Below are positions 1 to 64,000 of a stretch of DNA of 64,000 bases, one piece after another; within the stretch, counting starts at the first letter, position 1, and each line of letters begins with the position of its first letter. The notes beneath the pieces are model-generated. The model ran no database searches and was not told where the DNA came from. It was given only the letters and a program-made list of their open reading frames with translations. A program made the position numbers and the translations under genes. Source of the DNA: Solirubrobacterales bacterium (lineage in GTDB: Bacteria > Actinomycetota > Thermoleophilia > Solirubrobacterales > JBBDJG01); contig JBBDJG010000026.1 of NCBI GenBank assembly GCA_040880005.1, positions 3,432 to 67,431 on the forward strand, written 5' to 3'.

Positions 1-845
1 TCGATCCGCAGCCGCCCGGTCGCGAGGTCCACGTCGCGCCAGCGCAGCGCGAGCAGCTCGCCCACGCGCAGCCCGGCGAATACGAGCGTCGCCAGCATCG
101 CCCGGCGTGGAATGTGCGCGTGGTGCTCGTGCGCCTTCGCGTCCAGCTCACCGGCCGCGTCGAGCAGGGCGGCTATCTGCGCCGCCGTGTCGATAAACGA
201 GCGCCGCGGTGTGGACGCGCGCAGTCGCCTCCGCTTGCCGCTCGCCGGGTTGCGGCCGATCAGCTCGTACTCGACCGCCTGCTCCAATATCGACGCGAGC
301 AGCACCAGCGTCTTGTTTATCGACTCGTTCGAGAGCGGCCGACGCGCACGCTCTCGCCGCTCGCCGCGCTCGTCCACGTAGAACTCCGTCAGCGGCTCGC
401 CAGCGTCGGCGGCCGCCTTGATCGCGTCGCGCTCGCGGATCTTCGCTTGTCGGTAGGCATCGACCTCGCGCGGGCCGATCTGCGAGAGCCGGAACTTCGC
501 GAAGGCGGGGAGCAGGTGCCGCTCAAGTCGCCACGTGTAGTCGGTCCGTGTCCGGGGGCGCAGCTCGGCCCACTTCGCGTCGATCCACTCCTGCGCGAAC
601 GCCGCGAACGTCGGGTCCGGTTTCACGTCCGGCGGTCGCCGGTCGGGCGGTCGCCACTCCCCGCGCTCGATCTGCGCGAGCACATAGGCCAGCTCGGCCT
701 CGGCTCGCTCGCGGGTCCAGTCGGGCGCCCCGCCGAGTCCGATGTAGTGGCGCTGCCCGCCGTGGCGGACGCGCAGCCCGTAGAACGTGCCGGTCTTTCG
801 CTGGCGCTCGACGACCTGGCCGACGCGCTTATCCTTGTGCTGCAT
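1..845 (-). CDS. int: tyrosine recombinase / phage-type integrase, N-terminal ~281 codons (C-terminus lies left of the window)
   Basis: Absent from the ORF track because it runs off the window edge. My reverse-strand translation starts at ATG 845-843, with a GAGGG SD about 7 nt upstream: MQHKDKRVGQVVERQRKTGTFYGLRVRHGG...FAAFAQEWIDAKWAELRPRTRTDYTWRLERHLLPAFAKFRLSQIGPREVDAY...INKTLVLLASILEQAVEYELIGRNPA...RAMLATLVFAGLRVGELLALRWRDVDLATGRLRI. This shows a SAM-like core-binding N-domain followed by the box-I arginine region typical of tyrosine integrases. Confidence 0.85.
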   Translation of the reverse strand, partial: MQHKDKRVGQVVERQRKTGTFYGLRVRHGGQRHYIGLGGAPDWTRERAEAELAYVLAQIERGEWRPPDRRPPDVKPDPTFAAFAQEWIDAKWAELRPRTRTDYTWRLERHLLPAFAKFRLSQIGPREVDAYRQAKIRERDAIKAAADAGEPLTEFYVDERGERRERARRPLSNESINKTLVLLASILEQAVEYELIGRNPASGKRRRLRASTPRRSFIDTAAQIAALLDAAGELDAKAHEHHAHIPRRAMLATLVFAGLRVGELLALRWRDVDLATGRLRI

Positions 846-867
846 GGGAGTTCACCCTCCTATGCCG

Positions 868-904
868 GGCGGCGGCCGTGCAAGCGGTGCGCCGCCATTT
901 TTTT
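868..904 (+). terminator. GC-rich hairpin followed by a T7 tract (intrinsic-terminator-like, plus-strand orientation)
   Basis: GGCGGCG (868-874) pairs with CGCCGCC (890-896). Inner CCGT/GCGG pairs surround a GCAA loop, and TTTTTTT follows at 898-904. The orientation is opposite to the flanking minus-strand genes, so function is uncertain. Confidence 0.3.
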
Positions 905-917
905 ACGTGTGCACCTT

Positions 918-1115
918 TCATCCTACCGACTCCCTCGGCACTTTTGTACGCCTCTGACGGCCACGGTACTGCTCAAGCGACCCGTACCCCTCGATCGAGC
1001 GACCGGCTCTTAGGCGCCGCACCCGGCTCGCCTCGATCCGGTGCGCGGGTGAGCAGTAGCGAGCGTCGGCCCGCAGACCGTCGAGCGAGACGCCGCACAC
1101 GGGACACGGCCTCAC
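918..1115 (-). CDS. small zinc-ribbon-like protein (65 aa), island A
   Basis: These are the C-terminal 65 codons of track ORF 918..1349. GTG 1115-1113 overlaps the upstream stop as GTGA. The sequence VRPCPVCGVSLDGLRADARYCSPAHRIEASRVRR carries a CxxC...YCSxxHR motif. Confidence 0.55.
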   Translation of the reverse strand: MRPCPVCGVSLDGLRADARYCSPAHRIEASRVRRLRAGRSIEGYGSLEQYRGRQRRTKVPRESVG

Positions 1116-1297
1116 GACTCGACCTCCTCGTCCCAGGATGGCTCGGTCACGTCGAACCCGCACGCGACCTGCTCCTCGACGGTCAGGCAGCCCGGACAGC
1201 AGCGACCGTCCGGCGTCAGGTAGCTCTCCTCCGACGGGCGCCCGCAACGCGCGCACCGCTCGGGCCGTCCCATGTAGAAGCCCGGCCCCGGCGTCAC
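1112..1297 (-). CDS. small Cys-rich (zinc-ribbon-like) protein, 61 aa, island A
   Basis: Track ORF containing CARCG...CCPGC Cys pairs. It has a GTG start in a GTGA overlap with the upstream stop and ends in EEVES. Confidence 0.55.
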   Translation of the reverse strand: MTPGPGFYMGRPERCARCGRPSEESYLTPDGRCCPGCLTVEEQVACGFDVTEPSWDEEVES

Positions 1298-1887
1298 GAC
1301 TCGACCTCCTCACGGAGCAGCAGCCGCGGCGTCGGCGACTCGATCCCACGCGCGAACCGCGTCCGGACCTCGTCGTCGGTGCCGCGCAGCGGGTTGCCCG
1401 GTCCGGCCTCGACGAGGCCGTGTCGGACGTAGCGGTGCCACGCTCGAACGCGCGCCGCGTACTGCTCCTCGGCGGCTGTCAGCTCCTCGTATGCAGCCTG
1501 CAACCGATCGCGGGCCGGTCCGTCGAGCACCGCCTCCTCGCCCGCGAGGTCGGCGAAGTTCGCGCGCATGAACTCGTCGCGCTCGCTCTCGACCTCCGCG
1601 CGCGCGCGCTCCGCTCCGCGTGCTCTTGCCTGCCACGCCGGGTCCGCTGCGCGCTCGGCGGCCGTGCGCGCCGCCGTTGCGATCCTCGCCTCCAGTTTCG
1701 CGTCCGGCTCCTCCCCTGCTCCGACCGCCTCGTGGTAGCCCGCCAGGTCCGCCGCCGTCGCGCTCGCATCGCGGCGCGCGTGCGCTTGGTCCGTCTTGAC
1801 CTTGTGCTCGCGCGTCTGCGCCGCCTCGACGGCGGCGTCCAGCTCGGCGAGCCGGTCGGTCGCCTTACTCCTCGTCGTCGTCGGCAT
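1294..1887 (-). CDS. hypothetical Ala/Glu/Arg-rich (probably helical) protein, 197 aa, island A
   Basis: Track ORF starting at ATG 1887. The composition is coding-like and it ends in EEVES. I recognise no family. Confidence 0.6.
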   Translation of the reverse strand: MPTTTRSKATDRLAELDAAVEAAQTREHKVKTDQAHARRDASATAADLAGYHEAVGAGEEPDAKLEARIATAARTAAERAADPAWQARARGAERARAEVESERDEFMRANFADLAGEEAVLDGPARDRLQAAYEELTAAEEQYAARVRAWHRYVRHGLVEAGPGNPLRGTDDEVRTRFARGIESPTPRLLLREEVES

Positions 1888-2077
1888 CGTCGTCGCCTCC
1901 TCCCTTGTTCCGTCGTTGTTTGCGAATCCGACTCAACTCCTCCGGATCTTTCTCGGCGTAGGCGCGGCGCAAGCGCGCGCGAGGGTCGAACGTCTCCTCC
2001 TCGTCGCGCTCCTCCATCGCGCGCTTGTAACCGCGATACGTCGCCTCCTCGATCTGCTCCTCGGTCAGTTCAGGCAT
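1865..2077 (-). CDS. small acidic protein, 70 aa, island A
   Basis: Track ORF MPELTEEQIEEATYRGYKRAMEERDEEE...GGGDDDADDDEE, starting at ATG 2077. Confidence 0.55.
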   Translation of the reverse strand: MPELTEEQIEEATYRGYKRAMEERDEEETFDPRARLRRAYAEKDPEELSRIRKQRRNKGGGDDDADDDEE

Positions 2078-2237
2078 CCTCGTTTCCTTCCTCGATCGCG
2101 CCTCGGTCGTAGGTCGCCTGCCCGCCGCAGTCGATGCAGCGGACCACGACCACTCCCTCCGGGCGCGTGAACGTCTCCTCCCGTTCGGCCGGGCAGCCGT
2201 CCGCGTGTTCGCGGGCGGGTAGCTCTAGCTGCTTCAT
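2070..2237 (-). CDS. small Cys-containing protein, 55 aa, island A
   Basis: These are the C-terminal 55 codons of track ORF 2070..3011, from ATG 2237, which overlaps the TerL stop as ATGA. Sequence: MKQLELPAREHADGCPAEREETFTRPEGVVVVRCIDCGGQATYDRGAIEEGNEDA. Confidence 0.5.
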   Translation of the reverse strand: MKQLELPAREHADGCPAEREETFTRPEGVVVVRCIDCGGQATYDRGAIEEGNEDA

Positions 2238-3907
2238 CTGTTGCTCCCTTCGTCGTGTGTTGCCAATGCGACCGCGACGCTCGCGCGTGCGGCCTTCAAG
2301 TGTTTGGGCTCCGGCGCTGGCCGGTCCAGCTCGGGCGGAGTCGTCAGCTCGTCGCCGTTCACGCTCACCCACACGGGGCGCCGCGGCAGCGTCAGCCCGC
2401 CCGGCGTCTGCACGGTCGGCAGCTCGGCGACGCGCGGCGGGAGGGTCGGCTCGGGCAGCGGTCGCCGTGGCTCCGCCAGCTCGGCCAGGTAGTTCCGCCA
2501 CTCGCCGCGCGGCTTGTACGGGACCGACGCGAGCGCGAGCGCCATGGGGAGGTCGTCGTGTCCGGTGCTGGCCGCGATCTTCTCGCCGCCGTCCGGCGTC
2601 AGGTCCACGCGCAGCATCAGCAGCTCGCGGTGTAGCTCCTCCGCCGACGCGGGGAGCAGTAGGCGCCCCTGGTCGAGCAGCAGCCGCAGCGCCGAGAACG
2701 CCGCGGACTTCATCGGCGCGGTCGTGTGCGCTCCGACCTTGCGCGTGGCGAACCCTCGCGGCAACGCCCGCGACCACGGGCGCGCGCCGAGCTGTGGCTC
2801 CCACGGGCGCTCCTCGATCATCACGTAACGGCGCGCCTCGGCGCCGCCCGCGTCGGGCTCGCGCTCGGCCATGCGGCGCCATAGAAGCTGCGCGCACGGA
2901 CCTCCGAGTCCGTTCGTCTCGGCGACGAGCGTGTCGAAGTGCGCTGGGCTCGACCCGATCGACTCGACCACGTCCGGCAGCGGCTCCCCTGCTCGCCACC
3001 GCTCCGCGCAAGCGACCGCGAACACGCGCTCGCCGGGTATCGCGAGTCGCCCGACAGCGACGAGCGCGCTGCGATCGTTCACTTGCCCCCAGTCCACGCC
3101 GCCGAGCATCCGTGCGGGTCCGCGCAACTCCGCCAGCGACAGCGGCAGGTAGTCGGCCGTCGCGCGGTCGATCGCAGCGCGCGAGAACAGCAGGTCCGCG
3201 CCCGACGCGAACTCGGCCAGATACTCCGCGCCGAATCGGAGGTCGGTCATCGACTCGCGCGCGCCCTCGACCGCGGACGGAGTCAGCCAGGGCGCGTCGT
3301 CAGGACCGCCCGCGGCGCGCGCGACCCACACAAAAGTTTTCACGTGCTCCGATCCGCCTTCGCCACGTCGAGCGTGGTCGTAGAAAGCGCCGCTCGCCGT
3401 CGTCGCCGAGCTTGCGAGCACGATCCTCGCGTGCTCGCGCGCGGCAGTCACCGGGAACGCGGCGCCGAGCAGCAGGTCGTCGGGGATCAGGCTCGCCTCG
3501 TCGGCGATCAGCAAGTCGGCGCTCCAGCCACGGATCTGCTTCTCGGACGCGGGCACGGAGCGGACCTCGCTCCCGGTGGTCAGCGTCAGCAGCCCCGCCA
3601 GCTCGTCGGTCACGGAGTCGGCGAGCAGCTCGGAGCCGGTCGCGATCCGGCGGACCTCCGCGAGCAGGCGGCGGGCGGCGGCGTCGCCCGCGCTCACGAC
3701 GAGCACGCGCTGGCCGGGACGACGGAACGCCCACCAGCACGCGAGCACCGCGAGCGAGTACGACTTGCCGAGCTGGCGACCGGCGACGACCACGGTAACG
3801 CGAGTACGCAGCCCGAGCGCCGCGAGCTGCCAGTCCGTCAGCGCGTCGGGCGCGACGGTCGCGGCGAAGTAGCCGAGGTCGGACTTCAAGCGTTGGAAGT
3901 CAGGCAC
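2234..3907 (-). CDS. terL: phage terminase large subunit (TerL)-like ATPase/nuclease
   Basis: Part of track ORF 2234..4246. Motifs: Walker A VVVAGRQLGKS, Walker B DLLIADEA, and nuclease-domain acidic motifs GGVDWG, ETNGLG and GHDD. I place the start at GTG 3907, 8 nt inside the upstream gene; upstream of that, a different frame (3900..4370) looks like the real coding frame. Confidence 0.8.
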   Translation of the reverse strand: MPDFQRLKSDLGYFAATVAPDALTDWQLAALGLRTRVTVVVAGRQLGKSYSLAVLACWWAFRRPGQRVLVVSAGDAAARRLLAEVRRIATGSELLADSVTDELAGLLTLTTGSEVRSVPASEKQIRGWSADLLIADEASLIPDDLLLGAAFPVTAAREHARIVLASSATTASGAFYDHARRGEGGSEHVKTFVWVARAAGGPDDAPWLTPSAVEGARESMTDLRFGAEYLAEFASGADLLFSRAAIDRATADYLPLSLAELRGPARMLGGVDWGQVNDRSALVAVGRLAIPGERVFAVACAERWRAGEPLPDVVESIGSSPAHFDTLVAETNGLGGPCAQLLWRRMAEREPDAGGAEARRYVMIEERPWEPQLGARPWSRALPRGFATRKVGAHTTAPMKSAAFSALRLLLDQGRLLLPASAEELHRELLMLRVDLTPDGGEKIAASTGHDDLPMALALASVPYKPRGEWRNYLAELAEPRRPLPEPTLPPRVAELPTVQTPGGLTLPRRPVWVSVNGDELTTPPELDRPAPEPKHLKAARASVAVALATHDEGSNR

Positions 3908-4319
3908 CGTCGCTCCCCTCCTCGGGCAGCGCCGACAGCTTGCGCGCAAGGTCGAACCTCCGCGCCTGCCGGTGCTCGCGCCCGACCTCGGCCAGGACGC
4001 GCTCGGCGACGCTCGACCACTTTTCCAGCCGATCGACCACGTCGTACACGCGGCCTCGCTTGTCGCGGACGATGCTGTCCTGCTCGTCGAGCCACCGCGA
4101 CGCGAGGTCGATCCGTGCCAGCCGGTCGGCGAGCAGCGACAATCTCCGGTCATCGAGGTTCGGATAGTCGCGGCGCAGCTCGGCGACGTGGTACTCGCGC
4201 AGCGGCGCCAGCGCCAGCTCGGCCGTCGCGCCCGACTTGCGCGCACGAGACTCGCCCGGCTTGATCGGGTTCGGCGGCGGCTGGACGTTGCGGATCGTGC
4301 GGACGGGCGGGTTAGGCAC
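3900..4319 (-). CDS. putative terminase small subunit (by position and size)
   Basis: Track ORF 3900..4370. The GTG at 4319 gives 139 aa and an 8-nt overlap with the upstream stop. It is a helical protein (PLREYHVAELRRDYPNLDDRRLSLLADRLARIDLASRWL...) lying directly upstream of, and overlapping, TerL. I recognise no diagnostic motif. Confidence 0.45.
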   Translation of the reverse strand: MPNPPVRTIRNVQPPPNPIKPGESRARKSGATAELALAPLREYHVAELRRDYPNLDDRRLSLLADRLARIDLASRWLDEQDSIVRDKRGRVYDVVDRLEKWSSVAERVLAEVGREHRQARRFDLARKLSALPEEGSDGA

Positions 4320-4689
4320 GGCGGCCTCCGATCCGCAAAAGCGGCGGGTCCGTGGGCGCCCGCCGGGCACCCGGACCCGATCGCGGCGAGCGGACGTGGC
4401 CGGGCTCCGCTCGCGGCGCGGGTTTGAGCGCCCTCGACTCCCCGCTGCCGGAGCGAGAGGTCAGTCGCTCGACCACGTCCAGCTCGAACCGGAGCCGCGG
4501 TCGAGGCTTGCCGGTTCGACGGCCCTTCGCCCGATCGGAGACGGGCAGCTCGACCACGCCCAGGTCGGCGGCAATCTCATACACGTACGAGCGCGAGACG
4601 CCGAGCAGCTCGGCCACTTGCGCTGCGGTCGCGAGCCGATTATTTGCTCCCCGATTCGCGGGGGGCTTGTCCACGCGTCGCGCCGTCAC
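4312..4689 (-). CDS. helix-turn-helix DNA-binding protein (excisionase/AlpA/MerR-like HTH)
   Basis: Track ORF with a GTG start at 4689. The HTH segment is LATAAQVAELLGVSRSYVYEIAADLG. It is the first gene downstream of the iteron region. Confidence 0.6.
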   Translation of the reverse strand: MTARRVDKPPANRGANNRLATAAQVAELLGVSRSYVYEIAADLGVVELPVSDRAKGRRTGKPRPRLRFELDVVERLTSRSGSGESRALKPAPRAEPGHVRSPRSGPGARRAPTDPPLLRIGGRRA

Positions 4690-4705
4690 GCGTGTTCCCC
4701 GATCT

Positions 4706-4912
4706 GCAGGTTTGCAGGTTTCGCAGGTTTGTTTGTGCCCCGCGTCCTAGAGATTCTTTTACACACACACGTGTGTGTCGCAGGGCCTATGGCACCTATA
4801 ACCCCCCGTGAAACCTGCAAACCTGCGCGCGTGTCCGTTTTGCCCGTGTTCATGCGGGTTTGAGGGCCGCAGGTTTGGCCGCAGGTTTGCCGCAGGTTTC
4901 CGGCAAACCTGC
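4706..4912. repeat. iteron cluster / putative replication origin of island A
   Basis: The 8-mer GCAGGTTT occurs in direct orientation at 4706, 4714, 4723, 4869, 4881 and 4892. Its complement AAACCTGC occurs at 4811, 4819 and 4905, and a degenerate GCGGGTTT at 4854. The clusters flank a lower-GC core (about 56% by hand count over 4731-4810) containing the perfect palindrome ACACACACGTGTGTGT at 4763-4778. Confidence 0.65.
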
Positions 4913-6892
4913 GGCCACGCGCCAGAGCACGGCGCCGCCCCTCGACTCGACGCTCGCGCGCTGGACGTGCAGCTCGCGCTCCCCGTACCGGGTGCCCTCT
5001 TTTTTCGCGAGCGCCTTCCCGAGCTTGCGTGTGAAGCTCGACGAGTGCAGCGCGTCGGGCAACTCGCCGGGCAGCGTCTCGCGCAGCGCGAAGCCGAGCG
5101 CGTCGTCGTGCAACGCCTCGTCGAACTTCGCCGTGCTCACGGGCTCGTCGCCGAACCGCTCGTACCACTCCGCCAGGAACGCGGTCCACTCCGCGGCCTC
5201 CTCGTCGGCGTGCTCGTAGAACTCGGTCAGGTTCCGCAGGAACCCCTCGACGCCCGCCGCCGCGAGCACGCCGCCGAGCGCGTGCGCCCACTCCTCGAAA
5301 CCGCCGACGATCGGCGCGTCGGCCCGCGGGCGCTCGGCGACGATCCACGCGCGCCCGAGCGTCAGCGCCGCGGCGAGTAGCTCGCCCCGGTGCTCGACGA
5401 CCCACGGCAGCAGCGGGTCGTGTGCGAAACCGCTCCGCTGCCAGGGGCGCCCGACCTTTGCGTCGAGCCGGACGTGGTAGCAGCGCCGCGCCAGGTCGCC
5501 GCCGACGCGGACGTTATTCCCCGTCGCGAGCCACGTCGCACGCTGCGGTACGGTCAGCGTCTCGGAGCGGCCGAGGATCCGGTCCGTGACGACGCCGGTC
5601 GTAAGCGCGGACGCGAGCGACGGTGAGGCGAGCGGAGCCTCGACGTTGTCGATATTGACGATCGACGGCCCGGCAGCGAGCACCGCGAGGATCGTCTTTC
5701 GCCACTCCTCCTCGCGCGTCGGCGGCGCCATCATCGCGGCTCCGCGCCCGGTCGCGACCGCAGCGACGACGCCCGCGAGCAGTCCCTTCCCCGTCCCGGC
5801 CTTCGTGGAGTCGAGCAGCGCGAGCGGCACCGGCCCGTCGATCGCCGGCCGCAGGATCGGCGTCAGCACCAGCGCGAGCGCGTTCGCCCGGCTCGCTTGC
5901 GAGTCGAACGGGAACTCGGCGAGCGGCCCGGCAAGCAGCGCCGCAGCGTCGGCGACTTGCGCGGCGCTCGGGTGCTCGGGCACGACGGGCAGCGCGAAGT
6001 CCGGTGGCGGCGCGTACACGAGCCGAGTCGCGGTGTCATAGCCCGGCGTCGCTAACACGCTTCCGTCCGCGCGCAGCACGGGCGACTCGACCACGCCGAC
6101 GAGCGGCGGGAACGGTAGGTCGCCGCGGGTCAGCAGGTCGCGCACGAGGTCGTCGGGCGCGCGAACGTGACCGAACCCGCCCTCCGCCTCGCTGCCGGTG
6201 TTCGCGACTCGCGTTAAGCGCCCGCGCATCGTCGCCTCCCGCAGGTGCTCGATTCGGTGGCGCCCGTGCTCGTCGGAGCGAACGTGGGCCGGAACGCCGC
6301 CGTGAACGTACAGAGCGGGCGGATCGTTCGCCCCGTGCAGAGCGTGCAGCGCGTCGTCGGACACGTCGCGAAGCGGACGCCCGTTTACGATCACGCGCGG
6401 CAGTCCGCCGTCGTCGGCGTCGTAGCGTTCGCGGCGCTCTCGCTCGCGGCGTTCCTTACGCTTCCCGTTGATCGCGCGCTCTAGCGCCTCGACCTCCCGC
6501 GCCGTGGTCGCCTTCCGCAGCGCCAGCAGTCCCGCCTCCCACGCCGCGCGGTCCTTGTCCGCGAGGCTCGCCAGCTCGTCGAGCGCGTCGCCGTCCGCGA
6601 GCGCGCCGGTCACGTCGCCGGACTCCGCGAGGCTGGCGAGCGTCGAGCGCGCGGGTGCGAGGTAGGGGCGCGCTTTCCCGCTCGCCTTATCGGCCGCGAC
6701 CTCGTACAGCTCGCGCAGCTCGGCGGCGTCGGGGTCGTCGCGGTCGGCGGCGTCGAGGATCGGACCGACCTCGCGGACCTCGTCGCGCAGGTCGTCGAGC
6801 GCACGCTCGACCTCCTCGTCGCCGTTCGCCTTCAGCGTCGCCGTGGCCGCCGCGTTGAGTCGGTCGAGGCACTCTTGGAGCGTCGCGCTCAC
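4850..6892 (-). CDS. putative replication protein: P4/D5-type (SF3) helicase-like P-loop NTPase, 680 aa
   Basis: Track ORF with a GTG start at 6892. It has a P-loop LLDSTKAGTGKGLL (deviant GKG) and a Walker-B-like IVNIDNVE. The segment LTTGVVTDRILGRSETLTVPQRATWLATGNNVRV resembles the primase C-terminal/SF3 helicase layout of P4-family proteins. The iterons begin inside its 3' end. Confidence 0.55.
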   Translation of the reverse strand: MSATLQECLDRLNAAATATLKANGDEEVERALDDLRDEVREVGPILDAADRDDPDAAELRELYEVAADKASGKARPYLAPARSTLASLAESGDVTGALADGDALDELASLADKDRAAWEAGLLALRKATTAREVEALERAINGKRKERRERERRERYDADDGGLPRVIVNGRPLRDVSDDALHALHGANDPPALYVHGGVPAHVRSDEHGRHRIEHLREATMRGRLTRVANTGSEAEGGFGHVRAPDDLVRDLLTRGDLPFPPLVGVVESPVLRADGSVLATPGYDTATRLVYAPPPDFALPVVPEHPSAAQVADAAALLAGPLAEFPFDSQASRANALALVLTPILRPAIDGPVPLALLDSTKAGTGKGLLAGVVAAVATGRGAAMMAPPTREEEWRKTILAVLAAGPSIVNIDNVEAPLASPSLASALTTGVVTDRILGRSETLTVPQRATWLATGNNVRVGGDLARRCYHVRLDAKVGRPWQRSGFAHDPLLPWVVEHRGELLAAALTLGRAWIVAERPRADAPIVGGFEEWAHALGGVLAAAGVEGFLRNLTEFYEHADEEAAEWTAFLAEWYERFGDEPVSTAKFDEALHDDALGFALRETLPGELPDALHSSSFTRKLGKALAKKEGTRYGERELHVQRASVESRGGAVLWRVAAGLPETCGKPAAKPAALKPA

Positions 6893-7143
6893 GGGCGCTC
6901 CCCGTTCAGCTTGACTTCAACGCACCCGCGCTCCGCGGCCACGGTCGCGCGACCGTCCTCGACGAGCGCGTCGATCGACGCGTCCACTTGTCCGGCCGTT
7001 AGCCCGCGCTCGCGGAGGTCGAGTAGGTTCGGCCGCGTGAGCGACAGCGACCCACCGCCGCGCTCGACGAGCTGGCGGAACGCCTCAGCGCGCGCGTCGC
7101 GCGTCGGTCGGCGCGCCTTCACGGTCGCTCCCCTCGTCGCCAC
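6889..7143 (-). CDS. hypothetical protein, 84 aa, island A
   Basis: Track ORF. Its stop region overlaps the Rep start as GTGA. I recognise no family. Confidence 0.5.
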   Translation of the reverse strand: MATRGATVKARRPTRDARAEAFRQLVERGGGSLSLTRPNLLDLRERGLTAGQVDASIDALVEDGRATVAAERGCVEVKLNGERP

Positions 7144-7655
7144 GGGGCGGCGACGCCAACGGGGAACTGACCAGCCCCATACGCCACCGCCCCGTCGCGA
7201 CGGTCGCGAAAGTGCCCGGCTAGGCCGGGCGGCTCGGGTTCGGCGCTATCGTCGGAGGAGTCGCCGCCGGGACTGCCGCGCGACGCGCTCGCGGTCCGGC
7301 GGCCGCGCGGCCGGCCGCCGTTCAGGCGCCGATCGCGGCGCGGAGCACGTACAACGGCGCGAGTGCGGACTTCGCACGGTCGCCGCTCGACGATCGGTCG
7401 CGGGGCGGTGCCCGCGTAGGCGCTCCGGATACGTTCGGACGCGCGGTCCTGCGCGGTGACACGTGGCTCCATGACGAGACGAGCGCGAACCTCGGCCAGC
7501 TTCTCCTCGACCATCCACCGCTCGTCGTCGGCGACTTGCCCGGAGTCGAGCAGGTGTCTCAGGTAGTCGCGCTCGGCGCGGAGCTTCTCGTCGAGCGGCA
7601 CGGGTCGCAAGTCGCCGAGCGCCTCGTCGATCACATACTGCGGGAGAGTCTGCAT
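7119..7655 (-). CDS. hypothetical protein, island A (first gene of the leftward gene chain)
   Basis: C-terminal part of track ORF 7119..7868 from ATG 7655, with an alternative GTG at 7670. The N-terminus MQTLPQYVIDEALGDLRPVPLDEKLRAERDYLRHLLDSGQVADDERWMVEEKLAEVRARL is protein-like. The C-terminal third is low-complexity, so the true end is uncertain. Confidence 0.4.
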   Translation of the reverse strand: MQTLPQYVIDEALGDLRPVPLDEKLRAERDYLRHLLDSGQVADDERWMVEEKLAEVRARLVMEPRVTAQDRASERIRSAYAGTAPRPIVERRPCEVRTRAVVRAPRRDRRLNGGRPRGRRTASASRGSPGGDSSDDSAEPEPPGLAGHFRDRRDGAVAYGAGQFPVGVAAPWRRGERP

Positions 7656-7832
7656 CGTCTCGTCGATCACTTCGCCAGCTTTCCGGGGTCGAGGTTTCGA
7701 CCCGCGCACATTGTTATCAGACGCAGCGGCGCTAAACGGAAAGCGCCGCCCCGACGTTCGGTCGAGACGGCGCGCGAAGTCGTGCGAGACGACAGCGCGA
7801 GTATGACACGAGGCTCGGCGGTGGCCGCGTCT

Positions 7833-7898
7833 GGGCACCCGGCCGTTCCGGGTGCCCGAATCGGCCACAATCGGACCGAATCCGACCTAATCCGCCAG
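7833..7898. promoter_or_regulatory. hairpin plus four phased 10-bp repeats near the right end of island A (candidate arm-type recombinase/RDF binding sites)
   Basis: The hairpin GGGCACCC-9 nt-GGGTGCCC spans 7833-7857. It is followed by AATCGGCCAC, AATCGGACCG, AATCCGACCT and AATCCGCCAG, starting at 7859, 7869, 7879 and 7889. Confidence 0.4.
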
Positions 7899-7956
7899 CT
7901 CACCGGAGCCTCCGTTTTCCGCGTCGCGCTCGGCGTCTAGCGGGTTTTCGTCGTCA

Positions 7957-8009
7957 CCCTCACCACGCTTGCCATGCAGAAGGTCGAGGGTTCGAGTCCC
8001 TTCATCCGC
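7957..8009 (+). repeat. att-like direct repeat copy 1 (attR of island A); tRNA-Gly(GCC)-like 3' part
   Basis: 7964-8009 is identical over 46 bp to 9308-9353, and the match extends to 53 bp with 2 mismatches. It contains TTGCCAT (an anticodon-loop-like context around GCC), AGGTC, a T-arm GAGGG-TTCGAGT-CCCTT, and the acceptor 3' strand CATCCGC followed by T. No D-arm or 5' acceptor strand lies upstream, so it is not a complete tRNA. Confidence 0.7.
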
Positions 8010-8052
8010 TTCCCGCTCTGATGCGGGATCGCCCGGCTCAACAGCGATCCGA

Positions 8053-9153
8053 ATGGCACACACAAGCGCGACGGGCAATAATGGGGTCGTGTCTGTGGGT
8101 CGTCTCAGAGCTGGTGTGTTGGTGACCGGAGCGTTGCTTCTCGCGCCTTCCACGCCCGCCTCGGGGGCGGTAACCGTAGGTAACAGCTTGAGCAACTCGG
8201 CAGACTCCGGCTCTTGCTGGACTCCCGGCGCAGGTGGAACGAGCTCGTGCACGCTCGCACAGGTGAGCCTGGACGCAGGGAGCCCCGCCAGCGGCGGCCT
8301 GACCTCTCCGCTTGATGGTGTCGCAGTCAAGTGGCGGCTCAAGCTCGGGGATCTCTCGAACGTGACCTCGGCGAGCGCCAAGCTGAGGGTGATCCGCGGC
8401 AACCGAGGGGTGTCGAGCAGCCAGGTCCAGACCTTGGTCAGCAACGGAACCCACCAATTCGACACGAGGCAGCCCGTAAAGATTGGTGACCGGTTTGGCA
8501 TCGACACGACTCTTTCCAGTCCCTTCATCGGTATCTCCCTTCAGATCATGCACTCCGCCAGCCCCAGCCCCAGCATGAACCCATACCACTACTGGACGCC
8601 ACCGCTTGCAGACGATGAGAGCCGATCGCCGACCGCAACGTACGGCGGGGAGCTACTCCTAAACGCCGACATCGAGCCCGACGCCGATGGCGACGGGTTC
8701 GGCGACGAGACCCAGGACCAGTGTCCGGCAAGCGCGTCCAGCCAGAGCCCTTGCCCACCCGCACCTCCCCTGTCCGGCCCGGCGGTATCAGACCGAGCTG
8801 CACCCGCCGGACTTGCGAGCTTCGCCAGGACGCTGAAGCTGCGCTCTGCGTTGAGACGCGGCCTTAACGGCAAGGTCAGTTCGAACGAACCGGCGGACAT
8901 CAGCGGCAGCGCCGAGGTCGCCGCCCGGCTTGGGCGCAGGTTCGGCCTCAAGTCCGCGCGACCAGTGGTGGTCGCGAGGGGCAGGGCGTCGCTTGCGGCG
9001 GCAGGCGTCGCGAACCTCCGCCTCAGCTTCACGAAGAAGGCGAGGCGCAAGCTGAGGCGTGCGCGCAAGGTTGGGCTCACCTTGCGGATTAACCTGACGG
9101 ACAAGGCGAGCAACACCGCCAAGTTCACCCGCAAGGCAACGCTCAGGCGCTGA
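8053..9153 (+). CDS. secreted hypothetical protein with a D-rich Ca-binding-like motif
   Basis: Track ORF 7969..9153 trimmed to ATG 8053. The signal-peptide-like N-terminus is MAHTSATGNNGVVSVGRLRAGVLVTGALLLAPSTPASGA. It contains the motif DIEPDADGDGFGDETQDQC and a basic C-terminal domain. Confidence 0.7.
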   Translation: MAHTSATGNNGVVSVGRLRAGVLVTGALLLAPSTPASGAVTVGNSLSNSADSGSCWTPGAGGTSSCTLAQVSLDAGSPASGGLTSPLDGVAVKWRLKLGDLSNVTSASAKLRVIRGNRGVSSSQVQTLVSNGTHQFDTRQPVKIGDRFGIDTTLSSPFIGISLQIMHSASPSPSMNPYHYWTPPLADDESRSPTATYGGELLLNADIEPDADGDGFGDETQDQCPASASSQSPCPPAPPLSGPAVSDRAAPAGLASFARTLKLRSALRRGLNGKVSSNEPADISGSAEVAARLGRRFGLKSARPVVVARGRASLAAAGVANLRLSFTKKARRKLRRARKVGLTLRINLTDKASNTAKFTRKATLRR

Positions 9154-9176
9154 CGCCGGATCCCGAGGTTCGCATT

Positions 9177-9240
9177 GGGCACCAGCTTTATTCTGGTGCC
9201 CAACCTTCCCCACGCTTCCTGTAACTTCACCTAACTTCTA
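9177..9240. promoter_or_regulatory. hairpin (possible terminator of 8053..9153) plus four phased short repeats near the right end of islet B
   Basis: The hairpin GGGCACCAG-7 nt-CTGGTGCCC spans 9177-9201. It is followed by AACCTTCC (9202), ACGCTTCC (9212), AACTTCAC (9223) and AACTTCTA (9233). The layout is collinear with 7833-7898 at an offset of exactly 1344 bp. Confidence 0.4.
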
Positions 9241-9300
9241 GGGGCGTCGGAGTCCGCAGCTCCCCCGCTACGGCGCTTGTTTCCACCGTTGTTGGACTTC

Positions 9301-9353
9301 CCCTCGACACGCTTGCCATGCAGAAGGTCGAGGGTTCGAGTCCCTTCATCCGC
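9301..9353 (+). repeat. att-like direct repeat copy 2
   Basis: 9308-9353 is identical to 7964-8009, and the CCCTC at 9301-9305 also matches 7957-7961. Confidence 0.7.
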
Positions 9354-9359
9354 GTGTGT

Positions 9360-9437
9360 GATGTCTCGCGACATCTGTCTCCTATGTACCGAGACAGGTG
9401 TCGCCTATGTGGTGAGACCAGACACCTTCATCCGCTT
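9360..9437. other. three consecutive hairpins with embedded CCTATGTnnnGAGAC direct repeats, ending in a 13-bp third att/tRNA-3'-end fragment
   Basis: The three hairpins are GATGTC/GACATC (9360-9375), CTGTCTC/GAGACAG (9375-9397) and GGTGTC/GACACC (9397-9426). The direct repeats lie at 9381-9395 and 9404-9418. CCTTCATCCGCTT at 9425-9437 equals 7999-8011. Confidence 0.5.
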
Positions 9438-9461
9438 GCGCCGTCGCCGGAGGCGCCGCAG

Positions 9462-9917
9462 TCACCTCATCACGATCCTGGCGCTGTGCTCGACTCGCCG
9501 CCGCAGCTCCTCCAGCGAGCGACGTAGGTTGGTGCCGACGATCGGCGCGGCCAAGCGCTCGGCGATCGCGCCGAGCAGCCCTCCCTCGGTGTGATACCCG
9601 AGGCGCAGCGTCACGTTCGTGCCGCCCCCGTCGCGCTCGTGCAGCCGCCAGCGCCCACGCTGGTCGATGCCGAGCACGCTCGTCCAGGCGATCTCGTAGG
9701 GCTCGTCGAACTCGACGATCTCGATCATGCCGCCGATCTCGGCCGAGCCGACCTTCATGCGGGTCGCGTAGCGAGCGCCGAGGCCGGTGCGCTGCTCCCC
9801 CTGGACCTCCCAGCTCGTGATGCCCTCCATAAAGGACTCGTAGTTCTCCGGGCGCGCGATGAAGGCCCATACCTGGCCGATCGGAGCGTCCACGGTGGTG
9901 CGTTTCTCGACTCGCAT
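9462..9917 (-). CDS. SRPBCC (polyketide cyclase/dehydrase-like, Bet v1 fold) family protein
   Basis: 151 aa. MRVEKRTTVDAPIGQVWAFIARPENYESFMEGI... shows the typical SRPBCC N-terminal signature. Confidence 0.75.
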   Translation of the reverse strand: MRVEKRTTVDAPIGQVWAFIARPENYESFMEGITSWEVQGEQRTGLGARYATRMKVGSAEIGGMIEIVEFDEPYEIAWTSVLGIDQRGRWRLHERDGGGTNVTLRLGYHTEGGLLGAIAERLAAPIVGTNLRRSLEELRRRVEHSARIVMR

Positions 9918-9926
9918 CGCGCCCGC

Positions 9927-10877
9927 TCAGCCGACGACCGGCAGACGCCTCTCGGCCGCCAGCCCCTCGAGTGTCCTTTGCATCCTGCCCACGATCTCCT
10001 CGTGGACCTCGTCCGCGTCCGGCTGGTCGCCGAACTCGGCCTGGAGGTCGATCGGCTCCAGCACCTGGAGCGTGATCTTTGCGGGCAGCGGTATGTGCCC
10101 CGCCAGGTCGCCGACGTTCAGTCCCCAGGGAAGCGCGATCGAGATCGGCAGCACCTTCAGGCGAAGCAACCTGTCGAGCCGCAGCAGCGTGGCGAGCCGC
10201 TCGCCACGGCTCAAGAACAGCGACGTTTCCTGGCCGCCGATCGCCACCACCGGCACGACGGGCACGCGCTTGTCGATCGCCAATTCGACAAACCCCTTGC
10301 GGCCGCCGAAATCGATCTTCGACGACTCCCAGGACGGACGGTGCACCTCGTAGTCCCCGCCCGGATACACGAGCAGCGCCGAGCCCGAGTCGAGCGCACG
10401 CCGCGCGTTCTCCCATGAGGCGGCGATCGTTCCGCCCTTGCGCAGGTGGCGCAGCGGCGGCAGTGCCAGCACGAGGTTGTGCGCGAGCTGGAAGAAGCGC
10501 CGCTCGACTCCGAAGTAGCTCGAGAAAGCGAGCACGAAGATGAAGGTGTCCGGCGCCATGTTGCCGCCGGAGTGATTGCCGACCAGCAGCACCGGCCCGC
10601 GCGGTGGGATGCGCTCCAGCCCGCGCACCTCGGCCCGGAAGTAGAAGCTCGCGAGCAGCCACAGCCAGGGCAGGTTGTCGCGCAGGTAGTCCGGGTCGCG
10701 CTCGTGCAGGTCAGCCTTCGGGATCTGGCGCCGCACCTGCTCCACAATCGCGCCGCTGAGGCGGGACAGCATTCCGGCGGGGGCCCGCTCGTTGGGTTGC
10801 TCGGAAGGACGGCCGCCGTTACGGGCGATCGTGCGAGGTGCGTCCCGCTGCATGACCCTTGACCGTGAATCGCTCAT
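9927..10877 (-). CDS. lysophospholipid/glycerolipid acyltransferase (PlsC-like) family protein
   Basis: 316 aa. Motifs: PVLLVGNHSGG, LVYPGGDYE and GFVELAIDKRVPVVPVVAIGG. Confidence 0.7.
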   Translation of the reverse strand: MSDSRSRVMQRDAPRTIARNGGRPSEQPNERAPAGMLSRLSGAIVEQVRRQIPKADLHERDPDYLRDNLPWLWLLASFYFRAEVRGLERIPPRGPVLLVGNHSGGNMAPDTFIFVLAFSSYFGVERRFFQLAHNLVLALPPLRHLRKGGTIAASWENARRALDSGSALLVYPGGDYEVHRPSWESSKIDFGGRKGFVELAIDKRVPVVPVVAIGGQETSLFLSRGERLATLLRLDRLLRLKVLPISIALPWGLNVGDLAGHIPLPAKITLQVLEPIDLQAEFGDQPDADEVHEEIVGRMQRTLEGLAAERRLPVVG

Positions 10878-10929
10878 GAAAATCCCTCTGCCGTGACTCG
10901 ATCCCCGCGATCAGCCTACTGCGGCAGCG

Positions 10930-12156
10930 TCAGGAGTCAACGAGTCCCGCACCGAGATCGGCCGACGCGACCGGCTCCACGGTGGCGAGGAACTCGGCGA
11001 TCGCGGCGTGGAGCTCGCGCGGGCGCTCGATCTGCGGGATGTGGCCGCAGTCCAACTCGACGTGACGGGCCGACGGCAACACCCGCTCGACGTGCTTGGC
11101 GAACTCGATCGGCGCCAGGCGATCATGTGTTCCCCAGATGAACAGGCACTCGGGGGCGAGTCTGCGCAGGCTGGTCCAAAAGCCCCGATCGCCGTGGGGC
11201 TCGTCGAGGTAGATGCTGCGCGCCGCCGCGTAGAAGGCGGCGCGCCCACGAGGGTCGGTGTAAGTGCGGATGAACTCGTCGATCCCGGCCGTGCCCCACG
11301 ACGAGGACGCTCCCGGTATCAGGCGCCTGACGACGGCCTCCACGACCGGCCGCGGCGTGACCTGGATCAGGCCCAGCTCGGGTCGTATCCAGCGCAGATA
11401 GGGCGCCCAGCGGCGCTCGCGCAGCCACGCCATCGCCGGCGTCATCAGCACGAGGCCGATCACACGATGCGGTCGGCGCATGCCGAACTCGAGCGCGACG
11501 CGGCCTCCCATACTGTGACCGATCACGTGCGCACGTTCGATCTCGAGCGCGTCGAGCAGCGCAGACACGCCGCGTGCCTGAAAGTCGGGCGTGTAGGAGG
11601 CGCCGACCGGCTTGTCCGAGTCGCCGAAGCCGAGCAGATCAACCGCGATCATTCTGTACGAGGGGGCGAGCGCCGCCACCGTGGGCAAGAAGGACCACTT
11701 CGTCCCGCCGAGGCCATGCAGCATGATCACGGGCTCTCCGATGCCGGCTTCGAGCGTCGAGAAGTCGCCCATCCTCGTCGTGATGCGCCGGAAGCGCAGC
11801 TGTCCAGGGCCGGTGGCCCGAGCCGTTGCCGCCAGGAACCCGACCGCGAGATGCAGGTTGTGGCGCACGCGCAGGCGCCCGGCGCCGAACGCGCCCAGAC
11901 CCCCCGACAGGTCGTCGGCGATCTCGTCCCATGTCGAGCGATCCGCGCTCAGAAGTGCGGCGGGCCGCTCGGAGCCGGATCGAGACAGAACCGCGCGCTT
12001 GCGATCGATCGCGACGTTCCAGCCCTCGTCGGGTCCGGTCGCGAGCATGACCACGGCCCGCTGCGCCGCAAGGTCGAACCGCTCGTGGTCGAAGCGGTCG
12101 ACGAGCGTCCGCAGGCTGGCCGGAATCGCCGAATCGGCGCGAATCGCCGTGCTCAT
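10930..12156 (-). CDS. SCP2 sterol-carrier-like domain fused to an alpha/beta hydrolase
   Basis: Track ORF 10930..12381 trimmed to ATG 12156. The N-terminal domain is SCP2-like (LLSADRSTWDEIADDLSGGLGAFGAGRLRVRHNLHLAVGFLA). The hydrolase part has VIMLHGLGG and the nucleophile elbow GHSMGG. Confidence 0.75.
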   Translation of the reverse strand: MSTAIRADSAIPASLRTLVDRFDHERFDLAAQRAVVMLATGPDEGWNVAIDRKRAVLSRSGSERPAALLSADRSTWDEIADDLSGGLGAFGAGRLRVRHNLHLAVGFLAATARATGPGQLRFRRITTRMGDFSTLEAGIGEPVIMLHGLGGTKWSFLPTVAALAPSYRMIAVDLLGFGDSDKPVGASYTPDFQARGVSALLDALEIERAHVIGHSMGGRVALEFGMRRPHRVIGLVLMTPAMAWLRERRWAPYLRWIRPELGLIQVTPRPVVEAVVRRLIPGASSSWGTAGIDEFIRTYTDPRGRAAFYAAARSIYLDEPHGDRGFWTSLRRLAPECLFIWGTHDRLAPIEFAKHVERVLPSARHVELDCGHIPQIERPRELHAAIAEFLATVEPVASADLGAGLVDS

Positions 12157-12344
12157 GTGTGCGAGCTCGTGGCAGCGAGGGGTGTGAGCACGTTCGTCAC
12201 ATGTTGCCCATGCCGACGGCCTGACCGGCAGCGGGGTCACCGCATGGTACCGGCCCGCCAGAGCCGAAAAATCTAAGGCTCGGCGCCTGGGCGCCGATAT
12301 GAGTCCTTGCTGGGCTTTCAAGACCCGGATGCCAGATTGCCCGA

Positions 12345-14441
12345 ATGAGGATCGACAGCCCCTCCACCGACATCGACCCAAAGCTCGCGTTCCGATTCCG
12401 GTCCTTCTCCCAAGTGGCGGCCGGCCTCAGCATTCTCGTAGGGGCTCTCGCGCTGATCGGGTGGGCCACCCACGTGTGGCGTCTGACGGCGATCTGGCCG
12501 GGTCAAGCGGCGATGAAGGCGAACACCGCCTTGGCCATCGTGCTGGCCGGCGCTTCCCTGCTTCTTCTTCGGGATGCTGCGTCCGCTCGCGCGCGGCGCC
12601 TCGGACAGACGTGTGCGCTGCTGGTCGCCTCGCTGGGACTCGTCACGCTGCTCGAGTACATGCTCGGCTGGAACGCCGGAATAGACGAGCTGCTGTTTGC
12701 CGAAAAGCCATCCGCGATCGACACGACGCATCCGAGCCGAATGTTCCCGGCGACCGCGCTCGGCTTGGTGCTGGTCTCGACATCGTTGCTGCTCGTCGGC
12801 GAACGGCGGCGCTTCGCGCACGAAGCGGCAGAGGTACCCGCGTGCGTTGCGGGCACGATCGCGTCGCTGGCGTTCCTCGGCTACATCTACGGCGCCGAGG
12901 CCCTCTACCGAGTCAGCGACGCGGCCATGGCCTTCCAGACCGCGATCGTGCTCATGGCGCTGGCGGCCGGGGTGCTGGCTAGCCGCCCGGAGGTGGGACT
13001 CATGGCAATCCTGGCCGGCCGTGGCACTGGCAGCAGCAGCGCCCGCCGCATACTGCCTCCGGCTCTGATCTTGTTCCCGATCGTCGCGTGGCTGTGGCTC
13101 GAAGGCCAGCGGCGCGGCATCTTCGACTTCGAGTTCGGGCTCGCGTTGCTGGTCGTGACCGGCCTCTTGACGCTGACATGGGGGATCCTCGACGCGGCCA
13201 GATCGCTGAACCGGGCCGATGCGGAGCGCAAGCAAGCGGAGGCCGAGGCGTCGCGACAAGAAATCGAGCTGCAGGCAGAGCGCGCGCGACAGGAGGGCGA
13301 GCAGCGGCTCAAGACCGTGGTCGAGACGATGACCGACGGCTTGGTGGTGGTGGACTCCGAGGGCACGATCGTGCTTTGGAACAAGGCAGCCGAGCAAATC
13401 CTGGGGATGCCGATGGCCCACGTGCACCTCTCGGAGGTATCCGAGCAATATGGCGTCTTTCTCGCGGACGGCGTTACACCCTTGTCCAAGGACGAGCGGT
13501 CTCTGATGCAGACCGTGCGAGACGTGCACATCACAAAGGAAACAGAGTTCTTCGTGCGCAACGCGAAGAGGCCCGAGGGAGTTTGGCTCTCCGTGTCCGC
13601 CGCCCCCCTCGGAGCCGATGATGGGTCCCTGAATGGAGGTGTCGTGGTGCTCCGCGACATCACGGAACGCAAGCGGATGCAGCAGGAGACCGACCGGCTG
13701 AGAGACGAGTTCCTGGGGCTCGTCTCGCATGACCTGCGAACCCCGCTGACATCGATCAAAGGCTATCTCGAGCTGCTGCTCGAAGGGGAAGGCGGCAAGC
13801 TGAGCGAGCGCGGCGAGTACTTCCTGGAGGTCGTGGCGCGCAATGCGTCGCGGCTCGAGCGCCTCGTCAACGATCTGGTCTTTGTCGCTCAGGTGGAAAG
13901 CGGCGAGTTCGCGATCGAGCGCGAGGCCGTCGATCTGGACGAGATTGCGTCCAGATCGGTCGAGGCGGCGAGGCCGAACGCCGAGGGCAGGGGCGTCGTG
14001 CTCGGCCTCAACCCCGCGCTGCACGGGGAGTGCCTGGGGGACCGCGACCGGCTCGCGCAGCTATTGGACAACCTGATCTCCAACGGGATCAAGCACACCC
14101 CCGAGGGCGGCAGCGTCGAGGTCAAGCTTCGCAACGAGGGCGAGCACATGCTGCTCGAGGTCAGGGACACGGGTGTCGGCATCCCCGAGGGCGAACAGCG
14201 GCGTATCTTCGATCGCTTCTTCCGAGCCTCCAGCGCTACCAAGCGCGGCATAAAGGGAGTCGGGCTCGGCCTCACGATCGTCAAGGCGATCGCGGAAGGT
14301 CACGGCGCTCGGCTCTCGGTTGAAAGCAAGGAAGGCGCCGGGACGACGGTCCGGCTTGAGATTCCGCTACCCGAGTCGATGCGCAAGCCCGAAGCTGTGG
14401 TGGGTGGCAAAGAGAAGGCGCTTGGCCGCGAGGCGGCCTAG
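12345..14441 (+). CDS. membrane-bound PAS sensor histidine kinase (no adjacent response regulator)
   Basis: 698 aa. It has a multi-TM N-terminal region and a PAS segment (MTDGLVVVDSEGTIVLWNKAAEQILG). The kinase core shows the H-box LVSHDLRTPLTSI and the N/G boxes LISNGIKHTPEGG, DTGVGIP and GVGLGLTIVK. Confidence 0.9.
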   Translation: MRIDSPSTDIDPKLAFRFRSFSQVAAGLSILVGALALIGWATHVWRLTAIWPGQAAMKANTALAIVLAGASLLLLRDAASARARRLGQTCALLVASLGLVTLLEYMLGWNAGIDELLFAEKPSAIDTTHPSRMFPATALGLVLVSTSLLLVGERRRFAHEAAEVPACVAGTIASLAFLGYIYGAEALYRVSDAAMAFQTAIVLMALAAGVLASRPEVGLMAILAGRGTGSSSARRILPPALILFPIVAWLWLEGQRRGIFDFEFGLALLVVTGLLTLTWGILDAARSLNRADAERKQAEAEASRQEIELQAERARQEGEQRLKTVVETMTDGLVVVDSEGTIVLWNKAAEQILGMPMAHVHLSEVSEQYGVFLADGVTPLSKDERSLMQTVRDVHITKETEFFVRNAKRPEGVWLSVSAAPLGADDGSLNGGVVVLRDITERKRMQQETDRLRDEFLGLVSHDLRTPLTSIKGYLELLLEGEGGKLSERGEYFLEVVARNASRLERLVNDLVFVAQVESGEFAIEREAVDLDEIASRSVEAARPNAEGRGVVLGLNPALHGECLGDRDRLAQLLDNLISNGIKHTPEGGSVEVKLRNEGEHMLLEVRDTGVGIPEGEQRRIFDRFFRASSATKRGIKGVGLGLTIVKAIAEGHGARLSVESKEGAGTTVRLEIPLPESMRKPEAVVGGKEKALGREAA

Positions 14442-15559
14442 TAGTTCCCGATCGCCTGCTCCAATGCCCACAACAGCCGGTCGGTCGCGGCGCCGTCGCG
14501 GATCGCTGCGCGAACGTGGTCGCCGTCGCCGAGCGGCCCCCCGTGCGCGACCAGCACCTGGCCCTGCTCGAGCCGTTGCGCGAGCCGTTCGCCGTCCATG
14601 CCCTCGACGTGGAGCCAGATGAAGTTTGCCTGTGTCGGCGGCGCGCTCAGGCCCAGTCGTTCAAGACCCTCGCGTAGTCGCCCGCGCTCCGCTATGACCG
14701 CCTCGCGCCTGCGCAACGCTTCGCGCGTGCCGGCTCCCAGCGCCTGCGCGACCGCGGCCTGGGTGAGCGCGTTGACGCCAAGCATTGGCGCCAGCGCCGC
14801 GAGCAAATCGGCACCCTGCGATGACCCGACCACGTAGCCGCCGCGCAGCCCCGAGAGCCCGTAGATCTTCGAGAAGGTGCGAAATACGAGCAGGCGTGGA
14901 AACGCCTCCACCAGCCGCAGGCACGAATCCTCTTCCTCTTCGTCCTGGAAGTGCACGTAGGCTTCGTCGAGCAGCACGTGGACGTGCGCCGGCAGCGCGC
15001 TGAGCAGGCTGCCGAGCTGCTCCGAGCGCAGGTACGTCCCTGTCGGATCGTTGGGGTTGCAGATCGTCACGATGCGCGTGCGCGGCCCGACCGCCGCCAG
15101 CACGCCGTCCGCGTCGATGCCACCGTCGCGCAACTCGACCGGCACGAACGGCGCCCGCGCCCGAGCGGTGATCGACGCATACAACGAATACGACGGCCAA
15201 GGCGTGACCAGCTCGTCGCCCTCCCCGAGCAAGAGGTACGCGGCCGTCTGGAGCAACTCAGCGGAGCCGTTGCCGAACACGATCTGGGCGGCCTTGATGT
15301 AGTGGCGCTCGGCAAGCATGCGCCGGATGTCGGTCGCCTCACGGTCCGGGTAGCTGTTCAGCCGTCCGCGCGCCTGAAACACCGACGCGCCAACGACCTC
15401 CGCGTCGGGTAGGTCGGTCCACTCGGTTCCGGAGAGGTCCAGCACCGGAACCTGCACTAGCGCAAGCGCCTTCTCCTCGGCACGTCGATCGCGTAGCCGC
15501 TCGTTGACCTCCGACTCGCTCATGTCGTCGAACTGCCGGTAGTAGTCGAGCAGGCCCAT
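14438..15559 (-). CDS. hisC: histidinol-phosphate/aromatic aminotransferase family (class II PLP) enzyme
   Basis: 373 aa. Motifs: NPNDPTG, DEAYVHF and the PLP-lysine motif FRTFSKIYGLSGLRGGY. Confidence 0.8.
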   Translation of the reverse strand: MGLLDYYRQFDDMSESEVNERLRDRRAEEKALALVQVPVLDLSGTEWTDLPDAEVVGASVFQARGRLNSYPDREATDIRRMLAERHYIKAAQIVFGNGSAELLQTAAYLLLGEGDELVTPWPSYSLYASITARARAPFVPVELRDGGIDADGVLAAVGPRTRIVTICNPNDPTGTYLRSEQLGSLLSALPAHVHVLLDEAYVHFQDEEEEDSCLRLVEAFPRLLVFRTFSKIYGLSGLRGGYVVGSSQGADLLAALAPMLGVNALTQAAVAQALGAGTREALRRREAVIAERGRLREGLERLGLSAPPTQANFIWLHVEGMDGERLAQRLEQGQVLVAHGGPLGDGDHVRAAIRDGAATDRLLWALEQAIGNY

Positions 15560-15581
15560 GACGTCTTCCTCGGCTCGGCGC

Positions 15582-16058
15582 CTACTGGCCGGGCGTTACC
15601 GATGAGCCGGGGCCGTTGATGATCACGAACCAAAACATGAACGCAGACACGGCGATCGCGCCGCTGATCACGAAGATGCGGTTCAGCATGCCTTCCTTCT
15701 GCTCGTGCCCCGCTGCGCGACGAACGAGCTTCCAGGCGTGATCGAGCCGCATCGCGAGGCCGATCGTCCCGACCATCGTGACCATCATCCCGATGAACGC
15801 GGTCGCCAGTGCCAGCTCGATCGAGTCGGTTCGATGCTGGATGCGCGAAGCCACCCACAGCCAGCCGGCCGGCTGCGGGCCCCACAGCGTGACCAGCAAG
15901 ATCGTTTCCACGACCAGAATCGCGCCCGCGAGGATCGAGTCGATTCGGCGGCGCTTGCGATCGCCGGGTTCCGGCTTGCCGCGGTAGCGCACCGGGCCCG
16001 TCCCGGGACGGCGCCCGATGAACAGCCCGCCGGTGTTGGTGGGGTCGTTCTCAGCCAT
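15582..16058 (-). CDS. small integral membrane protein, unknown function
   Basis: Track ORF 15582..16154 trimmed to ATG 16058 (MAENDPTNTGGLF...). It contains several hydrophobic helices. Confidence 0.6.
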   Translation of the reverse strand: MAENDPTNTGGLFIGRRPGTGPVRYRGKPEPGDRKRRRIDSILAGAILVVETILLVTLWGPQPAGWLWVASRIQHRTDSIELALATAFIGMMVTMVGTIGLAMRLDHAWKLVRRAAGHEQKEGMLNRIFVISGAIAVSAFMFWFVIINGPGSSVTPGQ

Positions 16059-16131
16059 CAGCTTCAGATTCAGATCGGTGCGGTGCCTCGCCAAGTGTAG
16101 GCGAGCGCCTGCGCACGCAAGGCAGCGAACG

Positions 16132-16554
16132 TCACGTTGTCGAGCCGCGAGCATCGATCGCCTCGTTCACCAGCCGGTCGGCCAGCTCGTTGTCCGTCCG
16201 CGGAACCGACTTGATCGACCAGCGCTCGAACGCGCCCAGCGCCTCGAGCGTCTGACGGTGAAGCGGCCGCAGGCCTTCGTTCTTGACCTTGTACTGGCCC
16301 GTGAGCTGGCGCGCGACAAGCTCGGAGTCGTTGACGACCTCGACCTCCGTGGCGCCAAGGGCAGCCGCGCGCTCCGCTCCGAGCAGCACCGCCCGGTACT
16401 CCGCGACGTTGTTGGTCGCCTCACCGATGAAGTCGTTGGCGCGACCGATCTCATTGCCCTTGAGATCACTGACGACGGCACCAACGCCGGCTGGCCCAGG
16501 ATTGCCGCGCGCACCACCGTCAACGTGGACGATCACACTGGGCGTCAGCGGCAA
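16132..16554 (-). CDS. rnhA: ribonuclease H (type 1)
   Basis: 140 aa. Motifs: VHVDGGARGNPGPAG, NNVAEYRAVLLG and VVNDSELVARQL. Confidence 0.85.
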   Translation of the reverse strand: MPLTPSVIVHVDGGARGNPGPAGVGAVVSDLKGNEIGRANDFIGEATNNVAEYRAVLLGAERAAALGATEVEVVNDSELVARQLTGQYKVKNEGLRPLHRQTLEALGAFERWSIKSVPRTDNELADRLVNEAIDARGSTT

Positions 16555-16776
16555 CTATCCTGCGTCGATCTTGGGGAACGAGCCCGTGGCGCGGCGGCGG
16601 CGGCGGTCACGAACGACTCGCTGATTCGATTCAGCCGAGTCGTCATCGAGTCGACCCCGTCTGTCGGCCTTGCGACGCTCGACGATCACTTCAACGTTCG
16701 GATCGTCCTTGTAATAGTCGGAGAGCCGGTCGAACAACTCGCCCTCGAGCGTCTCGGGTATCACGCAATAGATCAC
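16555..16776 (-). CDS. hypothetical small protein, 73 aa
   Basis: Track ORF MIYCVIPETLEGELFDRLSDYYKDDPNVEVIVERRKADRR... It abuts the rnhA start. Confidence 0.5.
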   Translation of the reverse strand: MIYCVIPETLEGELFDRLSDYYKDDPNVEVIVERRKADRRGRLDDDSAESNQRVVRDRRRRRATGSFPKIDAG

Positions 16777-16785
16777 GCTCCTAGA

Positions 16786-17556
16786 TTAGAGGTCGTCGCG
16801 GGTACCTGCACTCTTGTCGGTTATCTGCGCGCCCTGATCGGCCGCTCCGAGGGCCAGCCTGCCGTCCACGAGCAGCTGCGCGTTCCATTGCCGGGCCTCT
16901 TCGGGCAGCTCGTCCAGCTCCTCGCCACGAGCCCTCAACTGGACGGGCTCCCGCGAGTCCGAGAGGTCCACCGCGTACTGATACCAGGCCAGCTCCCAGC
17001 CCACGGTCAAAATCACCTCGGCCGCCGAGCTTGCCGACGTCACCGCACTCACCTGTGGAGCGCCGAGTGAGCGGGCTATGCCACCCACGGTGCGCGGATA
17101 CTGGGACTCGTTGAACACCTCCACCGCACGATCGAGCTTGAGTTGCGCGTTGGTTGGCACAGCGTGCACGTGGCGCGGGTCTCGCGGTGCAGCTTCATCC
17201 GCCGGGGCCGGTCGGCGGGTCGCGGGCTCCGCGTCGATCCGCGCAGACACATCGGAGCTCCCTCCCGGCGCGGGATCGCCGGGCGCGACCGCCTTGGGCT
17301 CCGGCGCCGCATGGCGGCGGCGTAGCCCCAGAAAACGGCGGCGCTCCGACTCGCGTTTCGGCCTGGTCGGCGTCTCGGGCGCAACCGACTCGCGAATCCA
17401 ACCCTCTCTCTGTGCGCGCGGGGCGCAAAGAGAGCAAACGAGGCGGCGTTGGCGCGAGGGAGTCAGGAAGGGCTCCGCACGCTCGCCCTTGAGCATCGTC
17501 CGGCTGCACACGTCACAAATAACGCGTTCATCGATTGGCTGGAGCTGCCTCTTCAA
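16786..17556 (-). CDS. hypothetical protein with an N-terminal CxxC...CxxC zinc-ribbon-like motif
   Basis: 256 aa with N-terminal ICDVCSRTMLKGERAEPFLTPSRQRRLVCSLCAP. I recognise no family. Confidence 0.55.
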   Translation of the reverse strand: MKRQLQPIDERVICDVCSRTMLKGERAEPFLTPSRQRRLVCSLCAPRAQREGWIRESVAPETPTRPKRESERRRFLGLRRRHAAPEPKAVAPGDPAPGGSSDVSARIDAEPATRRPAPADEAAPRDPRHVHAVPTNAQLKLDRAVEVFNESQYPRTVGGIARSLGAPQVSAVTSASSAAEVILTVGWELAWYQYAVDLSDSREPVQLRARGEELDELPEEARQWNAQLLVDGRLALGAADQGAQITDKSAGTRDDL

Positions 17557-17578
17557 GAAAACGACCGGCGGGCGAACG

Positions 17579-19678
17579 TCAGGCCTTTGCCGCGGCCTCC
17601 TCGGTGTCCTTGCCCGCAGCCGAGACGACTTGCTGCGCGAGATGTGCCGGGACCTCCTCGTAGCGCAGGAACTCCATCGAATAGTCGCCTTGGCCGCCCG
17701 TGATCGAGCGCAGGTCGGGCGCGTAATCGAGCATCTCGGCCATCGGAACCTCGGCCTTGATCTCGGTCATCGAGCCCTTGGGCTCCATGCCGAGTGGGCG
17801 GCCTCGTCTGCCGTTGAGATCGCCGATGACATCGCCAACCGCGTCCTCGGGAACGGTCACGACCACCTGCGTGATCGGCTCGAGCAACGCGGGCTGGGCA
17901 CCTTCGGCAGCCTTTTTGAACGCCATCGAGCCCGCGATCTTGAACGCCATCTCCGAGGAATCCACCGCGTGGTGCGAGCCGTCGTACAGCGTGACCTTGA
18001 CGCCGCTTATCGGGTAGCCGGCCACGACGCCTTGCTGCATCGCCTCACGAACGCCCTTTTCGACCGCCGGGATGAAGCTCCCTGGAATCACGCCGCCCTT
18101 GATCTTGTTCACGAACTCGAATCCCTGCCCGTCAGGCAGCGGCTCCATCTCGATGTGGCAGTCACCGAACTGGCCACGGCCACCGGTCTGCTTCTTGTAG
18201 CGGCCATGAGCCTTGGACTTCGCCTTGATCGTCTCCTGGTAGGGGACCCGCGGCGGCTTGAGGTTGACCTCGGCGCCGAAACGGCTCTTCATGCGACCGA
18301 CCACGACCTCGACGTGGATCTGAGACAGCCCGGCAATGATCTGTTCGCCGGTCTGGGGGTCGCGGTGGAAGTCGAGCGTCGGATCCTCCTCCTGCAGGCG
18401 GCGCAAAGCGGTAGCCACCTTCTCCTCGTCCCCCTTCGACTTTGGCTCGATCGCGAACGCCATCACGGCGCCCGGCAGCGTCGCCGCCTTGAAGGAGATC
18501 TTCCGACCCTTGGTGGTCGTGAGCGTGTCACCCGAATGAGTCTCCTTGAGCTTTGCCACCGCGCCGATGTCACCGGCCCCGAACTCGTCCGCCTTGCCGT
18601 GCTCTTTTCCCCTGAGGGTCAGGAGCTGCCCCACACGCTCCTTGCCGCCGCTTCGCGCGTTCGTCACCTGCGAGTCGCCCTTCAACGTTCCCGAGTAGAC
18701 CCGAAACAGGTTGATACGGCCCGCGAAGGGGTCGGCAAGCGTCTTGAACACGTAGGCGATCGTGTCGGCCGCTTCGTCCGGGGCAATCTCGATCTCATTG
18801 CCATCACCGTCCCGTGCCGTCACGGCTCCCCTCTTGGCCGGCGAAGGCAGATCGTTGACAAGTGCGTCCAGCAGACGATCGGTGCCGAAGTTCTTCGTTG
18901 CGATGCCACACGTCACGGGAAAGATCGAGCCCCTCGTGACGCCGTCCTTGAGCGAGCCCACAATCTCGTCGTGTGAGATCTCCTCTCCCTCGAGGTAGCG
19001 CTCCATCAACTCGTCGGAGTTCTCGGCGACCTCGTCCATCAGCTTCTCGCGATACTCCTCGGCCTGCTCGCGAACGTCGTCAGGGATCTCGATCGCTTTC
19101 GCGTTCCCGCGGCCAGAACCCTCGTACTCGAACGCTTTCATGTCGATCAAATCGACGACGCCGTACGTCGTGTGCTCCGAGCCGATCGGGATCTCGGTCG
19201 CAACGACGTGAGGTCCGAACGCGTCCTTCAGGGACTCGAGCGAGCGAAAAAAGTCGGCGCGCTCGCGGTCGAGCATATTGACGAACACGAGTCGCGCAAG
19301 ACCAAGCTCGGAGGCGCGCTGCCACAGGCGATCGGTGGAGACCTCGACGCCCATCACCGCGTTGACTACGAAGACCGCGCTCTCGCAGACGCTGAGGGCG
19401 CCGAGCGCGTCGGCGACGAAGCTGGGATCGCCCGGAGTATCGATCAGGTTGATCTTGCGCCCGTCGAACTCGAACGAGGCGAGGCTCGCCGAGATCGACA
19501 TCTCGCGCGCCTGCTCGTCGGCTTCGGAATCGGACACGGATGTGCCGTCCGCAACGGCGCCCAACCTCGTGATCGCTCCCGCCTCGAACAGCAACGCTTC
19601 GTTGGCCGAGGTCTTACCTGCCCCTCTGTGGCCAACCAGCGCGACGTTCCTGATCCGACCCGCGGCCTTATGTGCCAA
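17579..19678 (-). CDS. elongation factor G paralog (EF-G2-like translational GTPase)
   Basis: 699 aa with full EF-G domain order. It lies outside an rpsL-rpsG-fusA-tuf context, and its G1 motif is VGHRGAGKTS rather than the canonical AHIDAGKTT. Confidence 0.85.
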   Translation of the reverse strand: MAHKAAGRIRNVALVGHRGAGKTSANEALLFEAGAITRLGAVADGTSVSDSEADEQAREMSISASLASFEFDGRKINLIDTPGDPSFVADALGALSVCESAVFVVNAVMGVEVSTDRLWQRASELGLARLVFVNMLDRERADFFRSLESLKDAFGPHVVATEIPIGSEHTTYGVVDLIDMKAFEYEGSGRGNAKAIEIPDDVREQAEEYREKLMDEVAENSDELMERYLEGEEISHDEIVGSLKDGVTRGSIFPVTCGIATKNFGTDRLLDALVNDLPSPAKRGAVTARDGDGNEIEIAPDEAADTIAYVFKTLADPFAGRINLFRVYSGTLKGDSQVTNARSGGKERVGQLLTLRGKEHGKADEFGAGDIGAVAKLKETHSGDTLTTTKGRKISFKAATLPGAVMAFAIEPKSKGDEEKVATALRRLQEEDPTLDFHRDPQTGEQIIAGLSQIHVEVVVGRMKSRFGAEVNLKPPRVPYQETIKAKSKAHGRYKKQTGGRGQFGDCHIEMEPLPDGQGFEFVNKIKGGVIPGSFIPAVEKGVREAMQQGVVAGYPISGVKVTLYDGSHHAVDSSEMAFKIAGSMAFKKAAEGAQPALLEPITQVVVTVPEDAVGDVIGDLNGRRGRPLGMEPKGSMTEIKAEVPMAEMLDYAPDLRSITGGQGDYSMEFLRYEEVPAHLAQQVVSAAGKDTEEAAAKA

Positions 19679-19749
19679 CAGCCTCTCCTCTCCGGTGGTT
19701 CACACCGCCGGATTACATCAGACCCCGGCCGCTCGCGACAAGAAAGGGT

Positions 19750-20535
19750 TTAGCTGGACTCGATCTCAGCCTGGAGTCGCGCCTTGAGTCGCAGCACGGC
19801 CTTGGTGTGCAGCTGCGAGACACGCGACTCTGTCACTCCGAGTACCTCTCCGATCTCCCGCAGCGTCAGGTTCTCGTAGTAGTAGAGGGCGACCACAAGC
19901 TTCTCGCGCTCAGGAAGCCGCGAGATCGCGTGCGCCAGACGATCTTTCAGCTCGCTCACGCCCAGCTCGCGTGCCGGGTCAACGGCGTTCGGGTCCTTCA
20001 TCGTGTCGAGCAGCGAAACCTGATCGCCACTCGAGTCCGACACGGTCCACAGCTCGTCGAGCGCCACCACGGTCGAGTTCGAGATCTGCATCAAGCTCTG
20101 CTGAAAGTCTTCGACCGGAGTCTCGAGTTGCGCGGCGACCTCGTCGTCGGTAGGTGCGCGACCCAGCTCATGCTCGAGCTTCGATTGGGCTCTCTCGATC
20201 TCTCGCGCCTTGGCCCGAACGGAGCGCGGCACCCAGTCGAGGGAGCGTAGCTCGTCGATGATCGAACCCTTGATCCGTGCAACGGCGAACGTCTCGAACT
20301 TGATCTCGCGCTCGGGCTCGAAGCGTTCGATCGCGCCGATCAGGCCCAGCAGCCCGTACGAGATCAGGTCGGCTTCCTCGATGTGGGCGGGCAGCCCGCT
20401 CGACATGCGGCCGGCGACGAACTTGACGAGCGGCGAGTAGGCAAGCACGAGCTGCTCGCGAGCCTTCTCGTCTCCGGTCTTCTTGTAACGGGACCAGAGA
20501 TCCCGGAGCTGCATTTGCTTGACGCTAGATTCCAT
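19750..20535 (-). CDS. RNA polymerase sigma factor, FliA/WhiG (group 3) family
   Basis: 261 aa. The region 2 segment is ADLISYGLLGLIGAIERFEP, and the region 4.2 HTH is LTLREIGEVLGVTESRVSQLHTKAVLRLK. Confidence 0.85.
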   Translation of the reverse strand: MESSVKQMQLRDLWSRYKKTGDEKAREQLVLAYSPLVKFVAGRMSSGLPAHIEEADLISYGLLGLIGAIERFEPEREIKFETFAVARIKGSIIDELRSLDWVPRSVRAKAREIERAQSKLEHELGRAPTDDEVAAQLETPVEDFQQSLMQISNSTVVALDELWTVSDSSGDQVSLLDTMKDPNAVDPARELGVSELKDRLAHAISRLPEREKLVVALYYYENLTLREIGEVLGVTESRVSQLHTKAVLRLKARLQAEIESS

Positions 20536-20559
20536 CGCTGGTCGCCTTCTGTGGCTTGT

Positions 20560-21531
20560 CTATGCCCTCGGATGGCTTCTGCCGTACACCTTGCGCAGAC
20601 GGCTGGACTCTACCCGAGTGTAGACCTGCGTGGTGGAAATGGAAGCGTGTCCCAACAGCTCCTGAATCGTGCGCAGGTCAGCGCCGCCCTCCAGCAGATG
20701 GGTGGCAAACGAATGTCGCAAGGCGTGCGGCGAGATGCCGGCTGACAGGCTCGCGTTGCGCAACCAGATCCTCAGCCGGCGGCGAATGTCGGAAGACGAT
20801 AGCCGCCGCCCCGTCTTGGAGACGAACATCGCCGGCTCGCCCGGTCCCGACGCGAGAGCAGGGCGAGCCGTTGCAAGGTACCGATCGAGTGCACGCTGCG
20901 CCGGCTCGCCGATCGGCAGCACCCGTACCTTGTCGCCCTTTCCGAGCACGCGCAGCTCCTCCGCGTCGAAGTCGACCGAGTCGAGGTCGAGGTTGACGAT
21001 CTCCTCGCTGCGCAAGCCGCAAGAGTAGGCAATTTCGAACACGGCCCTGTCGCGCACTTCGAGCGGGGTATGCGCGGAGATGCGATCGAGTAACGCAGCT
21101 ATCTCGTCCTGGCGCAGAACCTTGGGAAGTGCGCTCCCGCGGCGCGGCGACGGAATCAGGTCGGCCGGGTTTTGCTCGATCTGTTCGCGCTCGACCATGT
21201 GCCGGTAGAAGGAACGGATCGCGGCCAGCTTGCGTGCGACAGTGAGCTTCGACAGGCCGCGTCCGCCCTCCCCCGCCGGAGAGGCCAGATGAGCGGCGTA
21301 GCGACGCAGCAACCGGTAGCGAACCGCGGCCGGCTTGACATCTCCGGTAGCCCACTCGGCGAGTTCGCCAACATCCGCTTGGTAGGCGCGCCTGGTGCGC
21401 TCCGACGTGCCGCGTGCTCGCAGGGCCTGATCGAATCCGATCAACGCCTTGCGCCATGCCGGCGAAGGCTTCCGCTCGCCGGCCGGACGGCCCGCTTTCG
21501 TACGATCCTCGACGATGTCCAGGTTCTTCAT
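20560..21531 (-). CDS. xerC: site-specific tyrosine recombinase XerC/XerD family
   Basis: Track ORF 20560..21795 trimmed to ATG 21531 (MKNLDIVEDR...). The C-terminal catalytic motif is HALRHSFATHLLEGGADLRTIQELLGHASISTTQVYT. Confidence 0.85.
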   Translation of the reverse strand: MKNLDIVEDRTKAGRPAGERKPSPAWRKALIGFDQALRARGTSERTRRAYQADVGELAEWATGDVKPAAVRYRLLRRYAAHLASPAGEGGRGLSKLTVARKLAAIRSFYRHMVEREQIEQNPADLIPSPRRGSALPKVLRQDEIAALLDRISAHTPLEVRDRAVFEIAYSCGLRSEEIVNLDLDSVDFDAEELRVLGKGDKVRVLPIGEPAQRALDRYLATARPALASGPGEPAMFVSKTGRRLSSSDIRRRLRIWLRNASLSAGISPHALRHSFATHLLEGGADLRTIQELLGHASISTTQVYTRVESSRLRKVYGRSHPRA

Positions 21532-21823
21532 CGACACGGAGTGCGGTCGCGTGGCGACCCGAACGCAACTCGTCGGCGCCGGCTTTGCGGGCGCATCAGA
21601 GGCGCCCGCGCCACCCTGGCATCCGGTGCAGGGAGCGAGTGACGCCTCGACTGCCGTCCACGCGATCATGCGAAAACGCGTTTCCGGCCGCCAGCGAGAT
21701 GCGTGGATCGGCACGGTCTGTATTCGCCATGGCCAGTACAAGGCCTCTCTGGAGGCGCAGGGCTGGGAGGAAGTTTCGATCCCCGAGATAGGCATCGGCC
21801 CGAGCGGCTGAGCGCTCGGTCCG

Positions 21824-22999
21824 CTACTGAACGTAGACCGGCGCGCCGACCGGTACCTGTGGGTACAACTGCTCGACGTCGGAAACCTTCATCCTGATGC
21901 AGCCGTGCGAGGCTGCCGTGCCGAGCGAGTCTTCCTCGGCGGTCCCATGGATGCCGGCGCCGTCGAAGAATCCCAGCCAGCGTGACTTGAGCGGATTATC
22001 GGGTGCGCCCCCCGGTACCGTCGTGCCGGCGAGGTCTCCGGCCCATGGCTTGTCGGGGACGTTCCAAGCGGGATCGACAGCCTTGTCCGTGACGTGGTAC
22101 AGGCCGGCTGGCGTCTCCAGCCCGGCTTGCCCGACCGCAATCGGATAGGTCGCCGCCAGGCGAAGGTCCTTGAACAGTCGCAGCTTGAAGTTTGCGCGAT
22201 CGATCGTGGTCACGATTGGATACTTGGGCGCAAGATCCTCGCTGGTCACGTCCGGCTGGCTGACCCTGACCGGCGCGCGCACCGTACGCTCACTGAGGGC
22301 GGTGGCCGCGATTCCAGTCTCGATTGCGCGCCGCAACCTGGCAGCGTTGAGCTTGAGCCCGGTTTGCGACGGCACCACCGGCAACGTGGCGGTCGCTCCC
22401 CCGGTGAAATTGACCTCGGCGTCGCGCGATGAGCGGTCAACGTCGCGCTTGACATCGCGCGCGAATCGCCGCACCGCGACGCGAGAGTAGTTGGCCTTCG
22501 CCGGTAGGTCCGCGTCCGATTCCGATCCCGTCAAGCCCTCGAAAACCCGTGCCGGAAAGATGCTCGAGCGGCCGGCCGAGATCGCATCGTCGACCATCCC
22601 GTCGACGTCCGCGGTCAGGGCCGCGCGCGCAGGCGTCAACTTGAAGCGAGAGCCGGCCGCCCTCACTCGAACGGGCTGTTCGAGGCGACCGGAAAGCCGC
22701 CGACGCAGCTTCGCGCGAGCAGCCTCGGCGCGCAAGCCACCGATGTCAACGCCGGCGACGTGCACACCCGCGCGAACCAGCTCCTTGCGCGAGGAGTCGT
22801 ACACGTACGCAGCAAGCAGGACGGCGATCGCCAGCCCACCCGCAATCAGGACACTGCGCGAGGGTGGCCACGTCGGCCGCTGCCTCTTGCGGCCGGTTTC
22901 GACCCGACCCCGCCCGTTTCCGGCGACGCCTGAGAAGTCCCAGCCCCGCTGCGGGTCCGGGCGCTCACGAATCGATGAAGTTTCGTCTCCTCCCACCAC
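21824..22999 (-). CDS. L,D-transpeptidase (YkuD domain) with an N-terminal membrane anchor
   Basis: 391 aa. The C-terminal catalytic segment is HGTAEEDSLGTAASHGCIRM. Confidence 0.85.
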   Translation of the reverse strand: MVGGDETSSIRERPDPQRGWDFSGVAGNGRGRVETGRKRQRPTWPPSRSVLIAGGLAIAVLLAAYVYDSSRKELVRAGVHVAGVDIGGLRAEAARAKLRRRLSGRLEQPVRVRAAGSRFKLTPARAALTADVDGMVDDAISAGRSSIFPARVFEGLTGSESDADLPAKANYSRVAVRRFARDVKRDVDRSSRDAEVNFTGGATATLPVVPSQTGLKLNAARLRRAIETGIAATALSERTVRAPVRVSQPDVTSEDLAPKYPIVTTIDRANFKLRLFKDLRLAATYPIAVGQAGLETPAGLYHVTDKAVDPAWNVPDKPWAGDLAGTTVPGGAPDNPLKSRWLGFFDGAGIHGTAEEDSLGTAASHGCIRMKVSDVEQLYPQVPVGAPVYVQ

Positions 23000-23151
23000 T
23001 CACCTGTCGGGGCCGATCGCGGCCCTGCTCGATGCAGAGTACGCCCAGAACTTTAGAGAACCCGACCGGCGATGCCGAGTCGTTGGGGCTCCACTGCAGG
23101 AAGTCCTCGACCTTCCTCACGTATTGGTAGGGCTCGGTCGCCCGCCGCTCT

Positions 23152-23886
23152 GTGGGTAGGATTGCTTGCGTGAGATCGAAGGACGCCATTCGCCGCTCCA
23201 TCTGGACCGCGATGGACCGAGAGGGCGTCTCGCGCTTTCCCGGCGCACAGGGACGAATCCCAAACTTCGCCAACGCGCGCTCGGCCGCTGAGCGGCTTGG
23301 CAGCCATTCGACCTGGAAAAAGGCCAAGACGATCAAGGCCAACCCCGATGCTCCGCAGACTCACGCGCGACGACTGGCACTGGAACAGGGAAAGACCCTG
23401 GTGATGGCCGTCCCGAGGCTGCGCGCCGACCACCCGTTCCGGCTGCTCGATCCCAAGAAGCTGACGAAGAAGCAGCTACGCGAGGCGGCCACCATAAAGG
23501 GAGCCCTGCGCCACGGAGAGGTGATCGACCTCGAGCAGGTACCGAAGCTGGACCTGATCCTGTGCGGATCGGTGGCGGTCAACCTGAAGGGAGCGCGCCT
23601 CGGCAAGGGTGGCGGCTACAACGACCTCGAATACGCGCTGTTGGCCGAGGCGGGCAGCGTCTCCGACCGCACGATCGTCGCGACCACCGTGCATCCGATC
23701 CAGATCGTTCGAGAGAATCTGCCGATCACCTCACACGACATACCGGTCGACCTGATCGTGACGCCACGCGCAGCGATTGAGGTCGAGCGTGCCTTCGACC
23801 GCCCCCGTGGCGTCTTGTGGGACCACCTCCAGCCGCCTCAGATCCACGAGATACCGGTTCTGGAGCGGATGGGCTACCTGGCCTGA
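23152..23886 (+). CDS. 5-formyltetrahydrofolate cyclo-ligase family protein
   Basis: 244 aa with the motif RLGKGGGYNDLEYALL. Confidence 0.7.
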   Translation: MGRIACVRSKDAIRRSIWTAMDREGVSRFPGAQGRIPNFANARSAAERLGSHSTWKKAKTIKANPDAPQTHARRLALEQGKTLVMAVPRLRADHPFRLLDPKKLTKKQLREAATIKGALRHGEVIDLEQVPKLDLILCGSVAVNLKGARLGKGGGYNDLEYALLAEAGSVSDRTIVATTVHPIQIVRENLPITSHDIPVDLIVTPRAAIEVERAFDRPRGVLWDHLQPPQIHEIPVLERMGYLA

Positions 23887-23935
23887 TCGCCTTTTTGGGC
23901 GAAACCGCGGATGCCAGATGTAAAGTAGATACAGG

Positions 23936-24862
23936 ATGGCCACGTCAACACATGCGCTGATCAACGGAGCGGCCACGACGCTCGATGACTACGGACTGCC
24001 CGGTGACCCCGCCTGGACGGAGATCGACTGGCGCGAGCACCTGCACTCGGCCGATGTCATGGGAACTCGGGTCAACTACGTTGACGTCGGTGAAGGGCCG
24101 CCGGTCGTCTTGGTGCATGGGCTCTCTGGCTGCTGGCAGAACTGGCTCGAGAACATTCCCCACCTCGCGCAGCGCCACCGCGTCATCATTCCCGATCTTC
24201 CCGGCTTCGGCCGATCACCGATGCCGCCCGAGCCGATCACGATTCCCTACTACGGGCACTTCCTCAATGCCTTGCTCGACCACCTCGATCTCGACCGCGC
24301 GTCGGTGGTCGGCAACTCGATGGGCGGCTTCGTCTCCGCGGAGGTTGCCGTCAGTCATCGCTCCCGCATCGACGCGCTCGTCTTGGTCTCGGCGGTCGGC
24401 GTGCACAAGCTTCCACGCAACATGACACCGGGCCAGGCCGTGCGCGCGGCGGGATGGATGCGCCCGGTCACCGACGCGACCTTGCGTCGCGCCGACTTCC
24501 TCGTCCGCCGAGCCCGCGGCAGACGCCTCCTGCTGGGCATGGTCGCACGCTATCCCGAGCGGCTCCAACCGCAGATGTGCGTGGAGATGCTGATGGGCGC
24601 CGACAAGCCCGGCTTCGCCGACGCGCTGCACTCGATCTTCAACTACGACCTCAGGCACAGGCTCGAGGACGTCACCGTGCCCGCGCTGATCGTCTGGGGC
24701 CGCAACGACATGCTGGTACCCGTCGAGTCCGCCCACACCTACGAACGCCACCTGCCGAACTCGACCAAGGTGATCCTCGATGGCACCGGCCACGTCGCGA
24801 TGATCGAGCGTGCGCGCACGTTCAACCGCCTGGTCGGCGAGTTTCTCCCGTACACCGCCTGA
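23936..24862 (+). CDS. alpha/beta hydrolase
   Basis: 308 aa with VVLVHGLSG and the nucleophile elbow GNSMGG. Confidence 0.85.
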   Translation: MATSTHALINGAATTLDDYGLPGDPAWTEIDWREHLHSADVMGTRVNYVDVGEGPPVVLVHGLSGCWQNWLENIPHLAQRHRVIIPDLPGFGRSPMPPEPITIPYYGHFLNALLDHLDLDRASVVGNSMGGFVSAEVAVSHRSRIDALVLVSAVGVHKLPRNMTPGQAVRAAGWMRPVTDATLRRADFLVRRARGRRLLLGMVARYPERLQPQMCVEMLMGADKPGFADALHSIFNYDLRHRLEDVTVPALIVWGRNDMLVPVESAHTYERHLPNSTKVILDGTGHVAMIERARTFNRLVGEFLPYTA

Positions 24863-24874
24863 CGGCGGTGGCTG

Positions 24875-26551
24875 CTAACGAGTAACCGCGCCCTCGGTGG
24901 CCGAGGAGACATGTGCCGCGTACTTGGCCATCACGCCTTTGGTGTACTTCGGCTCAGGCGGCGTCCAATCCGCAACGCGGCGATCGATCTCCTCCTGGGG
25001 AAGATCGAGCTCCAGCCTGCGGTTGGGGATGTCGAACTCGATCTGGTCGCCCTCGCGCACGGCGGTGATCGGTCCGCCGTGTGCCGCTTCGGGCGCGACG
25101 TGACCTGCCATCAGCCCATGTGTGGCGCCAGAGAACCGTCCGTCGGTAAGCAGCGCCACCGACTCCCCCAGCCCCTCACCGACCAGCGCCGCAGTGACTC
25201 CGAGCATCTCGCGCATCCCGGGACCGCCGCTGGGCCCCTCGTTGCGAATCACGAGCACGTCGCCCTCGCGAATCTGGCGCGCGGTGACGGCGGCCATCGC
25301 ATCCTCCTCACATTCGAACACCCGTGCCGGACCGCGATGGTGGGTGCGCTCCTCGCCGGCCACCTTGACCACGCAGGCATCGGGAGCGAGGTTGCCACGC
25401 AGGATCGCCAGCCCGCCGGTCGGCTTGAGCGGATCGTCGAGCGCTCGCACGACCTGTTGCCCGGGCGTTTCGGCCGCGAGATCGGCCTCCTCTCCGATCG
25501 TGCGCCCATTCACCGTGATCGCGTCACCGTTGAGGACCCCGGCCTGCTTGAGGCGCTGGGCAACGACGGCCATGCCGCCCGCCACGTAGAGATCGTTGGC
25601 GACGAAACGCCCGCCCGGCTTGAGATCCGCGAGCAGCGGCGTGCGTGAGCTGACGCGGTCGAAGTCGTCGATCGACAGCTCGACGCCCGCCTCGTAGGCC
25701 GTGGCCAGCAGGTGCAGCACGCCGTTGGTCGAGCCACCCGTGGTGCACACGGCGGCGATCGCGTTTTCGAGCGACTCCCGCGTGATGATGTCGTGCGGGC
25801 GCAGGTCGTCTTCGAGCACTTTCATGACGAGTTTGCCCGCTTCAAAGCACACCTCATCCTTGTGGGGGTCCATCGCCGGCACGTCGGAGAAGCCCATCGG
25901 CGAGATCCCGAGCATCTCGTAGGCCGTGGCCATCGTGTTGGCGGTGAACTGGCCCCCGCACGCACCTGCGCCCGGGCAGGCGGCGTGCTCGAGCTCGGAA
26001 AGCTCGGCGTCCTCGATGTCGCCCGCGGCGTGAGCGCCCACCGCCTCGAACACATCCTGGATCGTGACATCGTGCCCGTGAAACTCGCCCGGCGCGATCG
26101 ACCCGCCGTAGATCATCAGCGACGGGAGATCGAGTCGCGCAAGCGCCATCACCGTGCCCGGGATTGTCTTGTCGCAACCGGAGATGGCGACGACCGCATC
26201 GAACAGGTGGCCGCGTGCGACCAGCTCGATCGAGTCGGCCACGACCTCGCGGCTCACGAGCGAGGCCTTCATCCCCTCCGTGCCCATTGTGATGCCGTCC
26301 GAGATCGCGATCGTGTTGTACTCCAGCGGCGTTCCGCCGGCCGCGCGGACTCCCTCCATGATCCGCTCGGACAGGCGCCGCAGGTGGAAGTTGCACGGCA
26401 TCGTGCCGATCCACGTATTCGCAACGCCGACCATCGGCTTGCTCAGGTCCTCGTCGCTGAGCCCGATCGAGTACAGGTAGGAGCGCGCGGCGGCGCGATC
26501 GGGCCCCTCCACCAGCTCGCGGCTGCGATGGCGCGAATCGACCGTCTTCAT
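24875..26551 (-). CDS. ilvD: dihydroxy-acid dehydratase
   Basis: 558 aa with [11 protein letters not shown], and IlvD/Edd family similarity along its whole length. Confidence 0.95.
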
Positions 26552-27162
26552 GCCGTTCCCGTCGCGACCGTGCTCGATGTCGTCCCCTGATGATCACGCG
26601 CGGCTCGCTCGCCGCGAGCGCGCTCCCACTCGCGCAGGCGTGCAAGATCCCGGCGGACCTGCTCGGGGTCGACCTGCCGCCCGGGCAGATGCATGTTGGC
26701 TCCCCGCAGCAGGCGCTCCTCGTCAGCCTTGATCATCATCCACTTCGCCAGCACGTCATCGGAGTCGGGCAGCCTCGGGCCGAAGCGGCCACCGCGATCG
26801 GGGAACTGGACGCAGTACTCGCTCAGCAGGCCACTCGATTCCGGCAGGTAGGCGACGATCGGCCTGTGCGGGTAGACCAGGTAGCAGTACCCGCCGTCCC
26901 GGTCGTCGATCATGCGCCCGGCAACCCGGACGAACCCCAGGTCCCGGTACATCTCCCACTCCTCGGCGTTGACGACCGAGCGCAGCAGAGCGCGAGCCTT
27001 GCGCTCCGCGCGGCGCTCGACCCCTGGATCGATGCGGGGGGACTTGTCGCTGCGCGGACGCCCTTCCCGGCGTGCAACGCGCGCGCGCGCCGCACCGGCA
27101 CCGACGTAAACCACCAAGAACAGCGCAACCAGCGCCGAAATCACGAGAGCCGCAGCGGACAT
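26548..27162 (-). CDS. hypothetical membrane-anchored protein
   Basis: 204 aa with an N-terminal TM helix ([23 protein letters not shown]). Its stop overlaps the ilvD start. Confidence 0.55.
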
Positions 27163-27172
27163 TGGGCTCCGA

Positions 27173-27421
27173 TCAGCCGCCGGCGGCGCGGGGAAAGAAG
27201 ATCACGCGTTCGGCGTCTCTTGGGATGTCAGCGAACTCCTGAACCATGACCGCCTCGCGTCGCCCCAAGTGGCCGCTTTCCACCGGGACGGCCGCCCACA
27301 TGCCCTCGTCGAGCTGTCGGCGGAACTCCTCGATCAGGAGCTGCTCCTCCTCGGAGAGCTCCGGGTCGCCCTCGGCGAGCACGACCTCTCCCTTGCCGGG
27401 CATCAGACGCAGGAACTTCAT
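27173..27421 (-). CDS. hypothetical protein, 82 aa
   Basis: Track ORF MKFLRLMPGKGEVVLAEGDPELSEEEQLLIEEFRRQLDEGMW... Confidence 0.5.
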   Translation of the reverse strand: MKFLRLMPGKGEVVLAEGDPELSEEEQLLIEEFRRQLDEGMWAAVPVESGHLGRREAVMVQEFADIPRDAERVIFFPRAAGG

Positions 27422-27428
27422 GGCGGGA

Positions 27429-28262
27429 TTATTCCACCTGGACGTCGCCGGGCCGCTCGCGGCCGGTCAAGTCGAAGACATCCACCGGTCCCGCGCCCGC
27501 GCCGAGCCCGCGCAGGCCGTCGCGCACCGCGTCAGAGGCGACCCGCTTGGCCATGCGCGCTGCCCCTAGCGGGTCGAGGCCGAGCGCGAGCCCCGCAGCC
27601 AGCGCCGAGGAATGAGTGCACCCCGAGCCGTGTGCCGCTCCTCCCGGATGGCGCGGGCCCGTGATCGGCGTCACCCGCTCACCGTCCCAGAACGTGTCGA
27701 TCGCCTGATCGTCATCGCTGTGGCCGCCCGTGACGACCACGTAGCGCGGCCCCAGCCGGCCAATCGCACGGGCCAGCTCCGACGCGTCCGCCCCCTCGTC
27801 GGCCCGAGCGAGCACCCGCGCCTCGGCCAGATTGGGGGTAACAACCTTGGCGCGACCGATCAGGGCGATCAGCGCCTCGGTGGCGTCGGCGTCCAGGAGC
27901 CGCGCTCCACTCTCGGCGACCATCACCGGGTCCACAACGACCGGCACGCCCTCGACCAGATCGAGCGCCCGGTCGACCGCCCGTGCCGTCTCGGCGGAGC
28001 CGAGCATCCCGACCTTGACCGCATCGACGCCGATGTCTTTGGCGACCGCCTCGACCTGGCCGACTATCGCCGACGGCTGCACGGGGGTCACACCCTCGAC
28101 CGCGACCGTGTTCTGCCAGGTGATAGCGGTGATCGCCGTCATGCCGTGCACGCCGCAGCGGGCGAATGCCTTCAGGTCCGCCTGGATGCCCGCTCCACCG
28201 CCGGAGTCGGACCCGGCGATCGACAGCACCGCCGGCACGCGCGTTCTAGCTCCGTCGTTCAC
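27429..28262 (-). CDS. thiD: hydroxymethylpyrimidine/phosphomethylpyrimidine kinase
   Basis: Track ORF 27429..28373 trimmed to GTG 28262. Motif: VLSIAGSDSGGGAGIQADLK. Confidence 0.9.
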   Translation of the reverse strand: MNDGARTRVPAVLSIAGSDSGGGAGIQADLKAFARCGVHGMTAITAITWQNTVAVEGVTPVQPSAIVGQVEAVAKDIGVDAVKVGMLGSAETARAVDRALDLVEGVPVVVDPVMVAESGARLLDADATEALIALIGRAKVVTPNLAEARVLARADEGADASELARAIGRLGPRYVVVTGGHSDDDQAIDTFWDGERVTPITGPRHPGGAAHGSGCTHSSALAAGLALGLDPLGAARMAKRVASDAVRDGLRGLGAGAGPVDVFDLTGRERPGDVQVE

Positions 28263-28305
28263 TGCGGTCAGGATATGCGCACCGCAGATGCGCGGGCCAA
28301 CTCGC

Positions 28306-29376
28306 TTAGCTGCAACGCAGGTAGCAGCCACCGGCCTCGCGGCGAACCAGTCCGAGCAGCTCCAACTCCGCAAGCCCGGACAGCACCTGCGGCACCGCGG
28401 CCGGGTCGCCGGCTATCGCCTCGGCCGTCCCCTCCCCCTTCTCCACCGCGTCCAGCAGCGTCTGCAGCTCGGCCGAGAGGGTCGGCGTGGCGTGCTTGCG
28501 GTCGCGGCTCCGGAACCCATCGGGGCCGAACAGGACGTCGAGCACGTCGGATGCGTCGCGCACGACGTGCGCGCCATCGGCAAGCAGTCCGTTGGGGCCG
28601 GCGGCGAGCCCGCTCGTCACCTGGCCCGGCACCGCGCCGACGTCGCGTCCCAACTCGGCGGCAAAGTTGGCCGTGATCAACGACCCCGAGTCAGCGGCGC
28701 CCTCGACCACGATCGTCATCGAGGACAGGCCCGCCATGATCCTGTTGCGCGCCGGAAAGCACCAGCGGAACGGCCGGAAACCCGGCGGCATCTCGGACAC
28801 GACCAACCCCGAGCGCGCAACGCGCCCGTACAAAGCGAGGTTTCCGCGCGGGTACGCGGTGTCGGCACCGCAGGCGAGCACCGCGACGGTCGGCCCGCCA
28901 CCGTCGAGTGCTCCCTCGTGCGCGGCCGCATCGACTCCGAACGCCATGCCGCTGACGACGGGGACGCCGCACGCGGCCAGCTCTCGTCCCAGCCGGCGCG
29001 ATACTTCGAGCCCGTAGGTTGAGGCGCGGCGCGAGCCCACCACCGCCGCCGCCGGCTCGGCCCGCAGCAGATCGAGGATCGATCGGTCGCCGCGCAGGAA
29101 CAGCGCCGCGGCGCGATCCGGCAACGCGTCGAGCTTGCGCGGAAACTCGGCCGCGTGGGCGCAGGTGGTCGTCAGGCCCCGTGCTGTCGCGGCTGCCGCG
29201 ACGGACGCCGCAGCGGAACGATCCGGATGGCCGATCTTCAACGCCGCGACGAGATCGCGGTCGTGGAGCGCAAGCAGTGCGGGAAGGCGCGAGCGCCGGC
29301 GGGCGACGCGCTCGATCGCCCCCGCCGCCGCGGCAAGCAGGGCCGACCGCTGGAGACACGCGTCGCATGCGCTCAC
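28306..29376 (-). CDS. dprA: DNA processing protein DprA (Smf)
   Basis: 356 aa. Motifs: GMAFGVDAAAHEGAL and FPARNRIMAGLS. Confidence 0.9.
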   Translation of the reverse strand: MSACDACLQRSALLAAAAGAIERVARRRSRLPALLALHDRDLVAALKIGHPDRSAAASVAAAATARGLTTTCAHAAEFPRKLDALPDRAAALFLRGDRSILDLLRAEPAAAVVGSRRASTYGLEVSRRLGRELAACGVPVVSGMAFGVDAAAHEGALDGGGPTVAVLACGADTAYPRGNLALYGRVARSGLVVSEMPPGFRPFRWCFPARNRIMAGLSSMTIVVEGAADSGSLITANFAAELGRDVGAVPGQVTSGLAAGPNGLLADGAHVVRDASDVLDVLFGPDGFRSRDRKHATPTLSAELQTLLDAVEKGEGTAEAIAGDPAAVPQVLSGLAELELLGLVRREAGGCYLRCS

Positions 29377-30917
29377 GCGGCCGCGCCCGAGAGCTGCCTG
29401 CCGCCACGATGGTCGCGGTAGGAAAGCGCCTCTGTCGCGTGTTCGCGCAGTATCCGCGGGCTACCGGCAAGATCGGCAATCGTGCGTGCGACTCGCAATG
29501 CCCGATCGTGCCCTCGCATACTCAGCCCGATTCGCTCCCGTGCGTCCGCAAGCGCGCCAAGTGCGGATTCGTCGAGATCGCACAGCCCGCGCAGCTGCGC
29601 CGCCCGCATCTCGGCATTGCAGCGCCGCCCGCAGCTCGCAAGGCGACGAGCCTGCACGCTGCGAGCCCGCACGACCCTGGTGCGTATGGCGAGCGAGTCC
29701 GATTCCGCTTTCTCGTCCGCGAGTTGTCCGCGTGTCGGCATCTCCACGCGTATGACGAGGTCGATCCGATCGAGCAGCGGCCCGCTCAGCTTCGATTGGT
29801 GCCGCGCCACCGCAACCGGGTGGCAGGAGCAGTCACGGCGCGCGTCGCCCGCGTGTCCGCAAGGACATGGATTCGTGGCAGCGATCAGCATGAAGCGCGC
29901 CGGAAAACTCGCGGCGCGCTGTGCCCTGCTGATCTCGACGACCCCTTCCTCGAGCGGCTGCCGCAACGCCTCGAGCGCCGGGCGCACGAACTCGGACAGC
30001 TCGTCCAGGAACAGAACGCCGTTCAGCGCCAGGCTCACCTCACCGGGCGAGGGCCCGCGTCCCCCGCCCACGAGGCCCGGGGCCGAGGTCGAGTGATGGG
30101 GAGCACGGAACGGACGTCGCGTCACCAGTGGACGACCGCCCAGCAGGCCGGCAACCGAGTGCACGCGCGTGGTCTCGAGCGCCTCCTCGAGCGAGAGCGG
30201 AGGCAGGATCGTCGGCACACGCCGGGCGAGCATCGACTTCCCTGCGCCGGGCGGGCCGATCATCAGCAGGTTGTGACCACCGGCAGCGGCAATCTCCAAC
30301 GCGCGCTTGGCCCCATGCTGGCCCCGCACGTCCGACATGTCGTGTCCGCCTCCGAGCGGAGTGGCCAGCAGCGCAGTCGCATCGCAGTCGTGTCTCGCCA
30401 ACTCGGCCTCGCCGGTCAGATCCCGCACCAACTGGGTCAGGGAGTCGGCGCCCGTCACGTCGATCCCGGCGACGAGCGCTGCCTCGGACTCGTTGTCGCG
30501 CGGGAGGACCAGCCCACGGCAGCCGGCGCGGCGGGCCGCGTCGGCGATCACGATCGCCCCGCGCACCGGCCGCAGCGAGCCGTCCAGGCCGAGCTCCCCG
30601 CAGAGGGCCCGGCCGGCGAGCGACTCGGGCGTGATCTGACCGCTCGCCGCCAGCAGCGCGGCCGCCAGCCCGAGGTCGAAGCCGGGCCCGGCCTTGCGCA
30701 GGTCGGCCGGGGCCAGGTTGACGGTGATCCGACGCAGCGGGAAGTCGAAGCCGGAGTTGACGAGTGCGGCCCGCACGCGCTCGCGCGATTCCTGCACCGC
30801 CGCGTCGGGCAGGCCGACGATCGTGAACGCGGGGAGGCCGGAGTGGATGTCTGCCTCCACGGCGACCGGCACGGCATCGACTCCTTGGAGAGCAAAGGTT
30901 GTCGCTCGTGCAAGCAC
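29373..30917 (-). CDS. comM: YifB/ComM family Mg-chelatase-like AAA ATPase
   Basis: 514 aa. N-terminal segment FALQGVDAVPVAVEADI...GLPDAAVQESRERV and Walker A GPPGAGKSML. Confidence 0.9.
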   Translation of the reverse strand: MLARATTFALQGVDAVPVAVEADIHSGLPAFTIVGLPDAAVQESRERVRAALVNSGFDFPLRRITVNLAPADLRKAGPGFDLGLAAALLAASGQITPESLAGRALCGELGLDGSLRPVRGAIVIADAARRAGCRGLVLPRDNESEAALVAGIDVTGADSLTQLVRDLTGEAELARHDCDATALLATPLGGGHDMSDVRGQHGAKRALEIAAAGGHNLLMIGPPGAGKSMLARRVPTILPPLSLEEALETTRVHSVAGLLGGRPLVTRRPFRAPHHSTSAPGLVGGGRGPSPGEVSLALNGVLFLDELSEFVRPALEALRQPLEEGVVEISRAQRAASFPARFMLIAATNPCPCGHAGDARRDCSCHPVAVARHQSKLSGPLLDRIDLVIRVEMPTRGQLADEKAESDSLAIRTRVVRARSVQARRLASCGRRCNAEMRAAQLRGLCDLDESALGALADARERIGLSMRGHDRALRVARTIADLAGSPRILREHATEALSYRDHRGGRQLSGAAA

Positions 30918-31051
30918 CCCACGAGCCTAGGGCGCCGAGACGCACACCTGGCCTGCCGAGTGTCAACAATCCGTCACGCGAATGCAACGTTTGTGGGGAA
31001 TCGGACGCCTCGCCGAAATTCCACCGCCACCGATCCACTAGCGTCGCCACG

Positions 31052-31435
31052 ATGAGCCTCGATCCACGCACTCATGTAGGTCGCCGGGGCGAACAGCTTG
31101 CGGCCGAGCATCTCCAGCGGCTCGGCTACGAGCTGGTCGAGCGCAACTACCGGACGCGCGACGGCGAGATCGACTTGATCGCGGCCAGCGATGCCGTGCT
31201 CGTCTTCTGCGAGGTGAAGACGCTCATGGTCCGGAGGCCGGCGGGACGAGCCGCGTTTCGTCCGCTCGAATCGGTCACCCAGCCGAAGCGCGCGCGCATA
31301 CGTCGTATCGCCCGCGGCTGGATCGCGACGCACAGCGCGGGCGGCCGCGAACAGTTGCGCTTCGACGCGATCGGTGTGACGCTCACCCCCTCGGGAGGGC
31401 TGCGCGAGCTGGAGCACATCGAGGCGGCCTTCTGA
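31052..31435 (+). CDS. yraN: YraN family (UPF0102) endonuclease-like protein
   Basis: Track ORF 30899..31435 trimmed to ATG 31052. Sequence: GRRGEQLAAEHLQRLGYELVERNYRTRDGEIDLIA...VFCEVKT. It is on the opposite strand to all its neighbours. Confidence 0.85.
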   Translation: MSLDPRTHVGRRGEQLAAEHLQRLGYELVERNYRTRDGEIDLIAASDAVLVFCEVKTLMVRRPAGRAAFRPLESVTQPKRARIRRIARGWIATHSAGGREQLRFDAIGVTLTPSGGLRELEHIEAAF

Positions 31436-31436
31436 G

Positions 31437-32228
31437 CTACAACGCCAACTGCTGGTACGCGACCGACTGGAACGAGCGACGGTGCACCGGGCTGATGCCG
31501 CGCTCGGCGATCGCAGCCCTGTGCTCGGCGGTCGAGTAGCCGACGTTGGTGTCGAAGTGCCAGTCCGGCAGGTGCTCGGCGAGGCGATGCATGTAGCGAT
31601 CACGCGTGACCTTGGCGATCACCGATGCCGCGGCGATCGCGGCACTGCGTGCATCGCCGTCGATCATGGCCTGCTGCTCGTGCTCGAACTCCGGCACTCC
31701 GAATCCATCGATCAGGCAAATACAGCCCTCGACCGCGACGCCGCGCAGGGAGTCGCGCAGGGCCTGCAGGTTGGTGACGTGCAGGCCGCGCTCGTCGATG
31801 CCACGCACGCAGCGCGAGACCACGGTAACGCGAGCGGCCGAACGCACGACAAGCGGGTAAAGCTCGTCGCGCGAGTGCTCGTCGCGCAACTTGGAGTCGT
31901 CGAGCCGCGACAGAGCGCGCCGCTCCGAGAGCGTCAACCGCTCGTAGTCGAACAGCACTGCGGCCGCGACCAGGGGGCCGGCGAGGCTGCCCCGCCCGGC
32001 CTCGTCGGCACCGGCTACGAAGCGCCGGCCCAGCTCGCGATCGAACCGAAACAAACGGCCCGCCGTGCGCCGGCGCTTGGGACGTTTGCCACCACCGCCC
32101 TTCCCGGGCGCCTCGCGCGCCTCAGAGGATGCCGACGCGCTTGATCGGCCAGTAGGTGAAGAACGCTTGGCCGATGATCCATTTGCGGGGAACGGGTCCC
32201 CAGAAGCGGCTGTCGTCACTTTCGCCAC
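31437..32228 (-). CDS. rnhB: ribonuclease HII
   Basis: Motifs: VAGADEAGRGSLAGPLV, DDSK and GYSTAEH. The ATG at 32228 would give a basic low-complexity N-terminal extension overlapping lepB by 107 nt. The true start may be internal and non-ATG. Confidence 0.85.
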   Translation of the reverse strand: MAKVTTAASGDPFPANGSSAKRSSPTGRSSASASSEAREAPGKGGGGKRPKRRRTAGRLFRFDRELGRRFVAGADEAGRGSLAGPLVAAAVLFDYERLTLSERRALSRLDDSKLRDEHSRDELYPLVVRSAARVTVVSRCVRGIDERGLHVTNLQALRDSLRGVAVEGCICLIDGFGVPEFEHEQQAMIDGDARSAAIAAASVIAKVTRDRYMHRLAEHLPDWHFDTNVGYSTAEHRAAIAERGISPVHRRSFQSVAYQQLAL

Positions 32229-32760
32229 GGTTGTCGCCCATCATAAAAAAGTGGTCAGGCGGAACCTTGATCGGCTTCGGATAGGTACAGGTTCCAGGCG
32301 CGCAGGGCCTGATGAACGGCTCCTTCTGCACCTTGCCGTTGATGACCGCGTGGCTGTCGCGAATCGTGACCACGTCGCCTGGCACGCCGATAACTCGCTT
32401 GATGAAGGTCACACCCTTCTCCTCGCGATCGACGGGTGCCGGGCACGGTTGGGCTTCGGGATGTGGCACACCGCATGTGCGGTCCTCCGCGCCAACCGGC
32501 GGATGGAAAACTATGATGTCATTGCGATCCGGGGTACCGCCGAACTTGTAGTTGACTCTGCTCACGAGGACGCGCTGGCCGACATCCAAAGTCGGTTCCA
32601 TCGACTCGCTCGGAATGCGATACGGCTTTATGAAGAACGCTTGGATGAGGAACGCAAGCGCCACCGCTGCAGCCACGATCAGGACCAACTCCAGCAGTGA
32701 GCCGTGGCCTCGGTCGCCGGCCGTCGCGCCGGACGGCGACTGACTCTGCCCAGCATTCAA
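32122..32760 (-). CDS. lepB: signal peptidase I
   Basis: 212 aa. Motifs: IPSESMEPTL, FIKRVIGVPGD and GDNRGESDDSR. Confidence 0.9.
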   Translation of the reverse strand: MNAGQSQSPSGATAGDRGHGSLLELVLIVAAAVALAFLIQAFFIKPYRIPSESMEPTLDVGQRVLVSRVNYKFGGTPDRNDIIVFHPPVGAEDRTCGVPHPEAQPCPAPVDREEKGVTFIKRVIGVPGDVVTIRDSHAVINGKVQKEPFIRPCAPGTCTYPKPIKVPPDHFFMMGDNRGESDDSRFWGPVPRKWIIGQAFFTYWPIKRVGIL

Positions 32761-32766
32761 GGGCAG

Positions 32767-33384
32767 TTACCCGGCCTGCTCGTCCTTCGACGGCTCGTCT
32801 GGCGCATCGGCCTGCGGCTGCGCCTCCGACTGCTCGTCGTCTGCGCCATCGTCGCTCGCGAAGACCGGCTCGGCCTCCTCACCCTCGGCCTTTGCTTCGG
32901 CCTTGGCTTCGGCCTTTGCTTCCACCTGCTTCTCCACTTCGTCCTCATCCCCGGTTTCGGTTCCGGACTCCTCCAAGGGTTCCTGCCCACCCTGGAGGTC
33001 CTGCGGCCCCGCGGTCATCTCCGCCAGCTCCTCCGGAGTCAGATCACGACGCTCGCGGACGCGCGCCCGGCGCCCGATCCGGCCCCTCAGGTAGTACAGC
33101 TTGGCCCGACGCACCTCGCCTCGGCCCATCACCTCGACGCGTTCGACCTTCGGCGAGTGCAGCGGAAACGTTCGCTCCACACCGACGCCGAAGGAGAGCT
33201 TTCGCACCGTGAACGTCCGCCTTGAGCCGGAGCCCTGGAGTTTCAGCACCACTCCCTCGAAGACCTGGGTGCGGCGGCGCGTTCCCTCGATCACCTGGAA
33301 GTGCACGCGCACTCGATCGCCCTCCCGGAAGGCAGGCTGCTTGCGCAACTGGCGGCGCTCGATGCTTTCGATCAGATCGTTCAC
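32767..33384 (-). CDS. rplS: 50S ribosomal protein L19 with a ~90-aa acidic C-terminal extension
   Basis: 205 aa. The L19 core spans about 113 aa ([16 protein letters not shown]...[11 protein letters not shown]). An acidic tail follows that includes [16 protein letters not shown]. Confidence 0.9.
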
Positions 33385-33468
33385 AGGCTGAGGAGGGTAC
33401 CTTTGGGGAGCCCGCGGGCGCCCGGCGCCGCAGCGATGCGGGAGCGCCGATGTTAGCGGACTACCGGC

Positions 33469-34155
33469 TCAATCCGGGCCCGGCGCCGGTCGCCTGCTCG
33501 CGCTCTGAGCTGCACGCCATCCGCGGATGCGCTCGTGGTCGCCCGACAGCAGCACCTCGGGCACATCCCAGCCCCGGTGAGAGGCCGGGCGGGTGAAGTG
33601 AGGGTACTCAGGGCCTCCGCCCAGAGCCGGCGAGAACGACTCCTCCGTCGCGCTGTCGGCATGACCGAGCGCGCCGGGGAGCTTTCGCAGCACGGCGTCG
33701 CCGACCACCATCGCGGCCAGCTCGCCTCCCGAGAGGACATACGGCCCGACCGAGATCGCGTCGTTGGACAGGTGCTCGCCCACACGCTCGTCGATCCCCT
33801 CGTAGCGCCCGCACAGCAGCGTCAGCCTTTCGAGCCCGGCCAGCTCATCTGCAAGCGCGTCGTCGAGCGGCCGGCCGGCCGGCGTCAGGACCACCACTCG
33901 CCGATCGGCGAGCATCGCCTCCGTGTCCGCACCGTAGACAGCTTGCAAGGCCGCGTCCACGACATCGACCCTGATCACCATGCCGGCTCCGCCACCGTAG
34001 GGGGTGTCGTCGACCTGGCCGGCAGACAGGGGGGTCGTGTCGCGGTAGTTGAAAAGCCGCAGCTCGTGTCCCAGCGCGAGCGCGTTGCGCACGTGGCGCT
34101 GGCTCGCGAACCAGCCGAACCATTCGGGGAACAGAGTGAACACGTCGAGCTGCAT
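33469..34155 (-). CDS. trmD: tRNA (guanine37-N1)-methyltransferase
   Basis: 228 aa. Motifs: MQLDVFTLFPEWF and LLCGRYEGIDERV. Confidence 0.95.
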   Translation of the reverse strand: MQLDVFTLFPEWFGWFASQRHVRNALALGHELRLFNYRDTTPLSAGQVDDTPYGGGAGMVIRVDVVDAALQAVYGADTEAMLADRRVVVLTPAGRPLDDALADELAGLERLTLLCGRYEGIDERVGEHLSNDAISVGPYVLSGGELAAMVVGDAVLRKLPGALGHADSATEESFSPALGGGPEYPHFTRPASHRGWDVPEVLLSGDHERIRGWRAAQSASRRPAPGPD

Positions 34156-34706
34156 CAGCTCACCTCACCGAGAAACTGCCCGACGATGTCGATCCGCCGC
34201 TGTTCGACGTCGATCGAACGCACGGCGTCCCGGATCAGGGGAACGAGCAACGAGGTACCGTCGGGGCGGCGCACCTCGAGCACGTCGACGGCCGGCAGCA
34301 GCATCACGTCGATCACGCTGCCCACGGATCGCTCGCCGTCGGTCACGGCCAGCCCGATCAGGTCGTCAACCAGATACTCGCCCGCTTCCAGCTCGCCCAG
34401 CGCGACACGTCCGACGGTTATCTCCGCTCCACGAATCGAGCCGACACCGGCGCGGTCGACGATCCCCTCGATGCCGATCACGGGCCGCTCGCCGGTTCCC
34501 GCTCGGGCCACGATCCGCGTCTGCGTCGGTCCCACCTGGACAAGACTCCCAACAGCGAGCAACTCCAGCCTGCGCGTTGGCTCGACGACCGCGAACTGGC
34601 CCCCCGTTCCACGAGCGCGGCCGACGCGTCCGATTCGCAGCCGTCGCGCGGCTGAGTGCTCAGTCGACGACGTCGACGAGGACTCTCTGTTCGTCGGCTG
34701 CGCCAC
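34155..34706 (-). CDS. rimM: 16S rRNA processing protein RimM
   Basis: Contains RIGRVGRARGTGGQF...YLVDDLIGLAV, and its stop overlaps the trmD start as TGATG. The start is uncertain because ATG 34706 overlaps the KH gene by 47 nt. Confidence 0.8.
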   Translation of the reverse strand: MAQPTNRESSSTSSTEHSAARRLRIGRVGRARGTGGQFAVVEPTRRLELLAVGSLVQVGPTQTRIVARAGTGERPVIGIEGIVDRAGVGSIRGAEITVGRVALGELEAGEYLVDDLIGLAVTDGERSVGSVIDVMLLPAVDVLEVRRPDGTSLLVPLIRDAVRSIDVEQRRIDIVGQFLGEVS

Positions 34707-34962
34707 TGGCCTTCATGATCGTTCGCAGCGCCTTGACCGTACGGCCTCCGCGCCCGATCACCTTGCCGCGGTCCTCTTCGGCGACGCTCAACTCGAGCAT
34801 CACCGTGCCGTCGCGTCCCTCCGTGAGGTCGACCCGCACGTCGCTCGGGTTGTCGACGAGCGCCCGTGCGAGAAACTCGAGCAGCTCCTTCAGGTCGAGA
34901 TCCCCTTCGCCTTGAGAAGTTTCTTGACCGTCGAGGTCGGCTGCGCGCCTTTTCCGATCCAA
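34660..34962 (-). CDS. KH-domain RNA-binding protein (UPF0109/YlqC-like)
   Basis: Contains [18 protein letters not shown]...[18 protein letters not shown], with the GxxG KH motif. The start is uncertain because ATG 34962 overlaps the rpsP 3' end. Confidence 0.75.
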
Positions 34963-35135
34963 TCGCGCACCCGGTCGGCGTCCAACTCGATCGTGGAAGG
35001 GTCCGTGTTCGGATTGTAGAGCCCGAGCACCTCGAGGAAGCGGCCGTCGCGGGGCGAGCGCTTGTCGGTCGCCACGACGCGCCAGATCGGATTGTTGCGT
35101 GCGCCTACGCGCGTCAGTCTGATTCTCACGGACAA
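34890..35135 (-). CDS. rpsP: 30S ribosomal protein S16
   Basis: Track ORF 34890..35315 trimmed to TTG 35135. Sequence: (M)[41 protein letters not shown]. Confidence 0.85.
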
Positions 35136-35277
35136 GGTCTGCGAGCCCTTTCGTAGATCAACGAGCCGCAAAGGATACGCGAGCGCGAGCGCGGGCGGCT
35201 CCGGGCGAATATCGGGGACTATCCGTCCCCCTCGACCCCCTCTCATGCTGGAGCGTCCGCCTACGGCGACCGCAAAC

Positions 35278-36762
35278 CTATAGCCCGCGAAACGCATACA
35301 CAGCCCCGGAAGCATTGCGGCCGTCGTAGCTCGCTCCCGGCGTTCCGACCAGGACCTCCGGGCGGCCGTCCCCGTTGAAGTCGCCGGCGTCAGCCACGGA
35401 CACCCCCGCCGAGCCCAGGAAGCGCATGCGACTGAGGCGAAAGCCGCCGTTGCCGAGGCGATCGAGCCGGCGCGGTTTCCGTGCGCCGGTGCCGTAGATG
35501 ACGTAGGCCGTGCCCCCGTTCATCACGCGTCCGATGTCGGCTCCGGGCGCTCCGACGATCACCTCACCGCGGCCATCGCCGCTCTGGTCGGTGGAACCCG
35601 AGACCGCGAAACCGGCGTTGTCTCCCGCCACGCCGTCGAGGCGGAAACCTGCGCTGCTCAGGCGCCCAAGTCGTACCGTTCCCGGAGCCGGGCGTCCGAA
35701 CACCACGTAGGCCGAACCGGATGCCCGGCCGGCGTTGCGAGCGGCCGGGGCTCCGAGCACCACGTCACCGAGCTTGTCGCCGTTCACGTCGTTGAGGCCG
35801 GCCACCGAATAGCCGGCGCCCTCACGTGCCGCCGCTCCCCGGATCGTGAATCCGCGCGTGCCAAGATCCGAAAGGTTGACCGCCCCCGCATTCCGGCGCC
35901 CGTAGACGACGTACCCCGCCCCCGAGCGCCGTCCGCCCGAGTCGGACTGGGACGCTCCCAGCAGGAGTTCCTGGAGGCCATCGGAGTTCATGTCGGGCGC
36001 GCTCGCAACCGCGTTTCCGACCTGCTCACCCGAGCGCGCTCCCGCGACCTTGACGCCGCCCGCGCCGAGCGTGCTCAACTCGACCGTCGAGCCAGTCCGC
36101 TTGCCGGAAACGATGTACGCGGCGCCCGCGTTGGACCGATCGCTGACGTCGACCCTGGGCGCGCCCACGATCACGTCGGCCAGCCGGTCGCCGTTCAGGT
36201 CTCCGATGCCCGACACGCCCGCCCCCGCACGATCGCCGCGGCGCTCACCGACGATCCGGAACCCGTGCGAGCCGAGCCGCGAAAGACGCACGGTGGAGCG
36301 AGACTCCTTTCCGAACACGACGTATGCCGATCCCGGCGTGATGCCGCCAGAGTCGCGCGCAGCCGGAGTCCCCACGATCAGGTCCGCCAACTCGTCGCCG
36401 TTGACGTCACCGGCGCCGGCGACGGACTGCACGCCTCCCGATATACCGGCGGCGGAGATCCGAAAACCGCGACCGCGAAGTCGCGCAAGGTCGACGGACG
36501 AGTTCGACCTGCTGCCGAACAGCACAACCGCGCCGCGACTCAGACGGCTGGTCGTGATGACGTCCGCGAGTCCGTCGTTGTTGACGTCGCCCGCCGCGCC
36601 GAGCAGATCCCCGACTCCCTCACGTGCCGCGCCGTAGTAGGAGGAGACGTGAATCGCGGACTGGCGAGCCTGCTGGCCCAGCGCGTCGGCGATCACGAGC
36701 AGCGTTACCGGCAACCCGAGAATGAGTGCGAGGGCTATCCGGGAGCGTTGCATCGAATTCAT
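35278..36762 (-). CDS. secreted FG-GAP/integrin-alpha-like repeat (beta-propeller) protein
   Basis: 494 aa with the signal peptide [27 protein letters not shown]. It has about seven repeats of the pattern GDxNGDGxxDxxVGAP...G.AYVVFG. Confidence 0.85.
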
Positions 36763-36826
36763 TTGCGCATCAACCGACTAGACGGTATCCGAGATCGCGG
36801 CCACCGGCCTCGCCTCACTAGTCCCA

Positions 36827-38161
<1,335 letters not shown>

Positions 38162-38261
38162 CCGGCGCCCAAGGATACGGAGGGGATATGCACAGGCCGC
38201 GGAGAGGCCGCTAAGGATGGCTTGGCGGAGGTAAATACCCTAAATCCGCTCGGCTTTTTGC

Positions 38262-38267
38262 TATATT
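38262..38267 (+). promoter_or_regulatory. candidate -10 hexamer TATATT placed for a leaderless transcript of the reductase gene
   Basis: TATATT ends 6 nt before ATG 38274, and there is no purine-rich SD in between (CGCCGC). Leaderless mRNAs are common in Actinomycetota. This is inference only. Confidence 0.3.
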
Positions 38268-38273
38268 CGCCGC

Positions 38274-40106
38274 ATGGAGCCCACAAAAGCTGGGTCGGCC
38301 CACCGCAAGGGACGCCCGGGAGCGCTCAACAACCCCGAGGTCGTGGAGAACGTGCCCGGTCACGTCATCCCGATCCTCGAGCGCGAGTTCGACGACTTTC
38401 AGACCGAGGCGGGCAAGTTCCTCGCCGGCGAGAAGCCCGAGGACCAGTTCATCGGCTTCCGCCTCAAGCAGGGAGTCTACGGCCAGCGCCAGGCCGACGT
38501 GCAGATGATCCGCGTGAAGCTGCCGTTCGGTGGGATCAACCCCGAGCAGATGGACGCATTCGCCGAGATCGCGGAGCACTTCGCACCGCTACGCAAAGGG
38601 CACGTCACCACCCGGCAGAACGTGCAGCTGCACCACATCCCGCTGGCGCAGATGACCGACGTGCTGCGGATCCTGGGCGATGCCGGGCTTTCGTCGCGCG
38701 AGGGCTGCGGCAACACCGTGCGCAACGTGACCGGCGATCCCTACGCCGGCATCTGCGATGACGAGCCCTTCGACCCCACTCCATACGTGGGGGCATACGT
38801 GCGCTACTTCGTGCGCAACGAGGTCTGCCAGCTACTGCCACGCAAGTTCAAGACCGCGTTCTCGGCCAGCAACGCCGATCGCGCGATCACGCTGATCCAC
38901 GACATGGGATTCATCCCGCGGGTGCGCGAGATCGACGGCCAGCAGGTCAAGGGCTTCGCGATGATCTCCGGCGGCGGCACTTCGATCATGCCTCGCGTAG
39001 GCGGCGTCTTCTGGGAGTTCGCCCGCGCCGACGACGGCGAGTACCTCAGGGTAACCGAGGCAGTGCTGCGCATCTTCGACCGCCAGGAGGACCTACGCGC
39101 CAACCGCGCGCGCGCGCGGATCAAGTTCCTGATCGACCGCATCGGGCTGGAGGAGTTCACCAAGCTGGTCGAGCAGGAGCTGGAGGGCGACTGGGTCGCC
39201 GAGCGCGACTTCACACCCGAGCTGTTCATGCACGACGAGCAGGCCAACGCGCCGGCAACGCCCGCCGGCTCCAGCTCGCCCAACGGCGACAACCTCGAGT
39301 TCGACGCGTTCGTGCGCTCGAACGTGCGGCCGCAACGACAAGACGGCTTCTCGAGCGCCGAGGTGAAAGTTACGCGCGGAGACCTGACGCCCGAGCAGTT
39401 TCGCGGCCTCGGCCAGATCATGCGCGACTTCACCGGTGGCTACGCGCGCGTGACGGTGCAGCAAAACGTCGTGCTGCGCTGGGTGCGCAACGAGTTGCTC
39501 TACGACGTTTGGACGCGCCTGAAGGAGCTCGACCTCGGCGACGAAGGCGCACTCGAAATCACCGATGTCGTCAGCTGCCCCGGCACCGACAGCTGCAAGC
39601 TCGGCATCACGGCATCGATGGGCCTCAACCAGGTTGTCGAGGAACGCCTCGAGCAGATGCAGGTCACCGATGGGTTGACACGCAAGATCCACGTGAAGAT
39701 GAGCGGCTGCCCCAACGGCTGCTCACAGCACCATGTCGCCAACATCGGCCTCTACGGTGCGTCGATCAAGGTCGGCGACCGCCACCTGCCGGCCTACATC
39801 CCCCACCTCGGCGGCAGCTACGAAGACGGCGACGTCGCGATGGGCAAGCGTCTCAAAGCGCGCATCCCGGCCAAGCGAGTGCCAGACGCCGTCGAACGGT
39901 GGGTGCGCCACTACGAATCCGAGCGCATCGACGGCGAGGAGTTCAATGCGTTTGTCGAGCGGGTCGGCACCGCGCCGTTCGAGGAGGCGATCTCGGACCT
40001 GACGATGCCGATCGAGTTCTCGCTCGAGAACATGAACCACTTCATCGACTGGGAGCGCACCGACCCCTACAAGGTCGAGCGCGGCGAGGGCGAGTGCGCG
40101 ATATAG
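38274..40106 (+). CDS. ferredoxin-dependent sulfite/nitrite reductase (siroheme/4Fe-4S, NirA/SirA family)
   Basis: 610 aa. It has Cys cluster motifs SCPGTDSCKLGI and MSGCPNGCSQHH and a duplicated nitrite/sulfite reductase half-domain layout. Confidence 0.9.
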   Translation: MEPTKAGSAHRKGRPGALNNPEVVENVPGHVIPILEREFDDFQTEAGKFLAGEKPEDQFIGFRLKQGVYGQRQADVQMIRVKLPFGGINPEQMDAFAEIAEHFAPLRKGHVTTRQNVQLHHIPLAQMTDVLRILGDAGLSSREGCGNTVRNVTGDPYAGICDDEPFDPTPYVGAYVRYFVRNEVCQLLPRKFKTAFSASNADRAITLIHDMGFIPRVREIDGQQVKGFAMISGGGTSIMPRVGGVFWEFARADDGEYLRVTEAVLRIFDRQEDLRANRARARIKFLIDRIGLEEFTKLVEQELEGDWVAERDFTPELFMHDEQANAPATPAGSSSPNGDNLEFDAFVRSNVRPQRQDGFSSAEVKVTRGDLTPEQFRGLGQIMRDFTGGYARVTVQQNVVLRWVRNELLYDVWTRLKELDLGDEGALEITDVVSCPGTDSCKLGITASMGLNQVVEERLEQMQVTDGLTRKIHVKMSGCPNGCSQHHVANIGLYGASIKVGDRHLPAYIPHLGGSYEDGDVAMGKRLKARIPAKRVPDAVERWVRHYESERIDGEEFNAFVERVGTAPFEEAISDLTMPIEFSLENMNHFIDWERTDPYKVERGEGECAI

Positions 40107-40237
40107 CACCCAGGAAGGCCCGGGCACATCACGGTCGGTCGATCTTTGTATCGCATAGCGAGACTTCGATGGACCGACCGCAGCGGCTGACGCGAACGGC
40201 CGCCATCCGCGGACTGTAAATCGATAAAGTCTTCACG

Positions 40238-40645
40238 ATGGCAAGCCCAAGAAGCATCGAGGGCAGGCGAGTCCTGATCACCGGAGCCGCGCGCGGCATC
40301 GGCGCAGAGGCCGCCCGAAGAATCGCAGCGGCGGGCGGGCGCGTCGCGCTGGTCGGGCTCGAGCCCGAGCTGCTCGAACAGACAGCAGCTCGGTGCGGCG
40401 CCGACGCCATCTGGCGCGAGGCCGACGTCAGCGACGCCGGTTCGATCGCGACGGCGGTCGATAGCACCGCGAAGACGTTCGGCGGCATCGACGCCGTGGT
40501 CACGAACGCGGGCGTTGCGGGCGCGGGCACGGTGCGCACGATCGACCCGTCCGCATTCGACCGCACGATCGAGATCGAGCGGGTCGGCGCCTCGGAGGCC
40601 TCGATGAGCGACCGCACGCGCGAGCTGGAATCGACGCGGCGATAG
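40238..40645 (+). pseudogene. truncated short-chain dehydrogenase/reductase (N-terminal Rossmann fragment only)
   Basis: It retains VLITGAARGIG (TGxxxGxG) and VVTNAGVAG (NAG). SDR similarity ends near aa 110 (FDRTIEI), and the catalytic Ser/Tyr-xxx-Lys region is absent. The ORF stops 6 nt before the ftsY stop. Confidence 0.6.
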
Positions 40646-40651
40646 CGGGCT

Positions 40652-41638
40652 CTACTCGTCGAGAAGCGCGCGTGCAAACTCGTCGGGGTCGAACGGACGC
40701 AGATCCTCGAGCGCCTCGCCGATGCCGATCAGCTTGACGGGTATCTCCAGCTCCTGCGCTATCGCCAACGCGATCCCGCCCTTTGCGGTCCCGTCGAGCT
40801 TGGTCAACACGATGCCGGTCACATCGACGGCCTCCTTGAACAGCCCTGCCTGGCGCAAGCCGTTCTGACCGGTGGTCGCGTCGATCGTCAACAGCGTTTC
40901 GTGCGGCGCGTCCGGGATTCTTTTCACGATCACGCGCCGCACCTTCACCAACTCCTCCATTAGCGGCACCTGAGTGTGCAGCCGGCCGGCAGTGTCGGCG
41001 ATCACGATGTTGTGATCGCGCGCCTGCGCCGCCTCGATCGCATCGAAGACGACGGCGGCGGGATCGGAGCCGGGCGAAGCGCTGACGATGTCAGCGCCCG
41101 CACGCTCCGCCCATTGCGCGAGCTGCTCCTGCGCGGCCGCACGGTAGGTGTCGCCCGCAGCGATCATGACCGACAGGCCCAGCTCCTCGCGAAGATGCCA
41201 CGCGACCTTGCCGATCGTCGTCGTCTTGCCGGTGCCGTTGACGCCGACGACCAAGATCACCGAGGGCGAGTGCGAGACGTCGATCCGATCGTCTCCGCGC
41301 GTGGCCAGCTCGACCAGCAGCTCCCGGAGGCGACGCACGAGGTCCTCGCCGCCGCCGATCGAGCCCTCCTGCGTCTCCCGCTCCAACTGCTCGACGACCT
41401 TCGCCGTCGTCTGCGCGCCGACATCGGCGAAGATCAGTGCTTCCTCGAGGCGCTCCCATGTCTCGTCATCGAGCGGACCGGTGAACGTCGCGCGCAGCTC
41501 ACCGCCGAGCGCCTCGCGACTGGCGGACAGGTTTTCGCGCAAGCGCCGGAAGAAGCCCTTGCTCTCCTCGACGATCTCGGCCGGTGGCGGCACGACGGCG
41601 CCAGCGGTCATGAATGCGTCCTGCCACGTCTTTGCCAT
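40652..41638 (-). CDS. ftsY: signal recognition particle receptor FtsY
   Basis: 328 aa with VVGVNGTGKTTTIGK and an SRP GTPase NG domain. Confidence 0.95.
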   Translation of the reverse strand: MAKTWQDAFMTAGAVVPPPAEIVEESKGFFRRLRENLSASREALGGELRATFTGPLDDETWERLEEALIFADVGAQTTAKVVEQLERETQEGSIGGGEDLVRRLRELLVELATRGDDRIDVSHSPSVILVVGVNGTGKTTTIGKVAWHLREELGLSVMIAAGDTYRAAAQEQLAQWAERAGADIVSASPGSDPAAVVFDAIEAAQARDHNIVIADTAGRLHTQVPLMEELVKVRRVIVKRIPDAPHETLLTIDATTGQNGLRQAGLFKEAVDVTGIVLTKLDGTAKGGIALAIAQELEIPVKLIGIGEALEDLRPFDPDEFARALLDE

Positions 41639-41647
41639 GGCTCTGAG

Positions 41648-44600
41648 TCAGGCCGCTTCGATGAGCGCCCGGTCGGTCACGCTGCCGTCGGACTCCATCT
41701 TGCGCGACACGACCTTGGACACTCCGTCGGAGGCCATGCTCACGCCGTAAATGACATCGGCGGCTTCCATCGTGCGCCGTTGGTGCGTGATCACGATGAA
41801 CTGCGCGCGATCAGAGAAGCGCCGCACGAGTCCGAGAAAGCGATCGATGTTGGTGTCGTCGAGCGCGGCCTCGACCTCGTCGAGCACGTAGAAGGGGCAC
41901 GGGCGTGCGAGGAACACCGCGAACATGAACGCCAGCGCGACAAGCGACTTCTCGCCGCCCGAGAGCAGTGAGAGTCGCTTTGGCACCTTGCCGGCAGGCG
42001 TGACTTCGATCTCGATGCCCGGTGACACGTACGAATCTTCGTCTGCCTCTCGCTGCTCCTCGCTCCCAGGGCCTTCGTCCTCCTCGCTCGCGTCACCCGC
42101 CTCCTGCTCGGCTCCACCCAGAACGAGCTTCGGCGCCGGTGGGCTGACGCGCCGTAGCCGCCCGCGCCCGCCGGGGAACAGCTGCTCGATGACCTCCTCG
42201 AAGTTCCGAGCGGCGGCTTCGAACGTCTCCTCGAATGCCTCCCGAATGCGCCGGTCGGTTTCGCGTATCAGGCCCTGGAGCTCAGCCAGCGCGGCCTCGA
42301 GATCCTTGCGCTGCTCTTCCAGCTCCTCGACGTGTGCGATTGCCTCGTCGTACTCGCGCTCGGCAAGCGGATTGACGGGACCGATGCGCTCACGCCTGCG
42401 CTCGAGGCGCTCGAGCTTGACCTCCGCTTCGTCACGCTCGGTGTCGGCGAGCGGCTGCTGCGCGCACTCCAGCTCGATTCCGAGTTGCTGCGAGATGCCG
42501 TCCAACTCCTGCGCCACCGCCTGCTCGCGATCGCGAACCTGGGCAACCCGAACCTCCTGCTGGGTGAGCATTTCGCTCGCTTCACGCAGCTGAGCCTGAA
42601 GCTCGTACTCGGACCGCGCAAGCTCGCGCAAGCGAGCTGCCGCCTGCTCACCGACGGCTTCGCCGGCCGACAGCTCGGCCTCCAACGAGGCACGTCGCGC
42701 GCCGACAGCTTCCAGCGCTTGGTCGAGCGCAGCCACCGTCCGTTTTGCCGCCGGGACCAGCTCGACGTCGTGTGCGATCAGCGCCTTTAGGCGTTCGCGA
42801 TGCTGTGCGCGCTCGGCGAGCTCGCGGTCGAGCCGCTCAACCATGCGTCGTTCCGCGCTGATTTCGCCCGCCAGCTCCGCTCGACGGGCATCGTCGGGTC
42901 CGACGCTATGCTCGCGCCGCTGCTCGATCAGCCATTCGGCGCGTCGAGCAGTTTCCAGCGCTTCCTCGCGCCTGCGCCGCAACTCGCGCAGCTCGACCTC
43001 GAGCGAGTCCCGGCGCGATTCGGCGTCACGCACCTGCATCGAGGCACGTTCGACCTGGGCCGCAGCCTGGGCGAGCTGCTCGCCCGCCTCGTGTTGAGCG
43101 CGCGCGATCTCCTCGCGGCGCCGGCGATCGCCGAGGCCTCCGGCGTCGCCCCTCGGAAGCCGGCGCAGCTCGCGCAGCGAGCCGTTGAACGCCGCGCCAG
43201 CGCGTGTGACCGCGATCCCCGTGAAGTCGTCGGGCAACCCGGCGAAGTCCGTGACGATCCAGGCGTCAACCAGCAACGCTTCGACCAAGGTCTGGGCTTG
43301 GTCCCGGGGATGAACATGGTCGAGCAGTGCAATCGCGCCCGCGGCCGGCCGTGCGGTCGCGCGGTCGCGAACCGAACCGCCACCAACGAGCGCACGAGCG
43401 CCGCCTTCGCCGCCACGCTCCACGATGCGCTCCGCCCCGGCCAGATCGGCGGCCAGCGGTGTGCGCAAGCGCTCGGCGAGCGCACCTGCGAGCGCACCTT
43501 CAAATCCCTCATCCACGCTCACCAGGTCAGCGATCGTCGGGCCATCGTGATCGGGCGCAAGGCCGATGCGTTCGTCGAGCGCCGAACACTCCAACTCGAG
43601 TCGAGCGCATTCGCGTTCCAGATCGCTTGCCTGTTGCACGGCGGTCGAACGTCGCTCGCGCGCCTGCGTACTGTCCTGCTCCGTGCGCTCGAGCTGCGAG
43701 GAGGTCTCCTCAATCCGAATCTCGAGCGCTGACGCTTCCTTTTCACCGCGCTGCCGCTCGACCTCGCTGTCGGACAACTCCGCGTCGAGTCTGCGGGCGC
43801 GCTTCGAGTCGAGTCGTTCCAGCTCGCGTTCGAGCTGCGAGAGCCGGCCTGCGAAGTCGCCTGCCTCATTGTTCCCGTTGTTTCCGCCGCCGCCGCCGTC
43901 ACCGATCGCGTCCAGCGCGCGTCGCGAACGCTCCAGCCGGCCTTCCGTTGAACGCAGTCGCTCCCGCACCGACTCGAGCCGGATCGAAATTCGTTCGGCC
44001 GCCGATCGCGCGCCGAACACGCGGTCTGACAGCCGCTCACGCGCCTGTCCGTGCTCGGCAAAGCTGCGCTCGACGCGTTCACGCTCATGCGCGGTCTCCA
44101 TCAGCGATGCCTCGTGCCGGTCGCGCCGCGAGCGAGCGGCCACAGCCGCACCCTCTGCTTCCGCCAGTTCCGATCGCGCCTTGCCCAACTGCTCGGCCGT
44201 CAGCGTGCCCCGCAGCTCGAGGCTTTGCCGCTCGAGCCGGGCGTGCAGCTCCGCCGCTTCCGCCTGGCGCTTGAGTGGCCGCAGGCGCGAACGCGCCTCG
44301 CGCTCGACATCGAGCGCGCGGTCGAGATTGTCCTGGGTGCGATTGAGCTTGAGCTGGGCGCGGTGGCGCCGTTTACGGTGCTTCGAGAGTCCGGCTGCTT
44401 CCTCGACCAGAGCCGTGCGGTCGTGCGGCTTCGAAACGACTATCTGCTCGACCTTGCCCTGGCTGATGACCGAATGCATCTCCTTGCCCAGGCCGGTGTC
44501 GGACAGCACCTCGATCACGTCGATCAGACGGCAACGAGCCCCGTTGAGGCGGTAGATGCCCTCGCCCGAGCGATCGAGGCTGCGCGAGATCGATATCTCG

Positions 44601-44887
44601 GAGAACTCGGATGCAAGCAGGCCGCCCTCGTTGTCGATCACGACCTCGACCTCGGCGCTGTTGCGGCCCTTGACTCCGTGACCGCCCGCAAAGATCAGGT
44701 CCTGCATGCTCTGCCCTCTGACCGAGGTCGGGCTCTGCTCGCCGAGCGCCCAAAGCACGCCATCGGTGATGTTCGACTTGCCGCTCCCGTTCGGGCCCAC
44801 GATCACGCTCACGCCCCGCCCGAACTCGAGCTTGGTGCGACCGGGGAACGACTTGAAGCCCCGCAGCGTGATCGACTTCAAATGCAT
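41648..44887 (-). CDS. smc: chromosome segregation protein SMC
   Basis: 1079 aa. It has Walker A GPNGSGKSNITD, long coiled coils, the signature LSGGEKSLVALAFMFA and Walker B FYVLDEVEAALD. Confidence 0.95.
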   Translation of the reverse strand: MHLKSITLRGFKSFPGRTKLEFGRGVSVIVGPNGSGKSNITDGVLWALGEQSPTSVRGQSMQDLIFAGGHGVKGRNSAEVEVVIDNEGGLLASEFSEISISRSLDRSGEGIYRLNGARCRLIDVIEVLSDTGLGKEMHSVISQGKVEQIVVSKPHDRTALVEEAAGLSKHRKRRHRAQLKLNRTQDNLDRALDVEREARSRLRPLKRQAEAAELHARLERQSLELRGTLTAEQLGKARSELAEAEGAAVAARSRRDRHEASLMETAHERERVERSFAEHGQARERLSDRVFGARSAAERISIRLESVRERLRSTEGRLERSRRALDAIGDGGGGGNNGNNEAGDFAGRLSQLERELERLDSKRARRLDAELSDSEVERQRGEKEASALEIRIEETSSQLERTEQDSTQARERRSTAVQQASDLERECARLELECSALDERIGLAPDHDGPTIADLVSVDEGFEGALAGALAERLRTPLAADLAGAERIVERGGEGGARALVGGGSVRDRATARPAAGAIALLDHVHPRDQAQTLVEALLVDAWIVTDFAGLPDDFTGIAVTRAGAAFNGSLRELRRLPRGDAGGLGDRRRREEIARAQHEAGEQLAQAAAQVERASMQVRDAESRRDSLEVELRELRRRREEALETARRAEWLIEQRREHSVGPDDARRAELAGEISAERRMVERLDRELAERAQHRERLKALIAHDVELVPAAKRTVAALDQALEAVGARRASLEAELSAGEAVGEQAAARLRELARSEYELQAQLREASEMLTQQEVRVAQVRDREQAVAQELDGISQQLGIELECAQQPLADTERDEAEVKLERLERRRERIGPVNPLAEREYDEAIAHVEELEEQRKDLEAALAELQGLIRETDRRIREAFEETFEAAARNFEEVIEQLFPGGRGRLRRVSPPAPKLVLGGAEQEAGDASEEDEGPGSEEQREADEDSYVSPGIEIEVTPAGKVPKRLSLLSGGEKSLVALAFMFAVFLARPCPFYVLDEVEAALDDTNIDRFLGLVRRFSDRAQFIVITHQRRTMEAADVIYGVSMASDGVSKVVSRKMESDGSVTDRALIEAA

Positions 44888-45574
44888 CTACTCACCGTCT
44901 CCGTTCGGGTCGCCGAGGGCTTCGAGGGCCGCGCGCGCAGCCTCCTGCTCGGATTCCTTCTTCGACCGTCCCGAGCCCTTCCCTATCGCTTCGCCGGCCA
45001 CCTCGGCCACCGTCTCGAAGACCCTGTCGTGGGCCGGACCCTGCTCGTCGGTGACACGATACGTGACCAGCTCCCCGCGCTGGGCGAGGTGCTCCTGCAG
45101 GTCGCTCTTGAAGTCGAACTGGTTGGTGATCGCCGATTCGATCGGGGACGCGAACGCCGCGGCCACCGCCGCGGTCGTGCGGTCGTAGCCGTACTCCAAG
45201 TAGCAGGCACCGATGCCGGCTTCCAGCGTCTCCGCGAGCACGCTCCCGGCCTCGACGATGCGCTCGGCCTGCTGGGCCTGGTCGTCCGGGATGAGCGCAC
45301 GCATACGTTCGGACACGCCCATCTCGTTTGCGACCTCCACGCACGAGCGCCTGCTGACCGCCTGGGCACGAATCTTGGTCAGCCGCCCCGCGCTGGAGCG
45401 CTCGAAACGCGGAAACAGCGTCGTCGAGACGGTGACGTTGAGCACGCTGTCGCCCAGGAACGCGAGCCGCTCGCACTCGTTCGACTCTTCCTCCAGCCAG
45501 GAGGGATGCGAGAAGGCAACGCGCGCCAGCCCTTCCGGCAGCCGATCGAACAGAGTCCGCAGCTCGTCCGGCAA
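44888..45574 (-). CDS. rnc: ribonuclease III
   Basis: 228 aa with ERLAFLGDSVL and a C-terminal dsRBD. Confidence 0.9.
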   Translation of the reverse strand: MPDELRTLFDRLPEGLARVAFSHPSWLEEESNECERLAFLGDSVLNVTVSTTLFPRFERSSAGRLTKIRAQAVSRRSCVEVANEMGVSERMRALIPDDQAQQAERIVEAGSVLAETLEAGIGACYLEYGYDRTTAAVAAAFASPIESAITNQFDFKSDLQEHLAQRGELVTYRVTDEQGPAHDRVFETVAEVAGEAIGKGSGRSKKESEQEAARAALEALGDPNGDGE

Positions 45575-45579
45575 CGAAG

Positions 45580-45843
45580 CTACCCCGCGCGGCCCGCAGG
45601 GGTCTCGGCGAATACGAAATCGACTGCTTGGCCGACGGTGCGAATCTTCTCGGCCTGCTCTTCCGTGATGCGGATGCCATATTGATCCTCGAGTTCGACC
45701 ACGAGCTGGACCAGGTCCAAGGAGTCCGCCTCGAGATCGTCCTTGAAGCTGCTCTCCTCCCGGATCTTCGACTCATCGATCCCAAGCTCCTCGGACAGGT
45801 GCGAGCGGATGCGCTCGAGCACCTCTTCGCGGGTCGGGGCCAT
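45580..45843 (-). CDS. acpP: acyl carrier protein
   Basis: 87 aa with the phosphopantetheine site DLEADSLDLVQLV. Confidence 0.9.
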   Translation of the reverse strand: MAPTREEVLERIRSHLSEELGIDESKIREESSFKDDLEADSLDLVQLVVELEDQYGIRITEEQAEKIRTVGQAVDFVFAETPAGRAG

Positions 45844-46973
45844 CAGCGAGTTTCCACGCTATCAGCGGCCACGGACGAGGACGCCCACTGCTCGCCGGCT
45901 GGCTCGGACGGTTCCCCGCGCGCCACGCCGGCTCGCACGAGCCGCTCAGCAGTCGCCTCGACGATGCGTTCCGAGGCGCCGCGCTCGGCCAGCGCGACCG
46001 CGCTGGCGATCGCCCTCCGGCTCGAGCTTCCGTGGCAGATCACGACGGGCGCCCGCAGGCCGAGCAGGAATGCGCCGCCGACACCTGCGGGGTCGAGCTC
46101 GTCGCGCAGACCGCGCAGCCGTGAGCGAATCAGCAGCCCCCCGAGCTTCGAGGCGGTGCCGGAGGCGATCCGGTCGCGGATCGCACCAGTCACGGTATGC
46201 AGCGTTCCCTCCATCGTCTTGAGGGCGACATTGCCGGTGAAGCCGTCGGTGACGACTACGTCGGCGACGCCGGCGGTGAGATCGTTGCCCTCCACGTTGC
46301 CCACGAACTCGAGCGCGCTGGCGGCCAGCCGGGCGTGCGCCTCCACAATCGCGGGCGTTCCCTTTGCAGCCTCGGACCCGACCGACAGCAGCGCCACCTG
46401 GGGTCGCTCGATGCCGAGCACTCCCTCGCAGAAGGCGACACCCATGAAGGCAAACTGCACGAGCTGCTCCGGGCGGGCCTCGGCACTCGCCCCGACGTCG
46501 AGCATCAGCAAGCGGCGACCGGGCGTTGGAACCTGGACCGCGACCGCCGGCCGGTACACGCCCGCAATCCGCTTTATGCGCAGAGTCGATGCGGCGAGCG
46601 CGGCGCCCGTCGACCCGGCGCTGACCAGCGCCTCGGCACGACCGTCGGCGACGGCGTTCGCGGCCTGCACGATCGACGCCTGCGGCTTGGAGCGCACGGC
46701 CCGCGCCGGCTCCTCGTCGTTACCGATCTCTTCCGTGGCGTCGATCAACTCGATCCCCGCCGGCGGCCGCGGGCCGACGGCCTGCCGCAGCTCGTCGAGC
46801 GGTCCGAACAGCAGACAACGAGTGCTCGAGTCGGCGACGCGACCGACCGCGCCAGCGGCGACTTCGGCGACGCCCCGATCGGCGCCAAGCGTATCTACGG
46901 CGACTGTGGCGACTGGGGCTCCTCCGGCGAGGGGCCTGGCTTGACTACTTCGCGCCCTGCGTAGTGACCGCAT
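45843..46973 (-). CDS. plsX: phosphate acyltransferase PlsX
   Basis: Contains VAVDTLGADRG. The start is uncertain: ATG 46973 is the nearest canonical start and overlaps the rpmF 3' end. Confidence 0.85.
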   Translation of the reverse strand: MRSLRRARSSQARPLAGGAPVATVAVDTLGADRGVAEVAAGAVGRVADSSTRCLLFGPLDELRQAVGPRPPAGIELIDATEEIGNDEEPARAVRSKPQASIVQAANAVADGRAEALVSAGSTGAALAASTLRIKRIAGVYRPAVAVQVPTPGRRLLMLDVGASAEARPEQLVQFAFMGVAFCEGVLGIERPQVALLSVGSEAAKGTPAIVEAHARLAASALEFVGNVEGNDLTAGVADVVVTDGFTGNVALKTMEGTLHTVTGAIRDRIASGTASKLGGLLIRSRLRGLRDELDPAGVGGAFLLGLRAPVVICHGSSSRRAIASAVALAERGASERIVEATAERLVRAGVARGEPSEPAGEQWASSSVAADSVETR

Positions 46974-47107
46974 TGCGGGCAGACCCGATGCGGAAGCCTT
47001 GCGGCGTGGCACTGCGGGCACTCGTTGTAGGAGGGTGCGGAGATCTTGTGCTGAGAGCGACGCTTGTTGGTGCGCGAGCGGGACTGTTTTTTCTTCGGAA
47101 CCGCCAT
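46895..47107 (-). CDS. rpmF: 50S ribosomal protein L32
   Basis: These are the C-terminal 70 codons of track ORF 46895..47755, from ATG 47107. Sequence: MAVPKKKQSRSRTNKRRSQHKISAPSYNECPQCHAARLPHRVCPQCGHY. Confidence 0.9.
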   Translation of the reverse strand: MAVPKKKQSRSRTNKRRSQHKISAPSYNECPQCHAARLPHRVCPQCGHYAGREVVKPGPSPEEPQSPQSP

Positions 47108-47136
47108 CGGAGTCGCCAAATGGTACAGGGGCTCAG

Positions 47137-47661
47137 CTACGAGGGGGGAGCCCGCCATTCCCGCAGTTTTCCCCAACGTGGGTCTCCACCGGAGTCGTGA
47201 TGGTGCTCCGCCGCGTCCACCTCGTTGAGGTTCACGCCGCAGACCGCACACAGGCCCTGGCAGTCGTCTCGACACAGCAATCGTGTCGGCAGCGCCAGGG
47301 CAAACGCGTCGCGCGCCCAGGCGGTGAGATCGAGTTGACCACTCGTCATATAGGGGCTGTGCAGGTCTTCCTCTTCGCCCGGCTGATCGACCTCGCGGGC
47401 ATCGACTGCGATCGTGGGATGGGCGTCGTCGAGACAGCGCGTGCAGGTGCCCAGCAGGCGCGCTTCGAAGCGCAGACGAAGCGCGTAGCCGGACACCATT
47501 CGCGACAGATCGACGCGGGCCTCGACCGCCCCGTGCTCGACTTCGTAGCGCTCGCCGGCGAGCGTGACCGGCTGCACGCGCACACGCAGGTCGATCGAGC
47601 GCCCGTCCCCCGGGCGCAGGTCGAGGGTCGCGAGATCGAGCGTGTCGGCGAACTGGGCCAC
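47137..47661 (-). CDS. YceD/DUF177 family protein
   Basis: 174 aa with the C-terminal motif CRDDCQGLCAVCGVNLN. It occupies the conserved position upstream of rpmF. Confidence 0.8.
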   Translation of the reverse strand: MAQFADTLDLATLDLRPGDGRSIDLRVRVQPVTLAGERYEVEHGAVEARVDLSRMVSGYALRLRFEARLLGTCTRCLDDAHPTIAVDAREVDQPGEEEDLHSPYMTSGQLDLTAWARDAFALALPTRLLCRDDCQGLCAVCGVNLNEVDAAEHHHDSGGDPRWGKLREWRAPPS

Positions 47662-47670
47662 CGGGCTGGG

Positions 47671-48459
47671 CTAGCTGCCGGTGCGTTGCATCTGGCGCAG
47701 CGCGAACATCGCCATCAGAACCGCCAGGCCCGCAAGACACAGCAGCCCCGGCCACGTGTTGTGCCAGGTCACATCACCGACGAAGCCCTGCCTGACCGCC
47801 TCGAGCACTTGAGTCATCGGGTTGTACTTCGCGACCCAGTAGAGCCAGCCGGTCAGCAATGCCTGCGGAGCGTAGGCCGGAGTGAACAGCACGGCGATGA
47901 ATGTGGCCGACTGCATCAGGATTCCGGCCGACTGGCTGCGGAACTTGAGCGCGATGCCCGATGCGTAGCAGGCGACGACGGCCGCGAACGATGCCGCAAT
48001 CACGATCGCCAGTGCGAGCCCGAACACGCCGGGGAAGTGCGCGCCGAGCGCGAACCCGACCACCAGGATCATCGCCATCGGCATCAACGAGCGCATGCTT
48101 GCGGACAGCACTGTTCCTGCCAGCAATACGTAGCGCGGCGGAGGCGACACCAAGAGTCGATCGAACCAACCCAGTTCGATGTCGCGCGCGAGGTTGACAC
48201 CCGTTGCCGCACCGGTGAAGCCGGCTCCCTGAAGCAAGCTGACCGGCATGATGAAGCTGATGAACGTGTCCGTGGTGAAGCCGCGCAGGTCGGTCAGGTT
48301 CCCGAACACCGCCGTCAGGCCGATCATGAAGATCGTTGGAGCCAGCACTCCAGGGATGGCGGCGCCCGGCACGCGCACGACCTCGTTTACGGCACGGCGC
48401 ATCAGCGCCCAGATCGTGGCGAGCTGCGCGCGGGCCGGCATCGGCGCCGCGACGCCCAT
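47671..48459 (-). CDS. ABC-2 type transporter permease
   Basis: Track ORF 47671..48570 trimmed to ATG 48459. It is a multi-TM protein. Confidence 0.75.
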   Translation of the reverse strand: MGVAAPMPARAQLATIWALMRRAVNEVVRVPGAAIPGVLAPTIFMIGLTAVFGNLTDLRGFTTDTFISFIMPVSLLQGAGFTGAATGVNLARDIELGWFDRLLVSPPPRYVLLAGTVLSASMRSLMPMAMILVVGFALGAHFPGVFGLALAIVIAASFAAVVACYASGIALKFRSQSAGILMQSATFIAVLFTPAYAPQALLTGWLYWVAKYNPMTQVLEAVRQGFVGDVTWHNTWPGLLCLAGLAVLMAMFALRQMQRTGS

Positions 48460-48485
48460 GGGCCTGGTCGAAGCGTGCGCCTCCA

Positions 48486-49268
48486 CTATGCCGCCCTCAG
48501 CCTTCTGCGCATCGCCGAAGCACTCCAAAGCATGCCGACCAGCGCGACGATCGCGATCCCGGCCAGGCACTCGAGAGTCACCGCGCCCGTGATGTTGGCG
48601 ATCACCGGCTCACGCAGCCCGTCGGCGATGTAGCTCATCGGATTGACGTTGGCGACCGCCTTCGCCGGCTGCTCGAGCAGAGCCTGCGGGAAGTAGGCCG
48701 ACGACAGGAACAGGATCACGAACACCAAGGGGAACATTCCCTGCACCACGCTGACCCGCCCTGCGCGCAGTGCCAGGGCGGCGCCGATCCAGCCAAAGGC
48801 GCCTGCGGTCAGGCCAGAGAGAAGGATCACCAGCGCCACCGCCGCCACGCCTCCCTCGATGTGCGCCCCGAAGATCAGCCCGAGGCCGAGGAACCAGACT
48901 CCGACCATGAAGCCGAGCACGACGTTGGCCGACAGCCGTCCGAGGACCACCGACAGGCGCGAAATCGGCGCGGCCATCAGACGATCCATGAAGCCGGTCT
49001 CTATGTCGAGCGCGAGCGAGGTGCCGGCCGACACCGCTGAGAGCATCGCCGACTGGACGATCGCGCCAGCGAGCTGAAAGTCGAGGAACCCATGCACCGC
49101 GGGAAAGCCCGGCAGGTCCACCGCCGCACCCGCGCCTCCGGTGTTGACGGCCAGAAACAACGACGGGAAGACGAATACGGGCGCGAAGAACATCGGCCGC
49201 CGGAAAGCCTGGCGCAGCGAGCGCCGTCCTAGCGCGCCAACGACGCGTGCGCGCGTGGCGACGCTCAT
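48486..49268 (-). CDS. ABC-2 type transporter permease
   Basis: A 260-aa multi-TM protein whose start overlaps the stop of the ATPase gene. Confidence 0.75.
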   Translation of the reverse strand: MSVATRARVVGALGRRSLRQAFRRPMFFAPVFVFPSLFLAVNTGGAGAAVDLPGFPAVHGFLDFQLAGAIVQSAMLSAVSAGTSLALDIETGFMDRLMAAPISRLSVVLGRLSANVVLGFMVGVWFLGLGLIFGAHIEGGVAAVALVILLSGLTAGAFGWIGAALALRAGRVSVVQGMFPLVFVILFLSSAYFPQALLEQPAKAVANVNPMSYIADGLREPVIANITGAVTLECLAGIAIVALVGMLWSASAMRRRLRAA

Positions 49269-50218
49269 TCGGCCTGCTCTCCCTCTTCGCCCTCCAGGTG
49301 CCGGCCGGTCTTGGCGACGAAGACGTCGTCGAGGGTCGGCCGCATGATCTCGAGCGACTCGACCGCGACGCCGGCGTCGTCGAGAGCACGCACGATCGGA
49401 GCCAGGTCGCCCGCGCCTCGCTCGAGGCCGACACAGAGCCGGCCGTCCTTTGCCGGCATCAGCTCGCCGAAACGTGCAAGCACGTCGTTGGCCTTGGCTG
49501 CGCCTCCGTCGGCGATGCCCAGCTCGAGGTGCGACCGGCCGACCTCGGCCTTGAGCGCACCGGGCGTGCCTTCCGCGGTTATCCGGCCTCTGTCGATGAT
49601 CCCGACTCGGTCGGCGAGCTGGTCCGCCTCCTCCAGATACTGGGTCGTGAGGAAGACCGTCGTGCCCTCGCGGTTGAGCTTCTGGACCTCCTCCCAGATC
49701 GTCATACGGCTGACGGGGTCGAGCCCCGTCGTCGGCTCGTCGAGGAACAGCACTCGCGGCTCGTGCACCAGCGCCGACGCCATGTCGAGCCGGCGGCGCA
49801 TGCCACCCGAGTAGGTGCCGACACGGCGATCGGCCGCGTCGTCCAGCTCAACGCGTTCCAGCAGCGCGTCGCCGCGCTCGCGGGCCGCCGCGGCCGGCAG
49901 CCCGTGCAGGGTTGCCTGGAGCTGGATCAGCTCGCGCCCGGTCATCAGCGGGTCGAGCGCCGCCTCTTGGAGCGCGACGCCGATCGTCGCGCGGACACGG
50001 GCGGCCTCGCTGACGATGTCGTATCCGGCCACCGTCGCTCTGCCGCCGGTCGGTCGCAGCAGCGTAACGAGCATCCGCACGGTCGTCGTCTTGCCGGCGC
50101 CGTTGGGACCGAGGAACGCGTATATCTCGCCCTCCGATACCTCGAGGTCGATCCCGGCGACCGCCAACACCTCGTCCGAGAAGCGGCGTTCCAGTCCCTC
50201 TATCGAAATCGCGGCCAT
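49265..50218 (-). CDS. ABC transporter ATP-binding protein (DrrA-like)
   Basis: 317 aa. Motifs: GPNGAGKTTT, YSGGMRRRL and LFLDEPTTGLD. Confidence 0.9.
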   Translation of the reverse strand: MAAISIEGLERRFSDEVLAVAGIDLEVSEGEIYAFLGPNGAGKTTTVRMLVTLLRPTGGRATVAGYDIVSEAARVRATIGVALQEAALDPLMTGRELIQLQATLHGLPAAAARERGDALLERVELDDAADRRVGTYSGGMRRRLDMASALVHEPRVLFLDEPTTGLDPVSRMTIWEEVQKLNREGTTVFLTTQYLEEADQLADRVGIIDRGRITAEGTPGALKAEVGRSHLELGIADGGAAKANDVLARFGELMPAKDGRLCVGLERGAGDLAPIVRALDDAGVAVESLEIMRPTLDDVFVAKTGRHLEGEEGEQAE

Positions 50219-50282
50219 CGCCCCCCAATCGTAGTCGGAAGGCGAGCTCGCCCTATGTGCCGAGGATCACCCCCGGCCGGCT

Positions 50283-50750
50283 CTAGCCGACTTCGACCGG
50301 CTCTTGCTCTCGACCGGCGAGTCGATCGCGGCCGCGCTGAACGGCGGCGAGGAACTTCTCGAGGTTGACCTCGAGCGTGTTGAGGATCTCGTCGGCGTAA
50401 TCCTCGGCGCCGAGGCGGATCTCGCGGGCACGCGCGTTGGCGTCCTCGACGATCTCCTCGGCCTGACGCTCCGCCTGCTTGGTGATCTCCTCCTGGGAGA
50501 CGAGCCGCTGCTGCTGGTCGCGTGCTTCCTTGACGATGCGCTCGGCCTCGCGCTTGGCCTCGGCCAACATCTCCTGACGCTCCTTCACGATCCAGCGTGC
50601 CTGCTTGATCTCCTCGGGGATCGTGGCCCGCATCTGGTCGAGCAGATCGTAGATCTCCTCGCGATCCACGCGCACCTGGTCGGTGAGCGGGACCGGCTTT
50701 GCGTTGTGCACCAGGTCGTCGAGCTTGTCTATCAGTACGAGAACGTCCAC
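50283..50750 (-). CDS. coiled-coil protein of unknown function
   Basis: 155 aa with a charged heptad-like sequence (IKQARWIVKERQEMLAEAKREAERIVKEARDQQQRL). Confidence 0.6.
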   Translation of the reverse strand: MDVLVLIDKLDDLVHNAKPVPLTDQVRVDREEIYDLLDQMRATIPEEIKQARWIVKERQEMLAEAKREAERIVKEARDQQQRLVSQEEITKQAERQAEEIVEDANARAREIRLGAEDYADEILNTLEVNLEKFLAAVQRGRDRLAGREQEPVEVG

Positions 50751-50809
50751 GAATGGCCTCCAGGCCTGCTGTCGATCGTTTTTAGGTTACGTCCTTGGTT
50801 CCCAAATGA

Positions 50810-51319
50810 CTACTGCTTGCTCTCCCTTGCCAAGCGATCGTGCAACGCCTCCGCGACTCCGTCCGGCACCAAGTCGGCAACGCTTGCACCAAACGTCGCC
50901 ATCTCCTTGATGCCGCTGGAGCTGAGAAAGCTGTACTGAGGCGAAGCCATCAGGTACACGCTCTCGATGTCCGACGCCAGTCTGCGGTTGAGTTGGTTCA
51001 TCTCGAACTCGTACTCGAAGTCCGAAATGGCCCTCAACCCCTTCACCAGCGCACGAGCACCGTGCTTGCGGGCAAAATCGACCAGCAGGGTATCAAAGAT
51101 CTCGACCTCGACGTTGGCCAGTTTCTCCGTCGCTTGCAGGGCAAAAGACTCCCTTTCCATCGCCGTGAAGAGCGTTTCCTGCTTGCGCAGCGGCTGATTC
51201 ACAACCCCCACGACAACCGTGTCGAATATGTGAGCCGCCCTTTCGATCACGTCCATGTGGCCATACGTGATCGGGTCGTAGGAGCCCGGGCAGATTGCGA
51301 TCTTGGGTTCAGGTGCCAT
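50810..51319 (-). CDS. coaD: phosphopantetheine adenylyltransferase
   Basis: 169 aa with CPGSYDPITYGHMDVI. Confidence 0.95.
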   Translation of the reverse strand: MAPEPKIAICPGSYDPITYGHMDVIERAAHIFDTVVVGVVNQPLRKQETLFTAMERESFALQATEKLANVEVEIFDTLLVDFARKHGARALVKGLRAISDFEYEFEMNQLNRRLASDIESVYLMASPQYSFLSSSGIKEMATFGASVADLVPDGVAEALHDRLARESKQ

Positions 51320-51872
51320 CTGGATTCGCCTTCGAGTGTATGACGATCAGCGTGTCACCGTAGCGACGCTCGACGACGACGACAAGCTCGGGCAGATCGA
51401 GTCGGAGGGGATGTCTGTATGAGCTTTCGCATAGCACGCGCGCCCCGGAACTCAACACCGGCACAAGCAGACCGCCCAATTCATTTGCGAGGCGACCGGC
51501 GAGTTTATAGGGAGGATCACAGAAGGCCAAGTCCCACCGATCGCCGTGGCGGGCGGCACCGCGCAGAAAGCTGATCGCATCGGCGCGAAAGACCTTGGCC
51601 GCGTCATCTTCAATGCCGAGCCGTTCGATGTTGGCCTCAACGGTCGCGGTCGCGCCGCGGTCCGAATCCACGAACGTCGCACTGGCGGCGCCGCGAGAAA
51701 GACCCTCGATGCCAAGCGCTCCCGAGCCCGCGAACAGATCGAGCACGCTCGATTGCTCGATCGTCCCGAGCATGCTGAAGGCGGCCTCGCGCACCCGATC
51801 CCCGGTGGGTCGCGCCGACCCGCGAGGCGCAGAGATTCGCTGGCCCTTGAACGCTCCAGCGATGACGCGCAC
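51309..51872 (-). CDS. rsmD: 16S rRNA (guanine966-N2)-methyltransferase RsmD
   Basis: 187 aa with VLDLFAGSGALGIEGLSRGA and DPPY. Confidence 0.9.
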   Translation of the reverse strand: MRVIAGAFKGQRISAPRGSARPTGDRVREAAFSMLGTIEQSSVLDLFAGSGALGIEGLSRGAASATFVDSDRGATATVEANIERLGIEDDAAKVFRADAISFLRGAARHGDRWDLAFCDPPYKLAGRLANELGGLLVPVLSSGARVLCESSYRHPLRLDLPELVVVVERRYGDTLIVIHSKANPDGT

Positions 51873-51881
51873 GTCGCCGAC

Positions 51882-54089
51882 CTACGCTGCGATCGGCGTG
51901 GCTTCCGCCGCGCCGTGACGGCGTTCGAGCGCGACTCGCAACAACGCGTTCTCGGGATCGCGCAGCTCCGGGTCCGCGGCCAGCAACTCGATCGCCCAGC
52001 GACGCGCGTGCTCGAGCAGTTGCGAGTCCTCCGGGAGCCGCGCGGCGCGAAACTCGGGCAGGCCGTGCTGCTTGGTCCCGAGCAGGTCCCCCTCGCCGCG
52101 AAGCTGCAGGTCGATCTCGGCGAGCTTGAAGCCGTCACGCTCCGCTGCCACGGCCTTGAGGCGGCGATTGCCGAGCTGCGAACGCGATCCGGCGAAGAGC
52201 ATGCACAACGACTCGTGTTCGCCGCGCCCCACGCGACCTCGCAGCTGATGGAGTTGCGAGATCCCGTAGCGATCGGCCTCCTCCACCATCATCACGGTTG
52301 CGTTCGGCACGTCGATGCCGACTTCGATCACGCTTGTGGAGACCAGCACGTTCGTCTCACCCGACACGAAACGCGCCATCGCCTCGCGCTTGCGCACGGC
52401 GGGCATTTGCCCATGCATCACGTCGACCCGGAAGTCGGCGAACTCTCCTGCGGCGAGGTGTCGTGCCTCGTGCGTTGCCGCGCGCGCCTGTAGCTGCTCG
52501 GACTCCTCCACCAGCGGGCAAACCACGTAGCACTGGCGTCCCTCGCGCAGGCGGGCACGTATGAGCTCGTACGCATCGGCCCGTTCGGGCTCGGATACCA
52601 CCCGGGTCTGCACCGCCTTGCGCCCCGCGGGCAGCTCGCGCAGCGCCGTGGTGTGCAGGTCCCCGTAGAGGGTCAGCGACAGCGTTCGGGGAATCGGAGT
52701 CGCCGTCAGATGGAGCAAGTGGGGCGCGAGCATGCCGGGAGCTTTGGCGTCGAGCGCGCCTCGCTGTCGCACGCCGAAGCGGTGCTGCTCATCGACGACC
52801 GCGAGCGCGAGCTGCTCGAACTCGACCGCGTCTTGGATCAACGCATGCGTGCCCACCAGCAGGCGCAGCTCTCCGCTGGCCAGCCGCGCAAGGATCTCGC
52901 GCCGTTCGCGTGCCGGCGTCGAGCCGGTCAGCAGGGCGACGGGCGCGCCGAGTCGCGTCGATTCGATGCCGGCGAACAGGTCCGGGCCGACCAGACGCTC
53001 GATCGTCGCGTAGTGCTGCTCAGCCAGAGTCTCCGTGGGCGCCATCAGCGCCGCCTGCTTGCCGGCCTCCGCGGCCCGCAGCATCGCGTACAGCGCGACG
53101 ACGGTCTTGCCCGAGCCGACCTCTCCCATCAACAGCCGCTGCATCGGATGACCGCTGACGAGGTCCTCGTCGATCGCACCAAGCGCCTCGTGCTGACTCG
53201 TCGTCAGCTCGAACGGAAGCGAATCCAGCCAGCGTGCGATCAGCTCGCCCGGCTCGCGCAGCTGTTCGGCGTTACGTTCCTCGCGATTTGCGCTCCTGCG
53301 CAGCACGAGCGCGAGCTGGAACAACAGCAGCTCCTCGAACGCCAGTCTGCGACGCGCCGGCTCGACCTGCTCGATCGACTCCGGCCAGTGTGCCACGGTC
53401 AGCGCATCGGCCTTGCCGGGGAGCCGGTCGCGCGCGCGAATACGGGCGGGCAGGGGTTCGAGCGCGTGTTGCACGAGGTCCCGCGACGCCCAAACCATGT
53501 CACGAAGCTTTCGGGCCGAGAGACCCTCGGTCGCCGGGTACACGGCCACCAGCCCGGTCGTGTGGCGACCGTCGGCCTGCTCGGACCCGCGCCGGATCTC
53601 GTGCTCGGCGACGCGGAACACGGGACCACCGCGAGCCGCCCGCAGGGTGCCGCGCAGCAGCACGCGCGTATCGTCGGTGAGCTGATCGGCCAGGTAGGCC
53701 TGGTTGAACCAGACCGCCCGCATCGGACCCGAATCGTCGGCAACCTCACATTCGAGCATCGTCAGGTTGCGACGCCGGGTCGGGTGGACCCGGCACGAGC
53801 GAACGCGCACATCAACAGTGGCCTGCTCGCCGAGCGCAAGCTCGGAGACAGCGCTCGGTCCCTCGTAGTCTCGATAGTCGAACGGCATGTAACCAAGCAG
53901 GTCACCCAGCGTTGACAGACCCAGCCTGGCCGCCTTCGCAGCCAGCGCCGGCCCCACGCCCGGCAGCGTGGTGAGCGACCGGTCGAGGGGGCTCGGCCGC
54001 CGCCCATGGGTGGCCTGAAGCAGCTTCGCGCGGTTGGGCGCTCGGCCGCCGCCCAGGACGAAGGATTGCGATGAGCGCGACACGTTCAC
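51882..54089 (-). CDS. recG: ATP-dependent DNA helicase RecG
   Basis: 735 aa. It has a wedge domain and the helicase motifs GEVGSGKTVVAL and VVDEQHRFG. Confidence 0.95.
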   Translation of the reverse strand: MNVSRSSQSFVLGGGRAPNRAKLLQATHGRRPSPLDRSLTTLPGVGPALAAKAARLGLSTLGDLLGYMPFDYRDYEGPSAVSELALGEQATVDVRVRSCRVHPTRRRNLTMLECEVADDSGPMRAVWFNQAYLADQLTDDTRVLLRGTLRAARGGPVFRVAEHEIRRGSEQADGRHTTGLVAVYPATEGLSARKLRDMVWASRDLVQHALEPLPARIRARDRLPGKADALTVAHWPESIEQVEPARRRLAFEELLLFQLALVLRRSANREERNAEQLREPGELIARWLDSLPFELTTSQHEALGAIDEDLVSGHPMQRLLMGEVGSGKTVVALYAMLRAAEAGKQAALMAPTETLAEQHYATIERLVGPDLFAGIESTRLGAPVALLTGSTPARERREILARLASGELRLLVGTHALIQDAVEFEQLALAVVDEQHRFGVRQRGALDAKAPGMLAPHLLHLTATPIPRTLSLTLYGDLHTTALRELPAGRKAVQTRVVSEPERADAYELIRARLREGRQCYVVCPLVEESEQLQARAATHEARHLAAGEFADFRVDVMHGQMPAVRKREAMARFVSGETNVLVSTSVIEVGIDVPNATVMMVEEADRYGISQLHQLRGRVGRGEHESLCMLFAGSRSQLGNRRLKAVAAERDGFKLAEIDLQLRGEGDLLGTKQHGLPEFRAARLPEDSQLLEHARRWAIELLAADPELRDPENALLRVALERRHGAAEATPIAA

Positions 54090-54143
54090 GTACCAATTAA
54101 GCGCGATCGCCCGGACGTGAAGCGAGCGAAGCGGGCGACATCC

Positions 54144-55814
54144 CTACTCGGCCGCCAGCAGCCACCAGTAGTGGGGCTGGTCGCCCGCGTGTCCTTCGAG
54201 CTCCAGGCCCTCGGGAGCGAGTGCATCGACCGCATCGCGGTCGAGTGGAGCCCCCTGGCCGGCGAACCACGTCACAAGCTCACATGACTGCCCAAGCTGT
54301 TCGAGCACGGTGCGCAGCGTCCGCTCGACGTCACCCCAGGCGACGATCTGCTCGTCCAAGAAGCCGACGGCCTCTCCCGAGCGAAAACGCCCCTTCCTGT
54401 CGTCACGGGCCGCGGGCGCCACGGCGCCGATCCGCACGCCAGCCAGGACACTCCGAAGCCTGTCCGCGTTGCGAGCGGCATCGACGTTCGAGTCGTGCTC
54501 GACCAGGATCGCCAGCCCGGCCTGCTGGTGGTGCGACTCCACCACCTCCACGGTCTTCTCCGACAACTCTGCTGCACGGTCGGCGGCCATTACGACGTTG
54601 CGACTGTTCGGTAGCACGATCACCTGCTCGGCCGGAACACTGTGAATGCCGGCGAGGATTTCGAACGTGCTCGGGTTCAGCGTCGCTCCGCCTTCGACGA
54701 CGTGCGCCCCCAGTCTCTCGTAGAGGTTGCGCATGCCCGCGCCTGCTGCGACCGCCACGACACCGCAAGCGATCTCCACCTCGCTCGCCGCAACGCTCGC
54801 ACCGTTGCCTTCAGAGGCGCGCAGACGCGCGGTACGCTGCTGCTCCTGCTCGTGCATGTCAGCCACGTCGAGCCGCTGAACCGTCCCTTCGTTCTCGAAC
54901 AGCGCGACCGCGCGCTCCGGCTCGTCGGTGTGGACGTGAACGCGGATCGTTTCCGCGTCGCCCACAACGAGGATCGAATCGCCGATCTCCTCGAGGCCGG
55001 GCACGTACGCGCGGCCTTCCTCGAGGCCCTTGCCCGCGACGACGAAGTTCGTGCAGTACCGGTAGAGACTCGACTCGTGCTCCCCTTCGTGCAGCGGCAC
55101 CACGTGGTGATGCGCGACCACTGGGGCCGCAGCCTGCTGTCCGCGCAAGCCCGCTATCAGTCCAGCGATGATCACCGTCATTCCATAGCCGCCGGCGTCG
55201 ACGACACCGTGCTCGCGCAGCACCGGGAGAAGGTCGGGCCCGCGCTCGACGGAGGCCTCGGCGGCCTCGAGTGCCTTTTCGAGCACGTCGGCCAGCAGCG
55301 CGTCCTGCTCGGAGTCGCTGGCACCGGGCTCGAGCCGTTTCTTTTCCATGTGAGCAAGCTCGGTGGCAACTCTGTGGGCCATCTCGCGGATCACCGTGAT
55401 CATCGTGCCCTCGGCAGGATTGCGAACCGACGCGTACGCGGCGTCGGCCGCGCGGGCGAGCGCCGACGAGACCAGCACCGGATCGACCAGCTCGCCGGGC
55501 CGGCTGGTCAGCTCCTCGGCCGCCCCGCGAACGATCTGCGAGAGGATCACGCCGCTGTTGCCGCGCGCGCCGAGCAGCGCCGCGGTTGCGACCGCCTGGA
55601 CGATCTCGTCACGACCCACGTCGTCCACGACCTGGCCGTTGAGGCGGTTCAGCTCTTCCATCACGGCGCGCAGCGTCTGCGTCATGTTGTCGCCCGTGTC
55701 GCCGTCGGCAACCGGGAAGACGTTGAGGTCGTTGACCTCCTGGCGGCGCTCCTCGAGCTGCGCGCACGCGGTGGCGACAACTCTGCGGAAGCGCTCTATC
55801 GAGGGATCGGCCAC
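54144..55814 (-). CDS. DAK2 domain fusion protein (YloV family)
   Basis: 556 aa with an N-terminal DhaL-like motif PVADGDTGDNM. Confidence 0.85.
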   Translation of the reverse strand: MADPSIERFRRVVATACAQLEERRQEVNDLNVFPVADGDTGDNMTQTLRAVMEELNRLNGQVVDDVGRDEIVQAVATAALLGARGNSGVILSQIVRGAAEELTSRPGELVDPVLVSSALARAADAAYASVRNPAEGTMITVIREMAHRVATELAHMEKKRLEPGASDSEQDALLADVLEKALEAAEASVERGPDLLPVLREHGVVDAGGYGMTVIIAGLIAGLRGQQAAAPVVAHHHVVPLHEGEHESSLYRYCTNFVVAGKGLEEGRAYVPGLEEIGDSILVVGDAETIRVHVHTDEPERAVALFENEGTVQRLDVADMHEQEQQRTARLRASEGNGASVAASEVEIACGVVAVAAGAGMRNLYERLGAHVVEGGATLNPSTFEILAGIHSVPAEQVIVLPNSRNVVMAADRAAELSEKTVEVVESHHQQAGLAILVEHDSNVDAARNADRLRSVLAGVRIGAVAPAARDDRKGRFRSGEAVGFLDEQIVAWGDVERTLRTVLEQLGQSCELVTWFAGQGAPLDRDAVDALAPEGLELEGHAGDQPHYWWLLAAE

Positions 55815-55871
55815 GATCAGCGAAAAGCTATGACATCCGGGCGGACAGGTCCAGGCGGGAAACCGGGCCCG

Positions 55872-56063
55872 TTAGGCGTACTTCACGACCTTGCCCGACT
55901 TCAGGCAGCGCGTGCAGACGTACACGCGACGTGGTGTGCCCCGGTCGTCGATGCGCACTCTCTGGAGATTGGGATTGAAGCGTCGCTTGCTGGCGACCAT
56001 CGAGTGGCTGCGACTGTTGCCGAAAGCCGGCTTGCGGCCGCAGGAATGGCAGACCTTGGACAT
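55872..56063 (-). CDS. rpmB: 50S ribosomal protein L28
   Basis: 63 aa. Sequence: MSKVCHSCGRKPAFGNSRSHSMVASKRRFNPNLQRVRI. Confidence 0.9.
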   Translation of the reverse strand: MSKVCHSCGRKPAFGNSRSHSMVASKRRFNPNLQRVRIDDRGTPRRVYVCTRCLKSGKVVKYA

Positions 56064-56141
56064 GAGAGAAGGTAGTTTAGTGGGGCGGCCGTCAGGCCGG
56101 CCTTCAGGACTTTAGGTGGGGCCGAAGGCGCCCATTTTTCT

Positions 56142-56591
56142 CTAGCGTGCTGCCAGCCGAGCCATCTGCATGACCGTGCGTGCAGCGTCGCGACCCGAGT
56201 CCCGGGTCTCCCCGCCCGAGCGTGCCAGCGCCTGGCCCATGCTCGCTACCGTCAGCACGCCGAAGGCGCACGGCACCCCGGTCTCGAGCTGCACGCGCTG
56301 AATCCCCTGGGCGGCAGCCTCGCACACGAACGTGTAGTGGTCGGTCTCGCCCTGGATCACCGCACCGAGGCACGCCACCCCCGCATAGCGACCCGACAGC
56401 GCGCATTCCCTGGCCGCGAACGCAAGCTCGAATGCCCCCGGGACCTCGAACAGGTCGATCCTCGACTTGTCGATGCCCTCTTCCGCGAACCCTTTCAACG
56501 CGCCGCCGGTCAGGCGCTCGGCAAGCTCCTCATAGAAGGTGGCGCGGACGATCGCGAAGCGGGCGTCCGCCGCGAGCGCGGTGTCATTCAC
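56142..56591 (-). CDS. ribH: 6,7-dimethyl-8-ribityllumazine synthase
   Basis: Track ORF 56142..56753 trimmed to GTG 56591, which overlaps the ribBA stop as GTGAATGA. Contains FAIVRATFYEEL...VPGAFELAFAA...LGAVIQGETDHY. Confidence 0.9.
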   Translation of the reverse strand: MNDTALAADARFAIVRATFYEELAERLTGGALKGFAEEGIDKSRIDLFEVPGAFELAFAARECALSGRYAGVACLGAVIQGETDHYTFVCEAAAQGIQRVQLETGVPCAFGVLTVASMGQALARSGGETRDSGRDAARTVMQMARLAAR

Positions 56592-57936
56592 CGCGAGGCT
56601 CGGACTCCAGATCCGACTGTTCGACCAGCCCCGCAACGAGGCGAGACTCGACGTCCCGTTTGCGGTCGGTTTCGCGCTCTGAGCTGAGCATCTCCTCGTC
56701 GAGCGGAAGCCCCTGGTGGTGCAGCATGTGGCCCATCTTCTCGCGCTTGGCATTCAGGTATTCGCGATTGTGCTCGCCCGGCGGTCGTTCAATCGGTATC
56801 TGATCCGTGACTTCGAGACCGTAGCCTTCGAGGCCGACGATTTTCTTCGGGTTGTTGGTCAGAATGCGGATTCGCTTCAGCCCGAGGTCAACGAGGATCT
56901 GCGCGCCAATCCCGTAGTCGCGCAGATCCGCGGGCAGCCCAAGCTCGATGTTGGCGTCCACCGTGTCGAGCCCGTCCTCCTGGAGCTTGTAGGCGCGTAA
57001 CTTGTTCAGCAGCCCGATGCCGCGACCTTCCTGGGCCAGGTAGAGCAGCACGCCCAAGCCCTCCGCCTCGATGCGACCGAGCGCGTCCTCGAGTTGCGCT
57101 CCGCAGTCGCAGCGCAGCGAGTGGAACACGTCGCCGGTAAGGCACTCGGAATGCACTCTCACTATCACCGATTCGCCACGGTCGGCTGCCGCGCGAACGT
57201 CGCCCTTGACAAGGGCGACGTGGTGTTTGTCGTCCTGCAGCGCTCGATAGCCGACGACCTCGAAGTCGCCATGCTCGGTGGGGAGCTGCGCCTCGGCGAC
57301 CCGTTCGACCAGCTTCTCGGTCCGCCGGCGGTATGAGATCAGGTCCGCGACCGTGATCATCTTGAGGTCGTGCCGCCTGCAGTATGGGACCAGGTCCTTG
57401 ACCCGCGCCATCGTTCCGTCCTCGTTCATGATTTCGCAGATCACGGCGGCGGGTATCAGGCCGGCGAGTCGCGCCAGATCAACGCCCGCCTCGGTCTGAC
57501 CGGTGCGCTCGAGCACGCCGCCGGATCGCGCCTTGAGCGGGAAGACGTGGCCTGGCTGCACGATCTCGTCCTTGCTCGCGCGCGGATCGATCGCCACCTG
57601 GATCGTCCGCGCCCGGTCGTGAGCGGAAATTCCCGTCGTTACCCCTTCGCGCGCCTCGATCGAGACCGTGAACGCTGTTTCGAAGGCCGACTCGTTCTTC
57701 GCCGCCATCAGATCGAGGCCAAGCTCCTCGCAGCGCTCGGGCGTCAACGCAAGGCAGATCAGCCCGCGCCCCTCCCGTGCCATGAAGTTGATCGCGTCGG
57801 GCGTCGCAAACTGTGCGGCAAGGGTGAGGTCGCCCTCGTTCTCGCGGTCCTCGGCATCGCAGACCACGACCATCTTTCCCGCTCGAATGTCTTCAAGCGC
57901 CTCTTCGACGGTGCTGAATGCGGGGTCTTGTGTCAT
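56584..57936 (-). CDS. ribBA: bifunctional 3,4-dihydroxy-2-butanone-4-phosphate synthase / GTP cyclohydrolase II
   Basis: 450 aa. Motifs: [11 protein letters not shown] (the DHBP synthase part) and [13 protein letters not shown]...CDCG (the GCH II part). It has a ~45-aa acidic C-terminal tail. Confidence 0.95.
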
Positions 57937-58523
57937 CGGCCTTCCACCAGCTTCTCGACGTATTTGGCAATCACGTCCACCTCAAGGTTAACCCGCGTAC
58001 CGGGTTGCGCGCCCGCAAACGTCGTACGCTGGAGCGTTTCCGGCACCAGCGACACCCAAAAGCCCTCCTGGTCCACTGCGGTCGCCGTGAGGCTGACCCC
58101 GTCCACTGTCACCGATCCCTTGTCAACCACGTAGCGCAGCAAGTCCGGAGGGGTCGCAAACTTCAGGTCGCGGCCGAGCCCGTCTTCACGCATCTCGATC
58201 ACGACGCCGACGCCGTCGACGTGTCCCTGAACGACATGGCCACCGAGGCGACCCCCAACCATCAGTGGCAGTTCGAGGTTGACCTCGGCACCCAGCTCGA
58301 GCCCGCCCAGCGTGGTGCGTGCCAGCGTCTCCTTGCTGAGATCGGCGCCCAAGCTGGAATCGGAGGGGTCGATCGCCGTCAGGCAGACACCGTTCACCAT
58401 CACCGACTCGCCGGAGCGCACCTCATCGGCCAGCTCGCTCCCGATCTTCAGGCGAGCGCCACCCCCCGGCTGCTGTTCGATCGCCGCCACACGGCCCACG
58501 GCTTGCACCAATCCCGTGAACAT
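57933..58523 (-). CDS. ribE: riboflavin synthase alpha chain
   Basis: 196 aa starting [12 protein letters not shown], with duplicated lumazine-binding repeats. Confidence 0.9.
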
Positions 58524-58531
58524 TCAGTCGC

Positions 58532-59695
58532 CTACCACTCCCGCAGTCGCGCCTCGATCAGCACGTCCTCTCCGACCATGCGCGAGTCGAGCCAGACCGC
58601 GCGTTGCGCCTCGGCGATCGAGTCGCTGCCCTCGCCCTCGAAGGGAACGCGAGCCGCACGACCACCGAGAGCGAACGGGGCGACGAAGATACGCATCTCG
58701 TCAACTTCGCCCGCGTCGAGGAAAGAGCCCGCCAACCTCGGCCCGCCCTCCAACAGCACGCTCTGCACTCCGGTCTCACCAAGCTTCTCGAGCGCATCGA
58801 TCACGCGCTCGACCTCGGTTCCTCCGGCGGCCGCCGTGACGTCCGCACCGGCAGCCCGCAGCGCCTCGCAGCGGGCGCGTTCGGACGCACGCGACACGAT
58901 CACGGTCAGCGGCACCTCGGGCGCCGTCTTGACCAGGTTGCTGTCGAGCGGCAGACGCGCCTGCGAGTCGAACACGATTCGCCGCGGCTGGCGGCCGGCC
59001 GGATCGGCTCGCGCCGTCAGCAGTGGATTGTCCGCAAGCGCGGTACCGATTCCGATGCACACGGCATCGACCTCCGAGCGCCAACGGTGCACAAGTTGGC
59101 GGCTCTCCTGGCCCGAAATCCACTTCGAGTCTCCGGTTTGCGTCGCGACCTTGCCGTCGAGACTCATGGCCGACTTGAACTGCACGTGCGGCTTGCCCGT
59201 GCGCGCGTGTTTGCGAAACGGCTGGTTCAGCAGCCGGGCGGCATGTGCGTGCGTGCCGTCCACGGTCGTGATCGCGACCCCCTCGTCCCGCAGGATTCCC
59301 AACCCGCGGCCAGCGGCTTTCTCGGTCGGATCCTCGGACGCGACAACGACGCGCTTGATTCCTGCTTCGAGAATCGCCGCCGTGCATGGCGGCGTCTTAC
59401 CTTGGTGGCAGCAGGGCTCGAGCGTCACGTACATGGTCGCGCCCTTCGGGTCCTCCGAGCACGAGGCGATCGCAGCCACCTCGGCGTGCGGGCCACCGTA
59501 CGCAGCGTGGTAGCCCTCCCCCAGCACGGTGTCGTCGCGTGCGATCACCGCGCCAACGAGCGGGTTGGGGCTCGTGTGCCCGTGCCCCTGCCCTGCAAGC
59601 TCGATCGCCCTGTCTATGTAGTGCAAATCCCGTTCGTTCACTTGCGTGGCCCGTCGCACTTGGTGCGTGGGTGTGCTCTTGCTCGTTACCTGCAA
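58532..59695 (-). CDS. ribD: bifunctional diaminohydroxyphosphoribosylaminopyrimidine deaminase / 5-amino-6-(5-phosphoribosylamino)uracil reductase
   Basis: Motifs: SPNPLVGAVI, HAEVAAI and LEPCCHQGKTPPC. An alternative GTG start lies at 59641. Confidence 0.9.
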   Translation of the reverse strand: MQVTSKSTPTHQVRRATQVNERDLHYIDRAIELAGQGHGHTSPNPLVGAVIARDDTVLGEGYHAAYGGPHAEVAAIASCSEDPKGATMYVTLEPCCHQGKTPPCTAAILEAGIKRVVVASEDPTEKAAGRGLGILRDEGVAITTVDGTHAHAARLLNQPFRKHARTGKPHVQFKSAMSLDGKVATQTGDSKWISGQESRQLVHRWRSEVDAVCIGIGTALADNPLLTARADPAGRQPRRIVFDSQARLPLDSNLVKTAPEVPLTVIVSRASERARCEALRAAGADVTAAAGGTEVERVIDALEKLGETGVQSVLLEGGPRLAGSFLDAGEVDEMRIFVAPFALGGRAARVPFEGEGSDSIAEAQRAVWLDSRMVGEDVLIEARLREW

Positions 59696-59701
59696 GCGAT
59701 T

Positions 59702-61513
59702 CTACCGTGGCGGGTTCCGCTTCCCGGCGCAGTCGCCTCCGCGCAGCCTGTATGCGATCAGCGTCGGACCGGGGCGCTCGTACGCGAACGGGTAGTAGTC
59801 GAAGCTCCAATCGAAGTTGAAGTGCGATGGCTTGCTTCCCTGCCTGAACGGACTCACCCTCTCGACCACGTCGCCCCGTCTTGACAGCTCGCGGTAATAG
59901 GCAATCGCGCCCGGAGCTTCCTCCGGCGAAACGAACGAACGCCCGTACTGCGTGGAGCCGATCACGACCCAGCAGAACCCGCCCCGCTCGTAGGAGTCGA
60001 TCAGTTCCGGGCGCAGGACCCGCTGGTAGTCCTCCGGCGTGACGGTCCGGCCCACGCCTCCGCGCCTGGGGCGCCCGCTGTTGTCGAGCATCGAACGCCC
60101 GGTCGGAAGCTTGACCCAGCGCCTCCCCGAAGACGACACCGGCGGCGGCCTGCCCGCGTCGGTGAACCACGCGTCGGGCACCACCGGCTCGACCACCACC
60201 TTGGAGTTCGGCGGCACGACCCGGACCATCCGCTGCCGCAACACGTTGCGCGTGTCGTCGCGTGCGAGCACACGATCGACGTGGATGCTGCGCACGAGGC
60301 CCTGCGCAACAAGCGCGATCGCCAACGCCGAGACGAGCGCCGTGCGGGATCGCTGGCCCGACGTGGCAAGCTCGGCGACTCGCACAGCGGCGAGCGCGGC
60401 GAGGATCGCGAGAGCCGGCAGGGCCGGAATCAGCCAGCGACCGAAGTAGCGTCCCTGAAGCCCGAGGAAGAGGATCACCACGACCGGCCACGGGACGAGC
60501 AGCGCGGCGCGCCAGCGGTCCTCCTTGAGCGCGAACAGAGCGCCGGCCAGCGCACCCAGCGCTGGCAGCCAGCCAAGCCCCCACGTCAAGGTCCACAGGT
60601 AATAGACGACCCCCGAGTCCTGATCGAGGCCGAGCTTGCCGAAGTCGGACTCGCTCTCCTGCGTACGCAGCCCTTCCTGGAACTCGTCGAACGACAGCAC
60701 GAAATGAGGGTTGGCGACCACGAACGCCGCAACCGCCGCCAAGGCTGCGACCGCGACCACACGTGCGATCCGCAGCGTTTCCCCGCGCTGCGCACCCGCG
60801 AGCCTGTATACGATCGCCGCCGCGAGCGGCAGCAGCGCTATGGCGGCCGTGTACTTGGTCGCGGCGGCGAATCCCAGAGCGACCGCCGCGAGAAGGTAGT
60901 CGGACGTGCGGCCACGAGTCAACACGCCGGCGCTGCCGTAAATCGACACCGTCAGCGGCAGCAGCGCCGGAACGTCGTTGAGCGCCAGGTGAGAGTAGAA
61001 GACCGGCAGGAAGGCGACCGCCATCAGCGCCGCGGCGATCAGTCCGACGCGGCGATCGTAGAGACGCTTGCCGATCAGATAGACAACCGCGACCGTCGCG
61101 GTTCCGAGCACGGCGCTCGTCATGCGCGCGACGACGAAGACCGAGGTCGGATCGACCGCGTACGCATGAGCTACGTCATGGCCTGCGCCGAATGGCCACC
61201 CGCCGCCGTACCAGAACGCCAGCACCACATGGAGCAGATACGAGAACGCCGGAGGGTTGACGAAGTAGTGCGGGTTCAGTGAGTCGGTGAAGAAGAAGCT
61301 GAGGGCACTTGGCACGAAGTTGGACGCCTCGTCCACGTTGTAGACGTAGGGCAGCCCCTGCTTGATCCCCCACACGCGCAACACGAACGCCAGCGCCAGC
61401 ACGGCCACAAGACCGAGCGTCCACCCGTACCGGGAATGACGGGGGGGCTCCGCCCCCCTCGACCCACCGTCATGTGCGAGCGTCGTCCTACGGACGCCGC
61501 CAAGCCTATGCAT
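59702..61513 (-). CDS. GT-C fold membrane glycosyltransferase (ArnT/PMT, GT39/GT83-like)
   Basis: Track ORF 59702..61675 trimmed to ATG 61513, which overlaps the upstream stop by 8 nt. It is polytopic, with a DE motif in the first loop (LPYVYNVDEASNF), and has a ~200-aa soluble C-terminal domain. Confidence 0.7.
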   Translation of the reverse strand: MHRLGGVRRTTLAHDGGSRGAEPPRHSRYGWTLGLVAVLALAFVLRVWGIKQGLPYVYNVDEASNFVPSALSFFFTDSLNPHYFVNPPAFSYLLHVVLAFWYGGGWPFGAGHDVAHAYAVDPTSVFVVARMTSAVLGTATVAVVYLIGKRLYDRRVGLIAAALMAVAFLPVFYSHLALNDVPALLPLTVSIYGSAGVLTRGRTSDYLLAAVALGFAAATKYTAAIALLPLAAAIVYRLAGAQRGETLRIARVVAVAALAAVAAFVVANPHFVLSFDEFQEGLRTQESESDFGKLGLDQDSGVVYYLWTLTWGLGWLPALGALAGALFALKEDRWRAALLVPWPVVVILFLGLQGRYFGRWLIPALPALAILAALAAVRVAELATSGQRSRTALVSALAIALVAQGLVRSIHVDRVLARDDTRNVLRQRMVRVVPPNSKVVVEPVVPDAWFTDAGRPPPVSSSGRRWVKLPTGRSMLDNSGRPRRGGVGRTVTPEDYQRVLRPELIDSYERGGFCWVVIGSTQYGRSFVSPEEAPGAIAYYRELSRRGDVVERVSPFRQGSKPSHFNFDWSFDYYPFAYERPGPTLIAYRLRGGDCAGKRNPPR

Positions 61514-63023
61514 GTCCCGGCGGGCAGCGCACATAAGCTGCGAAGTAGCGATCGTCTGCCACCTTTGTGAAGCCGCGCGCCGGGACCTGTGCGATCGCGT
61601 CGGTGGAGACAGCAAATCCCGTGCGCAACACGTTCGTCCGTCCAACCGGGAACAACGCCACGCCGTAGCGCACACGCCGCTGGACCGAGGACGAATCGTC
61701 GGAGCGCGCGAGCACCTCGCTCTCGGGAAGATCGAGGACCCAGCGCACGTCGGGAATCAACTTGTGGGTCGGGACCGAAAGCGGACCGCAGCGCAAGCCA
61801 TCCTCCACAGCGGGCTGATCGAGAATTCGGCGCAGACTCTCATGCGAGCTGCCACGGAACACGAGCTCGTTGTTGAGCCGAGTGGGCAAGGGCGGGTAGA
61901 CAGCCGTGTATGCAAGACCGACGAGCACGATCGCCGTGGCGCCCCATGCCCAGTATCCATGCAAGCGCTCCCCGCGCCGGATCATCGTGAAACCGGCAAC
62001 CAAGACGGCGGCGAACAGCGACCACATCACCGACGGCACGAGCAGATAGCGCGGAATCACCGACAGGCCGGCGAGCCCTGTGCCCAGGAACGTGAGCACG
62101 CCGGACAGGAACAGCGCCAATGGGATCACGCTGCGCGTCGGGAAGCGGTAGAGCGCGACGACCAGGCCTGCCAGGCCCGCGAAGAAGACCGGGGTCTTGA
62201 CAATGCCACGCAGGAGCTGTGGAAGCGCCGTGATCACGTCGCCGCCCGACCTGGTGCGCTGCAGCTCGGTCGCCAGATCCTGGGTCGAGGTCAGGGAGAA
62301 GAGCAGCTTGCCCGTCACCACGTAGTCGGTCGCCACCCAGCCGAGCGGCGCGGCGGCGGCGAGGGCCGCGTACTTGAAGCGCTCGGGCCAGGTCGCATGC
62401 CAGCTCATCCAGAGGAAGTAAACGCCCGCCAGTAGCCAAGCCTCGGGACGCATCAGCCCGGCCGCCACCAACAGCAGGAACACGGGTGTCCCTCGCTTCG
62501 GCTTCGCCGCCTCCAAGGCTCCAGCCCAGGTGACGGTCGCCATGAAGGGAATGTCGATGTATCCGCGGGCCGCGAGCGAACCGAAATCCAGCCGCGTCAG
62601 TATCAGGAAGGCGGCCACAAAGCCGACCGCAGGCGTGTAGCACAGCCGTCCGAGCCGATATGCACCGGCAATCAACGCCAAGAACGACATCACGGTGAAC
62701 AACACGAGCACTCGGTCGCCGTGCTCTCCAAAAAGTGACATCAAGGCACCGAGCACCACCCACAACGGATGCTCCGTGGGAGCACGATAGGCCTCGAAGC
62801 TGGGCAAATCGCCGCGCAGGATCTCCTGTCCCCATATGAGCGCGTAGTAGCTGTCGTAGTTCGGATACGTGACGCGAGCGAAGAACCCGACCAAGGCGAG
62901 CACGGTCAGGCCGGCCAGACACCACAGCGCGGCCGTGTCAGCCGGCACGCCGCGCAGGCGCGTCAGCATGCGGCGCGGGCCCTCGAGGCCCGGCATCGGT
63001 CGCTGCGCGGTTGCTGTGTCCAT
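61506..63023 (-). CDS. polytopic membrane protein, probable second GT-C type glycosyltransferase
   Basis: 505 aa with at least 10 hydrophobic helices and a first-loop motif YPNYDSYYALIWG. It is translationally coupled to the downstream GT-C gene. Confidence 0.5.
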   Translation of the reverse strand: MDTATAQRPMPGLEGPRRMLTRLRGVPADTAALWCLAGLTVLALVGFFARVTYPNYDSYYALIWGQEILRGDLPSFEAYRAPTEHPLWVVLGALMSLFGEHGDRVLVLFTVMSFLALIAGAYRLGRLCYTPAVGFVAAFLILTRLDFGSLAARGYIDIPFMATVTWAGALEAAKPKRGTPVFLLLVAAGLMRPEAWLLAGVYFLWMSWHATWPERFKYAALAAAAPLGWVATDYVVTGKLLFSLTSTQDLATELQRTRSGGDVITALPQLLRGIVKTPVFFAGLAGLVVALYRFPTRSVIPLALFLSGVLTFLGTGLAGLSVIPRYLLVPSVMWSLFAAVLVAGFTMIRRGERLHGYWAWGATAIVLVGLAYTAVYPPLPTRLNNELVFRGSSHESLRRILDQPAVEDGLRCGPLSVPTHKLIPDVRWVLDLPESEVLARSDDSSSVQRRVRYGVALFPVGRTNVLRTGFAVSTDAIAQVPARGFTKVADDRYFAAYVRCPPGHA

Positions 63024-63118
63024 CTGGTGCAGAGGCCTGTGCGATTGGGCCGCGGGCGGTTCGGGCCGGTTCGACGTGGGACTATAGGGGGCGGCGAGCC
63101 CCCCGTTATTCTTGCGGC

Positions 63119-64000
63119 ATCAAGAAGCTGATCATCCAGATTCCCTGCCTCAATGAAGAGGAGGCGCTGCCGGTAACGCTGGCCGACCTGCCGCGCGCGG
63201 TCGAAGGCTTCGACAGAGTCGAGTGGCTCGTGATCGACGACGGCTCGACCGACCGCACCGTGGAAGTCGCGCGCGAGCACGGTGTCGAGCACATCGTCCG
63301 TCTGACCAACAACAAGGGCCTGGCCCAGAGCTTTCAGGCAGGTATGGACGCATGCCTGAAGCTGGGCGCGGACGTGATCGTCAATACCGACGCTGACAAC
63401 CAGTACTATGGCGGTGACATCCCGAAGTTGGTCGCGCCGATCTTGCTGGGCGAGGCCGACATGGTGGTCGGCGATCGCGAGGTGCACACGATCGAGCACT
63501 TCTCGCCGCTGAAGAAGTTGCTGCAGCGGCTCGGCAGCTGGGTGGTGCGCCGCGCCTCGAACACGAGCGTTCCGGACACGACCTCCGGCTTTCGCGCTTA
63601 CAACCGTGAGGCCGCGTTGCAGGTTCAGGTCGTGTCGGGTTTCACGTACACGCTCGAAAGCGTCATCCAGGCGGGCAAGATGCTGGTCGCGATCGACCAC
63701 GTGCCGATCCGGACCAACCCGCAGCTGCGCGAGTCGCGCCTCTTCAAGTCGATCGGGTCATACGTGCGCACCAACGCCGCGGCGATATTCCGCATCTACA
63801 CCCGCTACGAGCCATTGCGCGTTTTTCTCGTGGCGGCGGCGCTCGTCGCGATCCCCGCGGTTGTCGTGTGGGTCCGGTTCCTGGTCTTCGTGATCCAGGG
63901 CAACAGCACGGGGCACGTCCAATCGCTGATCATGGGCTCGATGCTGTTCATCGTGGCGGTTCAGCTCGCCGCGCTTGGGGTGATCGGTGATCTTCTGGCC
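63119..64000 (+). CDS. GT2 family glycosyltransferase, polyprenol-phosphate sugar synthase-like (3' end beyond the window)
   Basis: Absent from the track because it is open at the window end. My translation: IKKLIIQIPCLNEEEALPVTLADLP...WLVIDDGSTDRT...NTDADNQYYGGDI...TTSGFRAYNREA..., followed by C-terminal TM helices (LRVFLVAAALVAIPAVVVWV). No canonical start codon lies just upstream, and the first recognisable codon is ATC at 63119. Confidence 0.8.
   Translation, partial: MKKLIIQIPCLNEEEALPVTLADLPRAVEGFDRVEWLVIDDGSTDRTVEVAREHGVEHIVRLTNNKGLAQSFQAGMDACLKLGADVIVNTDADNQYYGGDIPKLVAPILLGEADMVVGDREVHTIEHFSPLKKLLQRLGSWVVRRASNTSVPDTTSGFRAYNREAALQVQVVSGFTYTLESVIQAGKMLVAIDHVPIRTNPQLRESRLFKSIGSYVRTNAAAIFRIYTRYEPLRVFLVAAALVAIPAVVVWVRFLVFVIQGNSTGHVQSLIMGSMLFIVAVQLAALGVIGDLLA

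Follow-up and report, generated by a model that had tools for sequence, protein, structure and literature searches.

The element described here measures 8,505 bp and is inserted in a tRNA-Gly(GCC) gene of a Solirubrobacterales metagenome-assembled genome (MAG) of a soil actinobacterium. The window, that is, the whole 64-kb stretch of DNA analysed, holds its right-hand 8.0 kb (positions 1-8010; Table 1), and the left ~0.5 kb, beyond the window edge, is seen on the Logan contig L001. The initial annotation had let the island run from at least the window edge to the att site at its right end; the right limit stands, but the left one moves ~0.5 kb outwards, since attL lies ~500 bp outside the window, at the end of L001, and both att sites together give the length of 8,505 bp. 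The tRNA segment within attR is identical at 44 of 44 positions to nucleotides 31-74 of the tRNA-Gly(GCC) of a related MAG (L007), and a direct repeat of attR is found 1.3 kb away, at 9301-9353. The twelve co-directional minus-strand genes proposed earlier were confirmed by a GC3 frame plot and start-codon analysis, which revealed no frame breaks of the pseudogene type in the core genes. The integrase gene (phrog_1 integrase, 2.5e-32; Pfam Phage_int_SAM_3, Phage_int_M and Phage_integrase) runs ~0.5 kb past the left window edge, reading into the 3′ end of the tRNA-Gly, and its full ORF on L001 shows the catalytic region HSLRR...GH...Y.

Table 1. Features of the element within the window, with positions, strand and remarks.
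Feature	Position	Strand	Remarks
Tyrosine integrase (int)	3-845 (partial; part listed 1..845)	-	N-terminal 281 codons
65-aa Cys-rich protein	918..1115	-	Zinc-ribbon-like CPxCG...YCSxxH motif; int follows directly
61-aa Cys-rich protein	1112..1297	-	Coding frame by GC3 plot
197-aa all-helical coiled-coil protein	1294..1887	-	Largest of the five small proteins
70-aa acidic/basic protein	1865..2077	-	Start-codon analysis, frame plot
55-aa Cys-containing protein	2070..2237	-	Start overlaps TerL stop
TerL, 557 aa	2234..3907	-	ATPase domain and RNase-H-like nuclease domain
TerS homolog, 139 aa (156 aa if start at 4370)	3900..4319	-	Profile comparison
HTH DNA-binding protein, excisionase/AlpA-like	4312..4689	-	Weak assignment
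Iteron-type replication origin	4706..4912	.	Three clusters of the 8-mer AAACCTGC
Rep, D5-like SF3 helicase, 680 aa	4850..6892	-	Helical N-terminal region
84-aa protein	6889..7143	-	Stop overlaps rep start; homolog in L017
~180-aa ORF adjoining attR	7119..7670	-	Weak coding signal; only N-terminal part looks coding
attR	7957..8010	+	7966-8010: displaced 3′ 44 nt of tRNA-Gly(GCC), anticodon stem to discriminator base

The call of a large terminase subunit was borne out by matches to phrog_2 (5.3e-27) and phrog_7579 (9.3e-27), and the profile of its family, compared with PDB structures, recovered T4 gp17 (2.5e-15), the ATPase of P74-26 TerL (8e-7) and the nuclease domains of the Thermus-phage G20c/P74-26 enzymes (7e-5 to 2e-4). 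Residues K48, D136, E137, D272, E330, D451 and D452 are invariant in 24 homologs. Neither the cultured phages, where the best match reaches 32% identity over 57% of the query, nor IMG/VR contain a close relative of this TerL clade, and therefore no phage with a compatible portal is known that could be the helper. The TerS-sized protein encoded directly upstream has no direct Pfam match, and its assignment as a TerS homolog comes through the relatives: in hhalign its subfamily aligns with the proteins at the same position (probability 96.6%, E 6.5e-10), which match Pfam Terminase_4 in 8 of 16 cases and the Terminase_6 small subunit in 10 of 16, and in 29 loci a member of the family immediately precedes TerL. 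To judge from these sequence matches, TerS and TerL make up a complete DNA-packaging enzyme.

The proposal that Rep has the layout of a P-loop/P4-type helicase also held. The protein, where no primase domain was recognisable, matches phrog_10537 (1e-74) and phrog_19930, 'DNA polymerase/primase' (5e-41), its homologs have N-terminal Prim-Pol, Toprim, RepB-primase or PolA domains, and the motifs GTGKG, IVNIDNVE and ATGNN can be read from its sequence. The AF2 model (pLDDT 89) finds its best PDB fold in the SaPI5 primase-helicase (7ola, 9e-7), followed by PriRep1 (7pds), ASFV PrimPol, the poxvirus SF3 helicases MPXV E5 and vaccinia D5, and NrS-1. In the iteron region, likewise confirmed, a 207-bp stretch at the 3′ end of rep holds nine copies of AAACCTGC (0.73 copies expected in the whole 64-kb window; ten reached in none of 100 shuffles), arranged in clusters of three direct, two inverted, and three direct plus one inverted copies. 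Between two of the clusters lies an AT-rich spacer (4725-4799, GC 48-50%) with the palindrome ACACACACGTGTGTGTGT inside, and the third overlaps the last rep codons. Iteron clusters flanking an AT-rich spacer constitute a SaPI-type origin layout. In L015, L023 and L028, too, the helicase gene has iteron clusters at its 3′ end, and in L015 they keep this place even though rep sits downstream of TerL. As for the HTH protein, described before as Xis-like, matches of this kind do exist (HTH_17, 1.3e-3; TIGR01764 excisionase, 1.7e-3; phrog_66, 1.5e-3), but all of them lie below the curated cut-offs, and only in relatives do the proteins at this position match HTH_17 clearly. No repressor/anti-repressor sensing module was recognised in the element.

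No family could be assigned to seven of the twelve proteins. Among the five small ones downstream of TerL, neither the 65-aa protein, whose gene has a GTG start preceded by GAGGAGG, nor the 61-aa protein matches any family in Pfam, PHROGs or NCBIfam. The 55-aa protein, with a weak match to phrog_25934 (2.3e-4), is conserved directly downstream of TerL in six loci. The 197-aa protein belongs to a stand-alone conserved family (228 cluster representatives at E<=1e-3, nearly all of 190-250 aa), with homologs downstream of TerL in L002, L004, L005 and L012; its AF2 model (pLDDT 83) consists of three long helices, the fold search returned unspecific coiled-coil matches only, and the protein could conceivably act as a scaffold or capsid-size factor. 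Searches of Pfam, PHROGs and NCBIfam found no capsid, portal, protease or lysis genes in the element and matched no capsid or portal family among its small ORFs, in agreement with the earlier view that structural genes are missing.

At least 12 related elements bounded by tRNA-derived repeats, mostly of 8.9-11.5 kb, share the rep / TerS / TerL / int core, with att sites at tRNA genes for Met, Arg, Cys, Val, Lys, Glu and Gly. TerL identity among elements of this architecture is only 45-60%, and their replication modules have been swapped, with an SF3 helicase in some and a primase plus an AAA_25 helicase in others, around a retained TerS-TerL-int set. In nine att-bounded relatives, no head module was found among the 64 proteins searched, all of at least 60 aa and other than integrase and TerL; the families matched were TerS, primase, helicase, replication initiator, RusA, HTH, one HNH, one tape measure and cargo. 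Nor did any strong capsid or portal match come from 17 further loci, where 77 larger proteins encoded near TerL were scanned. Some relatives carry a tape measure protein (L014, L016, L025 and L029) or an SPP1 gp7-like minor capsid protein. The initial annotation, which saw an island with both terminase subunits and without virion genes, is thus supported on three counts: the small ORFs matched no capsid or portal family, the scanned relatives had no complete structural module between TerL and int, and the TerL and Rep assignments withstood profile searches.

According to its gene content, the element appears equipped for excision, replication and packaging of its own DNA, with nothing for building a virion. 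It is probably a site-specific integrative element of the phage-satellite type, which brings its own packaging motor and loads its DNA into helper procapsids, and the most likely way of spreading for the whole conserved family is the packing of DNA into the empty heads of another phage. In the proposed cycle, where the need for a helper, the target of packaging and the part played by the coiled-coil protein are inferred, excision of the element from the tRNA-Gly would fall to the tyrosine integrase, perhaps assisted by the HTH protein; one metagenome contig (L069) has the length of the element and ends in att repeats, an arrangement that is ambiguous as to the excised form. Rep would then bind the AAACCTGC iterons and melt the AT-rich spacer, and replication would start with polymerases and primases of the host or the helper. 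A packaging site on the element would be recognised by TerS, and TerL would cut the DNA and pump it into the procapsids of a co-infecting or co-resident helper phage, whose tails and lysis functions would complete the transfer. Because the genome has only 8.5 kb, either several units would be packed per normal head, through headful packing of concatemers, or the head size would be reduced, in which case the 197-aa coiled coil would be the best candidate for a size factor. The co-resident prophage suggested earlier as a possible helper did not appear, since none is visible by eye in the remaining 55 kb of the window, and these read as core chromosome.

A different use of the terminase pair, mainly in anti-phage interference or defence through cutting or sequestering phage DNA or procapsids, with the transfer of the element itself secondary or absent, seems unlikely. 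Satellites commonly interfere with helper packaging, as exemplified by PLE, which manipulates the ICP1 terminase (PMC11417361), the conserved nuclease and ATPase residues of TerL would fit either role, and no helper was identified in cultured phages, IMG/VR or the rest of the window. However, wherever the pair occurs, int, rep/ori and att accompany it in elements of a narrow size range, as expected of a self-mobilising unit, and interference and self-packaging can coexist. It is slightly less probable again that TerS and TerL have a role outside virions, such as the processing of replication concatemers, and that transfer follows another route, as in AICEs. To our knowledge, TerL enzymes are known solely as capsid-packaging motors, and the tape measure or gp7-like proteins of some relatives point to virions. 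The element does resemble AICEs, elements of 9-15 kb that integrate into tRNA genes of Actinomycetota and combine int, an xis-like gene and rep, and three distant Pseudonocardia relatives (L030, L031 and L033) combine TerS and TerL with the AICE-like pair FtsK/SpoIIIE and DUF2637 in one att-bounded element; this conjugation-type module implies that in the wider family the terminase pair may not be the sole transfer route, or may not serve transfer at all. Nevertheless, unlike AICEs, the element and its close relatives lack an FtsK-like translocase, as well as a relaxase gene, and the literature searched offered no mention of 'AICE' together with 'terminase'.

The decay of an ordinary prophage that lost its structural genes is a very improbable origin. 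A large deletion could leave TerS-TerL beside int and rep, and the second att copy at 9301-9353 shows that the locus accumulates remnants, but the compact architecture recurs with intact genes at many tRNA sites in spite of the divergence of TerL, whose catalytic residues are invariant, the core genes are unbroken, and no scanned relative has a complete set of head genes between TerL and int. Moreover, TerL directly abuts int in L023 and L028, which, together with the conserved core, argues against a decayed prophage. Least probable of all is the idea that the unassigned proteins include a shell and a portal too divergent to recognise and that the element is a minimal virus or capsid-forming island able to stand alone, since only ~710 codons over seven ORFs are left once int, Rep, TerL, TerS and the HTH gene are set aside, none of these ORFs is near portal size, the largest (197 aa) is all-helical and not HK97-like, and L023 and L028 have nothing between TerL and int.

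As a putative satellite that would package its own DNA, the element shows partial likeness to several known systems. Its integrase, its D5-like helicase for replication, its small genome and, as far as its genes tell, its complete reliance on capsid proteins of a helper are shared with P4, whose helical capsid-size factor, Sid, could have an analogue in the 197-aa coiled coil; a general profile scan gave no Psu, Delta or Sid homologs among the Pfam or PHROGs matches of the element's proteins. P4, however, carries no terminase and uses that of P2 through shared cos sites, whereas the element carries TerS and TerL. Similarity to PICIs of the SaPI type extends to the small site-specific island with a tyrosine integrase, the SF3 helicase of the Pri-Rep type, the iteron sets beside rep, and an own TerS without capsid genes. 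In contrast, classical PICIs use the TerL of the helper and measure roughly 10-15 kb, against a full TerL and 8.5 kb here; all the genes of the element lie on one strand, without a recognised divergent master repressor, and the host is a Solirubrobacterales actinobacterium. The association of TerS and TerL with int and a primase/replicase recalls cfPICIs, but the latter have in addition genes for a major capsid protein, a protease, a portal and head-tail connectors, for which 8.5 kb leaves no room and which were detected neither in the element nor in the scanned relatives. The combination of int, rep/origin, TerS and TerL without capsid genes is unreported for known phage satellites, as the initial annotation had supposed: in the literature searched, terL is what tells PICIs from cfPICIs, in which capsid and connector genes are present as well (PMC10085698), and Tycheposons and VEIMEs have terS or MCP only. 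The EPIP satellites of Mycolicibacterium (bioRxiv 2025, PMC12822802) carry a serine integrase, TerS, a head-to-tail adaptor and stopper, a scaffolding protein, a major capsid protein and a tape measure, and TerL is not among the genes given for them, whereas the element has TerL and a tyrosine integrase and lacks the EPIP head genes. Both are nonetheless actinobacterial and encode TerS, the EPIPs being about 11 kb in length, and a tape measure protein is common to EPIPs and to four relatives of the element.

On purely computational grounds, the tRNA-Gly-integrated island at the left of the window is probably a satellite that encodes its own complete terminase and would depend on a helper phage for procapsids, tails and lysis functions. 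The protein WDZ37_05500, encoded on a 91-kb contig of a Solirubrobacterales MAG, is identical to its TerL. An exact look-up in the contig index had no record of Rep, and for TerL it gave only a 5.4-kb Logan contig (L001), which supplied the missing int end and attL. L001 extends beyond the left window edge and terminates in the reverse complement of the tRNA 3′ end found at the right boundary, where window 7966-8010 is identical (44/44) to nt 31-74, from the anticodon stem to the discriminator, of the tRNA-Gly(GCC) of a related MAG. An intact tRNA-Gly therefore adjoins int about 0.5 kb outside the left window edge; because the att copies in the window are 3′ fragments only, an ARAGORN scan detects no intact tRNA there. 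The att-to-att spacing is 8,505 bp, with tRNA-Gly-derived att repeats of 44-53 nt, so that, of the span of 1-8009 proposed by the initial annotation, the right end stands, while the left end lies about 0.5 kb past the window edge. The integrase ORF covers at least 455 codons on L001, includes the HSLRR...GH...Y catalytic region and runs on into the tRNA, and together with the flanking att repeats corresponds to the integration system of PICIs. GC content is about 72% in window 1-7500 versus about 62-70% in the flanking DNA, and the codon-position GC plot and start-codon analysis recovered the 12 minus-strand genes, all in the proposed single direction, from the left window edge to 7670.

The terminase assignments of the initial annotation were upheld for both subunits. 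TerL (557 aa) matches the PHROG terminase-large-subunit families phrog_2 (5e-27) and phrog_7579 (9e-27), and its Pfam Terminase_6N score of 19.5 bits is just below the cut-off of 22 bits. A profile of 24 homologues aligned in the PDB with the ATPase domains of T4 gp17 (2.5e-15) and Thermus phage P74-26 TerL (8e-7), as well as with the G20c/P74-26 nuclease domains (7e-5 to 2e-4). All 24 homologues keep the Walker A lysine (K48) and Walker B pair (D136/E137) of the ATPase, along with the acidic residues D272, E330 and D451/D452 of the nuclease, and the protein has the N-terminal ASCE ATPase and C-terminal RNase-H-like nuclease of the T4 gp17-like, Terminase_6 family. The 139-aa protein encoded just upstream has no direct family match, and its profile gave only chance matches against PDB sequences. 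It is identified as a TerS homologue because its subfamily aligns with the proteins at the same position in related elements (hhalign probability 96.6%, E 6.5e-10), which match Pfam Terminase_4 in 8 of 16 cases and the Terminase_6 small subunit in 10 of 16. The longer TerS proteins of some relatives (L002 and L004) have a terminal CxxC...CxxC zinc ribbon. Short Cys-containing proteins (55-66 aa) encoded right after TerL are kept in six loci, including the window, and may assist the terminase as accessory factors.

Rep (680 aa) has no match in Pfam, NCBIfam or a PDB sequence search; it matches phrog_10537 (1e-74) and phrog_19930, annotated as 'DNA polymerase/primase'. Its C-terminal ~500 aa are also found in proteins with N-terminal Prim-Pol, Toprim, RepB-primase or PolA domains, and no primase domain was recognised in the Rep of the island itself. 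The top PDB fold for its AlphaFold2 model (pLDDT 89) is the SaPI5 primase-helicase (7ola, 9e-7), accompanied by PriRep1, ASFV PrimPol, MPXV E5/vaccinia D5 and the NrS-1 helicase; from these fold matches Rep is thus predicted to be a D5-like SF3 helicase, in agreement with the SF3-type helicase of the initial annotation. The iteron region was likewise confirmed: nine copies of the 8-mer AAACCTGC occur in 207 bp between rep and the HTH gene, against 0.73 expected for the whole window. The copies form three clusters, two of which flank a spacer of 48-50% GC carrying an 18-nt palindrome. In SaPIs, the origin lies 3′ of rep and has sets of iterons on either side of an AT-rich region, and the arrangement in the island follows this layout, pointing to a putative origin; an SF3 helicase of the Pri-Rep type next to an iteron origin is also a PICI feature. 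Three relatives show iteron clusters at or just after the 3′ end of their AAA_25 helicase gene, with 5-6 copies of an 8-mer within 100-150 bp and a repeat sequence specific to each element. In L015, one of the three, the iterons accompany a rep module that has moved to a place downstream of TerL, which favours an origin over a TerS site. A pac site for TerS was rejected as first choice on the same evidence, since these iterons follow the relocated helicase gene and not terS. The sole Rfam match in the island, a sub-threshold hit to mir-2056 (28.5 bits; gathering score 100), is spurious and stems from the hairpin that inverted iteron copies can form.

Satellites differ in how they obtain their packaging machinery. 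P4 and PICMI satellites borrow the terminase of the helper, PICIs and PLEs retarget it through their own TerS or an Rpp-like factor, and cfPICIs bring along a whole head-plus-packaging module. The island resembles PICIs in that it has int, TerS and a Rep and origin like those of SaPIs but no capsid genes; it is nevertheless outside their definition (at most TerS or a redirecting factor, no TerL) because it encodes a complete TerL. It shares TerS and TerL with cfPICIs but is outside that class too, because all the head genes, from major capsid protein and prohead protease to portal and head-tail connectors, are missing. In tycheposons and VEIMEs terS or MCP is present, whereas satellite terL genes have been reported as a feature of cfPICIs, beside their capsid, protease and connector genes (PMC10085698), and EPIPs carry TerS, MCP, head-to-tail adaptor and stopper, tape measure protein and a serine integrase (PMC12822802). 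Within the open-access papers and preprints searched, the island corresponds to no described satellite class, as first supposed; none of them mentions a satellite together with both terminase subunits, or an AICE together with a terminase, an absence that is not proof of novelty.

Among the main rivals to a satellite that packages itself, the terminase pair could have a primarily defensive or interference role, or a non-virion role tied to other transfer routes. Among the Pfam and PHROG matches of the island, general family scans revealed nothing like Sid, Psu or Delta, the capsid-size and transactivation proteins of P4-like satellites. As for other transfer routes, the FtsK/SpoIIIE-type TraB translocase of AICEs is found in distant relatives only, and the island gave no FtsK_SpoIIIE match. 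The search for a helper covered both the window and viral databases. Window 9.5-64 kb, read by eye, looks like core chromosome (ffh, ftsY, smc, recG, and ribosomal protein and riboflavin genes) with no helper prophage visible. The closest cultured-phage TerL in an INPHARED tblastn search is that of Thermus phage Riverbug (32% identity over 57% of the query), from which no helper candidate emerged, and an IMG/VR scan with the TerL profile returned matches at 21-32% identity and no close relative.

A further main rival is that the island carries unrecognised capsid genes. The seven ORFs without an assignment match no capsid, portal, protease, tail or lysis family in Pfam, PHROG or NCBIfam, in line with the initial claim that structural genes are absent, and the island, with 8.5 kb and 12 genes, none of them structural or lytic, has no head, tail or lysis module of a complete temperate prophage. 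Only about 710 codons are left outside the five assigned genes, in pieces of at most 197 aa each, too little to hold both a portal and a capsid protein of the HK97 type. The 197-aa protein, the largest unassigned one, is predicted to be all-helical with three long helices (model pLDDT 83) and belongs to a stand-alone family of 228 cluster representatives, nearly all of 190-250 aa. A fold search with its model gave nothing at E<=0.001 and, at weaker E-values, unspecific coiled coils only, including tape-measure fragments at E ~0.01, so that a scaffold or Sid-like role is a guess; neither this family nor the 183-aa ORF has a match in PDB sequence searches. PICIs have a master repressor or AlpA switch that a helper protein relieves; in the island, Pfam, PHROG and NCBIfam pointed only to one weakly HTH/excisionase-like protein, which agrees in kind with the proposed Xis-like protein, and no divergently transcribed repressor is present.

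The comparison with related elements bears on the last of the main rivals, that the island is a decayed prophage. At least 180 TerL homologues were found at E<=1e-5, many of them on 8-10 kb contigs, and those of named source come from Solirubrobacterales, Thermoleophilia or unclassified Actinomycetota. Cultured strains with family members include Nocardioides antri BN140041 (L029), Gordonia jacobaea mv1 (L027) and Thermoleophilia bacterium SCSIO 60948, whose TerL is 53% identical. A genome scan yielded 60 loci (L numbers), in 15 of which direct repeats of 19-50 nt, with a tRNA 3′ end in them, enclose the TerL gene and thus mark an att-bounded element. Nine of the 15 measure 8.9-10.3 kb (see table), and the others are of 11.1 kb (L023), 11.5 kb (L013) and 13-17 kb (L014, L025, L030 and L031). 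The core order is kept: rep module, HTH, TerS, TerL, small proteins with or without a helical protein of ~200 aa, and int. The replication module is exchangeable, being a primase plus AAA_25 helicase in L002, L004 and L069. In nine att-bounded elements, a scan of 64 proteins of at least 60 aa other than Int and TerL gave only TerS, primase, helicase, replication initiator, RusA, HTH and RHH families, plus one HNH, one tape measure protein and the cargo proteins GNAT and S26 peptidase, with no major capsid, protease, portal or connector. For 77 proteins of at least 190 aa encoded around TerL in 17 additional loci, the best 25 of 54 matched Pfam families include none of capsid or portal type, which reach to E ~5e-15, so that weaker capsid or portal matches are possible. 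No relative scanned has a full structural module between TerL and int, and in L023 and L028 int follows TerL directly; the island thus belongs to a conserved family and is very unlikely to be a prophage remnant. Of the three outcomes that the initial annotation named as refuting it, none was observed. A terminal-overlap test of 8-10 kb metagenome contigs gave no overlap for L002, L005 and L073, and L069, which occurs in 6 samples, begins and ends within its tRNA-Cys att repeat with an 18-nt overlap, as expected either of a circular molecule or of an assembly that broke off at the repeats.

Coordinates of features in the window and in loci with TerL homologues (L numbers)
Element	Feature	Position	Length	Target tRNA	Best match
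Window	197-aa protein	1294-1887
Window	short Cys-containing protein	2070-2237
Window	TerL	2234-3907
Window	TerS	3900-4319
Window	HTH protein	4312-4689
Window	iterons	4706-4912
Window	Rep	4850-6892
Window	iteron hairpin	4874-4919			mir-2056 (rejected)
Window	183-aa ORF	7119-7670
Window	hairpin (minus)	7743-7773
Window	attR	7957-8009	53 nt	Gly
Window	second tRNA fragment	9301-9353	53 nt	Gly
Window	plus-strand ORF	7969/8047-9153
L004	att-bounded element		9,474 bp	Met
L008	att-bounded element		9,949 bp	Arg
L009	att-bounded element		9,830 bp	Cys
L011	att-bounded element		8,870 bp	Cys
L015	att-bounded element		9,943 bp	Val
L020	att-bounded element		9,761 bp	Lys
L024	att-bounded element		9,722 bp	Glu
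L026	att-bounded element		about 9,066 bp	Met
L028	att-bounded element		10,271 bp	Gly
L004	TerS with zinc ribbon	9379-10008
L015	iteron cluster	15340-15475
L023	iteron cluster	8301-8445
L028	iteron cluster	8417-8515
L014	tape measure protein	13125-15116			PhageMin_Tail 1.4e-21
L016	tape measure protein	13311-17444			PHROG 5.9e-54
L025	tape measure protein	15483-18278			PHROG 8.9e-90
L029	tape measure protein	14354-17995			PHROG 7.9e-18
L031	distant relative	2768-17923
L033	minor capsid protein	1828-2991			Phage_min_cap2 3e-47

Some relatives carry additional genes. A tape measure protein, also reported in mycobacterial EPIP satellites, is the sole recognisable virion gene of L014, L016, L025 and L029; it is encoded downstream of TerL, directly after a coiled-coil protein in L025 and L029, and in L016 it is followed downstream by a 368-aa protein whose sequence suggests a beta-helix. 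Three distant relatives (L030, L031 from Pseudonocardia parietis DSM 45256, and L033), with TerL ~34-37% identical, combine a satellite-type module (int, XRE-type HTH, PrimPol-AAA_25 replicase, TerS and TerL) with a conjugation-type module on the opposite strand (FtsK/SpoIIIE plus DUF2637), both within one tRNA-att-bounded element of 13-15 kb in L030 and L031. With both modules, these elements look like hybrids, part satellite with a terminase and part actinomycete ICE. In L033, a Pseudonocardia relative, the gene that directly follows TerL encodes a minor capsid protein similar to SPP1 gp7; no other head-associated protein was seen in the family.

A motor-only satellite family would fall between the satellites that borrow or retarget a terminase and the cfPICIs. 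Packaging specificity would then be wholly satellite-encoded, so that the contact between TerL and portal would be the only one needed with the helper, and the promiscuity of this docking would become testable. We would also tentatively entertain a broader reading, in which these elements form a widespread, undescribed satellite class of soil Actinomycetota (Solirubrobacterales and beyond) with its own TerS+TerL motor, of a clade not seen in cultured phages or IMG/VR, that would steal only empty procapsids, tails and lysis, and whose variants would add a tape measure protein or an AICE-type FtsK, giving two transfer routes. The presence of FtsK or of a tape measure protein in relatives suggests that mobile elements of different kinds exchange packaging modules. 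Such a family would bring satellites into an abundant, little-studied soil actinobacterial order. These elements appear to escape the satellite finders and virus-detection pipelines now in use, since IMG/VR holds no close relative, and the TerL/TerS clade beside int and rep would serve as a marker for finding them.

Some minor features remain at the right end of the island. The distal two thirds of its 183-aa ORF (7143-7470) are ambiguous in the codon-position GC pattern and may be non-coding or regulatory, and upstream of the first island gene there is a GC-rich hairpin with a 13-bp stem and a T-rich tail. The attR repeat recurs as a second tRNA-Gly 3′ fragment with 96% identity, including 10 nt on the element side. 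The 1.3-kb segment that this copy bounds (window 8010-9353) is of lower GC (62-67%) and contains one plus-strand ORF with a signal-peptide-like N-terminus and no Pfam match; it resembles what would remain, as end or cargo, of an earlier element that had integrated in tandem at the same tRNA.
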